Of a stretch of 32,000 nt of DNA, positions 1-32,000 are shown piece after piece; within the stretch, counting starts at the first letter, position 1; each line of letters starts with the position of its first letter. Source of the DNA: Candidatus Saccharimonadota bacterium (GTDB lineage Bacteria; Patescibacteriota; Saccharimonadia; Saccharimonadales; UBA4665); the NCBI GenBank assembly GCA_002952755.1, contig CP025011.1, positions 840,001 through 872,000 on the forward strand. Direction: 5' to 3'. Made by a program: the position numbers and the translations under genes. Below the pieces are notes generated by a model that worked only from the letters and a program-made list of their open reading frames with translations, did not search any database and had not been told where the DNA came from.

Positions 1-2391
1 TGCGTACGCACGCACCGCCCTTGGCTCGGGAGGGCTGAGGGGCGATAAGCTGTCGACAATATTGGACTCTCCGAGAAGGCCCTTATACGCTAATAGAACA
101 GAGCCGATATTGTTACCATACAGCAACCGATCAATTCCCAACCTACTGGCAAGTGTGGCACGTTCGTATTCCGTAGCAGTTGACCGAATGCTCTTCGAGA
201 ATGAAATCGTTCGCTCAGCCCCACCACCAGACAACTCCAAAATACCGTTTGCCAGCGCCTCACTGACGCGTACTGACGCGTCTTCTGCATCTGCTCGATA
301 CCGGGCGATAATTTTTTTCTGAAGCCAATGTGTGGTTGGAGCGTCCAACTCGTGTAACGAGGCGAGATCTTCGGGTGCCACGTCAATTATTTCCGCGCCC
401 ACAACTGTACTGAACCCGCGCGGACGAGCTGGCTCAGACAGCTCGTCGTCTTTTGTCACATGGCGTAATAACAACATATCTTCGCTGAGCAACGAGAGCG
501 TAGGTGGAATATGGGGTGACTCTTCGGACGATCGGCTAGTCAAAGCCTCGACTTTAGAGAGAAGGCCTTCTTGGATATACCTCCCCCAATCTTCCACGCC
601 GAGAGCACTGGCGAGGCGCTGTCGATCGATAGTGGCACCATACAACAATAAGTCCAAGCCATAATGACTCGCCAATGCCAGACGTTCAAAAGGCTCCAAA
701 GGAATAGCGAAGGTTATATACCTTCCATTGACAGGATCGCGAATAGAGTTAACATGTGCTTGAAAATTGAGATCCTGCAGGACCGAAGGGGCACCAAGTG
801 CCGACGTCAATACACCTTGGTTAACGCACGCAAAAACTTGTTCTGCAACTTCATCAAACATTTCCAGTGGGTAGCAAGCAGCGACGCGTCTGACTTCCCA
901 GCGCTCCAGAAGTTTTCCGGCAGCTCCTCCTGCGACCCGGCCCGCAAATCTTCCATTAGCCTTTGCTATACGATAGGCCAGTTCAATCTCTTCCGGTGAG
1001 CCATTTGTCTTAATAGACCTTCGCCGCATAGCCCTGCCTTCAGTATCCTCTGCTGTAATCTTATCCAAAAATTCCTGTGCCGCCACAAGCGGATCGTTAG
1101 GGCGGTGTTTGGCGATACGGCGAAGCGTACCAGGGGTAATGCCAGGCCTAGCGCCGATAAAATCAACCAGGAGGCGCATATTATTAATAAATCTCTCGAG
1201 CGCATCGGCATAATTATCGGTGTTGCCCGTAGCGATATCCAACATATCCGCGACGCGAAGGTAAGGGTGATCGGCTCCGTAGCGAGCAATACTGGCTTCG
1301 ACACGCTCGGTGATCGCCCGAAAAACAGCCTCCGGATCAGCGACCGCATTTACGGTCTTCCGGATCATGCCACGCCTTATGGGAGTGCTGCCGACAAACC
1401 GCTCTTCAAGAGCCTTTTCAACTGCTGGGTCGACTAACTTATTGAGGCGGGCGGCCATACGCAAAGATGCTTCAGAACCGCCCGGATGTAGCAGTCGGTT
1501 AGCGTGAAGCATGGTCTTGTACCTTTTAAGTACCCGTTCCGGCTCCCGCCAGCTGCGGCGGACCATATCATGGAATTCAGAATTCGACATATCTCCGTCA
1601 AGATGCAAGGTAGCAAGCTGCTTCCACTCTGCCGCGCTACGGCTCAACCCCTGCTTAGCCGGCCTCAAAAAGCCGTTCCGGGCAAGCTCGATAACATCCT
1701 CAAGATACTCACAAATGATCGGGAAGTTGTCTTCAAGCTTGAAATGTTCTGGCGAATAGCGGTTTTCGCGGCTGGCCCGAGCTTTGGTAGGATTTCCTTT
1801 AGTCGTCGTAAACCGTACAAAGTCAGCTTGTTGACAGAGGACGAGGGCGATAGACTCAACGGCTCGTTGCGCATCGGTTATCTTTATCAGCTGCCGGTCC
1901 GACATATCCTCAAAAATTTGGGGAGTACGGTCCGCTAGCTTCTCCATGATGTGTTCTCCGATACGAGGAAGCTCAGTTGGTCGAGGGCCATCAATATAAA
2001 ACTGACCGCTTCTTACTCCTCGCCGTAAATGAGTCAATGCAAGGTGGGGGTCAAATGGTAACTCACGCAAATCAAATGGCAGCGCGACGATATCTAGCCT
2101 ATCACCACGGTCATCAGCCAGAACTTCGGCAGCAACCTGCTTGCCGGCAATAAAGGCTCCATAGCCCAGCATACCTGCAATCTCACGGCTATAGGGATTA
2201 CACACTGGCAGCTGTAAACAGTTAAGGCAGGCCTCCTCAGCCTCTGATAATAATGAACGGTCTTGCTGCGCCGCTCCCGCATCAATCTGCGCAAACAGCT
2301 CGCGTTCCTCACCAACACAGGCGCCATATGGGATAATAAATTCCCGTCCGTTCGCGCGTCGCGCTTGGTCGTCTGGCTGGTACTCGCTCAC
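1..2391 (-). CDS. Large protein (at least 797 aa, C-terminus beyond the window) with an N-terminal WhiB-like 4-Cys domain and repeated HTH-like modules
   Basis: Absent from the supplied ORF track because there is no stop inside the window. I reverse-complemented every 60-nt line by hand. From GTG at 2391 (GGAG 8 nt upstream; in-frame TAA at 2415-2413) the frame reads 797 sense codons down to position 1. The N-terminus reads ..PYGACVGEERELFAQ..(29 aa between Cys1 and Cys2)..AEEACLNCLQLPVCNPY..GYGAFIAG, i.e. Cys-x29-Cys-x2-Cys-x5-Cys plus ELF, which is the Wbl pattern. Two related modules are present: FERLALASHYGLDLLLYGATI and YERATLASRLGIDRLLYGNNI. Confidence 0.85.
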   Translation of the reverse strand, partial: MSEYQPDDQARRANGREFIIPYGACVGEERELFAQIDAGAAQQDRSLLSEAEEACLNCLQLPVCNPYSREIAGMLGYGAFIAGKQVAAEVLADDRGDRLDIVALPFDLRELPFDPHLALTHLRRGVRSGQFYIDGPRPTELPRIGEHIMEKLADRTPQIFEDMSDRQLIKITDAQRAVESIALVLCQQADFVRFTTTKGNPTKARASRENRYSPEHFKLEDNFPIICEYLEDVIELARNGFLRPAKQGLSRSAAEWKQLATLHLDGDMSNSEFHDMVRRSWREPERVLKRYKTMLHANRLLHPGGSEASLRMAARLNKLVDPAVEKALEERFVGSTPIRRGMIRKTVNAVADPEAVFRAITERVEASIARYGADHPYLRVADMLDIATGNTDNYADALERFINNMRLLVDFIGARPGITPGTLRRIAKHRPNDPLVAAQEFLDKITAEDTEGRAMRRRSIKTNGSPEEIELAYRIAKANGRFAGRVAGGAAGKLLERWEVRRVAACYPLEMFDEVAEQVFACVNQGVLTSALGAPSVLQDLNFQAHVNSIRDPVNGRYITFAIPLEPFERLALASHYGLDLLLYGATIDRQRLASALGVEDWGRYIQEGLLSKVEALTSRSSEESPHIPPTLSLLSEDMLLLRHVTKDDELSEPARPRGFSTVVGAEIIDVAPEDLASLHELDAPTTHWLQKKIIARYRADAEDASVRVSEALANGILELSGGGAERTISFSKSIRSTATEYERATLASRLGIDRLLYGNNIGSVLLAYKGLLGESNIVDSLSPLSPPEPRAVRAYA

Positions 2392-2409
2392 TTCTATCTC
2401 CGTACGTTT

Positions 2410-2440
2410 ATATTAAGCCGATATCACACGCCGGTGTCAA
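2410..2440 (-). promoter_or_regulatory. Candidate sigma70-type promoter of the large WhiB-like gene
   Basis: On the minus strand there is a perfect TTGACA (2440-2435), then 18 nt, then TTAATA (2416-2411), or 19 nt to TAATAT. This sits about 20 nt upstream of the GGAG/GTG start. Confidence 0.35.
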
Positions 2441-2621
2441 TATGCGGCTCATATTCGCTTGAGCTAGTATTGTTGCATCCTATCAGCACATCTAGATTTT
2501 ATCTTCCGCCTTGGCGTGAAAAACTAACCGTAATCAGCTCAAGGACGGTCACCGCCAAGAGGATAGCGACTTGGCTGCGTCATTTGCAGATCGGAGTATA
2601 CCGCGAACGTGATCTCTTAAT

Positions 2622-3206
2622 TTAGACAGCTTCACCAGAGTAAGCCAGCTGCTCTAATGGGATCTCTTCGTAGGGTTGCTCTATAACATCCATAACCATT
2701 TCAGGCGTGTCTACAAAAGTAACCAGATCCTCGAGGGGGCGGGGAAGGCGCGACAAAAAGCCGTCGCGCTTCATTCGATCATACTGCATTTTTAGGCCTG
2801 CAAAGAAATTGTCCGTGTTTAGTACAATGAGCCGCTTATTATGCTGCCCATACCGGCGACGCTCCAAAAGATCGGTAAACTCATCTACCGTACCAGTGCC
2901 GCCTACTATCGTTACAATGACGTCCGACTTCTCTAACATTATCTCTTTGCGCTCTGCGAGGCTCTTTGCGAAATACATTTCATCTGCATTTGGATATGCG
3001 CTGGCCTTAAGCTGTTCCATAGAAACACCTATGATACGTCCTTGAGCGAGCTGAGCGCTTTCCGCGACCTCATGCATAAGCCCTCGATCAGAGCCACCCC
3101 AAACCAATGTATGGCCATTTTCGGCGATAATTCGCGCCAAGCTACGGGCGGCCGTTATATATTTCTTATCAACTTGAGCAGCGGAACAGAAGATGCAAAT
3201 ATTCAT
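2622..3206 (-). CDS. LOG family protein (lysine-decarboxylase-like / cytokinin riboside 5'-monophosphate phosphoribohydrolase fold, TIGR00730 type)
   Basis: 194-aa ORF. Shows LVWGGSDRGLM and the GGTGTVDEF (GGxGTxxE) motif, with typical LOG length and architecture. Confidence 0.85.
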   Translation of the reverse strand: MNICIFCSAAQVDKKYITAARSLARIIAENGHTLVWGGSDRGLMHEVAESAQLAQGRIIGVSMEQLKASAYPNADEMYFAKSLAERKEIMLEKSDVIVTIVGGTGTVDEFTDLLERRRYGQHNKRLIVLNTDNFFAGLKMQYDRMKRDGFLSRLPRPLEDLVTFVDTPEMVMDVIEQPYEEIPLEQLAYSGEAV

Positions 3207-3450
3207 TTTCGAGCTTTCTATTACTACCTAGGAAGATTTAAATTTTAAGTAATAGTAGTTGAACTGTCAACGTTCTAGAAAAAGTCACAACACTCCTTAA
3301 ACGCCAGATGCAGCAGATGGATTCTAAGCTTGGCCTGCTAGCAATTCTACAGCTGGACCTATAAAATGCCCTGAAATTGTCTCTAGAATAGTCGCCGCTT
3401 AAAGGTGGCTGTACTTAATTTAGGCTGACATCCCCCGCGTATATGTAATT

Positions 3451-4143
3451 CTAGAAGCTAACTGTACTTCGCTTATCTTTTTTCATTTGCTGATAGAGGT
3501 AGCATCCTGCACCAATAGCCCAGATCGCAACTCCATACCCAGCTACACGCTCCCAACCGCCATATCCAAGGACCATATAAGGCGGTTTTCCATCCATAAG
3601 AGATCCAAATATCCCAAGTGACCCGATGAAGACAGTCCACCGGCCAAACCATTTCCATACTTTTTTGGCAGCAATACCTAGCAAGATAAGACTTACGTTG
3701 AGGGCAGAAATTGCCAGCCCGCCGGATATGCTGTGTAATGTAGGCGCTAGATTGAGGGGCGAAAAGCCAGCAACTACTGCTTCAATACCTCCAAAGAACA
3801 TCAGCACAAGACCGCTCCGCCTGAATCGACCTTGCGGCCAAAGAAAAAGCAAACCAAGGCTGACACCAAGCATAAGGAGTACTCCATATGCTACAAATGT
3901 TCCGTCCATTACTAGATGCAACGGCGCGCAGACGTGCACCATCTCCTGCGTGGCATACTCTTTATATGGTCCACAAGCTGTAATGCCAAGATCACTAATG
4001 GCCTGATGTTTCATGCTATACGGTTGGGTGGTAGTGAACTGGGTAATAAACTGCCCGAGAAAAAACACTACACCAGCTGCTATAAGGCATAAGAGACCTT
4101 TTGTTATGATATTCGTTGGCGCCTCTAAGTATTTTGGCCTCAT
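3451..4143 (-). CDS. Polytopic membrane protein, DUF998-like
   Basis: 230-aa ORF with about 6 hydrophobic spans. The ISDLG..CGP....C.PLH motif after TM1 matches my recollection of DUF998. The family assignment is tentative. Confidence 0.6.
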   Translation of the reverse strand: MRPKYLEAPTNIITKGLLCLIAAGVVFFLGQFITQFTTTQPYSMKHQAISDLGITACGPYKEYATQEMVHVCAPLHLVMDGTFVAYGVLLMLGVSLGLLFLWPQGRFRRSGLVLMFFGGIEAVVAGFSPLNLAPTLHSISGGLAISALNVSLILLGIAAKKVWKWFGRWTVFIGSLGIFGSLMDGKPPYMVLGYGGWERVAGYGVAIWAIGAGCYLYQQMKKDKRSTVSF

Positions 4144-4158
4144 TTAGGTTCTTCCTGT

Positions 4159-4186
4159 CTATTATAGTACGTTCGTACTATAATAG
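4159..4186. promoter_or_regulatory. Perfect 13-bp inverted repeat, a candidate TetR operator
   Basis: CTATTATAGTACG-tt-CGTACTATAATAG. It lies between the divergent starts at 4143 (minus) and 4203 (plus). Confidence 0.6.
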
Positions 4187-4202
4187 TAACATTATTAATC
4201 GT

Positions 4203-4805
4203 ATGCAACAGTATATTCCGCGAAAAACTCTAACCAGTAGCGAGACCAGGATACTCCAAGGAGTAGTTGAGCAGCTCGCCAGCAATGGTTATGCAAACAC
4301 AACTATAGGCGAGCTTAGTTCGCTCCTCGGGATGAGCAAGGGGCTCATTCACTATCATTTTTCGAGCAAAGAAATCTTATTTCAAGAGACCATTGCTTAT
4401 ATCTATACTGAGGCCAGACGCTATATGGAACGGCAAGTATGGCAAACTGATAATCCCTGGAGCCAAATCCAAACCTTCATCAGCTTGAGTTGCCAATATT
4501 ACGCTCATCACGGCCAGCTTATAAAAGCCTTGCAAGAAATCCGCGCCAATTTTAAACCTCGGCAAGCGGCGAGCCTGGCAGAAGTGTTCAATGCGCGTGA
4601 GCTCAGGGAACTTGAGGATGTTATAACCGCCGGACAATCACTCGGCACCTTTAGGTATTTTGACCCCGTATTTGGTGCACTCACCTTGCGCATGAGCTTA
4701 AACGGTGCGGCACAAAAAATTCTAGCCTCAGTGAAGCCTAAACAAGAAGCTACTCTCTGCGCCAGAGAGCTTACTGAGCTATTTCGACGGGCTTGGACGA
4801 AGTAG
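4203..4805 (+). CDS. TetR/AcrR family transcriptional regulator
   Basis: N-terminal HTH: ILQGVVEQLASNGYANTTIGELSSLLGMSKGLIHYHFSSKEILF. The track ORF starts at 4116, but ATG 4203 (MQQYIPRK) avoids overlapping the divergent gene and the operator. Confidence 0.85.
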   Translation: MQQYIPRKTLTSSETRILQGVVEQLASNGYANTTIGELSSLLGMSKGLIHYHFSSKEILFQETIAYIYTEARRYMERQVWQTDNPWSQIQTFISLSCQYYAHHGQLIKALQEIRANFKPRQAASLAEVFNARELRELEDVITAGQSLGTFRYFDPVFGALTLRMSLNGAAQKILASVKPKQEATLCARELTELFRRAWTK

Positions 4806-4866
4806 CAGCCAATACATAGCACCTCCAAGTCGCATAGGCGTAGTCGATGTCCTAGGTGTTCTGCGC

Positions 4867-5442
4867 TCATTGATACTTAGTCATGCTAGGTACGAGCTCT
4901 CTAAGTGCAAGCTCGGCCAGTATGGCGTCGACATTCTGCTCAACCGTGTGCTTAGTGGTTTCGAGAATGACCTCAGGGGCAAGCGGAGGTTCGTACGGAT
5001 TACTCTCATGAACGCCAGTGAGGTTGTGCAGTTCACCCGCACGCGCCTTCTGGTATAAGCCTTTGGTGTCGCGCTCTTCACAGACTGCCAGCGGCGTGGC
5101 AATGTGCACTTCCAAAAACTGGCCCTTAGCGAACTTTGTGCGCACCCTGTCCCGTGTTACACGATAAGGACTTATCAATGCACAAACGGCGATGCCACCC
5201 CCATAGACGATTTGCGAGGCATCATGCCCAACGCGCAGCACATTTCTATCGCGATCATCACGGCTAAAACCAATATTTTTCCATCTTCTTACAACATCAC
5301 CATCAAGCAGAGAAACATCACGCCCTTCCGCTCTAAGCCTATCCCATAGTAATGCAGCAGTCGTGGTCTTACCCGAGCCGCTTAAGCCCGTAAACCAAAC
5401 GCAAAAGCCAGAGGTTTGATTACCCCCTTCGAGGCGACTCAT
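4867..5442 (-). CDS. cysC: Adenylylsulfate (APS) kinase
   Basis: 191 aa. Motifs: P-loop FTGLSGSGKTT, LDGDVVR, FSRDDRDRNVLR, ISPYRVTRD, RDTKGLYQKARAGE..LTGV..PYEPP. This is the canonical APS kinase motif series. Confidence 0.9.
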   Translation of the reverse strand: MSRLEGGNQTSGFCVWFTGLSGSGKTTTAALLWDRLRAEGRDVSLLDGDVVRRWKNIGFSRDDRDRNVLRVGHDASQIVYGGGIAVCALISPYRVTRDRVRTKFAKGQFLEVHIATPLAVCEERDTKGLYQKARAGELHNLTGVHESNPYEPPLAPEVILETTKHTVEQNVDAILAELALRELVPSMTKYQ

Positions 5443-5534
5443 CTTTTTATAATCATTTCTATAAGGACTTTACGACTTAGCGGCATACTCCACGCATACA
5501 CCTTTATACATAGCTCCTCGCATCATATACAGGT

Positions 5535-5551
5535 TAGCAAATAATTTGCTA
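5535..5551. promoter_or_regulatory. 17-bp perfect palindrome in the divergent cysC/sulfotransferase promoter region
   Basis: TAGCAAAT-a-ATTTGCTA, located in the 169-bp gap between the starts at 5442 (minus) and 5612 (plus). Confidence 0.4.
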
Positions 5552-5611
5552 TGCTTACCAAAATAAATTATACGCTATCGGCGCGAGCCAATGGACGCGT
5601 AAAAAAGAAGG

Positions 5612-6469
5612 GTGCAGATGAGATATTCGGAAACAAGTAGGTCATCTCAAAACAATGAACCGAAACGCCTTGTCGCCGGATTTCGCAAGACAGGACGAAC
5701 ATGGATGCGTTTTATGCTTGCTGCCGGGCTTTTAGACACATATCCCATAGATGGGTTGGATGTGGACAGTTTAAGCTTAGCCAACGCATACACTGTGGTG
5801 CCAAACGACAAGATTGGAGCAGGGCGCGTATCTGGTCAGCCCACGTTCCAGTACCAAGGCCGCATGCCTCTGATTGAAATGACACACGAACCACATAAGA
5901 AGCCGCATAGCACCAGATTCGAGGACGCCCGAGTCGTTTTCATGACGCGCGACCCACGCGATATCATGGTTTCAGGCTGGTTTCATGACACAAGACAGCT
6001 CGACGAGTTGCACGACAGATTTCATGGCGGCCTTAGCGAGTTCATCCGGAGTCCCCGGGGCATCGGCGATTTTGTTGCCCACCTTAATTCCTGGGCATAT
6101 AAACTTGACGATAGCCAAGTCTTAACATACGAAGCGATGCGTCAAGATCCAGCCGCTGCCCTGCAGAAAACAAACGAGCTGCTTGATATTGGCTTGTCGT
6201 CCCAAAGCATCTCGCACGCCGTAGAGGCTGGCCACATAGATAGAATGCGTAAGATCGAAGTAAGGGACGGTATTCCTGGCCATGACTACGACAGATCAGA
6301 TCCGGATGCGCTCCGTGTTCGTCGGGGAGTAGCCGGGGGTTTTGTCGACCATATATCTGAATCCGATCAAGCTTATATCGGCTCTGCGCTTACCGAATTA
6401 AACCCGAGAGCGTCGGGCATCGTCGCCATGACTGGCTACTTTGGTCCAGAAGCTCTCCAACAACTCTAG
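5612..6469 (+). CDS. PAPS-dependent sulfotransferase (small-molecule type)
   Basis: 285 aa. The 5'-PSB-like loop is RKTGRTWMRFMLA (compare PKSGTTW). The 3'-PB-like motif is FMTRDPRDIMVS. The start may be GTG 5612 or ATG 5618. Confidence 0.8.
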   Translation: MQMRYSETSRSSQNNEPKRLVAGFRKTGRTWMRFMLAAGLLDTYPIDGLDVDSLSLANAYTVVPNDKIGAGRVSGQPTFQYQGRMPLIEMTHEPHKKPHSTRFEDARVVFMTRDPRDIMVSGWFHDTRQLDELHDRFHGGLSEFIRSPRGIGDFVAHLNSWAYKLDDSQVLTYEAMRQDPAAALQKTNELLDIGLSSQSISHAVEAGHIDRMRKIEVRDGIPGHDYDRSDPDALRVRRGVAGGFVDHISESDQAYIGSALTELNPRASGIVAMTGYFGPEALQQL

Positions 6470-6608
6470 CGATCTCCCTAAATGGCCGTTATTGTCGCTA
6501 TTAGGGTCCCAACTCTCCCGGCATCAATTTTTGAGAGTGGCGGCGATAATTGGCAATCATAGACAAGGCTTCTGCCGCGAAGATCCGATAGGATTACCCC
6601 GTAATATA

Positions 6609-7346
6609 TTAATTTTTCTTGAGAACTGCTACTACTGAACTACCAAAGGGCAGCCTATACTTTTTGTGCAGTCGCGCTTCGGCATACAACATATGAGTCA
6701 GCAATCGATTGACCCACCCAGGCACCCCGACATACGACGTTTTCTCTCTCTTGCCAAAATACTTATCGAGTATACGAAATCCCGCAACCAATGGAAACGA
6801 AAAAGCAAAGGCATACGAAATGGTATGGACCTGCAAACCTGCCGACTGAGCCACAGTTTTAAGAGTCCTTTTAGTATAACGGCGCTCATGTCCCAACGCT
6901 ACATCATGGTGTGACCACAGCCATTGGTAAGCTGGTACGGTAATAATTAGGACGCCATCGTCTTTTAAGATCCGCGACCACTCTTGCAATGCAGCTTTAT
7001 GCATGTCTATGTGCTCGAGTATGTCAAATGCTGCCACCATATCGTACGTCTTGGCTCGAAATGGCAGCTTATTGTTGTTATCTGTTTTGATTATATTCTC
7101 AATGCCCTGGAGCTTCATGATAGCTATTGCTTCGTCGGAAACTTCGACATTCTCTACGAGTCCATAACGTCTGAGAAGAGAGACAGTACCTCCCGTCCCG
7201 CTGCCGACATTCAAGATTTTCATCTGCTGCCGCTGCCGAACATCGCAAAAGGAAACAATGTATGCCTCAATAATTCGTAGTCGGCCTATATGCCACCAAT
7301 AGGTTTTTTCGCGCAATGCTAAAGTAGCATATTCGTCTGTATGCAT
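6609..7346 (-). CDS. Class I SAM-dependent methyltransferase
   Basis: 245 aa. Shows YWWHIGR near the N-terminus, motif I ILNVGSGTGG, and FDILEHI. Confidence 0.85.
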   Translation of the reverse strand: MHTDEYATLALREKTYWWHIGRLRIIEAYIVSFCDVRQRQQMKILNVGSGTGGTVSLLRRYGLVENVEVSDEAIAIMKLQGIENIIKTDNNNKLPFRAKTYDMVAAFDILEHIDMHKAALQEWSRILKDDGVLIITVPAYQWLWSHHDVALGHERRYTKRTLKTVAQSAGLQVHTISYAFAFSFPLVAGFRILDKYFGKREKTSYVGVPGWVNRLLTHMLYAEARLHKKYRLPFGSSVVAVLKKN

Positions 7347-7392
7347 GATGTCCTAGAGTTATTCGGATAAGAAGGGTCCATTATACTACGTC

Positions 7393-8457
7393 CTAGGACC
7401 CATTTCTCGTCGCGGCGCTGCTTTGGTTAAAGCTTATCTGGTGGGCTCGGCCAAACACCCATTTGCCAACCTCTGAAAGTAGGGCGAGTATGTGTCCGCA
7501 TTCGGCTTCGCCTAACTGGCGTTGTCGTAGGTCAGCATGAGATGTGCGATCAAGATTGAAGGCTAGCCAAGCCAGGATACCACTAGCCCAATCGCTACAA
7601 TACACTTGATAGGTATCAAATACAGGAGAATAACCTGTGCGTTCTAAGTAGGCGCTTACTGCAGATACGATACGCTCTTCCGAGAGCTTGCCTTGACGTG
7701 CCAAAGACCAATCAATAGCTACCGTAAAAACGTCTTGCAAGGGGTCGGCTATCCAATTGGCGTTATCCCAGTCTACGAGTATGAGTCGGCTATCCTTTAG
7801 CAGAACGTTTTTGGCGGTGAGGTCCCGGTGTGATGGTACCGTAGGTCGTTTTCTATTCATCCTTTGCCAATTAGAGATAAGATTCTCAAACTGCTGAATG
7901 GTCCCCAGCCTCCGAAAAAGTAGATCGCTCCACGCGGGTCGTGCAGTGCTGTGTACATCGAGCCATTGACTCCACTGGATAGGATTATATGTGGCCGTTC
8001 GGTATTGATCCGGAGGCTTTACGCCCATGCGGTGAATACGTCCTATTGTTTCTACTAGGTCGCCAAAGTTCGTAAGCTTCCCTTCGCTAGCGGGCGTACA
8101 CCCCTCCATCCATCGATGCACACGCACAAAGTGCAGATCAGAAGTATGCAATGTGAGGGGCGCAAGGACTTCAGAACTGTGCGGCAAAAAGATTACCTCC
8201 GGGGTAAGGATGCCGACACTAGGTGCAAGCCTTTCGATGGCGCTACTGGTTTCGATATGATTTTTAAAATTTGGCTCTTTGGCCTGCGAGACCATTTCTT
8301 TGATGGCGAAGTCGCCAAACTCAGTAGTACATCGGTATAGTCGGTGCAGTAAGCCGCCCGACACTGGTTCAGCACTACGTAATTGACCGAGACCAAAGCG
8401 TGCACTGGCAGCTTTTAATAATTCATAGGGTATTTGATCTTTGGCCTTAGCAGACAT
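7393..8457 (-). CDS. Phosphotransferase family kinase (aminoglycoside phosphotransferase / choline kinase fold)
   Basis: 354 aa. Catalytic loop HRDLTAKNVLL followed by LVDWDNA (Brenner motif plus DxD). The substrate is unknown. Confidence 0.8.
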   Translation of the reverse strand: MSAKAKDQIPYELLKAASARFGLGQLRSAEPVSGGLLHRLYRCTTEFGDFAIKEMVSQAKEPNFKNHIETSSAIERLAPSVGILTPEVIFLPHSSEVLAPLTLHTSDLHFVRVHRWMEGCTPASEGKLTNFGDLVETIGRIHRMGVKPPDQYRTATYNPIQWSQWLDVHSTARPAWSDLLFRRLGTIQQFENLISNWQRMNRKRPTVPSHRDLTAKNVLLKDSRLILVDWDNANWIADPLQDVFTVAIDWSLARQGKLSEERIVSAVSAYLERTGYSPVFDTYQVYCSDWASGILAWLAFNLDRTSHADLRQRQLGEAECGHILALLSEVGKWVFGRAHQISFNQSSAATRNGS

Positions 8458-8544
8458 GACTATCCTAGTAACAGCCTTAATACTTCTTTAAATCAACTCG
8501 CACATAAAAAAATGTAGGATGCTAACGAAGCTGCCAATAAATAA

Positions 8545-9396
8545 TTAGGCCTCTGGCCCCTTGCGCGCGTAATACTGCATGTCGAGCCATCGACTCTCGT
8601 TGATTTCAAATCGATCCGCTGTCAGTACGCGTGCTCCGGCCGATGCCAGCAATGTGCGCACTTGCTCTGGCGGCATGCAGTGCATCTCCATGGGCGCTGG
8701 GTATCGCAGCACTAACCGCTGTCCTGTTGCTAGCACCCAGCGTGGCGCCCACCGAAACAGCATTCCTCTCATAGTCCAGGCTGTACTGGCAGGAATGTGG
8801 AATACCGCAATCCCACCTGGCTTGAGCACCCTGATGAAATCTGTCAGATAGACTTGACTGAACCGAACCGGCATATGCTGCAACACCATACTACTGTAGA
8901 CAAAATCGAAGGAGTCGTCGTCAAACATCGCTAAATCAGCGCGTTCATTGCGCACGAACCGGCACCATTGCCTCTTCGCCTCCTCCTCAGCAGCCGCACG
9001 TGCCAGCGCCAGCATCCGTTCACTGACATCAACCCCAACCACTTCGTCGAATCGTTCAGCTAGAGGAAAAGTGAGCCGACCAACTCCACACCCAAAGTCC
9101 AGCGCTCGCTCGCGCTTAGGCTCCAGCCCCAACTCGATAGCTCTTCTCAGCACGGTCGCAATCTCTTGCTCACCGGTCGCATAGAAGGCGTCACGGTCCC
9201 ACCGGTTACCCTTCTTGCCTGGCTGTGCACAAACCGCCCACAAAGGATCCTCGCTGGCCAAGCGATTCCACGCCTCGCTGATTTGCTCTAGCCTCGCAGA
9301 CATCAACGCACGCCTATTTGTAACAGAAAAAATGATCTCCCCCATCCGGCTGTAGGCAAGGTCAGTATCGACGATCCGTCCATCAAAGCTCGCCAC
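8545..9396 (-). CDS. Class I SAM-dependent methyltransferase
   Basis: 283 aa. Shows motif I ALDFGCGVGRLT, VGVDVSERML, FDFVYSSMVLQHM and KPGGIAVF. GC is visibly higher than in the neighbouring genes. Confidence 0.85.
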   Translation of the reverse strand: MASFDGRIVDTDLAYSRMGEIIFSVTNRRALMSARLEQISEAWNRLASEDPLWAVCAQPGKKGNRWDRDAFYATGEQEIATVLRRAIELGLEPKRERALDFGCGVGRLTFPLAERFDEVVGVDVSERMLALARAAAEEEAKRQWCRFVRNERADLAMFDDDSFDFVYSSMVLQHMPVRFSQVYLTDFIRVLKPGGIAVFHIPASTAWTMRGMLFRWAPRWVLATGQRLVLRYPAPMEMHCMPPEQVRTLLASAGARVLTADRFEINESRWLDMQYYARKGPEA

Positions 9397-9750
9397 GCCG
9401 ACACGAACAGGGAAGAGTTGGATATTTTAAAAAAATCGAAGCGACCAGTTTTAATGGATACTGAAACTGCATACGCGGGAGTATATACCAATGGAGCCCA
9501 TTTCAAAACCCTTATGCATATCGCTACATTACCGCTGCTTATTATCTTAGCAACATACGATCCAGAGATACATGAGATAAAAAAGTGCGACAAGGCAGGA
9601 GGAGCTGTTGAGCTTGGTCAGCCTGAGCTCTAAGACTCATTTATATATGATTAGGCCTGAAGTTTTTGAATTGGTACATGGCAAAGGTAACCGTTGCAAG
9701 GGAGTACGCGCTTGCGTCACTTCACTCTGCCGGCAGCTAGAGAGAAGACC

Positions 9751-10269
9751 CTACTCCCCAATCTGAACTGGCTCCCAAGGGGGCCGGATATTCTCCAGGC
9801 GCTGCTGAGAGATTGAACTAAAATATGTTTTGTCTGGAATAATATTATTGGGATCGTACTCATATGACACTATCTCACCAAATCCAATAGCAGCGTCAGG
9901 ATTACCATCTCTTGCGCGGCCAATGAGAGGCTCGCTCCCAACTACTATCAGTCCACGGTAGGGGACGTTGTACTCTTGGAGCGTTTGATCAATAAACTGT
10001 CCAAAATGGCGAACCCCGTTTACCTCGGAGATGCCAGCGGCCGTCACACGCTTACTATGGAGTATTGTTGGAATATTAAGGCGCCTTGCAATAATCGCTC
10101 CGAACTTGGTTGCTCTTTGCATAGTAGCGACAAGGATTAACGCATCTCTCCCCAGTTCTCTGCCCAGTAGGAAATCAGCTGCCGCTAGGGCTTGTTCCTC
10201 ACCCAAGTCAGTTAATTTTCCATGTACGTCACACTCACCATGCCGCATAGCATATATAAGCTTGCTCAT
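9751..10269 (-). CDS. Histidine phosphatase family protein (SixA-like)
   Basis: 172 aa. N-terminal YAMRHGE (RHG catalytic motif), LTDLGEEQA, and a size typical of the SixA branch. Confidence 0.7.
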   Translation of the reverse strand: MSKLIYAMRHGECDVHGKLTDLGEEQALAAADFLLGRELGRDALILVATMQRATKFGAIIARRLNIPTILHSKRVTAAGISEVNGVRHFGQFIDQTLQEYNVPYRGLIVVGSEPLIGRARDGNPDAAIGFGEIVSYEYDPNNIIPDKTYFSSISQQRLENIRPPWEPVQIGE

Positions 10270-10342
10270 ATTCTTATTTTGTAGTAATCGGCGTTGTTCC
10301 GCAACTATAATGTACGTATCTTTCTTCTTTAAAGTAATCAGG

Positions 10343-10616
10343 CGTTTTTCAACAGAGGCTCATCCCCGCAGCAGCGGAGGGGACTGGCATGATCGGAAGT
10401 GTTGAGTCCAGGGACAACGGGCCTGGTAGTTTCTCACCGGCAGGCGAAAGCGTCTACAAGGCCAATGGCTTGTACAGCGCACGCCGCGCCCATATGACTG
10501 GCAGCAACATGCTGGTCGGCAGCTCGTGCGACGGCCTTTGCCACCGGCGACTATGCCTCGGGTGCTTGTATCCTTTGAATAACCACTACGTAGTGAGCAG
10601 CTGTTAATTTTTTTAC
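10343..10616 (+). other. GC-rich island: either an unassigned structured RNA or a small Cys-rich ORF (10389-10607)
   Basis: Hand counts give 58%, 60% and 67% G+C for lines 10381-10440, 10441-10500 and 10501-10560. The flanks are AT-rich. There are many short GC hairpins, and GAGGC (about 10345) can pair with GCCUC (about 10555) to close the element. It ends in TTAATTTTTTT. It also contains a 72-codon ORF with GGAGG 8 nt before the ATG. Confidence 0.3.
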
Positions 10617-10784
10617 ACTCATTTCAGCCGATTTTCTATATAATAGTATACATTAGGTTAAAGTCGCGCTTCGCCTTAAGTTCATCAACAAGCAGGTAGG
10701 TTGCTCCTGGTATTTAGCCGCATCTTCGATGTCCTCAAGACATTTAATAATTAATATAAATAAGCACAGTTTAGGGGGGATACT

Positions 10785-12389
10785 ATGCAAACAATACATC
10801 TTATGGGAACTGCGGCTACACGGCTCCGTGCAATACTCATCGGCCTCGCGGTTGTAGTAGTCCCGCTACTACCCATAGCGCATAGCTCTGCGGCATCCTC
10901 GGGAGTGGCGTCATCTATAGTTTGGCAAGCCGACTGCGCGCAGCTCGATCCAAACGCAGTCGCCAGCCAACAATGCGGTACAATACAAGTTCCTCTCAAT
11001 TACAACGACCCATCTGGGCGCAAAATCACCGTGGCCGTGTCTAGGGTCGCAGCCGCTGAGCCAAGCCAACGTCGCGGCGTGCTCGTGATGAACCCGGGCG
11101 GACCAGGAGGGCCTGGTCTGGACTTGCCCTCTCAGTTTAGTCAGATTATGCCTCAAAGCGTGCTTAACCAATATGATTTAATTGGCTTTGACCCGCGAGG
11201 CGTCGGACAAAGCACACCTGTCTCCTGCGGCTTAACCAGCGATCAAGCTTCACAAGCGTTAGTACCGCTCACCCAAAATCATAGCTTTAGTGATACTGCT
11301 TCGTTTATGAAAATGGTTGCAGACAAATGTGCAGCAACCTCCGGGGATTTGTTACCGTACATTACCACGAATAACACTGCACGCGATATAGATCAAATCC
11401 GTCAAGCGCTCGGCGAGCAAAAGATTTCGTACTTTGGCTATTCGTATGGCACTTATTTAGGCTCAGTCTATACCTCTTTGTTCCCGCAACGGAGTGATCG
11501 TTTTGTCTTAGATAGCTCGGTTGATGCTAATTGGGTATGGCGAGAGCAGTTCCGCTCATGGAAGCTGGCTGACTACAGCCGATTCTCAGATTTCGCAAAA
11601 TATCTAGCAGCCAACGACGCCACATACCATTTAGGTAGTTCCGAGAGCCAAATCAATGCCAAATTCTTTGAGCTCGTTAACAAATTGAGGACCTCCCCAG
11701 TTGCAGTATTCGGTATTACGCTTAACGACACGATGTTCCGTGAACTTACCTTCTCAGTTCTTTATAACGATGCCGATTTCGCAATTGGTGGCCAAATTTG
11801 GCAAGTGGCAGATGGGCAAACCGCCAGCAGTGCACTTAAAAGCGCAGTCGCTTCGTTGCAACCTATCGCCCAGGCCACAACAGTTCCGGTAGACAATAGC
11901 GGAGCATCAGCGCTGGCCGTACTGTGTGATGATACGGCCTGGTCTCGGTCGCCCCTCCAGTATCAAGGGGAACTGACGCTGGACAAGTTAATATCACCTA
12001 AATTCGGCGAACTTGGTTCTAACATATGGCCCTGTGCCTACTGGCACTACCAGCCGGGGGAGCAAACAACCGCCATTAACCCCGTTGGACCGACTAACAT
12101 ACTCATGATCCAAAACCTGCGCGACCCCGCTACACCCTACGCGGGCGCTCTGGAAACACGCACGCTTTTCCAGGACCGGGCTCGCCTGGTAAATGTTGAC
12201 CAAGGGGGTCATGGTGCGGCATATCTGGCTGCCAACCAATGTGCAACAGACGCCGTTAACACTTATCTCGCTAGCGGTACTTTGCCAGCCCACGATACTA
12301 TTTGTGCTGCTCAAAGGGGAACCGCGCTGGCACCGCAAGATTCCAGCAAACAGCAAGCTATCGAGAAACTTCGCAGGCTCGTACACTAA
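10785..12389 (+). CDS. Secreted alpha/beta-hydrolase peptidase (tripeptidyl aminopeptidase / Tap-like)
   Basis: 534 aa. Shows an N-terminal signal-like segment (LIGLAVVVVPLLPIAHSSAASS), NPGGPGG, nucleophile elbow GYSYGT, and a C-terminal GGHG. RBS GGGGGGA precedes the ATG. Confidence 0.8.
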   Translation: MQTIHLMGTAATRLRAILIGLAVVVVPLLPIAHSSAASSGVASSIVWQADCAQLDPNAVASQQCGTIQVPLNYNDPSGRKITVAVSRVAAAEPSQRRGVLVMNPGGPGGPGLDLPSQFSQIMPQSVLNQYDLIGFDPRGVGQSTPVSCGLTSDQASQALVPLTQNHSFSDTASFMKMVADKCAATSGDLLPYITTNNTARDIDQIRQALGEQKISYFGYSYGTYLGSVYTSLFPQRSDRFVLDSSVDANWVWREQFRSWKLADYSRFSDFAKYLAANDATYHLGSSESQINAKFFELVNKLRTSPVAVFGITLNDTMFRELTFSVLYNDADFAIGGQIWQVADGQTASSALKSAVASLQPIAQATTVPVDNSGASALAVLCDDTAWSRSPLQYQGELTLDKLISPKFGELGSNIWPCAYWHYQPGEQTTAINPVGPTNILMIQNLRDPATPYAGALETRTLFQDRARLVNVDQGGHGAAYLAANQCATDAVNTYLASGTLPAHDTICAAQRGTALAPQDSSKQQAIEKLRRLVH

Positions 12390-12403
12390 TACCACTAAAA
12401 CCT

Positions 12404-12431
12404 CTATGCGAGCGCAGGTCTCCTCGCATAG
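12404..12431. terminator. Hairpin between convergent genes, a candidate terminator
   Basis: CTATGCGAG-(10 nt)-CTCGCATAG forms a perfect 9-bp stem. On the minus strand it is followed by AGGTTTTAG. It lies between the stops at 12389 (plus) and 12514 (minus). Confidence 0.5.
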
Positions 12432-12513
12432 ACAACTCCTCTTCATTGGACGTTAAGGCAATGAGTGATCTGAATAACCTCATCTTTAACGGCAGGTAGA
12501 TCTGAAGATTTAA

Positions 12514-12888
12514 CTATCGTTCGCGATGGGATGCAGTAGCGGGGTGGGGGCTGCTAAGTTTATGCTGAATCTGAGCGGCTAATTCAGCTAGATGGGTCTG
12601 TTTAGTTTTAATCTCCTCTAGCTTGGCTCTCAGTGCTGCACGACCAGTGGCAGTGTTAAGAGTCCCGGCCTGGTATGCTTCAGCCAACGGCTTCATCTCT
12701 GACAACTTAAAACCTAAAGATTGCATAGTCTTGATGCCCTTTATCATCTCGACAGCTTCTTCGTCGTATACAGCATATTGTGCTGATCCTGCATTTTCGT
12801 ATGTGCATTGGATAAGACCATACCGAGTATACAAACGAACCGCATCCTTACTGACGCCACTGAGTCGCGCAACTTCACCTATCTTCAT
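12514..12888 (-). CDS. MerR family transcriptional regulator
   Basis: MKIGEVARLSGVSKDAVRLYTRYGLI is the MerR HTH, followed by a C-terminal coiled coil. The track start at 12960 adds an implausible extension that would overlap the divergent gene, so ATG 12888 is preferred. Confidence 0.85.
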   Translation of the reverse strand: MKIGEVARLSGVSKDAVRLYTRYGLIQCTYENAGSAQYAVYDEEAVEMIKGIKTMQSLGFKLSEMKPLAEAYQAGTLNTATGRAALRAKLEEIKTKQTHLAELAAQIQHKLSSPHPATASHRER

Positions 12889-12912
12889 AAAAATCTTCTT
12901 GACTATTGACTT

Positions 12913-13782
12913 ATGTCTATAGTTTACCGTTACGGTATGAAAGATACAAGACAGCCACACACCAAAGTCATACTAATAACCGGTTGCGCCACAGGAGTAG
13001 GGCATGCTACGGCGCTCGCATGCGTAAGGGCAGGGTATATTACCTACGCTACCGGCCGTAATCTTAAGGAACTACGCGATCTCGCCGCGGCCGGCTGCCA
13101 CACGCTTGAGCTCGACGTAACAAGCGAAAACTCACGCGTCCAAGCCGTGCAAGCCATTCTGGCAAAACATAAAACAATAGATATCTTAGTTAATAACGCA
13201 GGATATGGCCAAATGGGTGCGATCGAATTGATCAGCTTGGACCAGATCCGTCGGCAGTTTGAAACGAACGTATTTGGAGTGTTGCGCCTGTGCCAGTTGG
13301 TAATGCCCCGCATGCGTCAATCGGGCAAGGGCACCATAGTAATCGTCGGCTCCATGGGGGGACTTGTCACGACGCCGTTTATGGGAGCGTACCATATGAG
13401 CAAATACGCAGTTGAATCACTGGCCGATGCCCTGCGTCGTGAAGCAAGTGGTTTTGGAATACGAACCATCTTACTGGAACCAGAAGCAATTAAATCAAAT
13501 TTTGGAAATACGACTCTTGCTTCTGTGAGCAGGGGAGATACTCCTTATACAGAAACGCAGAAGCGTATTAGTCAGATAACCGCCAAATCATATATGAGCC
13601 CACGCTTACTTACACCAGAGCGCGTTGCAGACAAAATTATTAAAGTTACGGCTAGTAAACACCCGAAAGCCAGATATCGTATCGGCGTGCAGGCACACAT
13701 TATGCCAGCGCTCTTTCACATTATGGGAGACCGCCTAACCGATAAACTGTGGCATAACATCATAAAGCCAAAAAACGGATAA
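12913..13782 (+). CDS. Short-chain dehydrogenase/reductase (SDR)
   Basis: Shows ILITGCATGVGHA (TGxxxGxG), NNAG, and YHMSKYA (YxxxK). The start may instead be ATG 12937. Confidence 0.9.
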   Translation: MSIVYRYGMKDTRQPHTKVILITGCATGVGHATALACVRAGYITYATGRNLKELRDLAAAGCHTLELDVTSENSRVQAVQAILAKHKTIDILVNNAGYGQMGAIELISLDQIRRQFETNVFGVLRLCQLVMPRMRQSGKGTIVIVGSMGGLVTTPFMGAYHMSKYAVESLADALRREASGFGIRTILLEPEAIKSNFGNTTLASVSRGDTPYTETQKRISQITAKSYMSPRLLTPERVADKIIKVTASKHPKARYRIGVQAHIMPALFHIMGDRLTDKLWHNIIKPKNG

Positions 13783-13864
13783 AGCACTTAGTCCATACCA
13801 ATTAATTTTCCAGTAGCAGAATTCGAGGTAAAACCAATACTTCAAATGGAGGCGTACTAGCCGT

Positions 13865-14344
13865 CTAGCGATCTTTTCCCACCGTAATCGAAGCCATCTC
13901 GTCAATATGCCAGGACTGTACTGCCGTAAGTGGCAACTTCTGCCCGGAGCGATAGTCGTCAATAGCTTTGAGGATGGTGGGCGCTCGAAGCTTGCCAGCT
14001 TTCCCGAGTGCAACAATTTGCTCATAGGTTAGTGCTTCAATGACGTCATGCTCATCTGAGTGAAAAACAGTATCACTTGGGGTGCTACCAGCAAATATAG
14101 TGAACAATACATTACTGCCAGTAGCAATAACGGTTTGGTATATTCCCACCAGACATTCAAGTGTTATAGCTGCACCAGTTTCTTCTTTGGCTTCACGGGT
14201 TATGCATTCGATGAGGTCTTCGCCGACTTCAAGTGTACCGGCTGGCAGATTGTACAACTCTGCTTTTTCGTGGCGCACTTCTTTAATGAGGACGAAGTTG
14301 TCGCCTTGCGTGAGGATAAGACCGGCGCCAATGAAAAAGGGCAT
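13865..14344 (-). CDS. NUDIX hydrolase
   Basis: Nudix box GTLEVGEDLIECITREAKEETG. ATG 14344 (MPFFIGAG) overlaps the upstream TAA by 1 nt (TAATG) and has GGAG upstream, so I prefer it to the track start at 14371. Confidence 0.85.
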   Translation of the reverse strand: MPFFIGAGLILTQGDNFVLIKEVRHEKAELYNLPAGTLEVGEDLIECITREAKEETGAAITLECLVGIYQTVIATGSNVLFTIFAGSTPSDTVFHSDEHDVIEALTYEQIVALGKAGKLRAPTILKAIDDYRSGQKLPLTAVQSWHIDEMASITVGKDR

Positions 14345-14613
14345 TAGTTTTGTCTCCGTTTCATCCACCATTGTTTCAGATCACCTACAACCAGCGTTGA
14401 AAGCAAGAAGCCCGTCGGCGGCACAAGGGCATCAACAAAAGGCTTGCTGCTGCCAATGGCAAACAAGAATAGTACCACCACAATATAGGTTACAAACATA
14501 ATAACCGACTTACGAACCAGACTACCTTCCCAGGCTTTATCCATTTCGACCCTTTTGTTGCGAGCTTCGAGAGCAGCGATGCGACTCTTAAGTTGTTCGA
14601 GTTCAGATTGCAT
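14344..14613 (-). CDS. Small protein with an N-terminal coiled coil and two hydrophobic spans
   Basis: 89 aa. Reads ELEQLKSRIAALEARNKRVE, then two TM-like segments. No family recognised. Confidence 0.55.
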   Translation of the reverse strand: MQSELEQLKSRIAALEARNKRVEMDKAWEGSLVRKSVIMFVTYIVVVLFLFAIGSSKPFVDALVPPTGFLLSTLVVGDLKQWWMKRRQN

Positions 14614-14749
14614 GGCGTAAGTATACTTTATAACGGCGGCTAATTGCTAATACTGCTAGCAGGCTATCTAGTTTTGGGCCGATCTTTAAACAATCCGGCT
14701 GTTATTTGACTCGTAGTCAAGTAGAAAGATTATGAGAATGGGTGGGGGG

Positions 14750-15277
14750 TTATAAGTTGCAGGCCCGTAATATGTCATCCACTACTTTATCAAGAGGTCG
14801 GCGTACATCAATAATCACTGCGCCGTAATCTCTGTAACGATCCTGAAATGAGTCATGCCAGCCTAGGATGCTCTCAAGTTCATCGGGCGCCTTGCCAAAA
14901 TCATGATCAGTACGGCTGGCGATTCTATGTCGCAGTGTTTGCTTGTCGAGAACAAGACATATCACTGTATCGTACAAATCCAGCATGTCATCGCCATTTT
15001 CAGGTGAGCCGCATAAAAAGATAGGTTTGTTTTTGGCACGTTCGGCAAACTCCTCAGCCTTCTGTCTCGACATTTGCCATTCGTGTTGCTCGTACCATTC
15101 TTTCGTACGGCTATTTTCGTCTTCTGAGCGTTCAATCGGTTTGCCGGTTGCCTTGTCAAACCAGGTTGTAATGCCGTCGTCATCTGTGTCGTGGGCTTCG
15201 TAGCCGCGACGCTGTAATTCTTTACGCACTGTGGACTTGCCAGCTCCTGAGTTGCCGGTGATATAAATGAGAGGCAT
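14750..15277 (-). CDS. P-loop NTPase / small-molecule or nucleotide kinase-like protein
   Basis: MPLIYITGNSGAGKST is a Walker A motif. ATG 15277 has GGAGG 9 nt upstream and overlaps the upstream TAA (TAATG). Confidence 0.75.
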   Translation of the reverse strand: MPLIYITGNSGAGKSTVRKELQRRGYEAHDTDDDGITTWFDKATGKPIERSEDENSRTKEWYEQHEWQMSRQKAEEFAERAKNKPIFLCGSPENGDDMLDLYDTVICLVLDKQTLRHRIASRTDHDFGKAPDELESILGWHDSFQDRYRDYGAVIIDVRRPLDKVVDDILRACNL

Positions 15278-16017
15278 TAAATTACCTCCACCTCGGCCCA
15301 AACTGGCAAATGATCTGAATATTCGGTCTGCAGAATCTCGCTCCGTAGTACATTTACGTCTGTACTAGCAAAGATATAATCCAGCCGCCAGTTGAGTTCT
15401 GTTTCTTCAAAGCCGTTGTACGAGAATGGTTTTGTTGTCCAGGTCTTTTGGCTGAAGTCCGGGCCTGCGTGCTGGAGAAGCTTTTGAACTTTTTGAAGTG
15501 TTGGTGAGTCCGGTGTAACATTAAGATCACCCGTAAAAATGAAGTTGTGCTGCTTGGATTTGAGAATAGCTGCGAGCTTGTCAGCTTCTTGCTCTTTACG
15601 TGGGGTATTCACAAACCTGTCGGTGTAGGACATATGCGTCGTGCCGACGGTAAGCTGGTGCGTATCATCAATTTGCAGTGTCATTTCAATGTAGCTACGG
15701 TATTCGTCGTCAAAGCCGTTCGTGCCTACGGGTTCATTAATGTAGTGGAAACACTTATCTACTATGGGGAATCTGGCGAAGATGGCGTTGGCCTGAAGCC
15801 AAGAACCATCTGGTAAAGGCATACCTTGCCCGTAGTGCCGGTAGCCAAGTGTACGAGCGATATACTCAACAGTATCGGGTTCGTTCTGCTGATAACCATT
15901 GGTAAGCTCTTGCAAGCAAATGATGTCTGCCGGATGTGCTTTTAAGAATGCGGCAATATTACGGATATCTTCTTTGTACCAGATATTCCACTGCAGGATT
16001 GAGATAGTTTGACTCAT
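15277..16017 (-). CDS. Endonuclease/exonuclease/phosphatase (EEP) family protein
   Basis: 246 aa. Shows ILQWNIW...ADIICLQE, GDLN and SDHLPV, which are EEP catalytic motifs. Confidence 0.85.
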   Translation of the reverse strand: MSQTISILQWNIWYKEDIRNIAAFLKAHPADIICLQELTNGYQQNEPDTVEYIARTLGYRHYGQGMPLPDGSWLQANAIFARFPIVDKCFHYINEPVGTNGFDDEYRSYIEMTLQIDDTHQLTVGTTHMSYTDRFVNTPRKEQEADKLAAILKSKQHNFIFTGDLNVTPDSPTLQKVQKLLQHAGPDFSQKTWTTKPFSYNGFEETELNWRLDYIFASTDVNVLRSEILQTEYSDHLPVWAEVEVI

Positions 16018-16580
16018 AGTAAACTCTCCAATTCTTGCTTTGCTTGCTCAAACGATCGGTACTGAACTGCTTTCATTCCAGTCGTAACAGCAGCATCACA
16101 ATTGCTCTTTACATCGTCGATCATGACCGCCTCGTCTGGTTCAACACTCAACTTATCGCAGGTCAGTTTAAATATCTCCGGATCGGGCTTAGCGTAGCCT
16201 GTACTGCCAGAGAGAACTACAACATCAAATAGGTCACTTCTTTCTTGCTCAGTAAAGAACCCCTCCATCATGTCGGCACCGATATTGCTAAGCAGCGCGA
16301 TCTTGTAGCCTTTGCGTAGTTCTTTTACGTAAGCGACCAATTCGTCGTTACGAACATGACCTTGGAAAAAGCGGTCTTCGATTTCTTGGGGAGTCAGCCC
16401 GAGTAATTCGCTCGCCTGCGTGATAAGGCCAGCCTTTGACAGTGTACCGCGTGCAGCTTGCTCGTCTAGATTATGCAAGGCTTCAGCTTTATCTTTTGGT
16501 GAACGCGGGTCGCGCATATAGGCAAAGACCGGATCAACGTAAAAGACTCCGAAGCAATCGAAGACGAGGGCTGTAATCAT
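16014..16580 (-). CDS. HAD superfamily hydrolase
   Basis: 188 aa. Shows LVFDCFGV (motif I region), LLSN, KPDPEIF and IDD. Confidence 0.8.
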   Translation of the reverse strand: MITALVFDCFGVFYVDPVFAYMRDPRSPKDKAEALHNLDEQAARGTLSKAGLITQASELLGLTPQEIEDRFFQGHVRNDELVAYVKELRKGYKIALLSNIGADMMEGFFTEQERSDLFDVVVLSGSTGYAKPDPEIFKLTCDKLSVEPDEAVMIDDVKSNCDAAVTTGMKAVQYRSFEQAKQELESLL

Positions 16581-16891
16581 TTTAATTCTACCTGAATCGT
16601 TTGCACTTCATTAGTGCCAATGTTCTCAACAGCATGGGAGATTTCAGGTGATGATGTAACCTGTCCTTCCTCTAAATCTACGTCCGCTACGGTACCATCT
16701 GGCTTAATAAAACGAAGCCTACCAGAAGAAAGAATGTAATTGATATTTTCGGGGTGCCAATGCATGTTAGCCTTATCACCGGGTCGAACAGTTACCCTCA
16801 GTACGCGCATCTTGTCGTTTTCAAAAATGACTTTGTGAAGATGCGGCGCAATGCTGACTGCATCGTCAGTGTGGTCTGATATATTACTCAC
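16577..16891 (-). CDS. Cupin domain protein
   Basis: 104 aa. Shows HWHPE.. and a second His-containing strand. GTG start within a GTGA overlap. Confidence 0.7.
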   Translation of the reverse strand: MSNISDHTDDAVSIAPHLHKVIFENDKMRVLRVTVRPGDKANMHWHPENINYILSSGRLRFIKPDGTVADVDLEEGQVTSSPEISHAVENIGTNEVQTIQVELK

Positions 16892-17568
16892 TGTTTAATT
16901 TCCTTTTCCCACGACAAAGCCTGCACTTCTTCAATGAGTGCTTTTGCGAGTCCACTATGCGCTTCCTGACTAAAATGAATCCCGTCGTCTCCGGCATGAG
17001 CTACTTGAGCGGTGTCAACGAAGGAACATTCCATGTTGCTTGCCACTCTTTGTAGCTCAACGCTCAGCGCTTGTGACTTTAAGGCTGATTCGTGGTCGTA
17101 GAAGTCTGGCACATAGAATTTAGCAAAGGTTGGTGCTTGATCATCAACCAGGATAGGACTAACCAGTATTATCTTTGCGGGGTTGCCATCACCTTGCGCT
17201 GTTTTGCGTTGGATGATTGCAATAAGCCCCTCGATAGCTTCCGCAATATCCTGAACACTTCGATTAAATTCAGTCTTTAAATCATTTGTTCCAAGCATGA
17301 GGATGACCATGTCGAGTGGCATATGACTATCCAGGCAGGGTTCAAGGTAGGTTTTACCGTTGCGGCCTGGTTCGCGATCGTAGTCCAGATCAGTTGTGCG
17401 GCCGCTGAGTCCTTCTTCGATAACGTAGTAGTCTTCGCCTAAAGCTTGTTGCAATAGCCCTGTCCAACGAACGTTGGCGGGAAAACGGCCAGATTTATCT
17501 GGCTTTTGGCCCCAGGTGTTGGAGTCTCCGTAGCAGAGGATGGTTTTGGGGGTAGGGTTGGTGATCAT
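16888..17568 (-). CDS. SGNH/GDSL hydrolase (esterase/lipase-like)
   Basis: 226 aa. Shows block I ILCYGDSNTWG, block III GTND, and block V DGIHF. Confidence 0.85.
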   Translation of the reverse strand: MITNPTPKTILCYGDSNTWGQKPDKSGRFPANVRWTGLLQQALGEDYYVIEEGLSGRTTDLDYDREPGRNGKTYLEPCLDSHMPLDMVILMLGTNDLKTEFNRSVQDIAEAIEGLIAIIQRKTAQGDGNPAKIILVSPILVDDQAPTFAKFYVPDFYDHESALKSQALSVELQRVASNMECSFVDTAQVAHAGDDGIHFSQEAHSGLAKALIEEVQALSWEKEIKQ

Positions 17569-18026
17569 CTATTTTTCTCCCAGTCTCGCACGACATAAAG
17601 CGCGTTGGTCTCTAGCTCTAATACATGTATATACTCAATATTTTGTGCAAAGGCTTTTTGTAAATCACTGGTTGCGACAATATTATTCTCGTAATAGCTT
17701 TCATCTACTTCGCTTTTTCGAATTGCATATACGATCTTTCGTATACCCGCCCAGTAGGCAGTAGCAAGGCACATAAGGCAGGGTTCCATAGAGGTGTACA
17801 GAACTGCACCCTCGAGATTTCTATGAACCAGTTCAATGGCATTTTCAATTGCATGTACTTCGGCATGGCGAAAGTCATGAGTATCACCACTCATGCCAGA
17901 CACTATTGGTGGCTCGCCAAGATAGCTCGCGGCGACGATTGCGCCGGCAGGAAATCTGCCTTGCTTAGCAGATTCTTTGGAGCGCATTATTGCCATCTTT
18001 AAGTAGTCTGTGTCATCTGATTTCAT
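17565..18026 (-). CDS. Cytidine/deoxycytidylate-type zinc deaminase (nucleoside, nucleotide or base deaminase)
   Basis: 153 aa. Shows HAEVHAI and PCLMC (the H-A-E / PCxxC zinc motifs). Confidence 0.85.
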   Translation of the reverse strand: MKSDDTDYLKMAIMRSKESAKQGRFPAGAIVAASYLGEPPIVSGMSGDTHDFRHAEVHAIENAIELVHRNLEGAVLYTSMEPCLMCLATAYWAGIRKIVYAIRKSEVDESYYENNIVATSDLQKAFAQNIEYIHVLELETNALYVVRDWEKNR

Positions 18027-18586
18027 AACAATTGCTTTTCCTCCATAATTTCGATAAGTTTTGGAAATGCCGAATACTCCTGACTCTGCTCAAGGTTAAA
18101 ATGTCCTTGGTTTGGGAGGACGAGCATCTGCGCTTTGCAATGGTCGGCCACAAACTGCGCTTGCTTAAGCGGTACGTATGGGTCGGTATCGGAATGGACG
18201 AATAAGAGCCTGTCCACGTTTTCTCGAATTGCTTGCCATTCAAATGGGACGTCAAACAAGCTATTGTTTGCCTCCCATTTAAGCGAGTTATCGTGAAAAA
18301 CAGAAACGGCAACAATGCCGCCAATCTTGGCCTTGCTTTCTTGAGCTAGAATGAGCGCAAGAATAGCGCCGCTGGAATGCCCAACAATAAGCGTGTCTTC
18401 GTCAATTGGGAATGGGCAACTTGCATACACATAGTCAGCTTCGGCGCGAAGGGACGGCTGCTCGGGGTGTGGTAGCTGCGGGAGCCAAACAAACAGCCCT
18501 TTGGCCTCTAGTTCACCCTTGAGCCATTGGAACCAGTTGCCGTTAGGCGAACCCATGGTGCCGTGAAGGATGACAGCGTTTTTCAT
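18023..18586 (-). CDS. Alpha/beta serine hydrolase, YdeN/RBBP9-like
   Basis: 187 aa. Shows ILHGTMGSPNGNWFQWL, nucleophile elbow VGHSSGA, D..VP and GHF. Confidence 0.75.
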   Translation of the reverse strand: MKNAVILHGTMGSPNGNWFQWLKGELEAKGLFVWLPQLPHPEQPSLRAEADYVYASCPFPIDEDTLIVGHSSGAILALILAQESKAKIGGIVAVSVFHDNSLKWEANNSLFDVPFEWQAIRENVDRLLFVHSDTDPYVPLKQAQFVADHCKAQMLVLPNQGHFNLEQSQEYSAFPKLIEIMEEKQLL

Positions 18587-19191
18587 GCATTCTCCTTACT
18601 CAAATGCTCGTGCACAATCTGCCAATCACCATTTATCCTTTTTAAGACATTCGTACCTTTACCCTCGTAAACTTGCCGCTTAATATACCGCACTGCTTCT
18701 TCAAGATTCGACTGTAATTCATTGGCAGTATCGACCTTCAGCGTTTGCTCCTTCCATGGAGTGTAGGCTTTACGTCGTTCTTCGACTCTCTCCCAAGTTA
18801 CTTCCGGCAGACCATGCAGGCTCCTGACACGTTCTTCGATACGTTTTTTGTGAAGAGCCGTGTCGCTGGTGGCGCATTCGATAATAATCAAAGTGGCATT
18901 TTGCTTTTTGGCAAGCTCCCGCCAGACACCTTTTGCTTCTTCCTCGGCATTGACGGCATCGATCACGACCGAGCTACCGAGTTTGAATTGCTCAGTAGCC
19001 AGGGATTCGGCAACAAGATAAGCTGCATAGCCTGTTTCGAAGCTCTTTTCTATACCAGATCTAATAATTGCTGACTCGATGGGATCAACAGAAAATAGCG
19101 GCAAACGTAGCTTCTTGGCCACCGCTTCAGCAAGGGTACTTTTGCCGCTGCCGGGCAGGCCAGAGAGGAGGATAAGGTTGTTTTTTGTCAC
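18583..19191 (-). CDS. P-loop kinase (AAA_33-like) with a short NTF2/SnoaL-like C-terminal tail
   Basis: 202 aa. Walker A LSGLPGSGKST. GTG start within a GTGA overlap. The tail VLKRINGDWQIVHEHLS resembles the last strand of SnoaL/DUF4440 proteins. Confidence 0.75.
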   Translation of the reverse strand: MTKNNLILLSGLPGSGKSTLAEAVAKKLRLPLFSVDPIESAIIRSGIEKSFETGYAAYLVAESLATEQFKLGSSVVIDAVNAEEEAKGVWRELAKKQNATLIIIECATSDTALHKKRIEERVRSLHGLPEVTWERVEERRKAYTPWKEQTLKVDTANELQSNLEEAVRYIKRQVYEGKGTNVLKRINGDWQIVHEHLSKENA

Positions 19192-19895
19192 GCCGCGATA
19201 CCCGTCACATTACCTGCCATGTCAGTCTGATATACTCCTTTGGATAAATCTACCAATGTAAGTTTGTTGCCGAACGGATCCTCGACAAGAGCGACTTTAC
19301 CAACCGGAATATCTTCAAGCGGCATTAGTATCTTGCCGCCTGCGCGTTCAAACACAGCGGCCGCATGCTCGGCCGATTCGACTAGAAAATCGGTTTCCGG
19401 GTCAAGTTTGGTACTGAGCACTAACTCGCTCTCGCCTAAGCGCACGGCTGCCATGTCTTCTTTTCTCCAAACAGTTTGCATACCAAGCTGTTCACGGTAA
19501 AAATCTAATCCTTCTTGGATGCTCGGCACTTTTACGAGTATCGCGTCTATTTTCTTGAGCACCGGTACGTCGTCGAGTCGAGTATCGGCTGTTATCTTCT
19601 CGCCAATTGCTATGTGGCGAAGTGCAATATCAACTCCTCGTTCGTGATCAAGCACCACATTTGGCGATTCGGAATGGTTTACATACCGTGCCAGTCCGCC
19701 TTCAAAAAGATAGATCTGTCCATTGATATTATGTGCTGCTAAGTATCGTTCTGATGGCAGTGCTTTTAGTTCTTTAAAACTTATAGGCTTAAAATCAATG
19801 CTTACAACCACTTCGCCCTTTTTAAACTCGCGGGCAGCGTAGATGGCCTTACCATTCATGAGCCCTTGGCCGATGGTTACGTCGGTGGTGTTCAT
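19188..19895 (-). CDS. SET-domain protein fused to a VOC (glyoxalase/bleomycin-resistance fold) domain
   Basis: N-terminal half: AAREFKKGEVV..ARYVNHSESPN..IAIGEKIT (SET motifs). C-terminal half: ILVKVPSIQEGLDFYREQLGM...VALVEDPFGNKLTLVD (VOC). ATG 19895 has GAGGAG upstream and forms an ATGA overlap with the upstream stop. Confidence 0.8.
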   Translation of the reverse strand: MNTTDVTIGQGLMNGKAIYAAREFKKGEVVVSIDFKPISFKELKALPSERYLAAHNINGQIYLFEGGLARYVNHSESPNVVLDHERGVDIALRHIAIGEKITADTRLDDVPVLKKIDAILVKVPSIQEGLDFYREQLGMQTVWRKEDMAAVRLGESELVLSTKLDPETDFLVESAEHAAAVFERAGGKILMPLEDIPVGKVALVEDPFGNKLTLVDLSKGVYQTDMAGNVTGIAA

Positions 19896-20338
19896 TTGGT
19901 CTCCTCTGGTGCTGGTACATCCGTAATCCAAAGCTTACTCTTATCGTCCGGGTTGCCATAGTTATAGTTCACGGTAATTTCTTCGCCGGGCTGAATGGCT
20001 TTAAGCGCGGTAAAAGTGATGGTCTTTTCGGTCAGGTTCTTTTTATAAGTGGCATTTGGTTCGTAGGAGTGATTGTAGAGTGAACCGAACCCCAGGCAGA
20101 TGACCACTGGTTTTTGGCCTTCAGTTTTTTCGCTCTCTTGATCCCAAATGAAGTAATAATTGCGCAGATGTGTCGCTTTGATGTGATCGTAATCTTGGGC
20201 GGCAAGCTCAAGGATGGGACATGTTTCGATTACTTCGCCTTCAGTAATATCCGCAGCAGCAAACATTCCGCGACCCGCGTTTTCAATGCGGGAATCGGCA
20301 AGATAAATTTTGGATGGTGGGGTGATGGGTTCGGTCAT
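19892..20338 (-). CDS. SET-domain protein (putative lysine methyltransferase fold)
   Basis: Shows ENAGRGMFAAADITEGEVI, GSLYNHSYEPN and IQPGEEITVNY. ATG 20338 is preceded by GAGGAGGA. The track's N-terminal extension to 20452 is unlikely. Confidence 0.85.
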   Translation of the reverse strand: MTEPITPPSKIYLADSRIENAGRGMFAAADITEGEVIETCPILELAAQDYDHIKATHLRNYYFIWDQESEKTEGQKPVVICLGFGSLYNHSYEPNATYKKNLTEKTITFTALKAIQPGEEITVNYNYGNPDDKSKLWITDVPAPEETK

Positions 20339-20486
20339 TACAAATCCTCCTCGGCAATAAGCGGCGTTATCTCTACAAATCAAAGCTCTTCTTTTGGCCG
20401 TCAATCCACCCGTAACATAGCGCCTCATCCAGAACACCGGCGTAACTAACAAGGGGAACGCCCGAGGTCTCAGTTTTCATCTTATT

Positions 20487-20495
20487 ATTATAGCA
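20487..20495 (-). promoter_or_regulatory. Candidate extended -10 element (TGCTATAAT) for the SET-led operon
   Basis: The minus strand reads TGCTATAAT about 150 nt upstream of ATG 20338. There is no good -35 element. Confidence 0.3.
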
Positions 20496-20566
20496 AAAAG
20501 CCCTGTGCAAGGATTATTGGATAGACGAAAAATAGTTCCGCTTAATTCGGTGCATTTTGACGATTA

Positions 20567-20881
20567 CTATAAGCGGGCAGGAATCTCAAAAACATCTCTC
20601 ACACCCTCGCTTTTTAGCTTTTCAGGCGTCACTAAGTCTTCCAAAATGATACTCTGTCCCAGTCGCAGCAGTGTCAAGCCATGCGAATATAGGCGCCTAT
20701 CAAGTTTATGACGAAACTCGTCGTCCCAGAAGTCGACACCGAGTGCCGCAACCCATTCGTCTACGTTGAGTCTGATGGCGCCTGTCGACTTCTCCAGTTC
20801 TCTGGCGGCAGTAGATTTACCGGCGCCAGGCAGGCCGCAAAAGGCATAGAGTACTGGCCGTTCATTGGTCTTCAATATCAT
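20567..20881 (-). CDS. P-loop NTPase (AAA_33-like), apparently C-terminally truncated
   Basis: 104 aa from ATG 20881 (GGAG upstream). Walker A FCGLPGAGKST. The protein ends about 25 aa after ..IILED, whereas the two paralogous kinases in this window are 175 and 202 aa. Confidence 0.6.
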   Translation of the reverse strand: MILKTNERPVLYAFCGLPGAGKSTAARELEKSTGAIRLNVDEWVAALGVDFWDDEFRHKLDRRLYSHGLTLLRLGQSIILEDLVTPEKLKSEGVRDVFEIPARL

Positions 20882-20900
20882 AGTAAATCTCCAAATCATA

Positions 20901-20940
20901 AACCGGGCAGTAGGCGCACATTGTCGCACACTGCCCGGTT
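20901..20940 (-). promoter_or_regulatory. Perfect 11-bp-stem hairpin in the 5' leader of the 20881 gene
   Basis: AACCGGGCAGT-(18 nt)-ACTGCCCGGTT. On the minus strand it is followed by TATGATTTGGAG (the RBS) and the ATG. Confidence 0.45.
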
Positions 20941-21214
20941 TAGATTAAGAAATAAGAGATAGCAATAGCAAAGCTACGCAAGGTAAGCGCGACAACTTAG
21001 TTATTGGTGTATGTAGCCATATAATTACTGTATCAGTATATTAAGCTTATGTCAATAATGCGTAGCATTTGTCTTTTCATGATACTTATGGTAATATAAG
21101 ATGACTAATCCAAGGAAAATACACCAGTGATAGATATCATCAACAGCTAAGAACGTTGGCACAACACCAGTCTAGCTTTGCTATTGATGACTTTTCTATC
21201 AGTTAAACCCTTGT

Positions 21215-21270
21215 AAAAGACCGAGCAGTTGTGTGGCGTTTATCGTCAATATTGCTCGGTCTTTTAGTTT
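21215..21270 (+). terminator. Intrinsic terminator / attenuator immediately upstream of the ABC-F start
   Basis: AAAAGACCGAGCA-(25 nt)-TGCTCGGTCTTTT-AGTTT. The GC core stem is a perfect 9 bp, extendable through A/U pairs. GGAG at 21271 and ATG at 21280 follow directly. Confidence 0.65.
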
Positions 21271-21279
21271 GGAGTTTTT

Positions 21280-22761
21280 ATGTTTGCCTTGCAACACATA
21301 CAAAAATCGTATGGCGACAAAATCATACTTTGCGACAGTAACTTCGCAGTTAACGAGGGCGAGGTAATTGCTCTAATCGGCGAAAACGGCGCTGGCAAAT
21401 CGACTCTGCTCCAAATCATTTTGGGCAAAGTTCAACCAGATAGTGGAAGCGTTGCGCTTCACCAGGAAACGATTGGCTATGTGCCACAAAAGACCAATAC
21501 CGATCAAACTATAAAGACGTTTTTTGATGCAGACGTCGACCCGTGGCGTATAGATTACGCGCTTACTATAGTAGGCCTTAGCGGGGTGGTGGATAATTCA
21601 CCTGTCAAAGCACTTAGTGGTGGTCAGAGAACTCGGTTGGCATTAGCAAGTGTACTAGCACAGAACCCTGAGCCCACAGTGCTGTTACTTGATGAACCTA
21701 CCAACAATCTCGACACTGAAGGGCTTGTATGGCTAGCCGAATTTATTCGGTCGTTTCGTGGTGCCATCGTATTAGTATGTCATGACCGTAACTTCATTAA
21801 TCAGGTCGCTACTGGTGTTGCCGAACTACGGAATGGCAAATTGCGTCACTACGGGGGTAATTACGATTTCTACAAAGAACAGCGTGCCATCGAGCATGAA
21901 GCTGAGAGAAGGCGTTACGCTCGCTACCTTACCGAGAAGAAACAACTTGAACAGGCTATCTCAGCCCAGCGAGAAAAAGGCCAACACGCACACAAGCATA
22001 TTAAGCGTAGCGACAACGACAAATATCAGCGGGATTTTTTCCGTAATAGAGTTACTGTTAAACTTGGCCAACAGGCTAGGGCACTCGAGACTCGCCTTGG
22101 CCAGCTTGAGGACGTTGAACGACCTGAGAGCGTTCGTAACTATGGACTAAAACTAAGCGGCACTGCCAATAATGAAAAGTTACTTTTACGCTTGAGCGAT
22201 ATCAATAAGTCTTTCGGCAATAATGTTCTAAGTAATATTAGTCTTGAGATAAGAGGTAGTGAGCACGTACACATAAGCGGTCATAACGGCGCTGGTAAGA
22301 CTACACTACTAAAGATGGCGGCAGGATTACTTGAGCCGGATAGCGGTGAACAGATTTTAGGCAGTGACGTACGGATTGGCTACTTTTCGCAAGACGTAGA
22401 CAGCCTTAGTTATACTCACACTGCACTCGAGAATTTGCAGTCCACCGCTGCGTCACCTACCGACATTTTCCGTGAAGCCAGGAGCCTCGGTTTAGATAGA
22501 CAAACCTTGCAGAAACTTCCAGGGCAACTGTCTCGTGGCCAGCAGGCTAAACTTGGCTTCGCAAAGCTGCTGCTAAATTCTAATCACCTACTCATTTTGG
22601 ACGAGCCGACCAACCACCTGGATATTTCTACACGTGAGCAGATTGAAGCCGCGTTATTGTCCTACCATGGGGCGCTGCTATTTGCTTCACATGACCGTTA
22701 TTTTTCAGACGCAATGCAGCCAACGAAAACACTGCAATTGACTAACGGAAGGTTGCACTAA
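21280..22761 (+). CDS. ABC-F family ATPase (two ABC domains, no TMD; translation factor or ribosome-protection type)
   Basis: 493 aa. First domain: GENGAGKST / LSGGQRTRLALA / LLLDEPTNNLD. Second domain: GHNGAGKTT / LSRGQQAKLGFA / LILDEPTNHLD. A charged linker of about 80 aa joins them (RRRYARYLTEKKQLEQ...). Confidence 0.9.
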   Translation: MFALQHIQKSYGDKIILCDSNFAVNEGEVIALIGENGAGKSTLLQIILGKVQPDSGSVALHQETIGYVPQKTNTDQTIKTFFDADVDPWRIDYALTIVGLSGVVDNSPVKALSGGQRTRLALASVLAQNPEPTVLLLDEPTNNLDTEGLVWLAEFIRSFRGAIVLVCHDRNFINQVATGVAELRNGKLRHYGGNYDFYKEQRAIEHEAERRRYARYLTEKKQLEQAISAQREKGQHAHKHIKRSDNDKYQRDFFRNRVTVKLGQQARALETRLGQLEDVERPESVRNYGLKLSGTANNEKLLLRLSDINKSFGNNVLSNISLEIRGSEHVHISGHNGAGKTTLLKMAAGLLEPDSGEQILGSDVRIGYFSQDVDSLSYTHTALENLQSTAASPTDIFREARSLGLDRQTLQKLPGQLSRGQQAKLGFAKLLLNSNHLLILDEPTNHLDISTREQIEAALLSYHGALLFASHDRYFSDAMQPTKTLQLTNGRLH

Positions 22762-22923
22762 AAGAAGTACTATAAGGGATTGACCCCCCTACAATCCAGT
22801 AGTAAGCTTGTAGCATGTCAAATATAGAGACTGTCAGATTTGATACCGTACCCTCGCACTTTCTCGGCTTACACTTTCATAGACTATAGATTAGACTGTC
22901 CTGTCATCTTATGAGGACAAATT

Positions 22924-22951
22924 AAAAAATCCAGACTTGAAAACAAGCCTG
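22924..22951 (-). terminator. Rho-independent terminator after the FAD monooxygenase gene
   Basis: The minus strand reads CAGGCTTG-TTTT-CAAGTCTG-GATTTTTT. The stem is 8 bp with one G:U pair, and it sits 10 nt past the stop at 22961. Confidence 0.7.
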
Positions 22952-22960
22952 AAGATTCGT

Positions 22961-24175
22961 CTAATAATCTTTGAGTACGATGTTATTTGCAGCCTTGGCT
23001 ACCGACTTAGTGATCATCTTAAACATACCGCTCATCAATCCAGGAACGCGTAATGTAACATTGCGGAGCAAGATGCGCAGACGCGAATTCTCGACCATAC
23101 TGTTTGCTACCATTTTGCCGATCTTCTGATTCCGCTGGGCAAATGGACGCATGCTTTGCTCGTATGCAGCAAATGCCGCAGCAAAGTCTCCATTTGCCAG
23201 TTTTAGTTCGCCCGCAAGCACGTATGCCCCCACGATTGCCAGGCTTGAGCCCTGGCCAGATAGTGGTGATGGACCATATGCCGCGTCGCCCACGAGAGCT
23301 ACACGACCCTTTGACCAGACGGACATATGAATTTGGCTGATACTGTCGAAGTAGAAATCCTTTGCCTCGTGCATATACTTTAGCAGCGTCTGCGTTTCCC
23401 AAGTCGTTTGATCGGCGAAAGCCGCGGCCACAAGTTTCTTTTGGGCCTCTGAGTCATGAAAATTATACTCGAGAGGCTTAGAACGGAACAAAAACATACC
23501 CTTGGCTTCAGTATTATTTCGCGCGCTATACATACCTACTGTTTTGCCAGGTACATTATGAAATAGCTCGCGATGATCAATGTTCAGATAATTGTCAAGC
23601 GTGAAGATTGAGATATAGCAGCCAAGCGGCGTGCTAAACTGCGACTCATTACCGAAGGTCAGTTTGCGGACACCGGAATGCATGCCGTCGGCACCAACCA
23701 CAAGATCAAAGGTTTGGGGCAGGGCATGTTCAAATTGCACTTGGATGCCGTCAGCCATTTCTTGCAGATCTGTAATCTGGTCGCCCCACATGTATTTGAC
23801 CGTATCTTTTGTAAGTCCATAGAGAATTTGGCTCAGATCGTCACGCATAATCTCTATGTCCACTCCTTGGTGATTGGCCATGGCGGCGTCACTCATCTGG
23901 CCTTCGGTCTTACCTTCGGCATTCACGAAATATACACCTTGCATTTCGGTATCCTGAGCACGAATTTCATCGAGGATACCCATCTTTTCAACCACTTTTA
24001 TGGCGGCGCCACGCAAATCGACACCATAACCACCAGGTCGGAGCGCAGGTGCGCGTTCGACTACAGTGACATCAAAGCCGTACTTATTGAGCCAATAGGC
24101 CAAAGCTGGTCCAGCAATACTAGCACCAGAGATTAAAACGCGCTTCTGCTGTGAAGTCCTATTTGTAGTAGGCAT
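22961..24175 (-). CDS. FAD-dependent monooxygenase (group A flavin hydroxylase fold, as in the UbiH and TetX families)
   Basis: 404 aa. Shows the N-terminal dinucleotide fold VLISGASIAGPALAYWL..V.VVER, DLVVGADGMHS, and VALVGDAAYGPSPLSGQG. Confidence 0.85.
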   Translation of the reverse strand: MPTTNRTSQQKRVLISGASIAGPALAYWLNKYGFDVTVVERAPALRPGGYGVDLRGAAIKVVEKMGILDEIRAQDTEMQGVYFVNAEGKTEGQMSDAAMANHQGVDIEIMRDDLSQILYGLTKDTVKYMWGDQITDLQEMADGIQVQFEHALPQTFDLVVGADGMHSGVRKLTFGNESQFSTPLGCYISIFTLDNYLNIDHRELFHNVPGKTVGMYSARNNTEAKGMFLFRSKPLEYNFHDSEAQKKLVAAAFADQTTWETQTLLKYMHEAKDFYFDSISQIHMSVWSKGRVALVGDAAYGPSPLSGQGSSLAIVGAYVLAGELKLANGDFAAAFAAYEQSMRPFAQRNQKIGKMVANSMVENSRLRILLRNVTLRVPGLMSGMFKMITKSVAKAANNIVLKDY

Positions 24176-24179
24176 ACAT

Positions 24180-24815
24180 TTATTCCTTTGTATTATGTAC
24201 CATTAGCATGACCGTTCCATAGAGCAAATGAGTAAATTTTTCTACGTCTAGTCCTGGTCGTTTGCCAAGCTGAGCCAAAAAGCTATCTCGCGCACCGTCA
24301 ATCAGCAGTGCCGTGTGGTAGGTGTCGATCTTTCCAAATTCGCCACTCGCTACGCCCTTTTCCAAAATAGCAAGCAGCATGCTAAAGAGCGGGCTAGCAT
24401 CTGCCCCGAGATAAGTTAGTGCTCCCTGTGTGTTTCTAAGGCTAAACATGATCTCTGCTGCTGCCTGGAAAGGTTCAGGATGCGCACAAATCGCAGCAAT
24501 GTCGGACTCGATCAGTACTCGTATTTTGTCCGTCGCTGTCGTGGCGGCTGCGATTTTATTGGCAACTGTAGCAGCACGCTCGGCCAAAATAATTCGCAGT
24601 GTTTCGCGCATCAACTCATCTTTATCTCGAAAATGGTAAGAGATAAGCCCCGAATTAATGCCAGCCTGGGCTGCGATCTTTGAAAAAGTGGCATTGAGGT
24701 ATCCATAATTAGCAAGCACAACAATGGCAGCATCGATGATTTGCTTACGTCGGGCTTGTTCAATGAAGGTTTTAGAATCATCCATTTGGTCATGGGAACT
24801 ATTTTTTGGTTGCAT
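24180..24815 (-). CDS. TetR/AcrR family transcriptional regulator
   Basis: HTH: IIDAAIVVLANYGYLNATFSKIAAQAGINSGLISYHFRDKDEL. ATG 24815 is preferred to the track's TTG 24821. There are 4 nt between its stop codon and the monooxygenase start. Confidence 0.85.
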   Translation of the reverse strand: MQPKNSSHDQMDDSKTFIEQARRKQIIDAAIVVLANYGYLNATFSKIAAQAGINSGLISYHFRDKDELMRETLRIILAERAATVANKIAAATTATDKIRVLIESDIAAICAHPEPFQAAAEIMFSLRNTQGALTYLGADASPLFSMLLAILEKGVASGEFGKIDTYHTALLIDGARDSFLAQLGKRPGLDVEKFTHLLYGTVMLMVHNTKE

Positions 24816-24843
24816 GACCAAACTTTACTACATCTGAGACAAA

Positions 24844-24885
24844 GTTGCAAGTACTAGCTGCAACTGCGGCCTCTATTCGCGAATA
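24844..24885. promoter_or_regulatory. Two palindromes upstream of the TetR-monooxygenase pair, candidate operators
   Basis: GTTGCA-(9 nt)-TGCAAC at 24844-24864, and the 12-bp perfect palindrome TATTCGCGAATA at 24874-24885. Confidence 0.4.
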
Positions 24886-24947
24886 TAGAAGGCTATATCC
24901 TGTAGGGCGGGCGGGAAATCTGAGATATCGAAACTCGGCTCTACGCA

Positions 24948-25205
24948 CTAAAAAAGTCTACATTTGTATCTGTAGACTTGGCAAAAATTCCTAATAGGGG
25001 CTACAGGTAGTGCTGGAAGCCGATCTTGACGCCTCTTATCCCATTCATGACCAAGATCGGCACCAAGCGACCACCCAACAATGACAGATTTATCCTTGCA
25101 AACACTATCAACCGCTACTTTGACATCACTCAAAAAACCGCTAAACGAATAATCGTCTGAAACATTATTTCCGAGCCTCGCCCTGGAACATCCAGCGCAC
25201 CCCAT
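24948..25205 (-). pseudogene. Remnant of an alpha/beta hydrolase
   Basis: Only about 60 aa look homologous (..FLSDVKVAVDSVCKDKSVIVGWSLGADLG.., a GxSxG elbow). The fragment overlaps the 3' end of the upstream VOC gene by 41 nt and lacks the N- and C-terminal parts of the fold. Confidence 0.35.
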
Positions 25206-25584
25206 ATTTATCGGTCAATGCGCCATATGTGCCGAATGGCATTGATCGAAGCTCGTCTAACGTCTCTTGATTTGCATCGTCCGACAAATTTTTAAAGATA
25301 CGCTCTAACTCATCATACGATACTTCGCTAATGTAGGCGCAGGTTGCCGTCCCTTCAATGCGCGGCCGCGCAGGCAAAAGCCAATCTGAAGCCGAGAGTT
25401 CAATACCGCCACTTACCAAGCGTGAGTTTACTACTCTGTTCTGCTGGTCAGCTGTGAACTGTTCTTTCATGGGTGAGTCATCCACCTTAGTTACTGTAAG
25501 TTCACCGCCAAAACAGTGCTGATAGAATTTCATCGCCTCTTCACAATTACCATCGAACAGAAAATAGGGGGTTGCTTTTGACAT
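25165..25584 (-). CDS. VOC superfamily protein, PhnB-like
   Basis: 139 aa. MSKATPYFLFDGNCEEAMKFYQHCFGGEL is typical of the PhnB/YjdN-type glyoxalase-fold family. Confidence 0.7.
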   Translation of the reverse strand: MSKATPYFLFDGNCEEAMKFYQHCFGGELTVTKVDDSPMKEQFTADQQNRVVNSRLVSGGIELSASDWLLPARPRIEGTATCAYISEVSYDELERIFKNLSDDANQETLDELRSMPFGTYGALTDKYGVRWMFQGEARK

Positions 25585-25650
25585 TTAGCGTCTCCTTTTA
25601 TAGCTAACATTTTAGCAATGCCTGCCGAGCGTTAATTGTATACAAGCGCC

Positions 25651-26490
25651 CTATATATATGCGATTCCACTTTCATCTTGGCGGAAATCGGCTACCGACT
25701 GTGTGATTGCCCTGGGAGACAACCATGAAAAAGCCTTCATATCTCGAATAAAATGAGCCTGGTCATAATAATTCAATGCATAGGCAATGTCTGATAATTT
25801 TTGGTATTGACCCGTCCACATAAGATGTAGGGCCATATTCACGCGCTTAACCTGTATGAACTTCTGAGGAGAACAGCCAATAAATAGTGCGAAGTGTTTT
25901 TGTAATAAGCGGCCCGCTATGCCAAGGTGCGTAGTTACGCCTTGTACGGTAACTGAAGTTATGTTTTGCTCGATGTACGCAACGGCATTCTCAACTATTG
26001 CATCCCGTTGTCCATGCTCTGCAAGCTGATCTTGTAAAAATCCCTCGATTATATGAACACGCTCCTTAATACTTATGGTAGCAAGAAGCTTATCTTGCAA
26101 TGAGGTCGCCCCAAAAGACTTCGGGCCGAGTGGCCTTGCAGTGACATCGCTGGCCCGCAATCCAAATACAGTCCGCAGTGCCCATGGATAAAAAGCGACC
26201 TGAAATGTCGTATAATTACCCGTCTTGAAGTACATAATGCTCGGTTCTAATCGACCTCCGTGTAAAAAGAGTGGGGGGAGGTCTATATATTGATGCGAGG
26301 GCGTCGCAATACGCTCAATGCAAGTCTCGTGCTCACCTATCTGAAAAACCATACCAGGCAGAGGCAGCGCACACGTTTTTATGGCGACCGCCTTACTTGC
26401 ATAACCCCGTGTAACTCGAATACCAGCGGCTACGGTTTGAATAGCCCGTGGCGCCGGGAAAAAGTCACTCCTTGGTATAAGTGATGGCAT
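25651..26490 (-). CDS. AraC family transcriptional regulator
   Basis: 279 aa. The C-terminal double HTH reads ..LLQKHFALFIGCSPQKF....IAYALNYYDQAHFIRDMKAFSWLSP. Confidence 0.8.
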   Translation of the reverse strand: MPSLIPRSDFFPAPRAIQTVAAGIRVTRGYASKAVAIKTCALPLPGMVFQIGEHETCIERIATPSHQYIDLPPLFLHGGRLEPSIMYFKTGNYTTFQVAFYPWALRTVFGLRASDVTARPLGPKSFGATSLQDKLLATISIKERVHIIEGFLQDQLAEHGQRDAIVENAVAYIEQNITSVTVQGVTTHLGIAGRLLQKHFALFIGCSPQKFIQVKRVNMALHLMWTGQYQKLSDIAYALNYYDQAHFIRDMKAFSWLSPRAITQSVADFRQDESGIAYI

Positions 26491-26565
26491 ATTCTCATTA
26501 TAGACAGGATAGAGGGAAAGCTAAGATAATTCGGATGACGAGAGCCCAGAGCAAATACGAATAGC

Positions 26566-26630
26566 GGTTCGAGAACAAGACAAATGCCTCAAAACTTGAG
26601 GTATTCTCGTATCTGTTACTGAGCTTGGCA
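26566..26630 (+). repeat. Repeat copy A (65-nt core with an internal hairpin)
   Basis: By hand alignment, 56 of 65 positions match 30208-30272, in the same orientation. It contains the hairpin AATGCCTCAA-aac-TTGAGGTATT. A weaker resemblance continues to about 26720. Confidence 0.75.
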
Positions 26631-26714
26631 AGGGGGCGTGGGAATCTAACTTTCGAAGGGGGCGACTTGGGAATTTGGTGCCGCAGAGATGCGTGAAATC
26701 CTTGGATGGCCGAG

Positions 26715-27806
26715 CTATGATGCGACGCGTGCAACTTTTTCTAGATAGCGTTTAATAACATTCGGGAATTGCGCCAACCCCCGTTTATCGATCCACTCTT
26801 CCTCGCTATGGCGTCCGCCGCCCGGCGGCGACGTGACGATGCAAGGTATACCACGCGCCAAGAAGTACCTGGCATCGCTCGCGCCGAAGGACACAAATTC
26901 TTTCGCTTGTACTCCCGTTACTTCTTGGATGGATTCTGCGAAAGGTTTTACGAGCTCATGCTGATGATTGTGTACAATGGGCGGTACCCAGAGTGCTTCT
27001 TCGATTATTGCCCGGTGTTTATGAGCCAGCATATCTAGTCGATCTTTGATGGCCCTGTATCCAGTTTCCTCGAGCAAACGAATGTCTAGCGTCGCTTCAG
27101 CTACGTTGGGCAATTGGTTCCAGGCGCTTGCACCACTTTGTATAAAGCCGATATTTAACGTATTGGTGGCTGGGCCATGATCTGTAAAGTCAGATTTGAG
27201 TTCATAGAGGAAGTCGACCATTCGCATTGATGCGCTGTCGCCCTCCCAGGGTCGCGAGCCATGACTGCTCTTACCTTCGATCCGCACTCGTCCACTCCAA
27301 ACGCCTTTGGCTACGGACTCGACCTGCCAGTCATTACTTCCATCGGGTAGAACCGCCACCTCACAACTAAAGCCGTTCTTTAGCAATTTTTCGGTCTGAT
27401 TATCGGTTCCTTCGTCGTCGGTGAAGATCATAATGCCAAAATTGTAGGCCGCAAGCTCATCAGCTAATAGATCGGTGGCGGTCATAAATGCAGCTATAGC
27501 GTGCTTCATATCCCAAACACCCCGGCCATATAACTTGCCGTCTTTTTCAGTAACGATGAAGAGATGTTCAGGGGCGGGCACAACATCCAGGTGAGCCACC
27601 AGCATGACCTTGGGCTGCTTGATGTCGCGGGTTGTGGCGACAAGGCTGCCATGGCCGTTATTGCTTTGGCGATGGATATGCATTCCTCGTTCTTTTAGGT
27701 AGCTTTCTATAAAAGTCAATCCGGCATTATTGCTATCGAAGTCGCCCGTAACAGAGCGAATGGCTACTAAGTCGCGGAGAATACTTTCCGTAGATACTCT
27801 ATTCAT
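26715..27806 (-). CDS. M20 family metallopeptidase / deacylase (ArgE/DapE/CPG2-like)
   Basis: Shows LRDLVAIRSVTGD, AHLDVVP, GRGVWDMK, TDDEG and HGSRPWEG. The start is uncertain: ATG 27806 (MNRVS) fits the family N-terminus, while the track uses 27881. Confidence 0.8.
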   Translation of the reverse strand: MNRVSTESILRDLVAIRSVTGDFDSNNAGLTFIESYLKERGMHIHRQSNNGHGSLVATTRDIKQPKVMLVAHLDVVPAPEHLFIVTEKDGKLYGRGVWDMKHAIAAFMTATDLLADELAAYNFGIMIFTDDEGTDNQTEKLLKNGFSCEVAVLPDGSNDWQVESVAKGVWSGRVRIEGKSSHGSRPWEGDSASMRMVDFLYELKSDFTDHGPATNTLNIGFIQSGASAWNQLPNVAEATLDIRLLEETGYRAIKDRLDMLAHKHRAIIEEALWVPPIVHNHQHELVKPFAESIQEVTGVQAKEFVSFGASDARYFLARGIPCIVTSPPGGGRHSEEEWIDKRGLAQFPNVIKRYLEKVARVAS

Positions 27807-27881
27807 GGCGTTAATAATAGCAAAGTTTGGTTGATTCGTTTCGCCTGGGGGGTGGAAACAAACTTTTGATCCCTCCGACAT

Positions 27882-27899
27882 CGTGCACGACGTGCACGA
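27882..27899. repeat. Tandem duplicated 9-mer, each copy containing an 8-bp palindrome
   Basis: CGTGCACGA CGTGCACGA, where CGTGCACG is self-complementary. It lies upstream of the M20 gene. Confidence 0.5.
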
Positions 27900-28098
27900 A
27901 TCCCTAAATTATTTGACGGGCATAAGCCCAAAGAAACAAAGGAGCCAAGACAACGATAGCTTGGTTGTGCCGCTACTTCGAAAGTTCACCGGCAGGATTG
28001 CTCGCTTCACAACTCTACACAGAACAGATCTTTTACCGGGCGCTTACGCGGGAGGTATATATCCCTGGAGTTACAACCTGCCCAGGGATGACTGCCCC

Positions 28099-28497
28099 TC
28101 ACCACTTGACGGGTCGGTCCGCAGGTATCTTGAAATATCCAAAATAGAGAAGCAGAAGACCGAGTGTCGTTCGAAGGGTCATGTTCGGTACAACAGCTCC
28201 CGCTTCTATGCCCTGCGTAGTGGCATGTAATTCCTCAAAGACAGAAGCAAAGTGGAAGATCGCAAAGGCGAGCGACATTAATCGAACGGACTTAGCATCC
28301 TTAATAGTCATTATTGCAAGGCTGAGAAATCCAATGGGTAGTTCTGCCGCCCCAAGCATATACGGGGCAAGATTCTCACTATGGGAGATGGTGACGCCAA
28401 CCCATTTAAAGAGAACAGGGGGAAAGAAACTCCCGAGGATGAAAGCTGCAATCGTTAAGAATGCATTGATGGCAAGTATTATTTTAAGTGGTTTCAT
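28099..28497 (-). CDS. Small integral membrane protein (about 4 TM), no family recognised
   Basis: 132 aa, strongly hydrophobic, with an ATG start. Its start lies 5 nt downstream of the stop codon of the upstream DUF2130 fragment. Confidence 0.6.
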   Translation of the reverse strand: MKPLKIILAINAFLTIAAFILGSFFPPVLFKWVGVTISHSENLAPYMLGAAELPIGFLSLAIMTIKDAKSVRLMSLAFAIFHFASVFEELHATTQGIEAGAVVPNMTLRTTLGLLLLYFGYFKIPADRPVKW

Positions 28498-28502
28498 AGA
28501 TG

Positions 28503-29129
28503 CTAGATGGTGTCTTCGTCTAAGTCAGCAAACTTTTTAGCCATAGTAGGGTTGTCGCGAGTCAGGCGCTTAACTGAAACGTTCTCCACCTTATTGCCCG
28601 CCGTAAGCAAATGCTTGTTGGACAGGCGCAGCGCCTCTTTCACGCCTTCTAGTTTTTTAATCGTTGCATCAATGCCATCCATTGCTTCTTGGAACTTGTT
28701 ACTAGAGTCCTTGACGTTTTTCATGAAGCCATCTTGGAATAGCTGCAACTCATTCTCGAAATTAGTAATGTCTATGCTCTGCGAGCGGATAAGGGCGAGT
28801 TCAGACTTATAGCGCATTGAGTTTAAGGCCGCATTACGAAGTACAGTTATGATTGGTATGAAGAACTGCGGCCGTACTACGTACATCCTCTCATGTTTGT
28901 GCGAGACATCCACGATACCGGTGTTGTACAGCTCATTATCTGCCTCTAGCAGCGTTACCAACACTGCATACTCACACTTCTTCTCCATACGGTCTTTATC
29001 CAGCTCCTTGAAGAAAGCTTCGTTGGTTTTCTTAGTAGCGGTCTCGTCGCCTTCGTTCTTCATTTCGAACATAATTGAGATGATTTCGTTGCCATCCTCG
29101 TCTAATTCGCGGTAGATGTAGTGGGGCAA
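28503..29129 (-). pseudogene. DUF2130-family gene, 5'-truncated (C-terminal half only)
   Basis: The 208 aa contain ISIMFEMKNE..FFKELDKDR..CEYAVLVTLLE..YN.GIVDV..MYVVRPQFFIPI, which I recall as the C-terminal half of roughly 400-aa DUF2130 proteins. The only start is a TTG with no RBS. The in-frame upstream sequence turns into repeat copy C and hits TAG within 28 codons. Confidence 0.5.
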
Positions 29130-29285
29130 TTCGACGACAATTACCTGGCAGAGTACACGTCCAGCGTTGGAAACCCCTTGCTGGCGGACTTTCTCCTGGT
29201 GGGACGAAAGCTAGAGAAGCTAGGATTTAGCTACTACAAAGGCATATTACAGTCATTACTTTGGAGTTGGAATGTGCCTAATTAA
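29121..29285 (+). repeat. Repeat copy C (distal half of the repeat; 54-codon plus-strand ORF)
   Basis: The translation ..NYLAEYTSSVGNPLLADFLLVGRKLEKLGFSY.. aligns with copy B ..SLAE/YVLRWEPLLSDFLLVSQQLEMLGFVY... Many of the differences are synonymous (for example ttg ctg gcg gac ttt ctc ctg gtg versus ctg cta tcc gat ttt ctc tta gtt). Confidence 0.6.
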
Positions 29286-30021
29286 TTCCTTCCACTGCGT
29301 AAGAAACCTTAGTAATGCCCTTTTTGCTCTTGATTTTAGAAATCGTGATGCGGCCAATGTCGTGCACGTCTTTAACGTGCGTACCACCACAAGGGATGCC
29401 AAAGGTTTCATCATACAGCACCACGCGCGCGGGTTTGTTGGTAGGGATATTTTCTGGAACATGTTTGCAGACGGTATGCATTTCAGAAACGGGCATAAAA
29501 CGGATTTCGTTGTGGCTACCTTTGGCGATTATCTCGTTCGCAACTTTTTCAATATCTTTTTTGATCGCTTCCGCTTCTTCGGGAGTAATTTCGGCGTCAT
29601 ATTCCACAAAACTCATGTGCGGATAGTGAGCGCCTTTTCCGGCAACCCAAGGAAGTCTAAGTCGTTCCACGACCATATCTACCAGGTGCCCAGCAGAATG
29701 CAAGCGAGTATTGATCTCACGACGCTCTATATCTACAGAACACTTTACCTTATCGTCAACCTTCAACTCGCCAGACTGATATGTGCCGATGTGGTGTACG
29801 ACGCCGCTTTCATCAAGTCGTACTTCCTCGACCTGAAACTTTGCGCCACTGTTATTGCTTATGATGCCGGTGTCCCAATCCTGGCCACCACCACGCGGGT
29901 AAAAACACGTTTCATCAAGGACAATGTCTGTTCGGTTATCTTCGGTAGTATGTATGCTTTCAACTTTGGCGTCGCAGGTTACTACGTCAAAATCTTCCAA
30001 ATAAGTCAGTTTCGTTGCCAT
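29278..30021 (-). CDS. AlaX-type alanyl-tRNA editing protein (free-standing Ala/Thr-tRNA synthetase editing and SAD domain)
   Basis: 247 aa. Shows the zinc/editing motifs HSAGHLV (HxxxH) and IPCGGTHV (CxxxH). Confidence 0.8.
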   Translation of the reverse strand: MATKLTYLEDFDVVTCDAKVESIHTTEDNRTDIVLDETCFYPRGGGQDWDTGIISNNSGAKFQVEEVRLDESGVVHHIGTYQSGELKVDDKVKCSVDIERREINTRLHSAGHLVDMVVERLRLPWVAGKGAHYPHMSFVEYDAEITPEEAEAIKKDIEKVANEIIAKGSHNEIRFMPVSEMHTVCKHVPENIPTNKPARVVLYDETFGIPCGGTHVKDVHDIGRITISKIKSKKGITKVSYAVEGIN

Positions 30022-30203
30022 ATATTATTCCTTCAAGCTTCTGAGGGTTACTACAATAAAATATACGTGATACATAAGAATAATACGCCCTACAGGGCGA
30101 GGAGAAGTTGCAAGTTAAGGCGTTGCTTGCTCATTGATATCTACCATATCACTATTCATGCCAGACGTAAACAGAAAAGGATTTGTATCTTACGACAGGC
30201 GGC

Positions 30204-30397
30204 ATGAGGTTCGAGAATAAGGCAAATGCCTCAGATTTTGAGGCATTTTTATATCTGTTACTGAGCTTGGCAGAGAGTACGTCCTGCGCTGGGAACCCCT
30301 GCTATCCGATTTTCTCTTAGTTAGCCAACAGCTTGAAATGCTAGGGTTTGTTTATGATCGCGGTGACGTTGTCGTTATTGCATCTCCAGATAAATAA
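30204..30397 (+). pseudogene. Repeat copy B: small ORF (about 63 codons if repaired) interrupted by a 2-nt frameshift, with an embedded perfect 10-bp hairpin
   Basis: ATG 30204 reads MRFENKANASDFEAFLYLLLSLAE. An extra AG in GCAGAG(AG)TAC at about 30273-30277, relative to copy C, shifts the frame. The conserved tail continues in the other frame to TAA at 30395-30397. Hairpin: AAATGCCTCA-gattt-TGAGGCATTT, followed by TTAT. Confidence 0.5.
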
Positions 30398-30406
30398 GAC
30401 GAGAGT

Positions 30407-31405
30407 CTAGCTATCCAAGATCACTCGCTGAGTGATCACTTCACGTACAATATCTTCAAGTCTCGGCTCGCTAATCGTTACGTCTATCACTTTGAAATTT
30501 GCTAGCAATTCGGCTGCTATCATTGAAGTTTTGGGTGTAGGGGTCTTTAGGATAACAGTTGGCCCTGCAAGTTCAATGATGTCGCCATACTTTGCAAGGT
30601 TTTGGCGTGTCGCAGTCTCAGCAAGCGTAAGATTCAGCGTTTTGTGTGTTGCATACTGCTGGATAAGTTGGTCTATCTTTCCGTCAAAGAACACTTTGCC
30701 ATGATCAATGATAATAATTCGTTCACAAATTTCTTTTACATCATCCATGTAGTGCGACGTCAGCATAACAGTGGCACCGTACCGCTTATTGTAGGCCTTG
30801 ATAAACTCGCGTATCCTTTGTTGCACAACAACGTCCAGTCCAAGTGTAGGCTCATCTAGGAACAGCACCTTTGGCGTATGTATAAGTGCTGCAACGAATT
30901 CGCACTTCATCCTTTGGCCAAGGCTTAGACGTCGTACCTGTGTATGGAGAATGTCTTTGAGATCGAGTAGCTCAACCAATTCATCCAGTACTTCTCGGTA
31001 ATGCTTTTCCGGCACCTCGTAGATGTCGCGGTTGAGGTTAAAACTATCAATGGCAGGGATATCCCATAGCAGTTGGTTCTTCTGGCCCATAACGAAACTA
31101 ATCTGTTTGAGATAGCCGACTTTGCGCTCGGCCGGACGATAGCCCAGCACCTCGACGCTTCCACCACTCGGCTCCAGTAAACCGCTCAACATTTTAAGTG
31201 TCGTTGTCTTGCCTGCGCCATTTGAGCCAATAAAGCCGACCAGTTCACCAGGGTGAATGCTAAAGCTAACGTCCTTCACCGCAGGAATGGTCGTGTACTC
31301 ACGGTGTACAAGCGCCTTGAGGCTGCCTTTAACGCCTTCTTCTTTACGGTGCATCTTATGCTCTTTTGAGAGTTTATTCACTAAGATAATTGGTTCCGAT
31401 TTCAT
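30407..31405 (-). CDS. ABC transporter ATP-binding protein (ABC-2 exporter type)
   Basis: 332 aa. Shows GSNGAGKTT, LSLGQRMKCEF and LFLDEPTLGLD. Confidence 0.9.
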   Translation of the reverse strand: MKSEPIILVNKLSKEHKMHRKEEGVKGSLKALVHREYTTIPAVKDVSFSIHPGELVGFIGSNGAGKTTTLKMLSGLLEPSGGSVEVLGYRPAERKVGYLKQISFVMGQKNQLLWDIPAIDSFNLNRDIYEVPEKHYREVLDELVELLDLKDILHTQVRRLSLGQRMKCEFVAALIHTPKVLFLDEPTLGLDVVVQQRIREFIKAYNKRYGATVMLTSHYMDDVKEICERIIIIDHGKVFFDGKIDQLIQQYATHKTLNLTLAETATRQNLAKYGDIIELAGPTVILKTPTPKTSMIAAELLANFKVIDVTISEPRLEDIVREVITQRVILDS

Positions 31406-31415
31406 CGCTTACTCC

Positions 31416-32000
31416 TTAGCTTCCAGCTGACGAATACCGCCGGATCATGTGTTTCCAAATAGTTACAGCGAGCCCTAGCAATCCACAGGCCAGGATTGGC
31501 GCTAATGCAATGAGAGCGACGTCAAGCCGTCTCGTGATTGCTGCCGCCGGAACGCTTGAGATAAACACAACGGGTAGCACGTAGTACAAAATAATCCTCG
31601 TGGCACCCTGATAAGCATCCATCGGGTTCGACTTAAAGTCGACGGCAATGCTGCCAGCGATCTTAGGAATGGCCGTTGCATTGACGAAATAGAAGCATAA
31701 GCCTACTAGTATGATCGACATGGCATAGGCAATCACTAGCCCGCAGACAAACAAGCCCAAGCCTAACGCCACGCGGCCAATAGATATGTGTTGACCGAGC
31801 CGTATAAGCGCGAATATCATAAGCCCAAAACCTGGCAACGTTGCTAAAAACCCTGATATATACGGCTTCGACAGGCTGAGATTAAACAGCGGGCTGATCG
31901 GCTTAAGTAGGGCAAAGTCTACATCTCCGTCTTTGATGGCTGCCGGTAATCGCCATAGGCCAAATATGTAGATCGCGCTTAAAATAAGCTCCGACGCCAC
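31416..32000 (-). CDS. ABC-2 family transporter permease (N-terminus beyond the window)
   Basis: Multi-TM ORF open to the window edge, ending 10 nt upstream of the ATPase start. A permease-ATPase operon arrangement. Confidence 0.65.
   Translation of the reverse strand: MASELILSAIYIFGLWRLPAAIKDGDVDFALLKPISPLFNLSLSKPYISGFLATLPGFGLMIFALIRLGQHISIGRVALGLGLFVCGLVIAYAMSIILVGLCFYFVNATAIPKIAGSIAVDFKSNPMDAYQGATRIILYYVLPVVFISSVPAAAITRRLDVALIALAPILACGLLGLAVTIWKHMIRRYSSAGS

What the first reader, a model, noticed from the sequence alone, without database searches (positions are those of the whole stretch)
1..2391. Unlisted ORF of at least 797 codons: a WhiB-like Fe-S cysteine motif fused to a very long C-terminal region
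The ORF track shows only short overlapping ORFs here, which makes the region look non-coding or recoded. Manual translation of the minus strand gives an unbroken frame from GTG 2391 to position 1.

The first roughly 90 aa carry Cys-x29-Cys-x2-Cys-x5-Cys with ELF after Cys1 and a degenerate G[VI]WGG-like turn (GAFIAG). That is the signature of Wbl [4Fe-4S] proteins. Known Wbl proteins are about 80-140 aa and are regarded as restricted to Actinobacteria and their phages. A Wbl module at the head of a protein of at least 797 aa is therefore architecturally unusual.

The C-terminal part contains at least two diverged repeats: FERLALASHYGLDLLLYGATI and YERATLASRLGIDRLLYGNNI (12 of 21 identical). 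They look like HTH units.
Basis: partly seen in the sequence, partly recalled or inferred. Interest (0 to 1): 0.72.

Follow-up and report, generated by a model that had tools for sequence, protein, structure and literature searches.

The report
Distant WhiB-like module heading giant protein
A real 982-residue gene of a Saccharibacteria (TM7) bacterium begins with a four-cysteine module whose only detectable relatives are the actinobacterial WhiB iron-sulfur transcription factors; it belongs to an undescribed family in which about a third of members end in a complete sigma factor, which points to a WhiB-like link to RNA polymerase outside the Actinobacteria.

Summary
The minus-strand frame 2391→1 is open for 797 codons. 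The complete gene encodes 982 aa and is identical in three independent assemblies. C25-x29-C55-x2-C58-x5-C64, ELF and both repeat motifs are present.

Pfam Whib does not match, the G[V/I]WGG Trp is missing, and the host is Candidatus Saccharimonadales, so this is not a canonical Wbl.

An exhaustive search found about 50 large relatives. In these, C55, C58 and C64 are invariant and C25 is ≥90% conserved. A 37-sequence profile of the N-terminal module hits only M. tuberculosis WhiB3 in the whole PDB (E 0.03). Against a Wbl profile, hhalign gives E 2.6e-5, and 0 of 150 cysteine-fixed shuffles reach that score. A confident AF2 model (pLDDT 89) retrieves only WhiB1 and WhiB3 from the PDB, but not significantly.

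Of 33 relatives, 10 end in σ70 domains and 2 in a true WhiB domain, which parallels Streptomyces WblP (Wbl fused to an ECF σ).

The two "HTH-like" motifs are the cores of a real ~75-aa tandem duplication (E 7e-15). Their similarity to σ region 4 is weak.

Best reading: a divergent Wbl-related, probably Fe-S, σ-associated regulator with a new architecture in a new phylum. Cluster binding and σ binding are inferred, not shown.

The parts
1..2391 (-). Codons 1-797 of a 982-codon gene (P0001). The last 185 codons lie beyond the window start.
   Evidence: Open frame. Full-length 982-aa product, identical in JGI and two Logan assemblies.
2397..2401 (-). Shine-Dalgarno GGAGA, 5 nt upstream of the GTG start at 2389-2391.
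   Evidence: Read directly from the sequence. The consensus promoter scan of 2300-2700 found no σ70-type promoter.
2122..2349 (-). N-terminal four-Cys module (residues ~15-90): IPxGxC(25)...ELF(33)..ID.G...AC(55)..C(58).Q...C(64)...IA...FIAG(80-83). This is the divergent Wbl-like, putative [4Fe-4S], domain.
   Evidence: Cys codons located. Conservation: Cys1, Cys3 and Cys4 in 37/37, Cys2 in 36/37, F33 in 35/37. PDB profile search hits only WhiB3. hhalign against Wbl gives E 2.6e-5, with shuffle controls. AF2 pLDDT 89. Foldseek returns only WhiB1 and WhiB3.
1987..2094 (-). Conserved segment following the module (residues 100-135: LPFDLRELP.DP..AL..LRRGVR..QF). It includes invariant R123 and a confident helix at 115-127.
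   Evidence: Family alignment. AF2 model.
775..1986 (-). α-helical body (residues 136-539) containing ~40-residue helical repeats (about residues 336-450). It has no known family.
   Evidence: No Pfam, NCBIfam, PHROGs or PDB match. Secondary structure is all helical. Repeat proteins P0047-P0049 match query positions 331-447 several times.
526..774 (-). Duplicated unit 1 (residues 540-622). Its core motif FERLALASHYGLDLLLYGATI is at 628-690.
   Evidence: hhalign of unit 1 against unit 2: probability 98.4%, E 7e-15, 72 columns.
22..258 (-). Duplicated unit 2 (residues 712-790). Its core motif YERATLASRLGIDRLLYGNNI is at 106-168.
   Evidence: The two motifs are 12 of 21 identical.

Best explanation
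The ORF is a genuine, monocistronic gene of a Candidatus Saccharimonadales (Saccharibacteria/TM7, Patescibacteria) bacterium. It encodes a 982-aa cytoplasmic protein of a previously undescribed family with at least 50 clusters at 50% identity.

Architecture:
(i) an N-terminal ~75-120-aa four-cysteine module that is a very divergent relative of the Wbl (WhiB-like) [4Fe-4S] domain;
(ii) a ~650-aa helical scaffold that includes a tandem duplication of a ~75-aa unit;
(iii) a disordered linker;
(iv) a variable C-terminal module.

In about one third of relatives the C-terminal module is a complete σ70-type or ECF-type sigma factor. In two relatives it is a canonical WhiB domain. In this protein it is a ~100-aa β-rich domain of unknown function.

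Proposed mechanism (inferred, not shown): the four Cys hold an Fe-S cluster, as in Wbl proteins. The module contacts σ region 4, in cis in the σ-fused paralogues and in trans on a separately encoded σ for this σ-less member. That would couple a redox, O2 or NO signal to transcription initiation. The helical body and the C-terminal domain would provide partner or target specificity.

Shown here: gene integrity, family membership, Cys conservation, the internal duplication, the σ and WhiB fusions in relatives, and Wbl as the sole detectable relative of the module. Inferred: cluster binding, σ binding and signal sensing.
For: Real gene: the frame is open, it has an SD, it is identical in 3 assemblies, and it has a 53-55%-identical full-length homologue in a labelled Saccharimonadales MAG with a nearby syntenic MTase-APH pair.

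Family: 52 representatives with E<=1e-3, most of them 780-1380 aa and aligned over positions ~16-770.

Ligand-binding Cys: C55, C58 and C64 are invariant and C25 is >=90% conserved at ~23% overall identity. In the 37-sequence module alignment the counts are 37/37, 36/37, 37/37 and 37/37.

Relationship to Wbl:
- The A3 profile against 177,635 PDB sequences returns only WhiB3 (E 0.032 and 0.042), aligned from Cys1 to Cys4.
- hhalign against 5 classic Wbls gives E 7.5e-4. Against 7 Wbls it gives E 2.6e-5, probability 75%, 81 columns, with the Cys and the GG turn in register.
- Shuffles with the Cys columns fixed give mean 12.6, sd 3.5, max 28.2, against the real score of 31.7; 0 of 150 reach it.
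- The AF2 model has pLDDT 89, and its helix / Cys / β-turn order matches the WhiB1 description (Bush 2018, PMC6282962).
- Foldseek against the PDB returns only 6ONU WhiB1:σA4 and 8CWR WhiB3. In the viral library, 5 of 10 hits are actinophage WhiBs.
- A Wbl HMM ranks family members first among 1727 ORFs.
- F33 sits 8 residues after Cys1, exactly as aromatic-patch residue F17 does in WhiB1, and is F in 35/37 (Wan 2026, PMC13013590).

Link to σ: Sigma70_r2 occurs in 10/33, r3 in 6, r1.2 in 5, r4 or r4_2 in 7, and Whib in 2/33, all C-terminal to the shared scaffold. [quoted passage not shown]
Against: No Pfam Whib hit, even at E<=10. The strict G[V/I]WGG motif and its Trp (AP4) are absent, and AP3 is not aromatic. 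The Cys1-to-Phe spacing varies from +8 to +20 across the family. The Foldseek matches are not significant (E ~9, TM 0.24-0.42). The best HMM E-values are only 0.03. The strongest hhalign figure depends on a small 7-sequence Wbl profile, typed partly from memory (though checked against Pfam), and hhalign rates it at only 75% probability. This particular protein has no σ domain, so any σ interaction would have to occur in trans. There is no experimental evidence of metal content, and four Cys could bind Zn instead. Only P0002 carries a taxonomic label. Labels for the σ-fused and WhiB-fused members' contigs could not be obtained.
Confidence: 0.55

Rival explanations
1. The four-Cys module is a structural zinc-binding (or other metal-binding) domain unrelated to Wbl, and the resemblance is convergence on a C...CxxCx5C ligand pattern. 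On this reading the protein is a large scaffold of unknown function, and the σ fusions in relatives are incidental.
For: Pfam Whib finds nothing. Foldseek is non-significant, with TM 0.24-0.42. The WGG Trp is missing. The CxxCx5C spacing also occurs in other Fe-S and Zn proteins (general knowledge).
Against: Shuffles with the Cys columns fixed never reach the real hhalign score (0 of 150). A PDB-wide profile search returns only WhiB3 and no other Cys-rich protein. ELF/F33 is in the WhiB1 register. The σ and WhiB fusions are recurrent, in 12 of 33 members.
Confidence: 0.25
2. The protein is mainly a σ-antagonist or σ-mimic. Its duplicated ~75-aa units are degenerate σ region-4-like HTH domains, relics of σ, that occupy σ4 docking sites or are bound by the N-terminal module in cis. 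It would then act as an anti-σ or a decoy rather than as a Wbl-type co-activator.
For: Unit 1 aligns to σ region 4 with the L..L..ER..L.L..GL pattern (hhalign E 0.003). The units are an ancient duplication conserved family-wide. The family is σ-associated.
Against: hhalign probability is only 10% for unit 1, and E is 0.17 for unit 2. There is no Sigma70_r4 Pfam hit in P0001 at E<=10. The family profile finds no PDB relative in the body. The σ-fused members keep both units in addition to a real σ4, so the units are not simply a replacement for σ4.
Confidence: 0.1
3. It is a canonical Wbl (a true member of PF02467), recently acquired from an actinobacterial host or an actinophage and fused to a long tail.
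For: Saccharibacteria are epibionts of Actinobacteria (PMC12369343 abstract). One relative (P0026) carries a genuine WhiB domain.
Against: There is no PF02467 match. The module is conserved across a deep family at ~23% identity, so it is old rather than recent. In P0026 the true WhiB domain is C-terminal and distinct from the N-terminal module. No phage or plasmid homologues were found.
Confidence: 0.03
4. It is an artefact: a non-coding or recoded region, or two genes joined by a sequencing error.
For: The ORF list shows only short overlapping ORFs here.
Against: the ORF listing omits ORFs that run off the window. The 982-aa gene is identical in three assemblies. Full-length homologues align end to end.
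Confidence: 0.01

Closest known systems
Wbl (WhiB-like) [4Fe-4S] transcription factors, Pfam PF02467 (e.g. M. tuberculosis WhiB1, WhiB3)
   Same: Four conserved Cys with C-x(27-29)-C-x2-C-x5-C spacing. An aromatic residue 8 positions after Cys1 (F33, matching WhiB1 F17). The same order of helices around the Cys, followed by a Gly-containing β-turn. Wbl proteins are the only PDB relatives found by profile and by fold search.
   Different: Below the Pfam threshold. The turn is [VF][VI]GG (FIAG here) and lacks the Trp. AP3 is not aromatic. There is a variable insert after Cys1 in most relatives. The module heads a 982-aa protein rather than an 81-139-aa one. The host is Saccharimonadales, not Actinobacteria or actinophage.
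[quoted passage not shown]
   Same: The idea of a Wbl-type module and a σ factor in one polypeptide. Relatives P0004, P0006 and P0013 (ECF-like) and P0011, P0014, P0017, P0030 and others (σ70 r1.2-r4) combine the N-terminal module with a C-terminal σ.
   Different: The window's protein itself has no σ domain. The modules here are separated by a ~700-aa helical scaffold absent from WblP. The Wbl-like part is far more divergent. The phylum is different.
Group 1/2 σ70 factors (actinobacterial SigA/HrdB)
   Same: The C-terminal parts of 10 of 33 relatives are bona fide σ70 regions. Their best PDB matches are Streptomyces HrdB and mycobacterial SigA (E 2e-18 to 1e-15).
   Different: P0001 has no σ region. 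The shared 770-aa N-terminal part has no counterpart in any solved σ.

Membership tests
Wbl / WhiB-like (PF02467) | Four invariant cysteines (C-xn-C-x2-C-x5-C) that ligate a [4Fe-4S] cluster | tested here: met
   This covers the sequence pattern only. C25, C55, C58 and C64 are present. C55, C58 and C64 are invariant and C25 is >=90% conserved in 33 homologues. In the 37-sequence module alignment the counts are 37/37, 36/37, 37/37 and 37/37.
Wbl / WhiB-like (PF02467) | Actual binding of a [4Fe-4S] cluster | not testable with these tools
   This needs anaerobic purification with UV-vis, EPR or metal analysis.
Wbl / WhiB-like (PF02467) | G[V/I]WGG β-turn motif after the last Cys (Bush 2018) | tested here: not met
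   P0001 has F80-I81-A82-G83. The family consensus is [VF][VI]GG (G82 is G in 27/37, G83 is G in 31/37), and no member has Trp at the W position. AF2 does place a β-hairpin turn at 82-83.
Wbl / WhiB-like (PF02467) | Significant match to the curated Whib HMM | tested here: not met
   No hit at E<=10 for P0001, for residues 1-110, or for P0002. Positive controls score 54-98 bits.
Wbl / WhiB-like (PF02467) | Aromatic patch AP1-4 (WhiB1 W3, F17, F18, W60) for σA region-4 binding (Wan 2026) | tested here: inconclusive
   The AP2 equivalent F33 is conserved (F in 35/37, plus one Y and one H) and sits at Cys1+8 as in WhiB1. AP3 is A/E/T. The AP4 position is V/I. The AP1 position is L/F/I (F in 11/37).
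Wbl / WhiB-like (PF02467) | Wbl fold (helices held around the cluster) | tested here: inconclusive
   The AF2 model is confident (pLDDT 89). Foldseek against the PDB returns only WhiB1 (6ONU) and WhiB3 (8CWR), but at E 8.5-9 and TM 0.24-0.42. In the viral library, 5 of 10 hits are WhiB proteins at E 1.5-9.5.
Wbl / WhiB-like (PF02467) | Binds region 4 of the primary σ factor | not testable with these tools
   The only evidence is indirect: σ70 or ECF σ domains are fused to the same scaffold in 10 of 33 relatives.
Wbl / WhiB-like (PF02467) | Small protein (81-139 aa, with rare larger exceptions) restricted to Actinobacteria and actinophages | tested here: not met
   The protein is 982 aa. Its homologue is annotated in a Candidatus Saccharimonadales MAG. 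There are no phage or plasmid matches.
σ70 family | Regions 2 and 4 present | tested here: not met
   No Sigma70 Pfam domain in P0001 or P0002. These domains are present only in paralogous family members.
ZAS (zinc-binding anti-σ) domain | H-x3-C-x2-C motif | tested here: not met
   The residue four positions before C55 is A51 (…S-E-A-E-E-A-C-L-N-C…), read directly from the sequence. No anti-σ Pfam hit.

The most novel reading that the evidence does not exclude
Wbl-type Fe-S modules are not confined to Actinobacteria and their phages. A deeply diverged Wbl lineage exists in Saccharibacteria (CPR epibionts of Actinobacteria) as the head of giant scaffold proteins. These proteins are repeatedly fused to complete σ70 or ECF σ factors, and in two cases to a canonical WhiB domain. 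That would be Rosetta-stone evidence that the Wbl-σ region 4 partnership operates in cis in a second phylum, arising either from ancient shared ancestry or from acquisition from actinobacterial hosts.
Probability: 0.4. Interest if true: 0.8.

Novelty: new variant of a known kind. Interest (0 to 1): 0.66.

Why it matters
Reviews and a 2026 structural survey describe Wbl proteins as exclusive to Actinobacteria and actinophages (PMC6282962, PMC13013590). How they arose is an open question. A divergent Wbl-like module in Saccharibacteria, whose cultivated members are obligate epibionts of Actinobacteria, would widen that distribution. It sits on a conserved scaffold that in paralogues is covalently joined to σ factors or to a genuine WhiB domain. 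That supplies natural fusion constructs for studying Wbl-σ contacts, and it raises a testable question of host-to-epibiont gene flow versus ancient origin. It also gives a first functional handle (transcription, Fe-S sensing) on a family of at least 50 large 'hypothetical proteins' that no domain database recognises.

Tried and rejected
- Pfam, NCBIfam and PHROGs on the whole protein and on the N-terminus found nothing usable.
- tblastn against the phage and plasmid collections found no match.
- The first genome scan with a single sequence found nothing. The second found only the P0002 genome.
- The word-indexed searches with the N-terminal 130 aa and with the 33-sequence alignment added nothing.
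- PDB sequence searches with the 2-sequence profile and with the single N-terminus found nothing.
- The full-length AF2 model from 2 sequences was unusable (pLDDT 35).
- P0052 looked like a stand-alone 92-aa module, but it is a full-length member broken by one in-frame stop on a 1.8x-coverage contig.
- Reading the duplicated units as σ region-4 HTH domains is only weakly supported (E 0.003 and 0.17) and was kept as a rival, not a finding.
- The C-terminal β-domain has no PDB relative, and its stand-alone homologue sits on an uninformative 1.8-kb contig.
- No conserved gene neighbourhood was seen around family members.
- Organism labels for the contigs of the σ-fused and WhiB-fused members could not be obtained.
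- A TTGACA-N19-TAATAT promoter seen by eye is not supported by the consensus scan.
- tRNA and Rfam scans of the window were negative.
Full report
**1. Observation**

Translating the minus strand from 2391 to 1 gives 797 codons without a stop. An in-frame stop lies nine codons upstream of the GTG. A GGAGA Shine-Dalgarno sits 5 nt before the GTG. The ORF was missing from the ORF list only because that tool omits ORFs that run off the window.

The cysteines are C25, C55, C58 and C64, giving C-x29-C-x2-C-x5-C, and E-L-F33 follows Cys1. The two 21-residue motifs are at residues 568-588 and 742-762 and are 12/21 identical. Base composition is unremarkable.

**2. The complete gene and its host**

The big protein database holds the full-length product, P0001 (982 aa, 100% identical). 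It holds one other relative, P0002 (931 aa, 55% identical).

Using the neighbouring LOG-like gene as a handle, I recovered two further independent assemblies. Both carry an identical 982-aa gene, with 0 mismatches over the 2391 nt shared with the window, followed by a convergent NmrA-like gene. So the gene is not a frameshift artefact, and it is monocistronic.

P0002 is encoded in a MAG labelled Candidatus Saccharimonadales. NCBI calls it 'hypothetical protein' (HSW74666.1). Near the target gene, the window shares a methyltransferase-APH pair with that genome (55% and 48% identity, against 53% for the target). The window's proteins also occur on a 1.45-Mb contig. The other genes in the window are ordinary cellular enzymes and regulators, and there are no phage or plasmid matches. 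The host is therefore a Saccharibacteria (TM7, Patescibacteria) bacterium, not an actinobacterium.

**3. Direct test of the Wbl claim**

Pfam Whib does not match P0001, its first 110 residues, or P0002, even at E<=10. NCBIfam and PHROGs find nothing either.

An unfiltered HMM built from those five Wbls aligns all four Cys and ELF in register, but with only 2-4.5 bits.

**4. A hidden family**

The exhaustive profile search of 1.84 billion representatives found 52 proteins with E<=1e-3, of which 31 have E<=1e-30. Most are 780-1380 aa and align over query positions ~16-770.

In a 33-member alignment at ~23% identity, P21, C55, C58, C64, R123 and Y584 are invariant, and G23, C25, F33, D37 and G39 are >=90% conserved.

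Pfam on the members gives:

| Pfam domain | Members (of 33) |
|---|---|
| Sigma70_r2 | 10 |
| Sigma70_r3 | 6 |
| Sigma70_r1_2 | 5 |
| Sigma70_r4 | 4 |
| Sigma70_r4_2 | 3 |
| Whib | 2 |

All of these lie C-terminal to the shared scaffold. One example is P0026, with a WhiB domain of 77.6 bits at residues 813-881.

The family profile's only PDB relatives are σA, RpoD and RpoS, all in those C-terminal columns. The best are Streptomyces HrdB and mycobacterial SigA. Nothing matches the 770-aa body.

P0001 and its close kin carry a ~100-aa β-rich domain instead. That domain also exists as small stand-alone proteins and has no solved relative.

**5. Re-testing the N-terminal module with the deep alignment**

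- *hhalign.* A 40-sequence module profile against five classic Wbls gives E 7.5e-4. Adding the two true Wbl domains found at the C-termini of P0026 and P0031 gives probability 75% and E 2.6e-5 over 81 columns, with Cys1-4 and the GG turn in register.
- *Shuffle controls.* Full column shuffles give mean 10.2 and max 18.7. Shuffles that keep the four Cys columns fixed give mean 12.6, sd 3.5 and max 28.2. The real score is 31.7, and 0 of 150 shuffles reach it. The similarity therefore goes beyond the Cys spacing.
- *PDB profile search.* The 37-sequence profile (A3) against all 177,635 distinct PDB sequences at E<=10 returns exactly two sequences. Both are M. tuberculosis WhiB3 (E 0.032 and 0.042).
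- *Structure.* With A3, AlphaFold gives a confident model of residues 1-136 (pLDDT 89, pTM 0.79). It has a helix after Cys1, a helix ending at Cys2, short helices around Cys4, and a β-hairpin whose turn falls on A82-G83. That order matches the published WhiB1 description.
- *Foldseek.* Against the PDB it returns only WhiB1:σA4 (6ONU) and WhiB3 (8CWR), at non-significant scores (E ~9, TM 0.24-0.42). Against viral models, 5 of 10 hits are actinophage WhiBs, again not significant.
- *Rank test.* A Wbl-only HMM run unfiltered over all 1727 six-frame ORFs of every fetched locus ranks the family members first (E 0.008-0.44), after the WhiB tail it was trained on.

**6. Scoring against the published Wbl features**

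The features come; the scores come unless stated.

| Feature | Result |
|---|---|
| Four Cys | Met |
| AP2 | F33 is F in 35/37 and sits at Cys1+8, exactly as WhiB1 F17 does relative to C9 |
| AP3 and AP4 | Not aromatic |
| Turn motif | [VF][VI]GG (FIAG here), no Trp |
| Cys1-to-Phe loop | Varies from 8 to 20 residues across the family |
| Size and taxonomy | Do not fit |

The module should therefore not be filed as a member of PF02467. It is best described as a distant Wbl-related module.

A precedent for the architecture exists. [quoted passage not shown]

**7. The repeats**

The two motifs are the cores of a genuine tandem duplication of a ~75-residue unit: residues ~540-622 against ~712-790, hhalign probability 98.4%, E 7e-15. 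The duplication is conserved throughout the family.

Their pattern (L..L.P.ERLA.A..GL...) recalls σ region 4. The profile comparison is weak: E 0.003 and probability 10% for unit 1, and E 0.17 for unit 2. The HTH reading remains a lead. Further upstream, the body contains ~40-residue helical repeats shared with repeat proteins P0047-P0049.

**8. Mechanism**

The most economical reading is as follows. The four invariant Cys bind an Fe-S cluster, as in Wbl. The module contacts σ region 4, in cis in the σ-fused paralogues and in trans for σ-less members such as this one. The scaffold and the variable C-terminus provide specificity.

Only the sequence, family and fusion facts are shown. Cluster binding, σ binding and signal sensing are inferences. 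The main rival is a convergent Zn-binding domain unrelated to Wbl.

**9. Caveats**

- The homology signal is in the twilight zone in each individual test. Its strength lies in agreement across independent, unbiased searches.
- Only P0002 carries a taxonomic label. Attempts to label the contigs of the σ-fused and WhiB-fused members failed. Their GC (47-50%), a 50%-identical hydrolase shared with the window, and a 1.24-Mb contig are consistent with related lineages.
- The apparent stand-alone module P0052 is an artefact of an in-frame stop.
- No paper in the searchable library links WhiB or Wbl to proteins encoded by Saccharibacteria, TM7 or CPR bacteria.

**10. Verdict**

The feature is a new variant of a known kind: a divergent Wbl-like module at the head of an undescribed, σ-associated giant-protein family in Saccharibacteria.

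Noticed in passing
L004:8001-10706 (P0026) and P0031: P0026 carries both the divergent N-terminal four-Cys module and a canonical WhiB domain (Pfam 77.6 bits, residues 813-881) at its C-terminus. P0031 ends in a second, divergent Wbl domain whose turn reads MIGGG instead of GVWGG. If these contigs are Saccharibacteria, true Wbl domains exist outside Actinobacteria and their phages.
   Followed up: partly
L003:8001-11975 (P0011); also P0014, P0021, P0022, P0024, P0025, P0030, P0038: The σ region 4 of the σ-fused members has a ~20-residue insertion between the 'RYGL' helix and the HTH. The best PDB matches of their σ part are actinobacterial SigA/HrdB (E 2e-18 to 1e-15) rather than Thermus or E. 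coli (about 1e-10). Only some members keep the H-P pair that Wbls contact.
   Followed up: partly
L006:363-1217: The 92-aa 'stand-alone' module P0052 reads through a single in-frame stop into the normal family body (the same gene as fragment P0037). The contig is 1.2 kb at 1.8x coverage, so this is a sequencing error or a pseudogene, not a small Wbl-like protein.
   Followed up: yes
window 19188-20452 (-): Two adjacent, overlapping SET-domain genes, one of them a SET + glyoxalase-fold fusion. They lie within a tightly packed minus-strand run of small enzymes: P-loop kinases, an exo/endo-phosphatase, HAD, a GDSL lipase, a cytidine deaminase and a Ser hydrolase.
   Followed up: no
window 4867-6469: A divergently transcribed APS kinase (minus strand) and a sulfotransferase (plus strand), suggesting PAPS-dependent sulfation. 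Two methyltransferases and an APH-family kinase lie next to them. The MTase-APH pair is syntenic with the Saccharimonadales MAG locus L001.
   Followed up: partly
P0001 residues 880-982 (beyond the window; L007:13450-13764): The C-terminal ~100-aa β-rich domain, which follows a disordered Ser/Ala/Pro-rich linker, also occurs as stand-alone ~120-aa proteins (P0046, P0050, P0053). It has no Pfam or PDB relative.
   Followed up: partly
window ~1040-1385 (-) (P0001 residues ~336-450): About 40-residue helical repeats ('..TP..IR..A..NP.DP..A...Y...V..L...YG...') match proteins built from many tandem copies of the same unit: P0048 with about 6 copies, and P0049 with 12 matched stretches.
   Followed up: no
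window 2446-2465 (+): A terminator-like hairpin on the plus strand, inside the 230-bp intergenic region upstream of the gene. No consensus σ70 promoter was detected there, although a TTGACA (2435-2440) and a TAATAT (2410-2415) lie 19 nt apart on the minus strand.
   Followed up: no

Follow-up and report, generated by a model that had tools for sequence, protein, structure and literature searches.

Bacterial cytosolic-type, PAPS-dependent sulfotransferases include Teg12, Teg14 and StaL (3mgb, 3nib, 2ov8), which come from actinomycetes and act in small-molecule tailoring; the eukaryotic SULT1/2 enzymes and plant SOT16/18 have the same fold and PAPS-binding architecture and also use small-molecule acceptors. 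Making PAPS for sulfation rather than for reduction is the logic of NodPQ with NodH in rhizobia and of RaxPQ with RaxST in Xanthomonas. These systems, and the Sat-CysC(+CysQ)+sulfotransferase cassettes in glycan loci of CPR bacteria, which work likewise, include a sulfurylase and usually a PAP phosphatase, lie in glycan or Nod loci, and employ carbohydrate- or peptide-type sulfotransferases. A Saccharimonadia example, in G077, comprises GT2, GT1, sulfotransferase, PUA-Sat-CysC and Inositol_P. The sat, cysC and cysN genes of CPR genomes have been listed and interpreted as ‘sulfate reduction’ (He et al. 2021, PMC7906910); because sat and cysC adjoin sulfotransferases in the loci examined, they are better read as sulfation modules. 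Our literature search for sulfotransferase, APS kinase or PAPS in Saccharibacteria or Patescibacteria found nothing on the subject.

The locus described here lies in a 32-kb window (the whole stretch of DNA analysed, 32,000 nucleotides) of a Saccharimonadia genome, and consists of cysC and a divergent sulfotransferase gene (Table 1). It shares the logic of the Nod and Rax systems but, unlike complete PAPS cassettes, it has no sulfurylase anywhere in the genome, stands in a non-glycan context, and encodes a sulfotransferase of the small-molecule type. We consider it probable, with appreciable doubt, that the pair is a stripped-down, two-gene sulfation module dependent on scavenged APS.

Table 1. 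Coordinates of the cysC–sulfotransferase locus (position 1 is the first letter of the window)
Feature	Position	Strand	Size or description	Evidence or remark
cysC, stand-alone APS (adenylyl-sulfate) kinase	4867-5442	minus	191 aa	PF01583, TIGR00455
Divergent intergenic region	5443-5617		175 bp	to likelier ATG 5618
Perfect palindrome TAGCAAATAATTTGCTA	5535-5551		8+1+8	candidate operator
Imperfect third copy of palindrome half-site, TAGCGTATAATTT	5565-5577	minus	13-nt inverted repeat	85% complementary to 5535-5547
Cytosolic-type (Sulfotransfer_1) PAPS-dependent sulfotransferase	5618-6469	plus	283 aa	PF00685 64.7 bits (profile search, cut-off 22); Teg12/Teg14 best solved relatives

The identification of cysC in an earlier, sequence-only reading is borne out by the ORF and by its PF01583 match (E 5e-50, 169.8 bits in a profile search; cut-off 21.1). 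The product also passes the equivalog-domain model TIGR00455 (187.1 bits; cut-off 138.7), and its top NCBIfam match is PRK05537, the kinase domain of bifunctional Sat/CysC (220 bits). The top PDB match is to residues 370-536 of 2gks (E 9e-51), the bifunctional SAT/APS kinase of Aquifex aeolicus; among solved and curated proteins, its kinase domain is the nearest relative. In contrast to that enzyme, CysC is the kinase domain alone, with neither a PUA nor a Sat domain. Its motifs GLSGSGKTT (P-loop), LLDGDVVR, GFSRDDRDRNVLR, ISPYR and TKGLYQKA align with those of 2gks, and the substrate and Mg motif set (P-loop, LDGD, FSxxDRxxN, SPY, KGLY) is complete. Judged by its sequence, CysC is confirmed as a canonical, intact APS kinase, and it is the one true member of that family in the genome.

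Sulfotransfer_1 is represented in the genome by the divergent gene alone; with its PF00685 match and both of the PAPS-binding motifs ascribed to it by the earlier reading, RKTGRTWMRFMLA and FMTRDPRDIMVS, it is the sulfotransferase it had been taken for. As a broader alignment was too diverse, conservation and related loci were assessed with the 11 closest sequences, across which K26-T-G-R-T-W, H92, S121, R237, G239, G242 and G243 are invariant and R113 is nearly so. The Lys loop for the 5'-phosphosulfate, the catalytic His, the Arg/Ser for the 3'-phosphate and the C-terminal RxGxxGG all align with Teg12 equivalents. Because the 3'-phosphate-binding residues R113, S121 and R237/G239 are conserved in the subfamily, the donor is expected to be PAPS and not APS, which gives CysC a role. 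The top Foldseek matches of an AF2 model (pLDDT 82.9) are cytosolic SULTs (probability 1.00, TM ~0.6), confirming a cytosolic SULT-type fold for the predicted structure; the lid (residues 220-240), with a subfamily-specific GI[AP]GHxYDRxDP, is a low-confidence part of the model. Matches in the ESM Atlas were to generic sulfotransferase clusters only.

The best solved matches are Teg12 (E 1.6e-9), Teg14 (9e-9) and StaL (1e-3), followed by SULT1A/2A. The StaL/Teg resemblance proposed in the earlier reading thus holds, in that these are the closest solved relatives, although distant ones (~40 bits) and with no accompanying glycopeptide cluster. The stretch VLTYEAMRQDP...LLDIG...RMRKIE aligns with VLTMRYEDLKGDP...FLDLG...RMRELE of Teg12; the proteins are of similar length, the 5'-PSB loop, the 3'-PB RDPRD..S block and the C-terminal RMRxxE block align with those of the Teg/StaL enzymes, and the catalytic His follows a Thr residue both in Teg12 (KTH) and here (MTH). 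On the other hand, NRPS, P450 or other glycopeptide scaffold genes are absent from the 32 kb, the host is a CPR epibiont whereas those of Teg/StaL are actinomycetes, and clade relatives of the present enzyme adjoin a uridine-kinase-like kinase, a HAD phosphatase and a glycosyltransferase. These alignments and contexts support a likeness at the level of the cytosolic-type family, which does not imply membership of the glycopeptide group. The eukaryotic SULT1/2 and SOT16/18 enzymes differ in being 15-20% identical to this bacterial protein, and in lacking its subfamily-specific lid.

The sequence-only reading had seen no ATP sulfurylase in the window and no evident supply of APS, and had proposed a whole-genome search for sat/cysDN and PAPS reductase. 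The genome is a single 1.45-Mb contig, 98.5% complete, and this search gave zero matches to PF01747 (Sat), PF01507 (CysD/CysH) and PF01077 (sulfite reductase), profiles that matched 5, 14 and 11, respectively, of 14 control genomes; both observations are thereby strengthened. A tblastn search of the genome with a Saccharimonadia Sat-CysC fusion recovered the kinase part only, and no Sat. No SulP sulfate transporter was found in the genome; TLC-type nucleotide transporters likewise had no match there, but had none in the control genomes either. Two Inositol_P-family proteins are encoded, at genome 345 kb and 1152 kb and so not near the module, each with similar scores for HisN, CysQ and IMPase, all under the cut-offs; either could remove PAP. 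(Genome G156 was counted only within the Inositol_P, TLC, SulP and 400-genome tallies, and no claim depends on it.) In enterobacteria CysC serves assimilation by way of PAPS, and its presence could reflect assimilatory sulfate reduction with the remaining genes at other sites. As Sat, the CysD/CysH family and sulfite reductase are absent genome-wide, with positive controls, sulfate assimilation is excluded at the level of detectable homologues, so that we give this reading a vanishingly small probability; the same absence supports the earlier suggestion that PAPS is made here for sulfation.

In the module that we favor, CysC would phosphorylate APS to PAPS, whose sulfuryl group the divergent sulfotransferase would pass to a cytoplasmic small molecule, at a hydroxyl (or amine), with release of PAP; the module would have no part in sulfur assimilation. 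As no known sulfate-activating enzyme is encoded, APS would have to reach the cell by some way other than the known pathway, scavenging from a host cell being the likeliest. Cultivated members of the Saccharimonadia (CPR) are epibionts. It weighs against the module that we know of no APS or PAPS importer in bacteria, and that only the adjacency of the genes suggests co-regulation and joint function of the pair. We infer that the two enzymes act jointly on imported APS, and that the organism probably sulfates a small molecule from a precursor beyond its own synthesis.

Where APS kinase occurs in the genomes sampled from the class and the phylum, it is nearly always fused to, or adjoins, Sat; the present genome is a rare exception. 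Within a sample of 151 Saccharimonadia genomes, Sulfotransfer_1 occurs in 13, CysC in only three and Sat in two, and neither Sat nor CysC is present in 10 of the 13; many members of the class seem to rely on an external source. The clade of the present sulfotransferase has eight members, and the other seven all pair with a uridine-kinase-like gene that this genome lacks; two of those seven loci are in CysC-less genomes. Also absent from the genome are the HAD phosphatase, the glycosyltransferase and a 375-aa protein found as partners in these relatives. Such partners (with the kinase described as nucleoside-kinase-like) suggest a sulfated nucleoside or glycoside; judging by these seven loci, the acceptor would be a small molecule resembling a nucleoside or glycoside, and presumably neither a glycopeptide nor a surface glycan. 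A side possibility is that the uridine-kinase-like partner, encoded for example at 5240-6205 of L007, may itself be a non-canonical nucleotide-sulfate kinase.

Only one metagenomic relative, L030, retains cysC near the sulfotransferase. L030, the 1.46-Mb metagenome contig Ga0207654_10000002, is the nearest relative, and has in common with the present genome a tRNA-Arg(gcg)/tRNA-Ser(cga) pair in which tRNA-Arg is identical (77/77). In L030 no more than 6.3 kb separates a stand-alone cysC (58.5% identity) from the orthologous sulfotransferase gene (53% identity); the two loci share only these genes, all remaining neighbors being different. That both were kept at 53-58.5% identity indicates that the pair persisted through a long divergence. 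A second case, the Patescibacteria genome G265 (97% complete), shows that orphan APS kinases recur: it encodes a strong stand-alone CysC, whose two operon partners have no Pfam match, and neither Sat nor a convincing CysD.

Neighboring genes encode a TetR regulator, methyltransferases, an APH-fold kinase and hydrolases. As a further point against the module, cysC and the sulfotransferase sit in a patchwork accessory region, so that they could be a recently stranded fragment. A five-gene ‘group-transfer cluster’ (cysC, sulfotransferase, methyltransferase, APH-fold kinase, methyltransferase) was considered and rejected; neither methyltransferase, nor the APH-fold kinase, recurs beside any sulfotransferase homologue, and the three were therefore left out of the module. 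Recent foreign origin was also rejected on composition, there being no anomaly (G+C of the pair ~52%, genome 49.9%).

The pair might instead be a relic, left from a larger acquired island (as in L030) or from a Sat-CysC cassette, and decaying because without APS no PAPS can be made. The genome offers no route to APS, none of the biosynthetic partners present in the other seven clade members is encoded, CysC most resembles the kinase domain of Sat-CysC fusions and is 49-51% identical to those of Saccharimonadia, which fits loss of Sat, and the genes are rare: a search of 400 other Saccharimonadia genomes gave no close sulfotransferase homologue, and APS kinase has the limited distribution given above. 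Yet both ORFs are intact with all catalytic residues kept, the genome-like G+C argues that the acquisition was not fresh, and the stand-alone cysC and orthologous sulfotransferase of L030 speak for long retention. Nor is there space for a Sat remnant, and none was found next to cysC, which is separated by 61 bp from the TetR gene and has the sulfotransferase on its opposite side. We regard decay as unlikely.

APS could also be made in the cell by a hidden sulfate-activating enzyme unrelated to Sat/CysDN, such as a HIT/GalT-type ADP-sulfurylase working in reverse or an uncharacterized protein. The orphan CysC of G265, with its two Pfam-less operon partners, would fit such an enzyme, but no homologue of either partner was found in the present genome, and the L030 and present loci share nothing besides cysC and the sulfotransferase. 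The lack of a SulP transporter also counts against it, as does the fact that the reverse ADP-sulfurylase reaction is thermodynamically unfavorable, and we consider a hidden sulfurylase rather improbable. If, finally, the two genes were functionally unlinked, the sulfotransferase would use scavenged PAPS directly and the kinase would have some other purpose or substrate. This would accord with sulfotransferase homologues of 45% and 42% identity in two genomes (L007, L008) without Sat and without a true CysC, and with the uridine-kinase-like identity of the clade's conserved kinase partner. Against it, CysC has all of the APS-binding motifs and scores above the equivalog-domain cut-off, is the immediate divergent neighbor of the sulfotransferase and belongs to the same island in L030, and the genome encodes nothing else that would use PAPS or APS; we hold the absence of a link to be very unlikely.

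Both enzymes of the proposed sulfation module are ordinary; what is unusual is that an obligate-partner bacterium with a closed, near-complete genome has the pathway cut at its first step. A working module would imply that an activated sulfate nucleotide is taken up from another cell, which to our knowledge has not been described for bacteria, and sulfation would join the functions that Saccharibacteria leave to their hosts. For this lineage, which as far as we know is nearly devoid of secondary metabolism, a sulfated nucleoside or glycoside would be an unusual product. More tentatively, and with more doubt than confidence, we suggest cross-feeding of activated sulfate, in which Saccharibacteria take APS or PAPS from host cells. 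Were this true, most sulfotransferase-bearing Saccharimonadia (the 10 of 13 noted above) would be PAPS auxotrophs, and the present genome would represent an intermediate state in which imported APS is completed to PAPS by an orphan kinase. That state would suit hosts such as many Actinobacteria, in which assimilation runs through APS and not PAPS.

The region between the two genes had been described as 169 bp long, with a 17-bp perfect palindrome. The length stands for a GTG start at 5612 (spacer 5443-5611; ORF to 6469, 285 aa) and not for the likelier ATG, which is the probable start given an SD-like GAAGGG at 5607-5612 and a Met (M3) invariant among homologues. The palindrome, with arms TAGCAAAT-A-ATTTGCTA, is present as described and is single-copy in the 1.45-Mb genome even with up to two mismatches allowed. 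Perfect palindromes with 8-nt arms number 82 in the genome, or ~1 per 18 kb, so that one in a 170-bp spacer is uncommon, not compelling. The TetR regulator encoded beside cysC was considered as its binder, a proposal weakened by the TetR gene, divergent from a DUF998 membrane-protein gene, having a different, unrelated palindrome of its own (perfect 13+13, 4159-4186); TetR is thus not an obvious candidate. Scanning 5443-5617 for consensus promoters gave no sigma-70 site. The third half-site copy includes a perfect TATAAT facing cysC, a putative promoter element of that gene.

By sequence, the cysC product is a textbook APS kinase: it exceeded the TIGR00455 equivalog-domain cut-off, matched, over its full length, the kinase domain of 2gks, a bifunctional SAT/APS kinase from Aquifex (E 9e-51), and in that alignment had the complete set of P-loop, LDGD, FSxxDRxxN, SPY and KGLY motifs. 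For the divergent sulfotransferase gene, a start at ATG 5618 was favored by the Shine-Dalgarno-like GAAGGG at 5607-5612 and by homologue alignment; the public call (database entry P0001, 254 aa) begins at M32, so that the PAPS 5'-phosphosulfate loop KTGRTW would be lost (region 5612-5705). The top sequence matches among all solved structures were Teg12 (1.6e-9) and Teg14 (9e-9), with mammalian and plant cytosolic SULTs ranking after them and StaL at 1e-3; the StaL/Teg resemblance suggested in the sequence-only reading was right. The transferase is of the same small-molecule kind as Teg, StaL and SULT enzymes. It probably does not belong to the glycopeptide sulfotransferase group, because there is no glycopeptide cluster and the similarity is remote. 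An AlphaFold model (17 homologues as input, pLDDT 82.9) matched cytosolic SULTs with a Foldseek probability of 1.00 and a TM of about 0.6. The closest named homologue is from a Saccharibacteria MAG.

Coordinates of the sulfation genes, their surroundings and related loci
Feature	Location	Strand	Details
DUF998 membrane-protein gene	3451-4143	minus	
Perfect 13+13 inverted repeat	4159-4186		CTATTATAGTACG-TT-CGTACTATAATAG; short DUF998/TetR spacer
TetR gene	likely start ATG 4203		
cysC, APS kinase	4867-5442	minus	191 aa; PF01583 E 5e-50
Sulfotransferase	5612-6469	plus	285-aa ORF; Sulfotransfer_1 64.7 bits, cut-off 22
Patchwork genes	6609-9396, 12500-27900		two methyltransferases, APH-fold kinase (weakly LxmK/GntI-like), MerR, SDR, NUDIX, several P-loop kinases, ABC-F protein, FAD monooxygenase beside second TetR, M20 peptidase
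Uridine-kinase-like partner genes	L007:5240-6205, L008:7798-8715, L030:7206-8105		also in L031-L034
tRNA-Arg-flanked island	L030:2300-16100		holds cysC and sulfotransferase
Fusion protein, Saccharibacteria MAG	L026:52-2172 (same place as L019)		706 aa; pyruvate-kinase barrel, PUA_2, ATP sulfurylase
Sulfation cassette inside glycan locus, G077 (same order as the window's genome)	L136:1845-13683		complete
Orphan-CysC operon, G265	L135:7726-12580		PLP-dependent decarboxylase, CysC, 302-aa and 246-aa proteins without Pfam match, aminotransferase

The 17-bp palindrome noted earlier between the two genes (5535-5551) proved exact and occurs once in the whole genome; it is a real, unique sequence and a candidate regulatory site. 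A third, imperfect half-site (5565-5577) includes a TATAAT pointing towards cysC. No promoter between cysC and the sulfotransferase gene was identified by a consensus scan. The TetR gene adjoins cysC, convergent with it and divergent from the DUF998 gene. The inverted repeat in the DUF998/TetR spacer resembles a classic TetR operator, with a sequence unrelated to that of the 17-bp palindrome; because this spacer has its own, different palindrome, TetR is not the obvious binder of 5535-5551.

The window's genome is a single contig of 1,450,269 bp (49.9% G+C, 46 tRNAs, one 16S gene) with an estimated completeness of 98.5%. Family searches of the whole genome, in which positive controls matched, found one true APS kinase and one Sulfotransfer_1 gene, and no ATP sulfurylase (Sat), PAPS_reduct family member (CysD and CysH), sulfite reductase or SulP sulfate transporter. 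The earlier claim that PAPS is not made here for assimilation thus held genome-wide, and the absence of a sulfurylase, noted for the 32 kb, extends to the whole genome, as does the question of the APS source. A complete PAPS cassette was rejected, the sulfurylase being missing.

In 151 Saccharimonadia genomes, APS kinase was found in three and Sat in two, both as PUA-Sat-CysC fusions of about 575 aa; Sulfotransfer_1 occurred in 13, so that ten have a sulfotransferase but no way to make PAPS. Across 301 Patescibacteria genomes, CysC matched in 14 and Sat in 10, almost always adjacent or fused. Besides the window's genome there were four exceptions: a CysD beside a CysN-CysC-sized frame, two weak or fragmentary CysC matches, and G265, a 97% complete genome with a second good orphan CysC in Patescibacteria and neither Sat nor a convincing CysD. 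Its operon might encode a sulfo-amino-acid pathway.

The sulfotransferase subfamily is small, with only 17 proteins in a 5.8-billion-protein collection and no close homologue in 400 other Saccharimonadia genomes. The unpublished genome G156 entered the family counts alone, and none of the conclusions depends on it. In a tree of 69 homologues, the window protein was sister to that of L030 (SH-aLRT 93), a 1.46-Mb Saccharibacteria-like metagenome contig (Ga0207654_10000002), in a clade of eight with good support (97), to which the Saccharibacteria MAG locus L007 also belongs. All seven other members have a uridine-kinase-like P-loop kinase (~300 aa; PRK/Udk family, scoring far below Udk cut-offs) directly upstream of the sulfotransferase or at most two genes away from it; contigs that extend enough also encode a HAD phosphatase and a glycosyltransferase as partners, together with a conserved 375-aa protein without family. 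None of these partners is in the window's genome. The genomes behind L007 and L008 (45% and 42% homologues) have neither Sat nor true CysC, and L030 is the only clade relative that also has cysC. Its stand-alone cysC (58.5% identity to the window's) lies 6.3 kb from its sulfotransferase (53% identity), and L030 shares with the window's genome a divergent tRNA-Arg(gcg)/tRNA-Ser(cga) pair, the tRNA-Arg being identical. The L030 island resembles a gene cluster for small-molecule biosynthesis, ordered cysC, unknown, PrnB-like heme enzyme, GHMP kinase, methyltransferase, Udk-like kinase, GT1, HAD, sulfotransferase, HAD, unknown, methyltransferase, cupin, FAD oxidoreductase and Inositol_P phosphatase.

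A canonical APS kinase is thus paired with a PAPS-type small-molecule sulfotransferase in a genome with no other known sulfate-activating or sulfate-reducing genes. Assimilation is effectively excluded, since Sat, the PAPS_reduct family, sulfite reductase and SulP are all absent while controls matched; tblastn with a Saccharimonadia Sat-CysC fusion as query recovered the kinase part alone. A sulfurylase that escaped recognition would supply APS internally; we consider this explanation unlikely. Slightly less unlikely is that the pair is a stranded relic. The window's genome alone among the 151 has the kinase without Sat; the sulfotransferase looks active, and PAPS- rather than APS-specific, because its cofactor and catalytic residues are invariant or nearly so in 11 close homologues (the loop K26-T-G-R-T-W; the catalytic residue H92; R113 and S121, which bind the 3'-phosphate; and R237/G239/G242/G243). 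The two genes could also be functionally unlinked. The window and L030 loci have only cysC and the sulfotransferase in common, and the strongest reason to think that the two act together is that this pair alone was kept over so much divergence; the lack of a functional link seems improbable. The surrounding region is a mosaic of resistance-like genes and genes for small-molecule modification, none of which recurs next to sulfotransferase homologues.

We favor, with some reserve, a reading in which CysC would supply PAPS to the sulfotransferase, the by-product PAP would be cleared by one of two Inositol_P phosphatases of ambiguous type whose genes lie in other parts of the genome, and APS would enter from outside the cell. 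APS is the route of sulfate assimilation in many Actinobacteria. Cultivated Saccharibacteria are obligate epibionts of Actinobacteria that have no nucleotide synthesis of their own (PMC10633639). Given this lifestyle and that route, host APS would be the most economical source. The enzymes are ordinary; the interest lies in finding the pathway cut short in the closed genome of an epibiont.

The module shares its logic of dedicated PAPS supply and sulfotransferase with NodPQ/NodH, RaxPQ/RaxST and the Sat-CysC cassettes of CPR bacteria. In G077 the cassette runs GT2, GT1, sulfotransferase, LPG_synthase_TM protein, PUA-Sat-CysC fusion, Inositol_P (CysQ-like), GT2, UDP-glucose dehydrogenase and nucleotidyl transferase. 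One locus each from Saccharibacteria, Staskawiczbacteria and Colwellbacteria has the order Sat, cysC, distant sulfotransferase, with cysC directly upstream of the sulfotransferase. He et al. 2021 (PMC7906910) read sat/cysC-type genes in CPR genomes as sulfate reduction; because sulfotransferases adjoin them in the loci examined here, they look instead like sulfation modules. The Saccharibacteria locus, the only annotated one of the three, has cysC and then the sulfotransferase downstream of its pyruvate-kinase/Sat fusion, and open frames of similar length in the Staskawiczbacteria and Colwellbacteria MAGs (L027 and L028; 749 and 752 aa) are probably such fusions too. This fusion is unusual.

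Follow-up and report, generated by a model that had tools for sequence, protein, structure and literature searches.

A probable deletion-shaped toolbox polycistron of unrelated small enzymes in a soil Saccharimonadales bacterium

A framework for how functionally unrelated genes come to share an operon was laid out in "The Life-Cycle of Operons" (Price, Arkin and Alm 2006, PMC1480536). Specifically, unrelated genes are joined into new operons, and deletion brings the genes to canonical -4/-1 spacing. New operons are less often canonically spaced than old ones. Junctions of the ATGA and TAATG type are, in turn, the substrate of termination-reinitiation coupling (Huber et al. 2019, PMC6728339; 2023, PMC10666635), and for coupled pairs the 2023 study reports that the products are often subunits of heteromeric complexes.

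Here, we compare with these systems a minus-strand gene array from a soil Candidatus Saccharimonadales (TM7/CPR) bacterium whose genome is 1.45 Mb. The array lies in a 32,000-nucleotide stretch of DNA, called the window, and positions count from the first letter of the window unless genome coordinates are specified. To our knowledge, no pathway uses this combination of enzymes, a statement of the original prediction that we uphold. We argue that the array is probably a lineage-specific "toolbox" polycistron that was shaped by deletion. The toolbox would hold ten, possibly twelve, independent, stand-alone cytoplasmic enzymes, a mixture of types for salvage of nucleotides or metabolites, house-cleaning, and detoxification of small molecules, their substrates being predicted.

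Layout, coupling, and products of the array

Read on the minus strand, the array runs SET1, SET-VOC, kinase A, serine hydrolase, zinc deaminase, SGNH, cupin, HAD, EEP, and kinase B. A 136-bp gap follows, and then an 89-aa protein and a NUDIX hydrolase. The junctions comprise six ATGA, two GTGA, two TAATG, and the one gap. Specifically, ATGA joins SET1 (20338-19892) to SET-VOC and recurs at 18583, 18023, 17565, 16577, and 16014; GTGA joins SET-VOC to kinase A at 19188 and SGNH to cupin at 16888. At the TAATG at 15277, the last A of the EEP stop codon TAA is the first base of the kinase B ATG; the second TAATG, at 14344, lies 3' of the gap (14614-14749). Every junction and every domain that had been called beforehand was borne out, the former by our reading of the minus strand and the latter by Pfam. 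Gene boundaries are identical in independent gene calls from three public assemblies and catalytic motifs are present; the genes are real and intact.

A uniform gene caller applied to the whole genome yielded 902 same-strand neighbor pairs, 116 of them (12.9%) with a -4 or -1 junction. The longest run of such junctions in the genome is the array's own, nine in a row (genome 854749-860452), and the second longest is three. When the junction classes were shuffled, a run of nine arose in 0 of 20,000 trials, the largest run being six. We infer that the genes through kinase B constitute one translation-coupled polycistron, and the anatomy of the array suggests a single transcript.

SD-like matches of at least 4 nt accompany 10 of the 12 array starts, with a strong SD (AGGAGG) at SET1, the first gene. 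A candidate extended -10 promoter for the array, TGCTATAAT, can be read at 20487..20495 on the minus strand; it is absent from the listing of a consensus promoter scan, which demands a -35 box. Inside the array, promoter-like matches (15 vs 11.3 ± 3.1 in shuffles) and terminator-like matches (13 vs 9.3 ± 3.4) do not exceed expectation. The 136-bp gap (14614..14749, minus strand) is a possible site of an internal promoter. It contains the palindrome TTGACTACGAGTCAA (14706-14720) and, at 14620-14625, the hexamer TATACT, 6 nt before the ATG of the 89-aa gene, a start with no SD ahead of it. The pair 3' of the gap, the 89-aa membrane protein and NUDIX, may use a promoter of its own.

All of the genes lie on the minus strand. 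SET1 (19892..20338) is a 148-aa SET-domain protein (Pfam SET, E 1e-17) that carries the motifs NHSYEPN and GEEITVNY. Its ~140-aa family is widespread in Patescibacteria (best identity 69%), and no orthologue was found in the genus. The 235-aa SET-VOC fusion (19188..19895; Pfam SET and Glyoxalase) differs from SET1 in that its SET half is without the tyrosine motif GE-x-I-x-x-[ND]-Y; orthologues at 56-70% identity occur in six Saccharimonadales-type small genomes and in two Actinomycetota MAGs. Kinase A (18583..19191, 202 aa) is a P-loop protein of the AAA_33 type (Pfam E 4e-14). The RBBP9/YdeN-type serine hydrolase (18023..18586, 187 aa; Pfam Ser_hydrolase) displays a GHSSG motif and matches RBBP9 (E 1e-16) and YdeN (E 2e-14) in the PDB. 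The zinc deaminase, of CDA fold (17565..18026, 153 aa; Pfam dCMP_cyt_deam_1), has HAE and PCLMC motifs, and its best PDB matches are the B. subtilis guanine deaminase (E 1e-10) and TadA.

The SGNH esterase (16888..17568, 226 aa) matches the aryl esterase 2q0q (E 2e-39), and its GDS, GTND, and DGIH blocks are all found. The single-domain cupin (16577..16891, 104 aa; Pfam Cupin_2) matches an oxalate-decarboxylase cupin domain in the PDB (E 3e-8) and has a 47%-identical paralogue at genome 461160-461495. The HAD-superfamily protein (16014..16580, 188 aa; Pfam HAD_2) has an atypical motif I, DCF, that is, D-x-F and not the D-x-D of phosphatases. The DxD motif supplies the nucleophile and the general acid/base, and phosphatase activity is doubtful here; the orthologue in G006 keeps the DCFG variant. 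The EEP-fold nuclease/phosphatase (15277..16017, 246 aa; Pfam Exo_endo_phos, E 8e-29) has its catalytic motifs and no PDB sequence match. Kinase B (14750..15277; Pfam AAA_18) is a P-loop protein with a Walker A motif and is 175 aa in the gene calls. Beyond the gap, the 89-aa protein (14344..14613) combines a coiled-coil N-terminus with hydrophobic segments; homologues at 45-61% identity are scattered through the family, and no Pfam family matches. Finally, the NUDIX hydrolase (13865..14344; Pfam 47 bits, cutoff 21) possesses a complete Nudix box (GX5EX7REUXEEXGU), GTLEVGEDLIECITREAKEETG at residue 45, PDB matches to 2b0v (E 4e-16) and NudJ (E 6e-11), and orthologues at 59-69% identity in four congeners. 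An alternative ATG exists at 14371. We prefer the TAATG start, giving 159 aa, because the alignment of four orthologues, 157-159 aa long, begins at Met10 and two independent calls have 159 aa. No array protein reaches a curated NCBIfam equivalog cutoff.

Deletion relics and distribution among relatives

Relics of deletion are found both within the array and next to it. A 35-codon relic ORF (20376..20480, minus strand) comes from the interior of a member of a 199-aa family: a 31-aa tblastn alignment with 58% identity (E 1e-9) places it at residues ~45-75 of a paralogue at genome 217435-218034, and it has no Pfam match. A truncated P-loop kinase gene (20567..20881, minus strand) covers only positions 2-75 of the 143-position AAA_33 profile, and in G019 a homologue of 191 aa shares 48% identity with it across the N-terminal 75 aa. 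Kinase A ends in a fused SnoaL-like C-terminal relic (about 18583-18670, minus strand) spanning SnoaL_3 profile positions 97-117 of 121; the tail alone scores E 9e-5 and 23.2 bits (cutoff 22). The kinase A orthologue in G004 (61%, 177 aa) is 25 aa shorter and the tail is missing. Likewise, an 11-aa C-terminal extension of SGNH, lacking in the orthologues of G005 and G011 (215-216 aa), holds the SD and GTG of the cupin gene.

The core proteins SecA and GyrB share 83-88% identity throughout the genus, which makes the 22 congeneric species close enough for comparison. Each array gene has 0-5 orthologues at ≥42% identity among them, at most two array orthologues occur per genome, and they occupy other neighborhoods, never adjacent as in the array. 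In 60 further genera, homologues are scattered. Across the 22 congeners and 60 genera, we found no related genomes that keep the same genes adjacent, the hallmark of a conserved pathway operon; the exact set was found only in this strain (in 100% identical contigs). Together with 11 left-flank genes, the array genes are without orthologues in nearly all 22 congeners, a one-lineage presence of the kind that defines a flexible island. Other marks of such islands, namely mobility genes, a tRNA target, and foreign composition, were looked for and not found. The original prediction took the tight coupling to mean a functional module in need of stoichiometric co-expression and proposed gene-neighborhood analysis as a check. 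That analysis came out against a conserved module: the set is confined to one strain, and its orthologues are dispersed among other partners. The array genes use codons much as the rest of the genome does (z -0.3 to +1.3), and their GC content is a little below average (z -0.3 to -2.2). From their motifs, codon usage, and SDs, the genes look functional and native.

Viewed as ~20-kb pieces, relatives' genomes contain arrays of the same architecture. G100 has a 15-gene array that includes EEP (62% identical), serine hydrolase, and SET-VOC and that terminates with an APH; G001 has an 11-gene array of different content; and G004, G005, and G020 have shorter arrays of the same kind. These arrays are rich in NUDIX, MazG, Tag glycosylase, 2H phosphoesterase, and P-loop kinases. 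New partners are evident: SGNH is ATGA-joined to a CPT-like kinase in G005, and EEP to a Cof-type HAD in G100. Ser_hydrolase and SnoaL recur together in three arrays, SET-VOC adjoins NUDIX or MazG in three genomes, and AAA_33 kinase, SET-VOC, and deaminase all occur in both G020 and G000. Such recurring pairings could reflect functional links. In the array's own genome, a second cluster (212-219 kb) sets serine-hydrolase and deaminase paralogues among nucleotide-type enzymes.

How might the array have formed? The notion is that gain and rearrangement would have assembled the genes in a species-specific accessory region. Deletions would then have stripped intergenic DNA and whole intervening genes, pressing the remaining genes together. 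At each deletion, the upstream frame would read on to a TGA or TAA overlapping the next start, producing canonical -4/-1 junctions. With internal promoters lost, expression would come to depend on one upstream promoter, of which TGCTATAAT (20495-20487) is the candidate, and ribosomes would move from gene to gene by termination-reinitiation, assisted by the SD motifs in upstream 3' ends.

A broader proposal, which we advance tentatively, is that long, promoter-sharing toolbox operons in soil Saccharimonadales are continually re-drawn from a shared pool, including by gene movement between epibiont and host. On this equally tentative footing, the pool would comprise ~20 small-enzyme families that are family-wide and partly shared with the host. 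A low-GC SET-VOC copy lies inside 69%-GC actinomycete genomes, which suggests that genes may move between the epibiont and Actinomycetota hosts. If the proposal is correct, genes are spliced in at start/stop overlaps without integron-like machinery, and soil Saccharimonadales keep a distinct way of organizing their accessory genome. The families would include Ser-hydrolase, SnoaL, S51, NUDIX/MazG, SET-VOC, EEP, HAD, P-loop/APH kinases, cupin, and deaminase.

Other readings of the gene set

Two functional readings accompanied the original prediction, and each accounts for part of the set; we give them here in a developed form. In one, the EEP nuclease or phosphatase, a HAD nucleotidase, deaminase, the two nucleoside/nucleotide kinases, and NUDIX form a nucleotide and nucleic-acid salvage and pool-cleaning module that would process host-derived nucleotides for a bacterium unable to make its own. 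Dependence on salvage is established for CPR bacteria. The array does contain the families in question, motifs intact, and both the content of the relatives' arrays and the 212-219 kb cluster point the same way. Nonetheless, half of the genes misfit (two SET, VOC, the SGNH 2q0q homologue, cupin, and the RBBP9-type hydrolase), the HAD protein is without the D+2 general acid of phosphatases, equivalog cutoffs are not reached, and set and order are not conserved. We consider the module, and with it the supply of host nucleotides, unlikely. The other reading envisions a co-regulated xenobiotic- or antibiotic-modifying array, within a larger resistance island, that shields the epibiont from metabolites of its actinobacterial host. 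Resistance-type genes are plentiful in the window: APH, two methyltransferases, a sulfotransferase with APS kinase, a TetR-flavin monooxygenase pair, a PhnB-like VOC, MerR-SDR, an ABC-2 exporter, and a flanking ABC-F that scores 423.8 against a cutoff of 380 in the generic NCBIfam "ribosomal protection-like ABC-F" model. From the array, the aryl-esterase-like SGNH, cupin, VOC, and CPT-like or AAA_33 kinases fit, as do the terminal APH of the G100 array and the sharing of SET-VOC with Actinomycetota. The fit does not extend to the whole set: NUDIX, deaminase, EEP, and SET are untypical as drug-modifying enzymes, no array protein passes a curated NCBIfam resistance cutoff, the set is not conserved, and the array has no regulator, leader, or attenuator (leader fold z +1.29). 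Shielding of this sort thus strikes us as improbable. Regarding anti-phage defense, PADLOC returned only local P-loop and zinc-motif matches and no system.

The coupling of ten genes, extreme and unique in the genome, together with catalytic motifs that are all intact, could be taken as the mark of a dedicated, undescribed biosynthetic or catabolic pathway with stoichiometric co-expression. Because only this strain has the set, we favor a deletion-compacted toolbox over a new pathway. The synteny results largely refute the pathway, given orthologues that are dispersed and joined to other partners; deletion relics lie inside the unit; and no transporter, regulator, or scaffold enzyme is present. 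We regard such a pathway as very unlikely. Equally far-fetched, to us, is a decaying, functionless gene graveyard heading for deletion. Relics of at least three genes in or beside the array and the species-specific nature of the region are what one would expect of decay. Yet every one of the twelve ORFs is intact and has its catalytic motifs in full, codon usage matches or exceeds the genome average, SD motifs are retained, and 50-75%-identical orthologues keep full length.

Relation to known systems

Like integron gene-cassette arrays, the array strings together unrelated small genes under what would be a shared promoter, and its membership varies from one relative to the next. Unlike them, it has no attC-like repeat family at its junctions, where 4-nt overlaps leave no room, and we found no integrase or transposase domain among the window's proteins and no tRNA. 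The missing junction repeats and integrase domain speak against an integron cassette array. House-cleaning sets (NUDIX/MutT, NudJ, MazG, HAD nucleotidases, and ITPase) resemble the array in its NUDIX hydrolase with complete box and closest structures of NudJ type, and in the MazG and NUDIX genes of relatives' parallel arrays. The resemblance is confined to part of the array, and specific orthology to a characterized enzyme is not reached.

With respect to termination-reinitiation, the array has the junction types of Huber et al. and SDs in the upstream genes. Unlike the coupled pairs of the 2023 study, the array encodes unrelated enzymes of monomer type, which show no sign of forming complexes, and its coupling is predicted. 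The new operons of Price et al. are also among the closest systems. As in those operons, neighboring unrelated genes are fused into one unit, overlaps would arise as deletions take spacers and stop codons, protein ends change slightly (here the extension of SGNH and the SnoaL tail of kinase A), and fairly close relatives lack the unit. The differences are in setting, a 1.45-Mb CPR genome as opposed to E. coli and B. subtilis; in scale, with nine canonical junctions in a row in the array and as many as 14 tight ones in a relative; and in spacing, as this non-conserved array is entirely canonical. An apparently young array of entirely canonical spacing is unusual by the standard of Price et al. 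and could be a sign that coupling is actively selected. By analogy, the array would be a further case, on a larger scale, of newly formed operons of functionally unrelated genes.

Junctions and gene integrity in the array

Ten minus-strand genes, followed by a membrane-protein gene and a NUDIX gene, occupy positions 20338 to 13865 of the window. Sequence reading places ATGA overlaps at 19892, 18583, 18023, 17565, 16577, and 16014, GTGA overlaps at 19188 and 16888, and TAATG junctions at 15277 and 14344; the array's only gap is a 136-bp spacer (14614-14749). The original prediction had listed these junctions correctly in full, and its domain calls are all borne out by Pfam. Specifically, genes 1-6 match SET (SET1), SET plus Glyoxalase/VOC (SET-VOC), AAA_33 kinase (kinase A, 18583-19191), Ser_hydrolase, CDA-fold deaminase, and GDSL/SGNH. 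Genes 7-12 match Cupin_2, HAD_2, Exo_endo_phos (EEP), AAA_18 kinase (kinase B, 14750-15277), no family (the 89-aa membrane protein, 14344-14613), and NUDIX (13865-14344). Gene calls start kinase B at ATG 15277 (175 aa). The NUDIX frame contains an additional ATG at 14371; we prefer the TAATG start because four orthologues (157-159 aa) align from Met10 and independent gene calls yield 159 aa.

One simple gene caller was run over the whole genome (single contig, 1,450,269 bp, 98% complete). Genome-wide, 116 of 902 same-strand neighbor pairs (12.9%) have -4 or -1 junctions. The longest run of such junctions is nine, at genome positions 854749-860452, and the second longest is three, while 20,000 shuffles of the junction classes produced a maximum run of six. 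Thus, the compaction of the array is a genuine outlier within its genome.

SET1, both kinases, Ser hydrolase, deaminase, SGNH, EEP, and NUDIX all retain their catalytic or binding motifs. Shine-Dalgarno-like matches of at least 4 nt accompany 10 of the 12 starts, versus 51% genome-wide under crude start calls. Judged by these features, the array genes appear to be live. The HAD-superfamily protein (16014-16580) carries the motif I variant FDCFG: the Asp nucleophile is kept, D+2 is Phe, and the motif reads DCF, not DxD. This variant is kept in a 59% identical orthologue from a relative (G006), and the protein is unlikely to be a canonical phosphatase. In SET-VOC, the tyrosine motif is missing from the SET half. 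All array proteins fall below the curated NCBIfam cutoffs, and their sequence relatives in the PDB are generic: SET7/vSET, RBBP9/YdeN, guanine deaminase/TadA, a Mycobacterium smegmatis aryl esterase (E 2e-39), an oxalate decarboxylase cupin domain, and NudJ-like NUDIX. EEP and kinase B had no match in the PDB sequence search.

Conservation of the gene set and arrays in relatives

When the 12 products were concatenated as a "polyprotein" and searched against 60 genomes, each representing a different genus of the family, scattered single homologues appeared, and no array. Three part-concatenates searched against 22 congeners returned 0-5 orthologues per gene (about 42-75% identity), at most two per genome and never adjacent as in the array; SET1, deaminase, cupin, and EEP had no orthologues in this set. 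At twelve loci surrounding the best orthologues, the neighbors differ from those in the array, and public metagenomes contain close SET1 homologues whose contexts bear no relation to the array. The exact array was seen only on contigs that match the window at 100% identity; they come from three sequencing runs of the same strain. These three other assemblies offer no strain variation for tests of selection. The original prediction had entertained a module, and had taken co-occurrence of the genes in one genome only to speak against it. In the genomes searched, the set is confined to one strain, with its homologues dispersed, and the pathway or module reading fails on that count.

Relatives possess arrays that are equally tight and different in membership. 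One relative (G100; Saccharimonadales MAG DASYZQ01, SecA 77% identical) has fifteen same-strand genes at L024:25-9589 with junctions of -4, -1, 0, +1, and +5. Their order is unknown, EEP (62% identical), Cof-type HAD, SnoaL, ApbA-like reductase, S66 LD-carboxypeptidase, Ser_hydrolase, CutA1, S51, alpha/beta hydrolase, S51, S51, MazG, SET-VOC (70% identical), and APH. This array is longer than the window's, and the families common to both are EEP, SET-VOC, Ser_hydrolase, HAD-superfamily, and SnoaL. The 11-gene array of G001 (L016:2848-9868) includes aldehyde dehydrogenase, an MBL-fold protein, 2H phosphoesterase, Ser_hydrolase (64% identical), cupin, S51, alpha/beta hydrolase, NUDIX, RibD_C, and SnoaL. 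Shorter examples are PCC, NUDIX, NUDIX, SET-VOC in G004 (DATEJI01) and AAA_33 kinase, SET-VOC, deaminase in G020 (DATIIL01), both "Candidatus Saccharimonadales bacterium" records from soil MAG collections. In G005, an ATGA overlap joins SGNH (75% identical) to a CPT-like kinase, and Tag and MazG come next. Compared with one another, these arrays show that the partner to which a given gene is joined by overlap changes from genome to genome. One small conserved micro-synteny links the otherwise unlike G001 and G100 arrays: in both, an S51 peptidase gene adjoins a gene for an alpha/beta hydrolase of about 224 aa with a weak Tle3-like match.

Relics of deletion and candidate expression signals

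Kinase A ends in some 25 residues that match the C-terminus of SnoaL_3 (E 9e-5, above the Pfam cutoff), a tail that the 177-aa G004 orthologue lacks. Together, these features indicate that a SnoaL-type gene was mostly deleted and its tail fused onto the kinase. SGNH bears an 11-residue C-terminal extension that encodes the Shine-Dalgarno sequence and GTG of the cupin gene and is missing from orthologues. Upstream of the array lie half of an AAA_33 kinase gene and a 35-codon internal gene fragment with a 199-aa paralogue at genome positions 217435-218034. The 35-aa relic has no Pfam match; it may resemble the YdeI/OmdA family. The full-length relative resides outside the window in a second small-enzyme cluster (212283-218885 of the same genome, minus strand), which also holds paralogues of Ser hydrolase (213639-214184) and deaminase (215180-215680), and in which NUDIX, HD, Ham1-like, and toxin-antitoxin-like genes were noted by eye from the sequences.

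A perfect extended -10, TGCTATAAT, is present at 20495-20487. Six nucleotides separate this candidate element from the ATG of the 35-codon relic ORF (region 20376-20495), so the array transcript may open with a short leaderless ORF. Upstream of SET1, the leader shows no unusual fold (z +1.29), no terminator, and no attenuator-like structure. A known RNA element was ruled out (no Rfam match in the window). Within the array, promoter-like and terminator-like matches do not exceed shuffle expectation, and the fold 3' of NUDIX (z -0.28) provides no clear terminator. At 14706-14720, the 136-bp gap contains the perfect palindrome TTGACT-ACG-AGTCAA. The following gene starts at an ATG lacking a Shine-Dalgarno sequence, with a TATACT box 6 nt ahead of it. 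For the membrane-protein/NUDIX pair, these elements may serve as an operator and internal promoter, or mark a leaderless start. Thus, the last two genes may form a separate unit.

Genomic setting and probable origin of the array

The entire 32-kb window is accessory-looking. Its other genes specify LOG, DUF998, two TetR regulators, APS kinase plus sulfotransferase, two methyltransferases, APH, a TAP-type hydrolase, MerR-SDR, ABC-F, a flavin monooxygenase, a PhnB-like VOC, AraC, an M20 peptidase, and an ABC-2 exporter. The divergent ABC-F (21280-22761) scores 423.8 bits, above the 380-bit cutoff of the NCBIfam ribosomal-protection-like ABC-F model. Eleven genes of the left flank are nearly devoid of orthologues in 22 other species of the genus, unlike SecA and GyrB, which are 83-88% identical within it. 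The 860-880 kb bin has the lowest GC (0.462) of all 20-kb bins in the genome; array genes are slightly low in GC, with codon usage at or above the genome mean. The window can be described as a species-specific accessory region with many resistance-type genes.

SET-VOC extends beyond the Saccharibacteria. Two Actinomycetota MAGs of roughly 9 Mb and 69% GC carry homologues 62-66% identical to the window copy (L029:8001-8687 in CAWKKG01; L031:8001-8696 in CAVYEZ01). Their gene GC is 0.52 (GC3 0.56) within loci of GC 0.69, the L031 copy adjoins ORFs that look transposase-like by eye (translations read, no domain search), and an unrooted, poorly resolved tree places the pair among Saccharimonadales sequences. 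Together, the GC contrast, neighbors, and tree position suggest that the gene was recently imported from a donor with a GC of about 50%, which may have been a Saccharibacteria epibiont. The gene's presence in high-GC Actinomycetota offers a concrete lead on genetic exchange between Saccharibacteria and the bacteria presumed to host them.

Several accounts of the array were weighed. A known defense system was ruled out (PADLOC gave no meaningful match), as were an integron, mobile element, or tRNA-linked island (no junction repeats, tRNA, or integrase) and a curated resistance or pathway family (no array protein at an NCBIfam cutoff). The original prediction had offered nucleic-acid or nucleotide scavenging and cleaning, or xenobiotic modification. 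In function, the genes amount to a mixed toolbox: some fit nucleotide salvage and cleaning, others small-molecule modification, in line with both readings and exclusively with neither. The observation stands, and its interpretation is supported in part. The data fit a deletion-compacted operon of unrelated genes, a known kind. For the unusual degree of compaction, a plausible cause would be a strong bias toward deletion together with a shortage of promoters in an epibiont genome of 1.45 Mb.

The strongest translational-coupling signature of this genome links enzymes with no conserved association, a caution that tight coupling in reduced genomes is a poor guide to function. The relics document a clear CPR case of deletion-driven operon formation, and related soil Saccharibacteria hold equally compact arrays with other members. 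There is a modest chance that this style is a general, undescribed feature of soil Saccharibacteria. If so, ultra-small epibionts would carry and express changeable salvage and detoxifying enzymes from very few promoters.

Price, Arkin and Alm (PMC1480536) described a life cycle of operons with which our data agree: deletion of the intervening DNA turns neighboring, often unrelated genes into an operon. In that model, neutral deletion gives rise to canonical overlaps, selection against longer overlaps preserves them, and protein ends are altered along the way. Compared with the operons of that study, the degree of compaction here is unusual. Moreover, young operons are less often canonical in that study, whereas the array described here is non-conserved yet entirely canonical.
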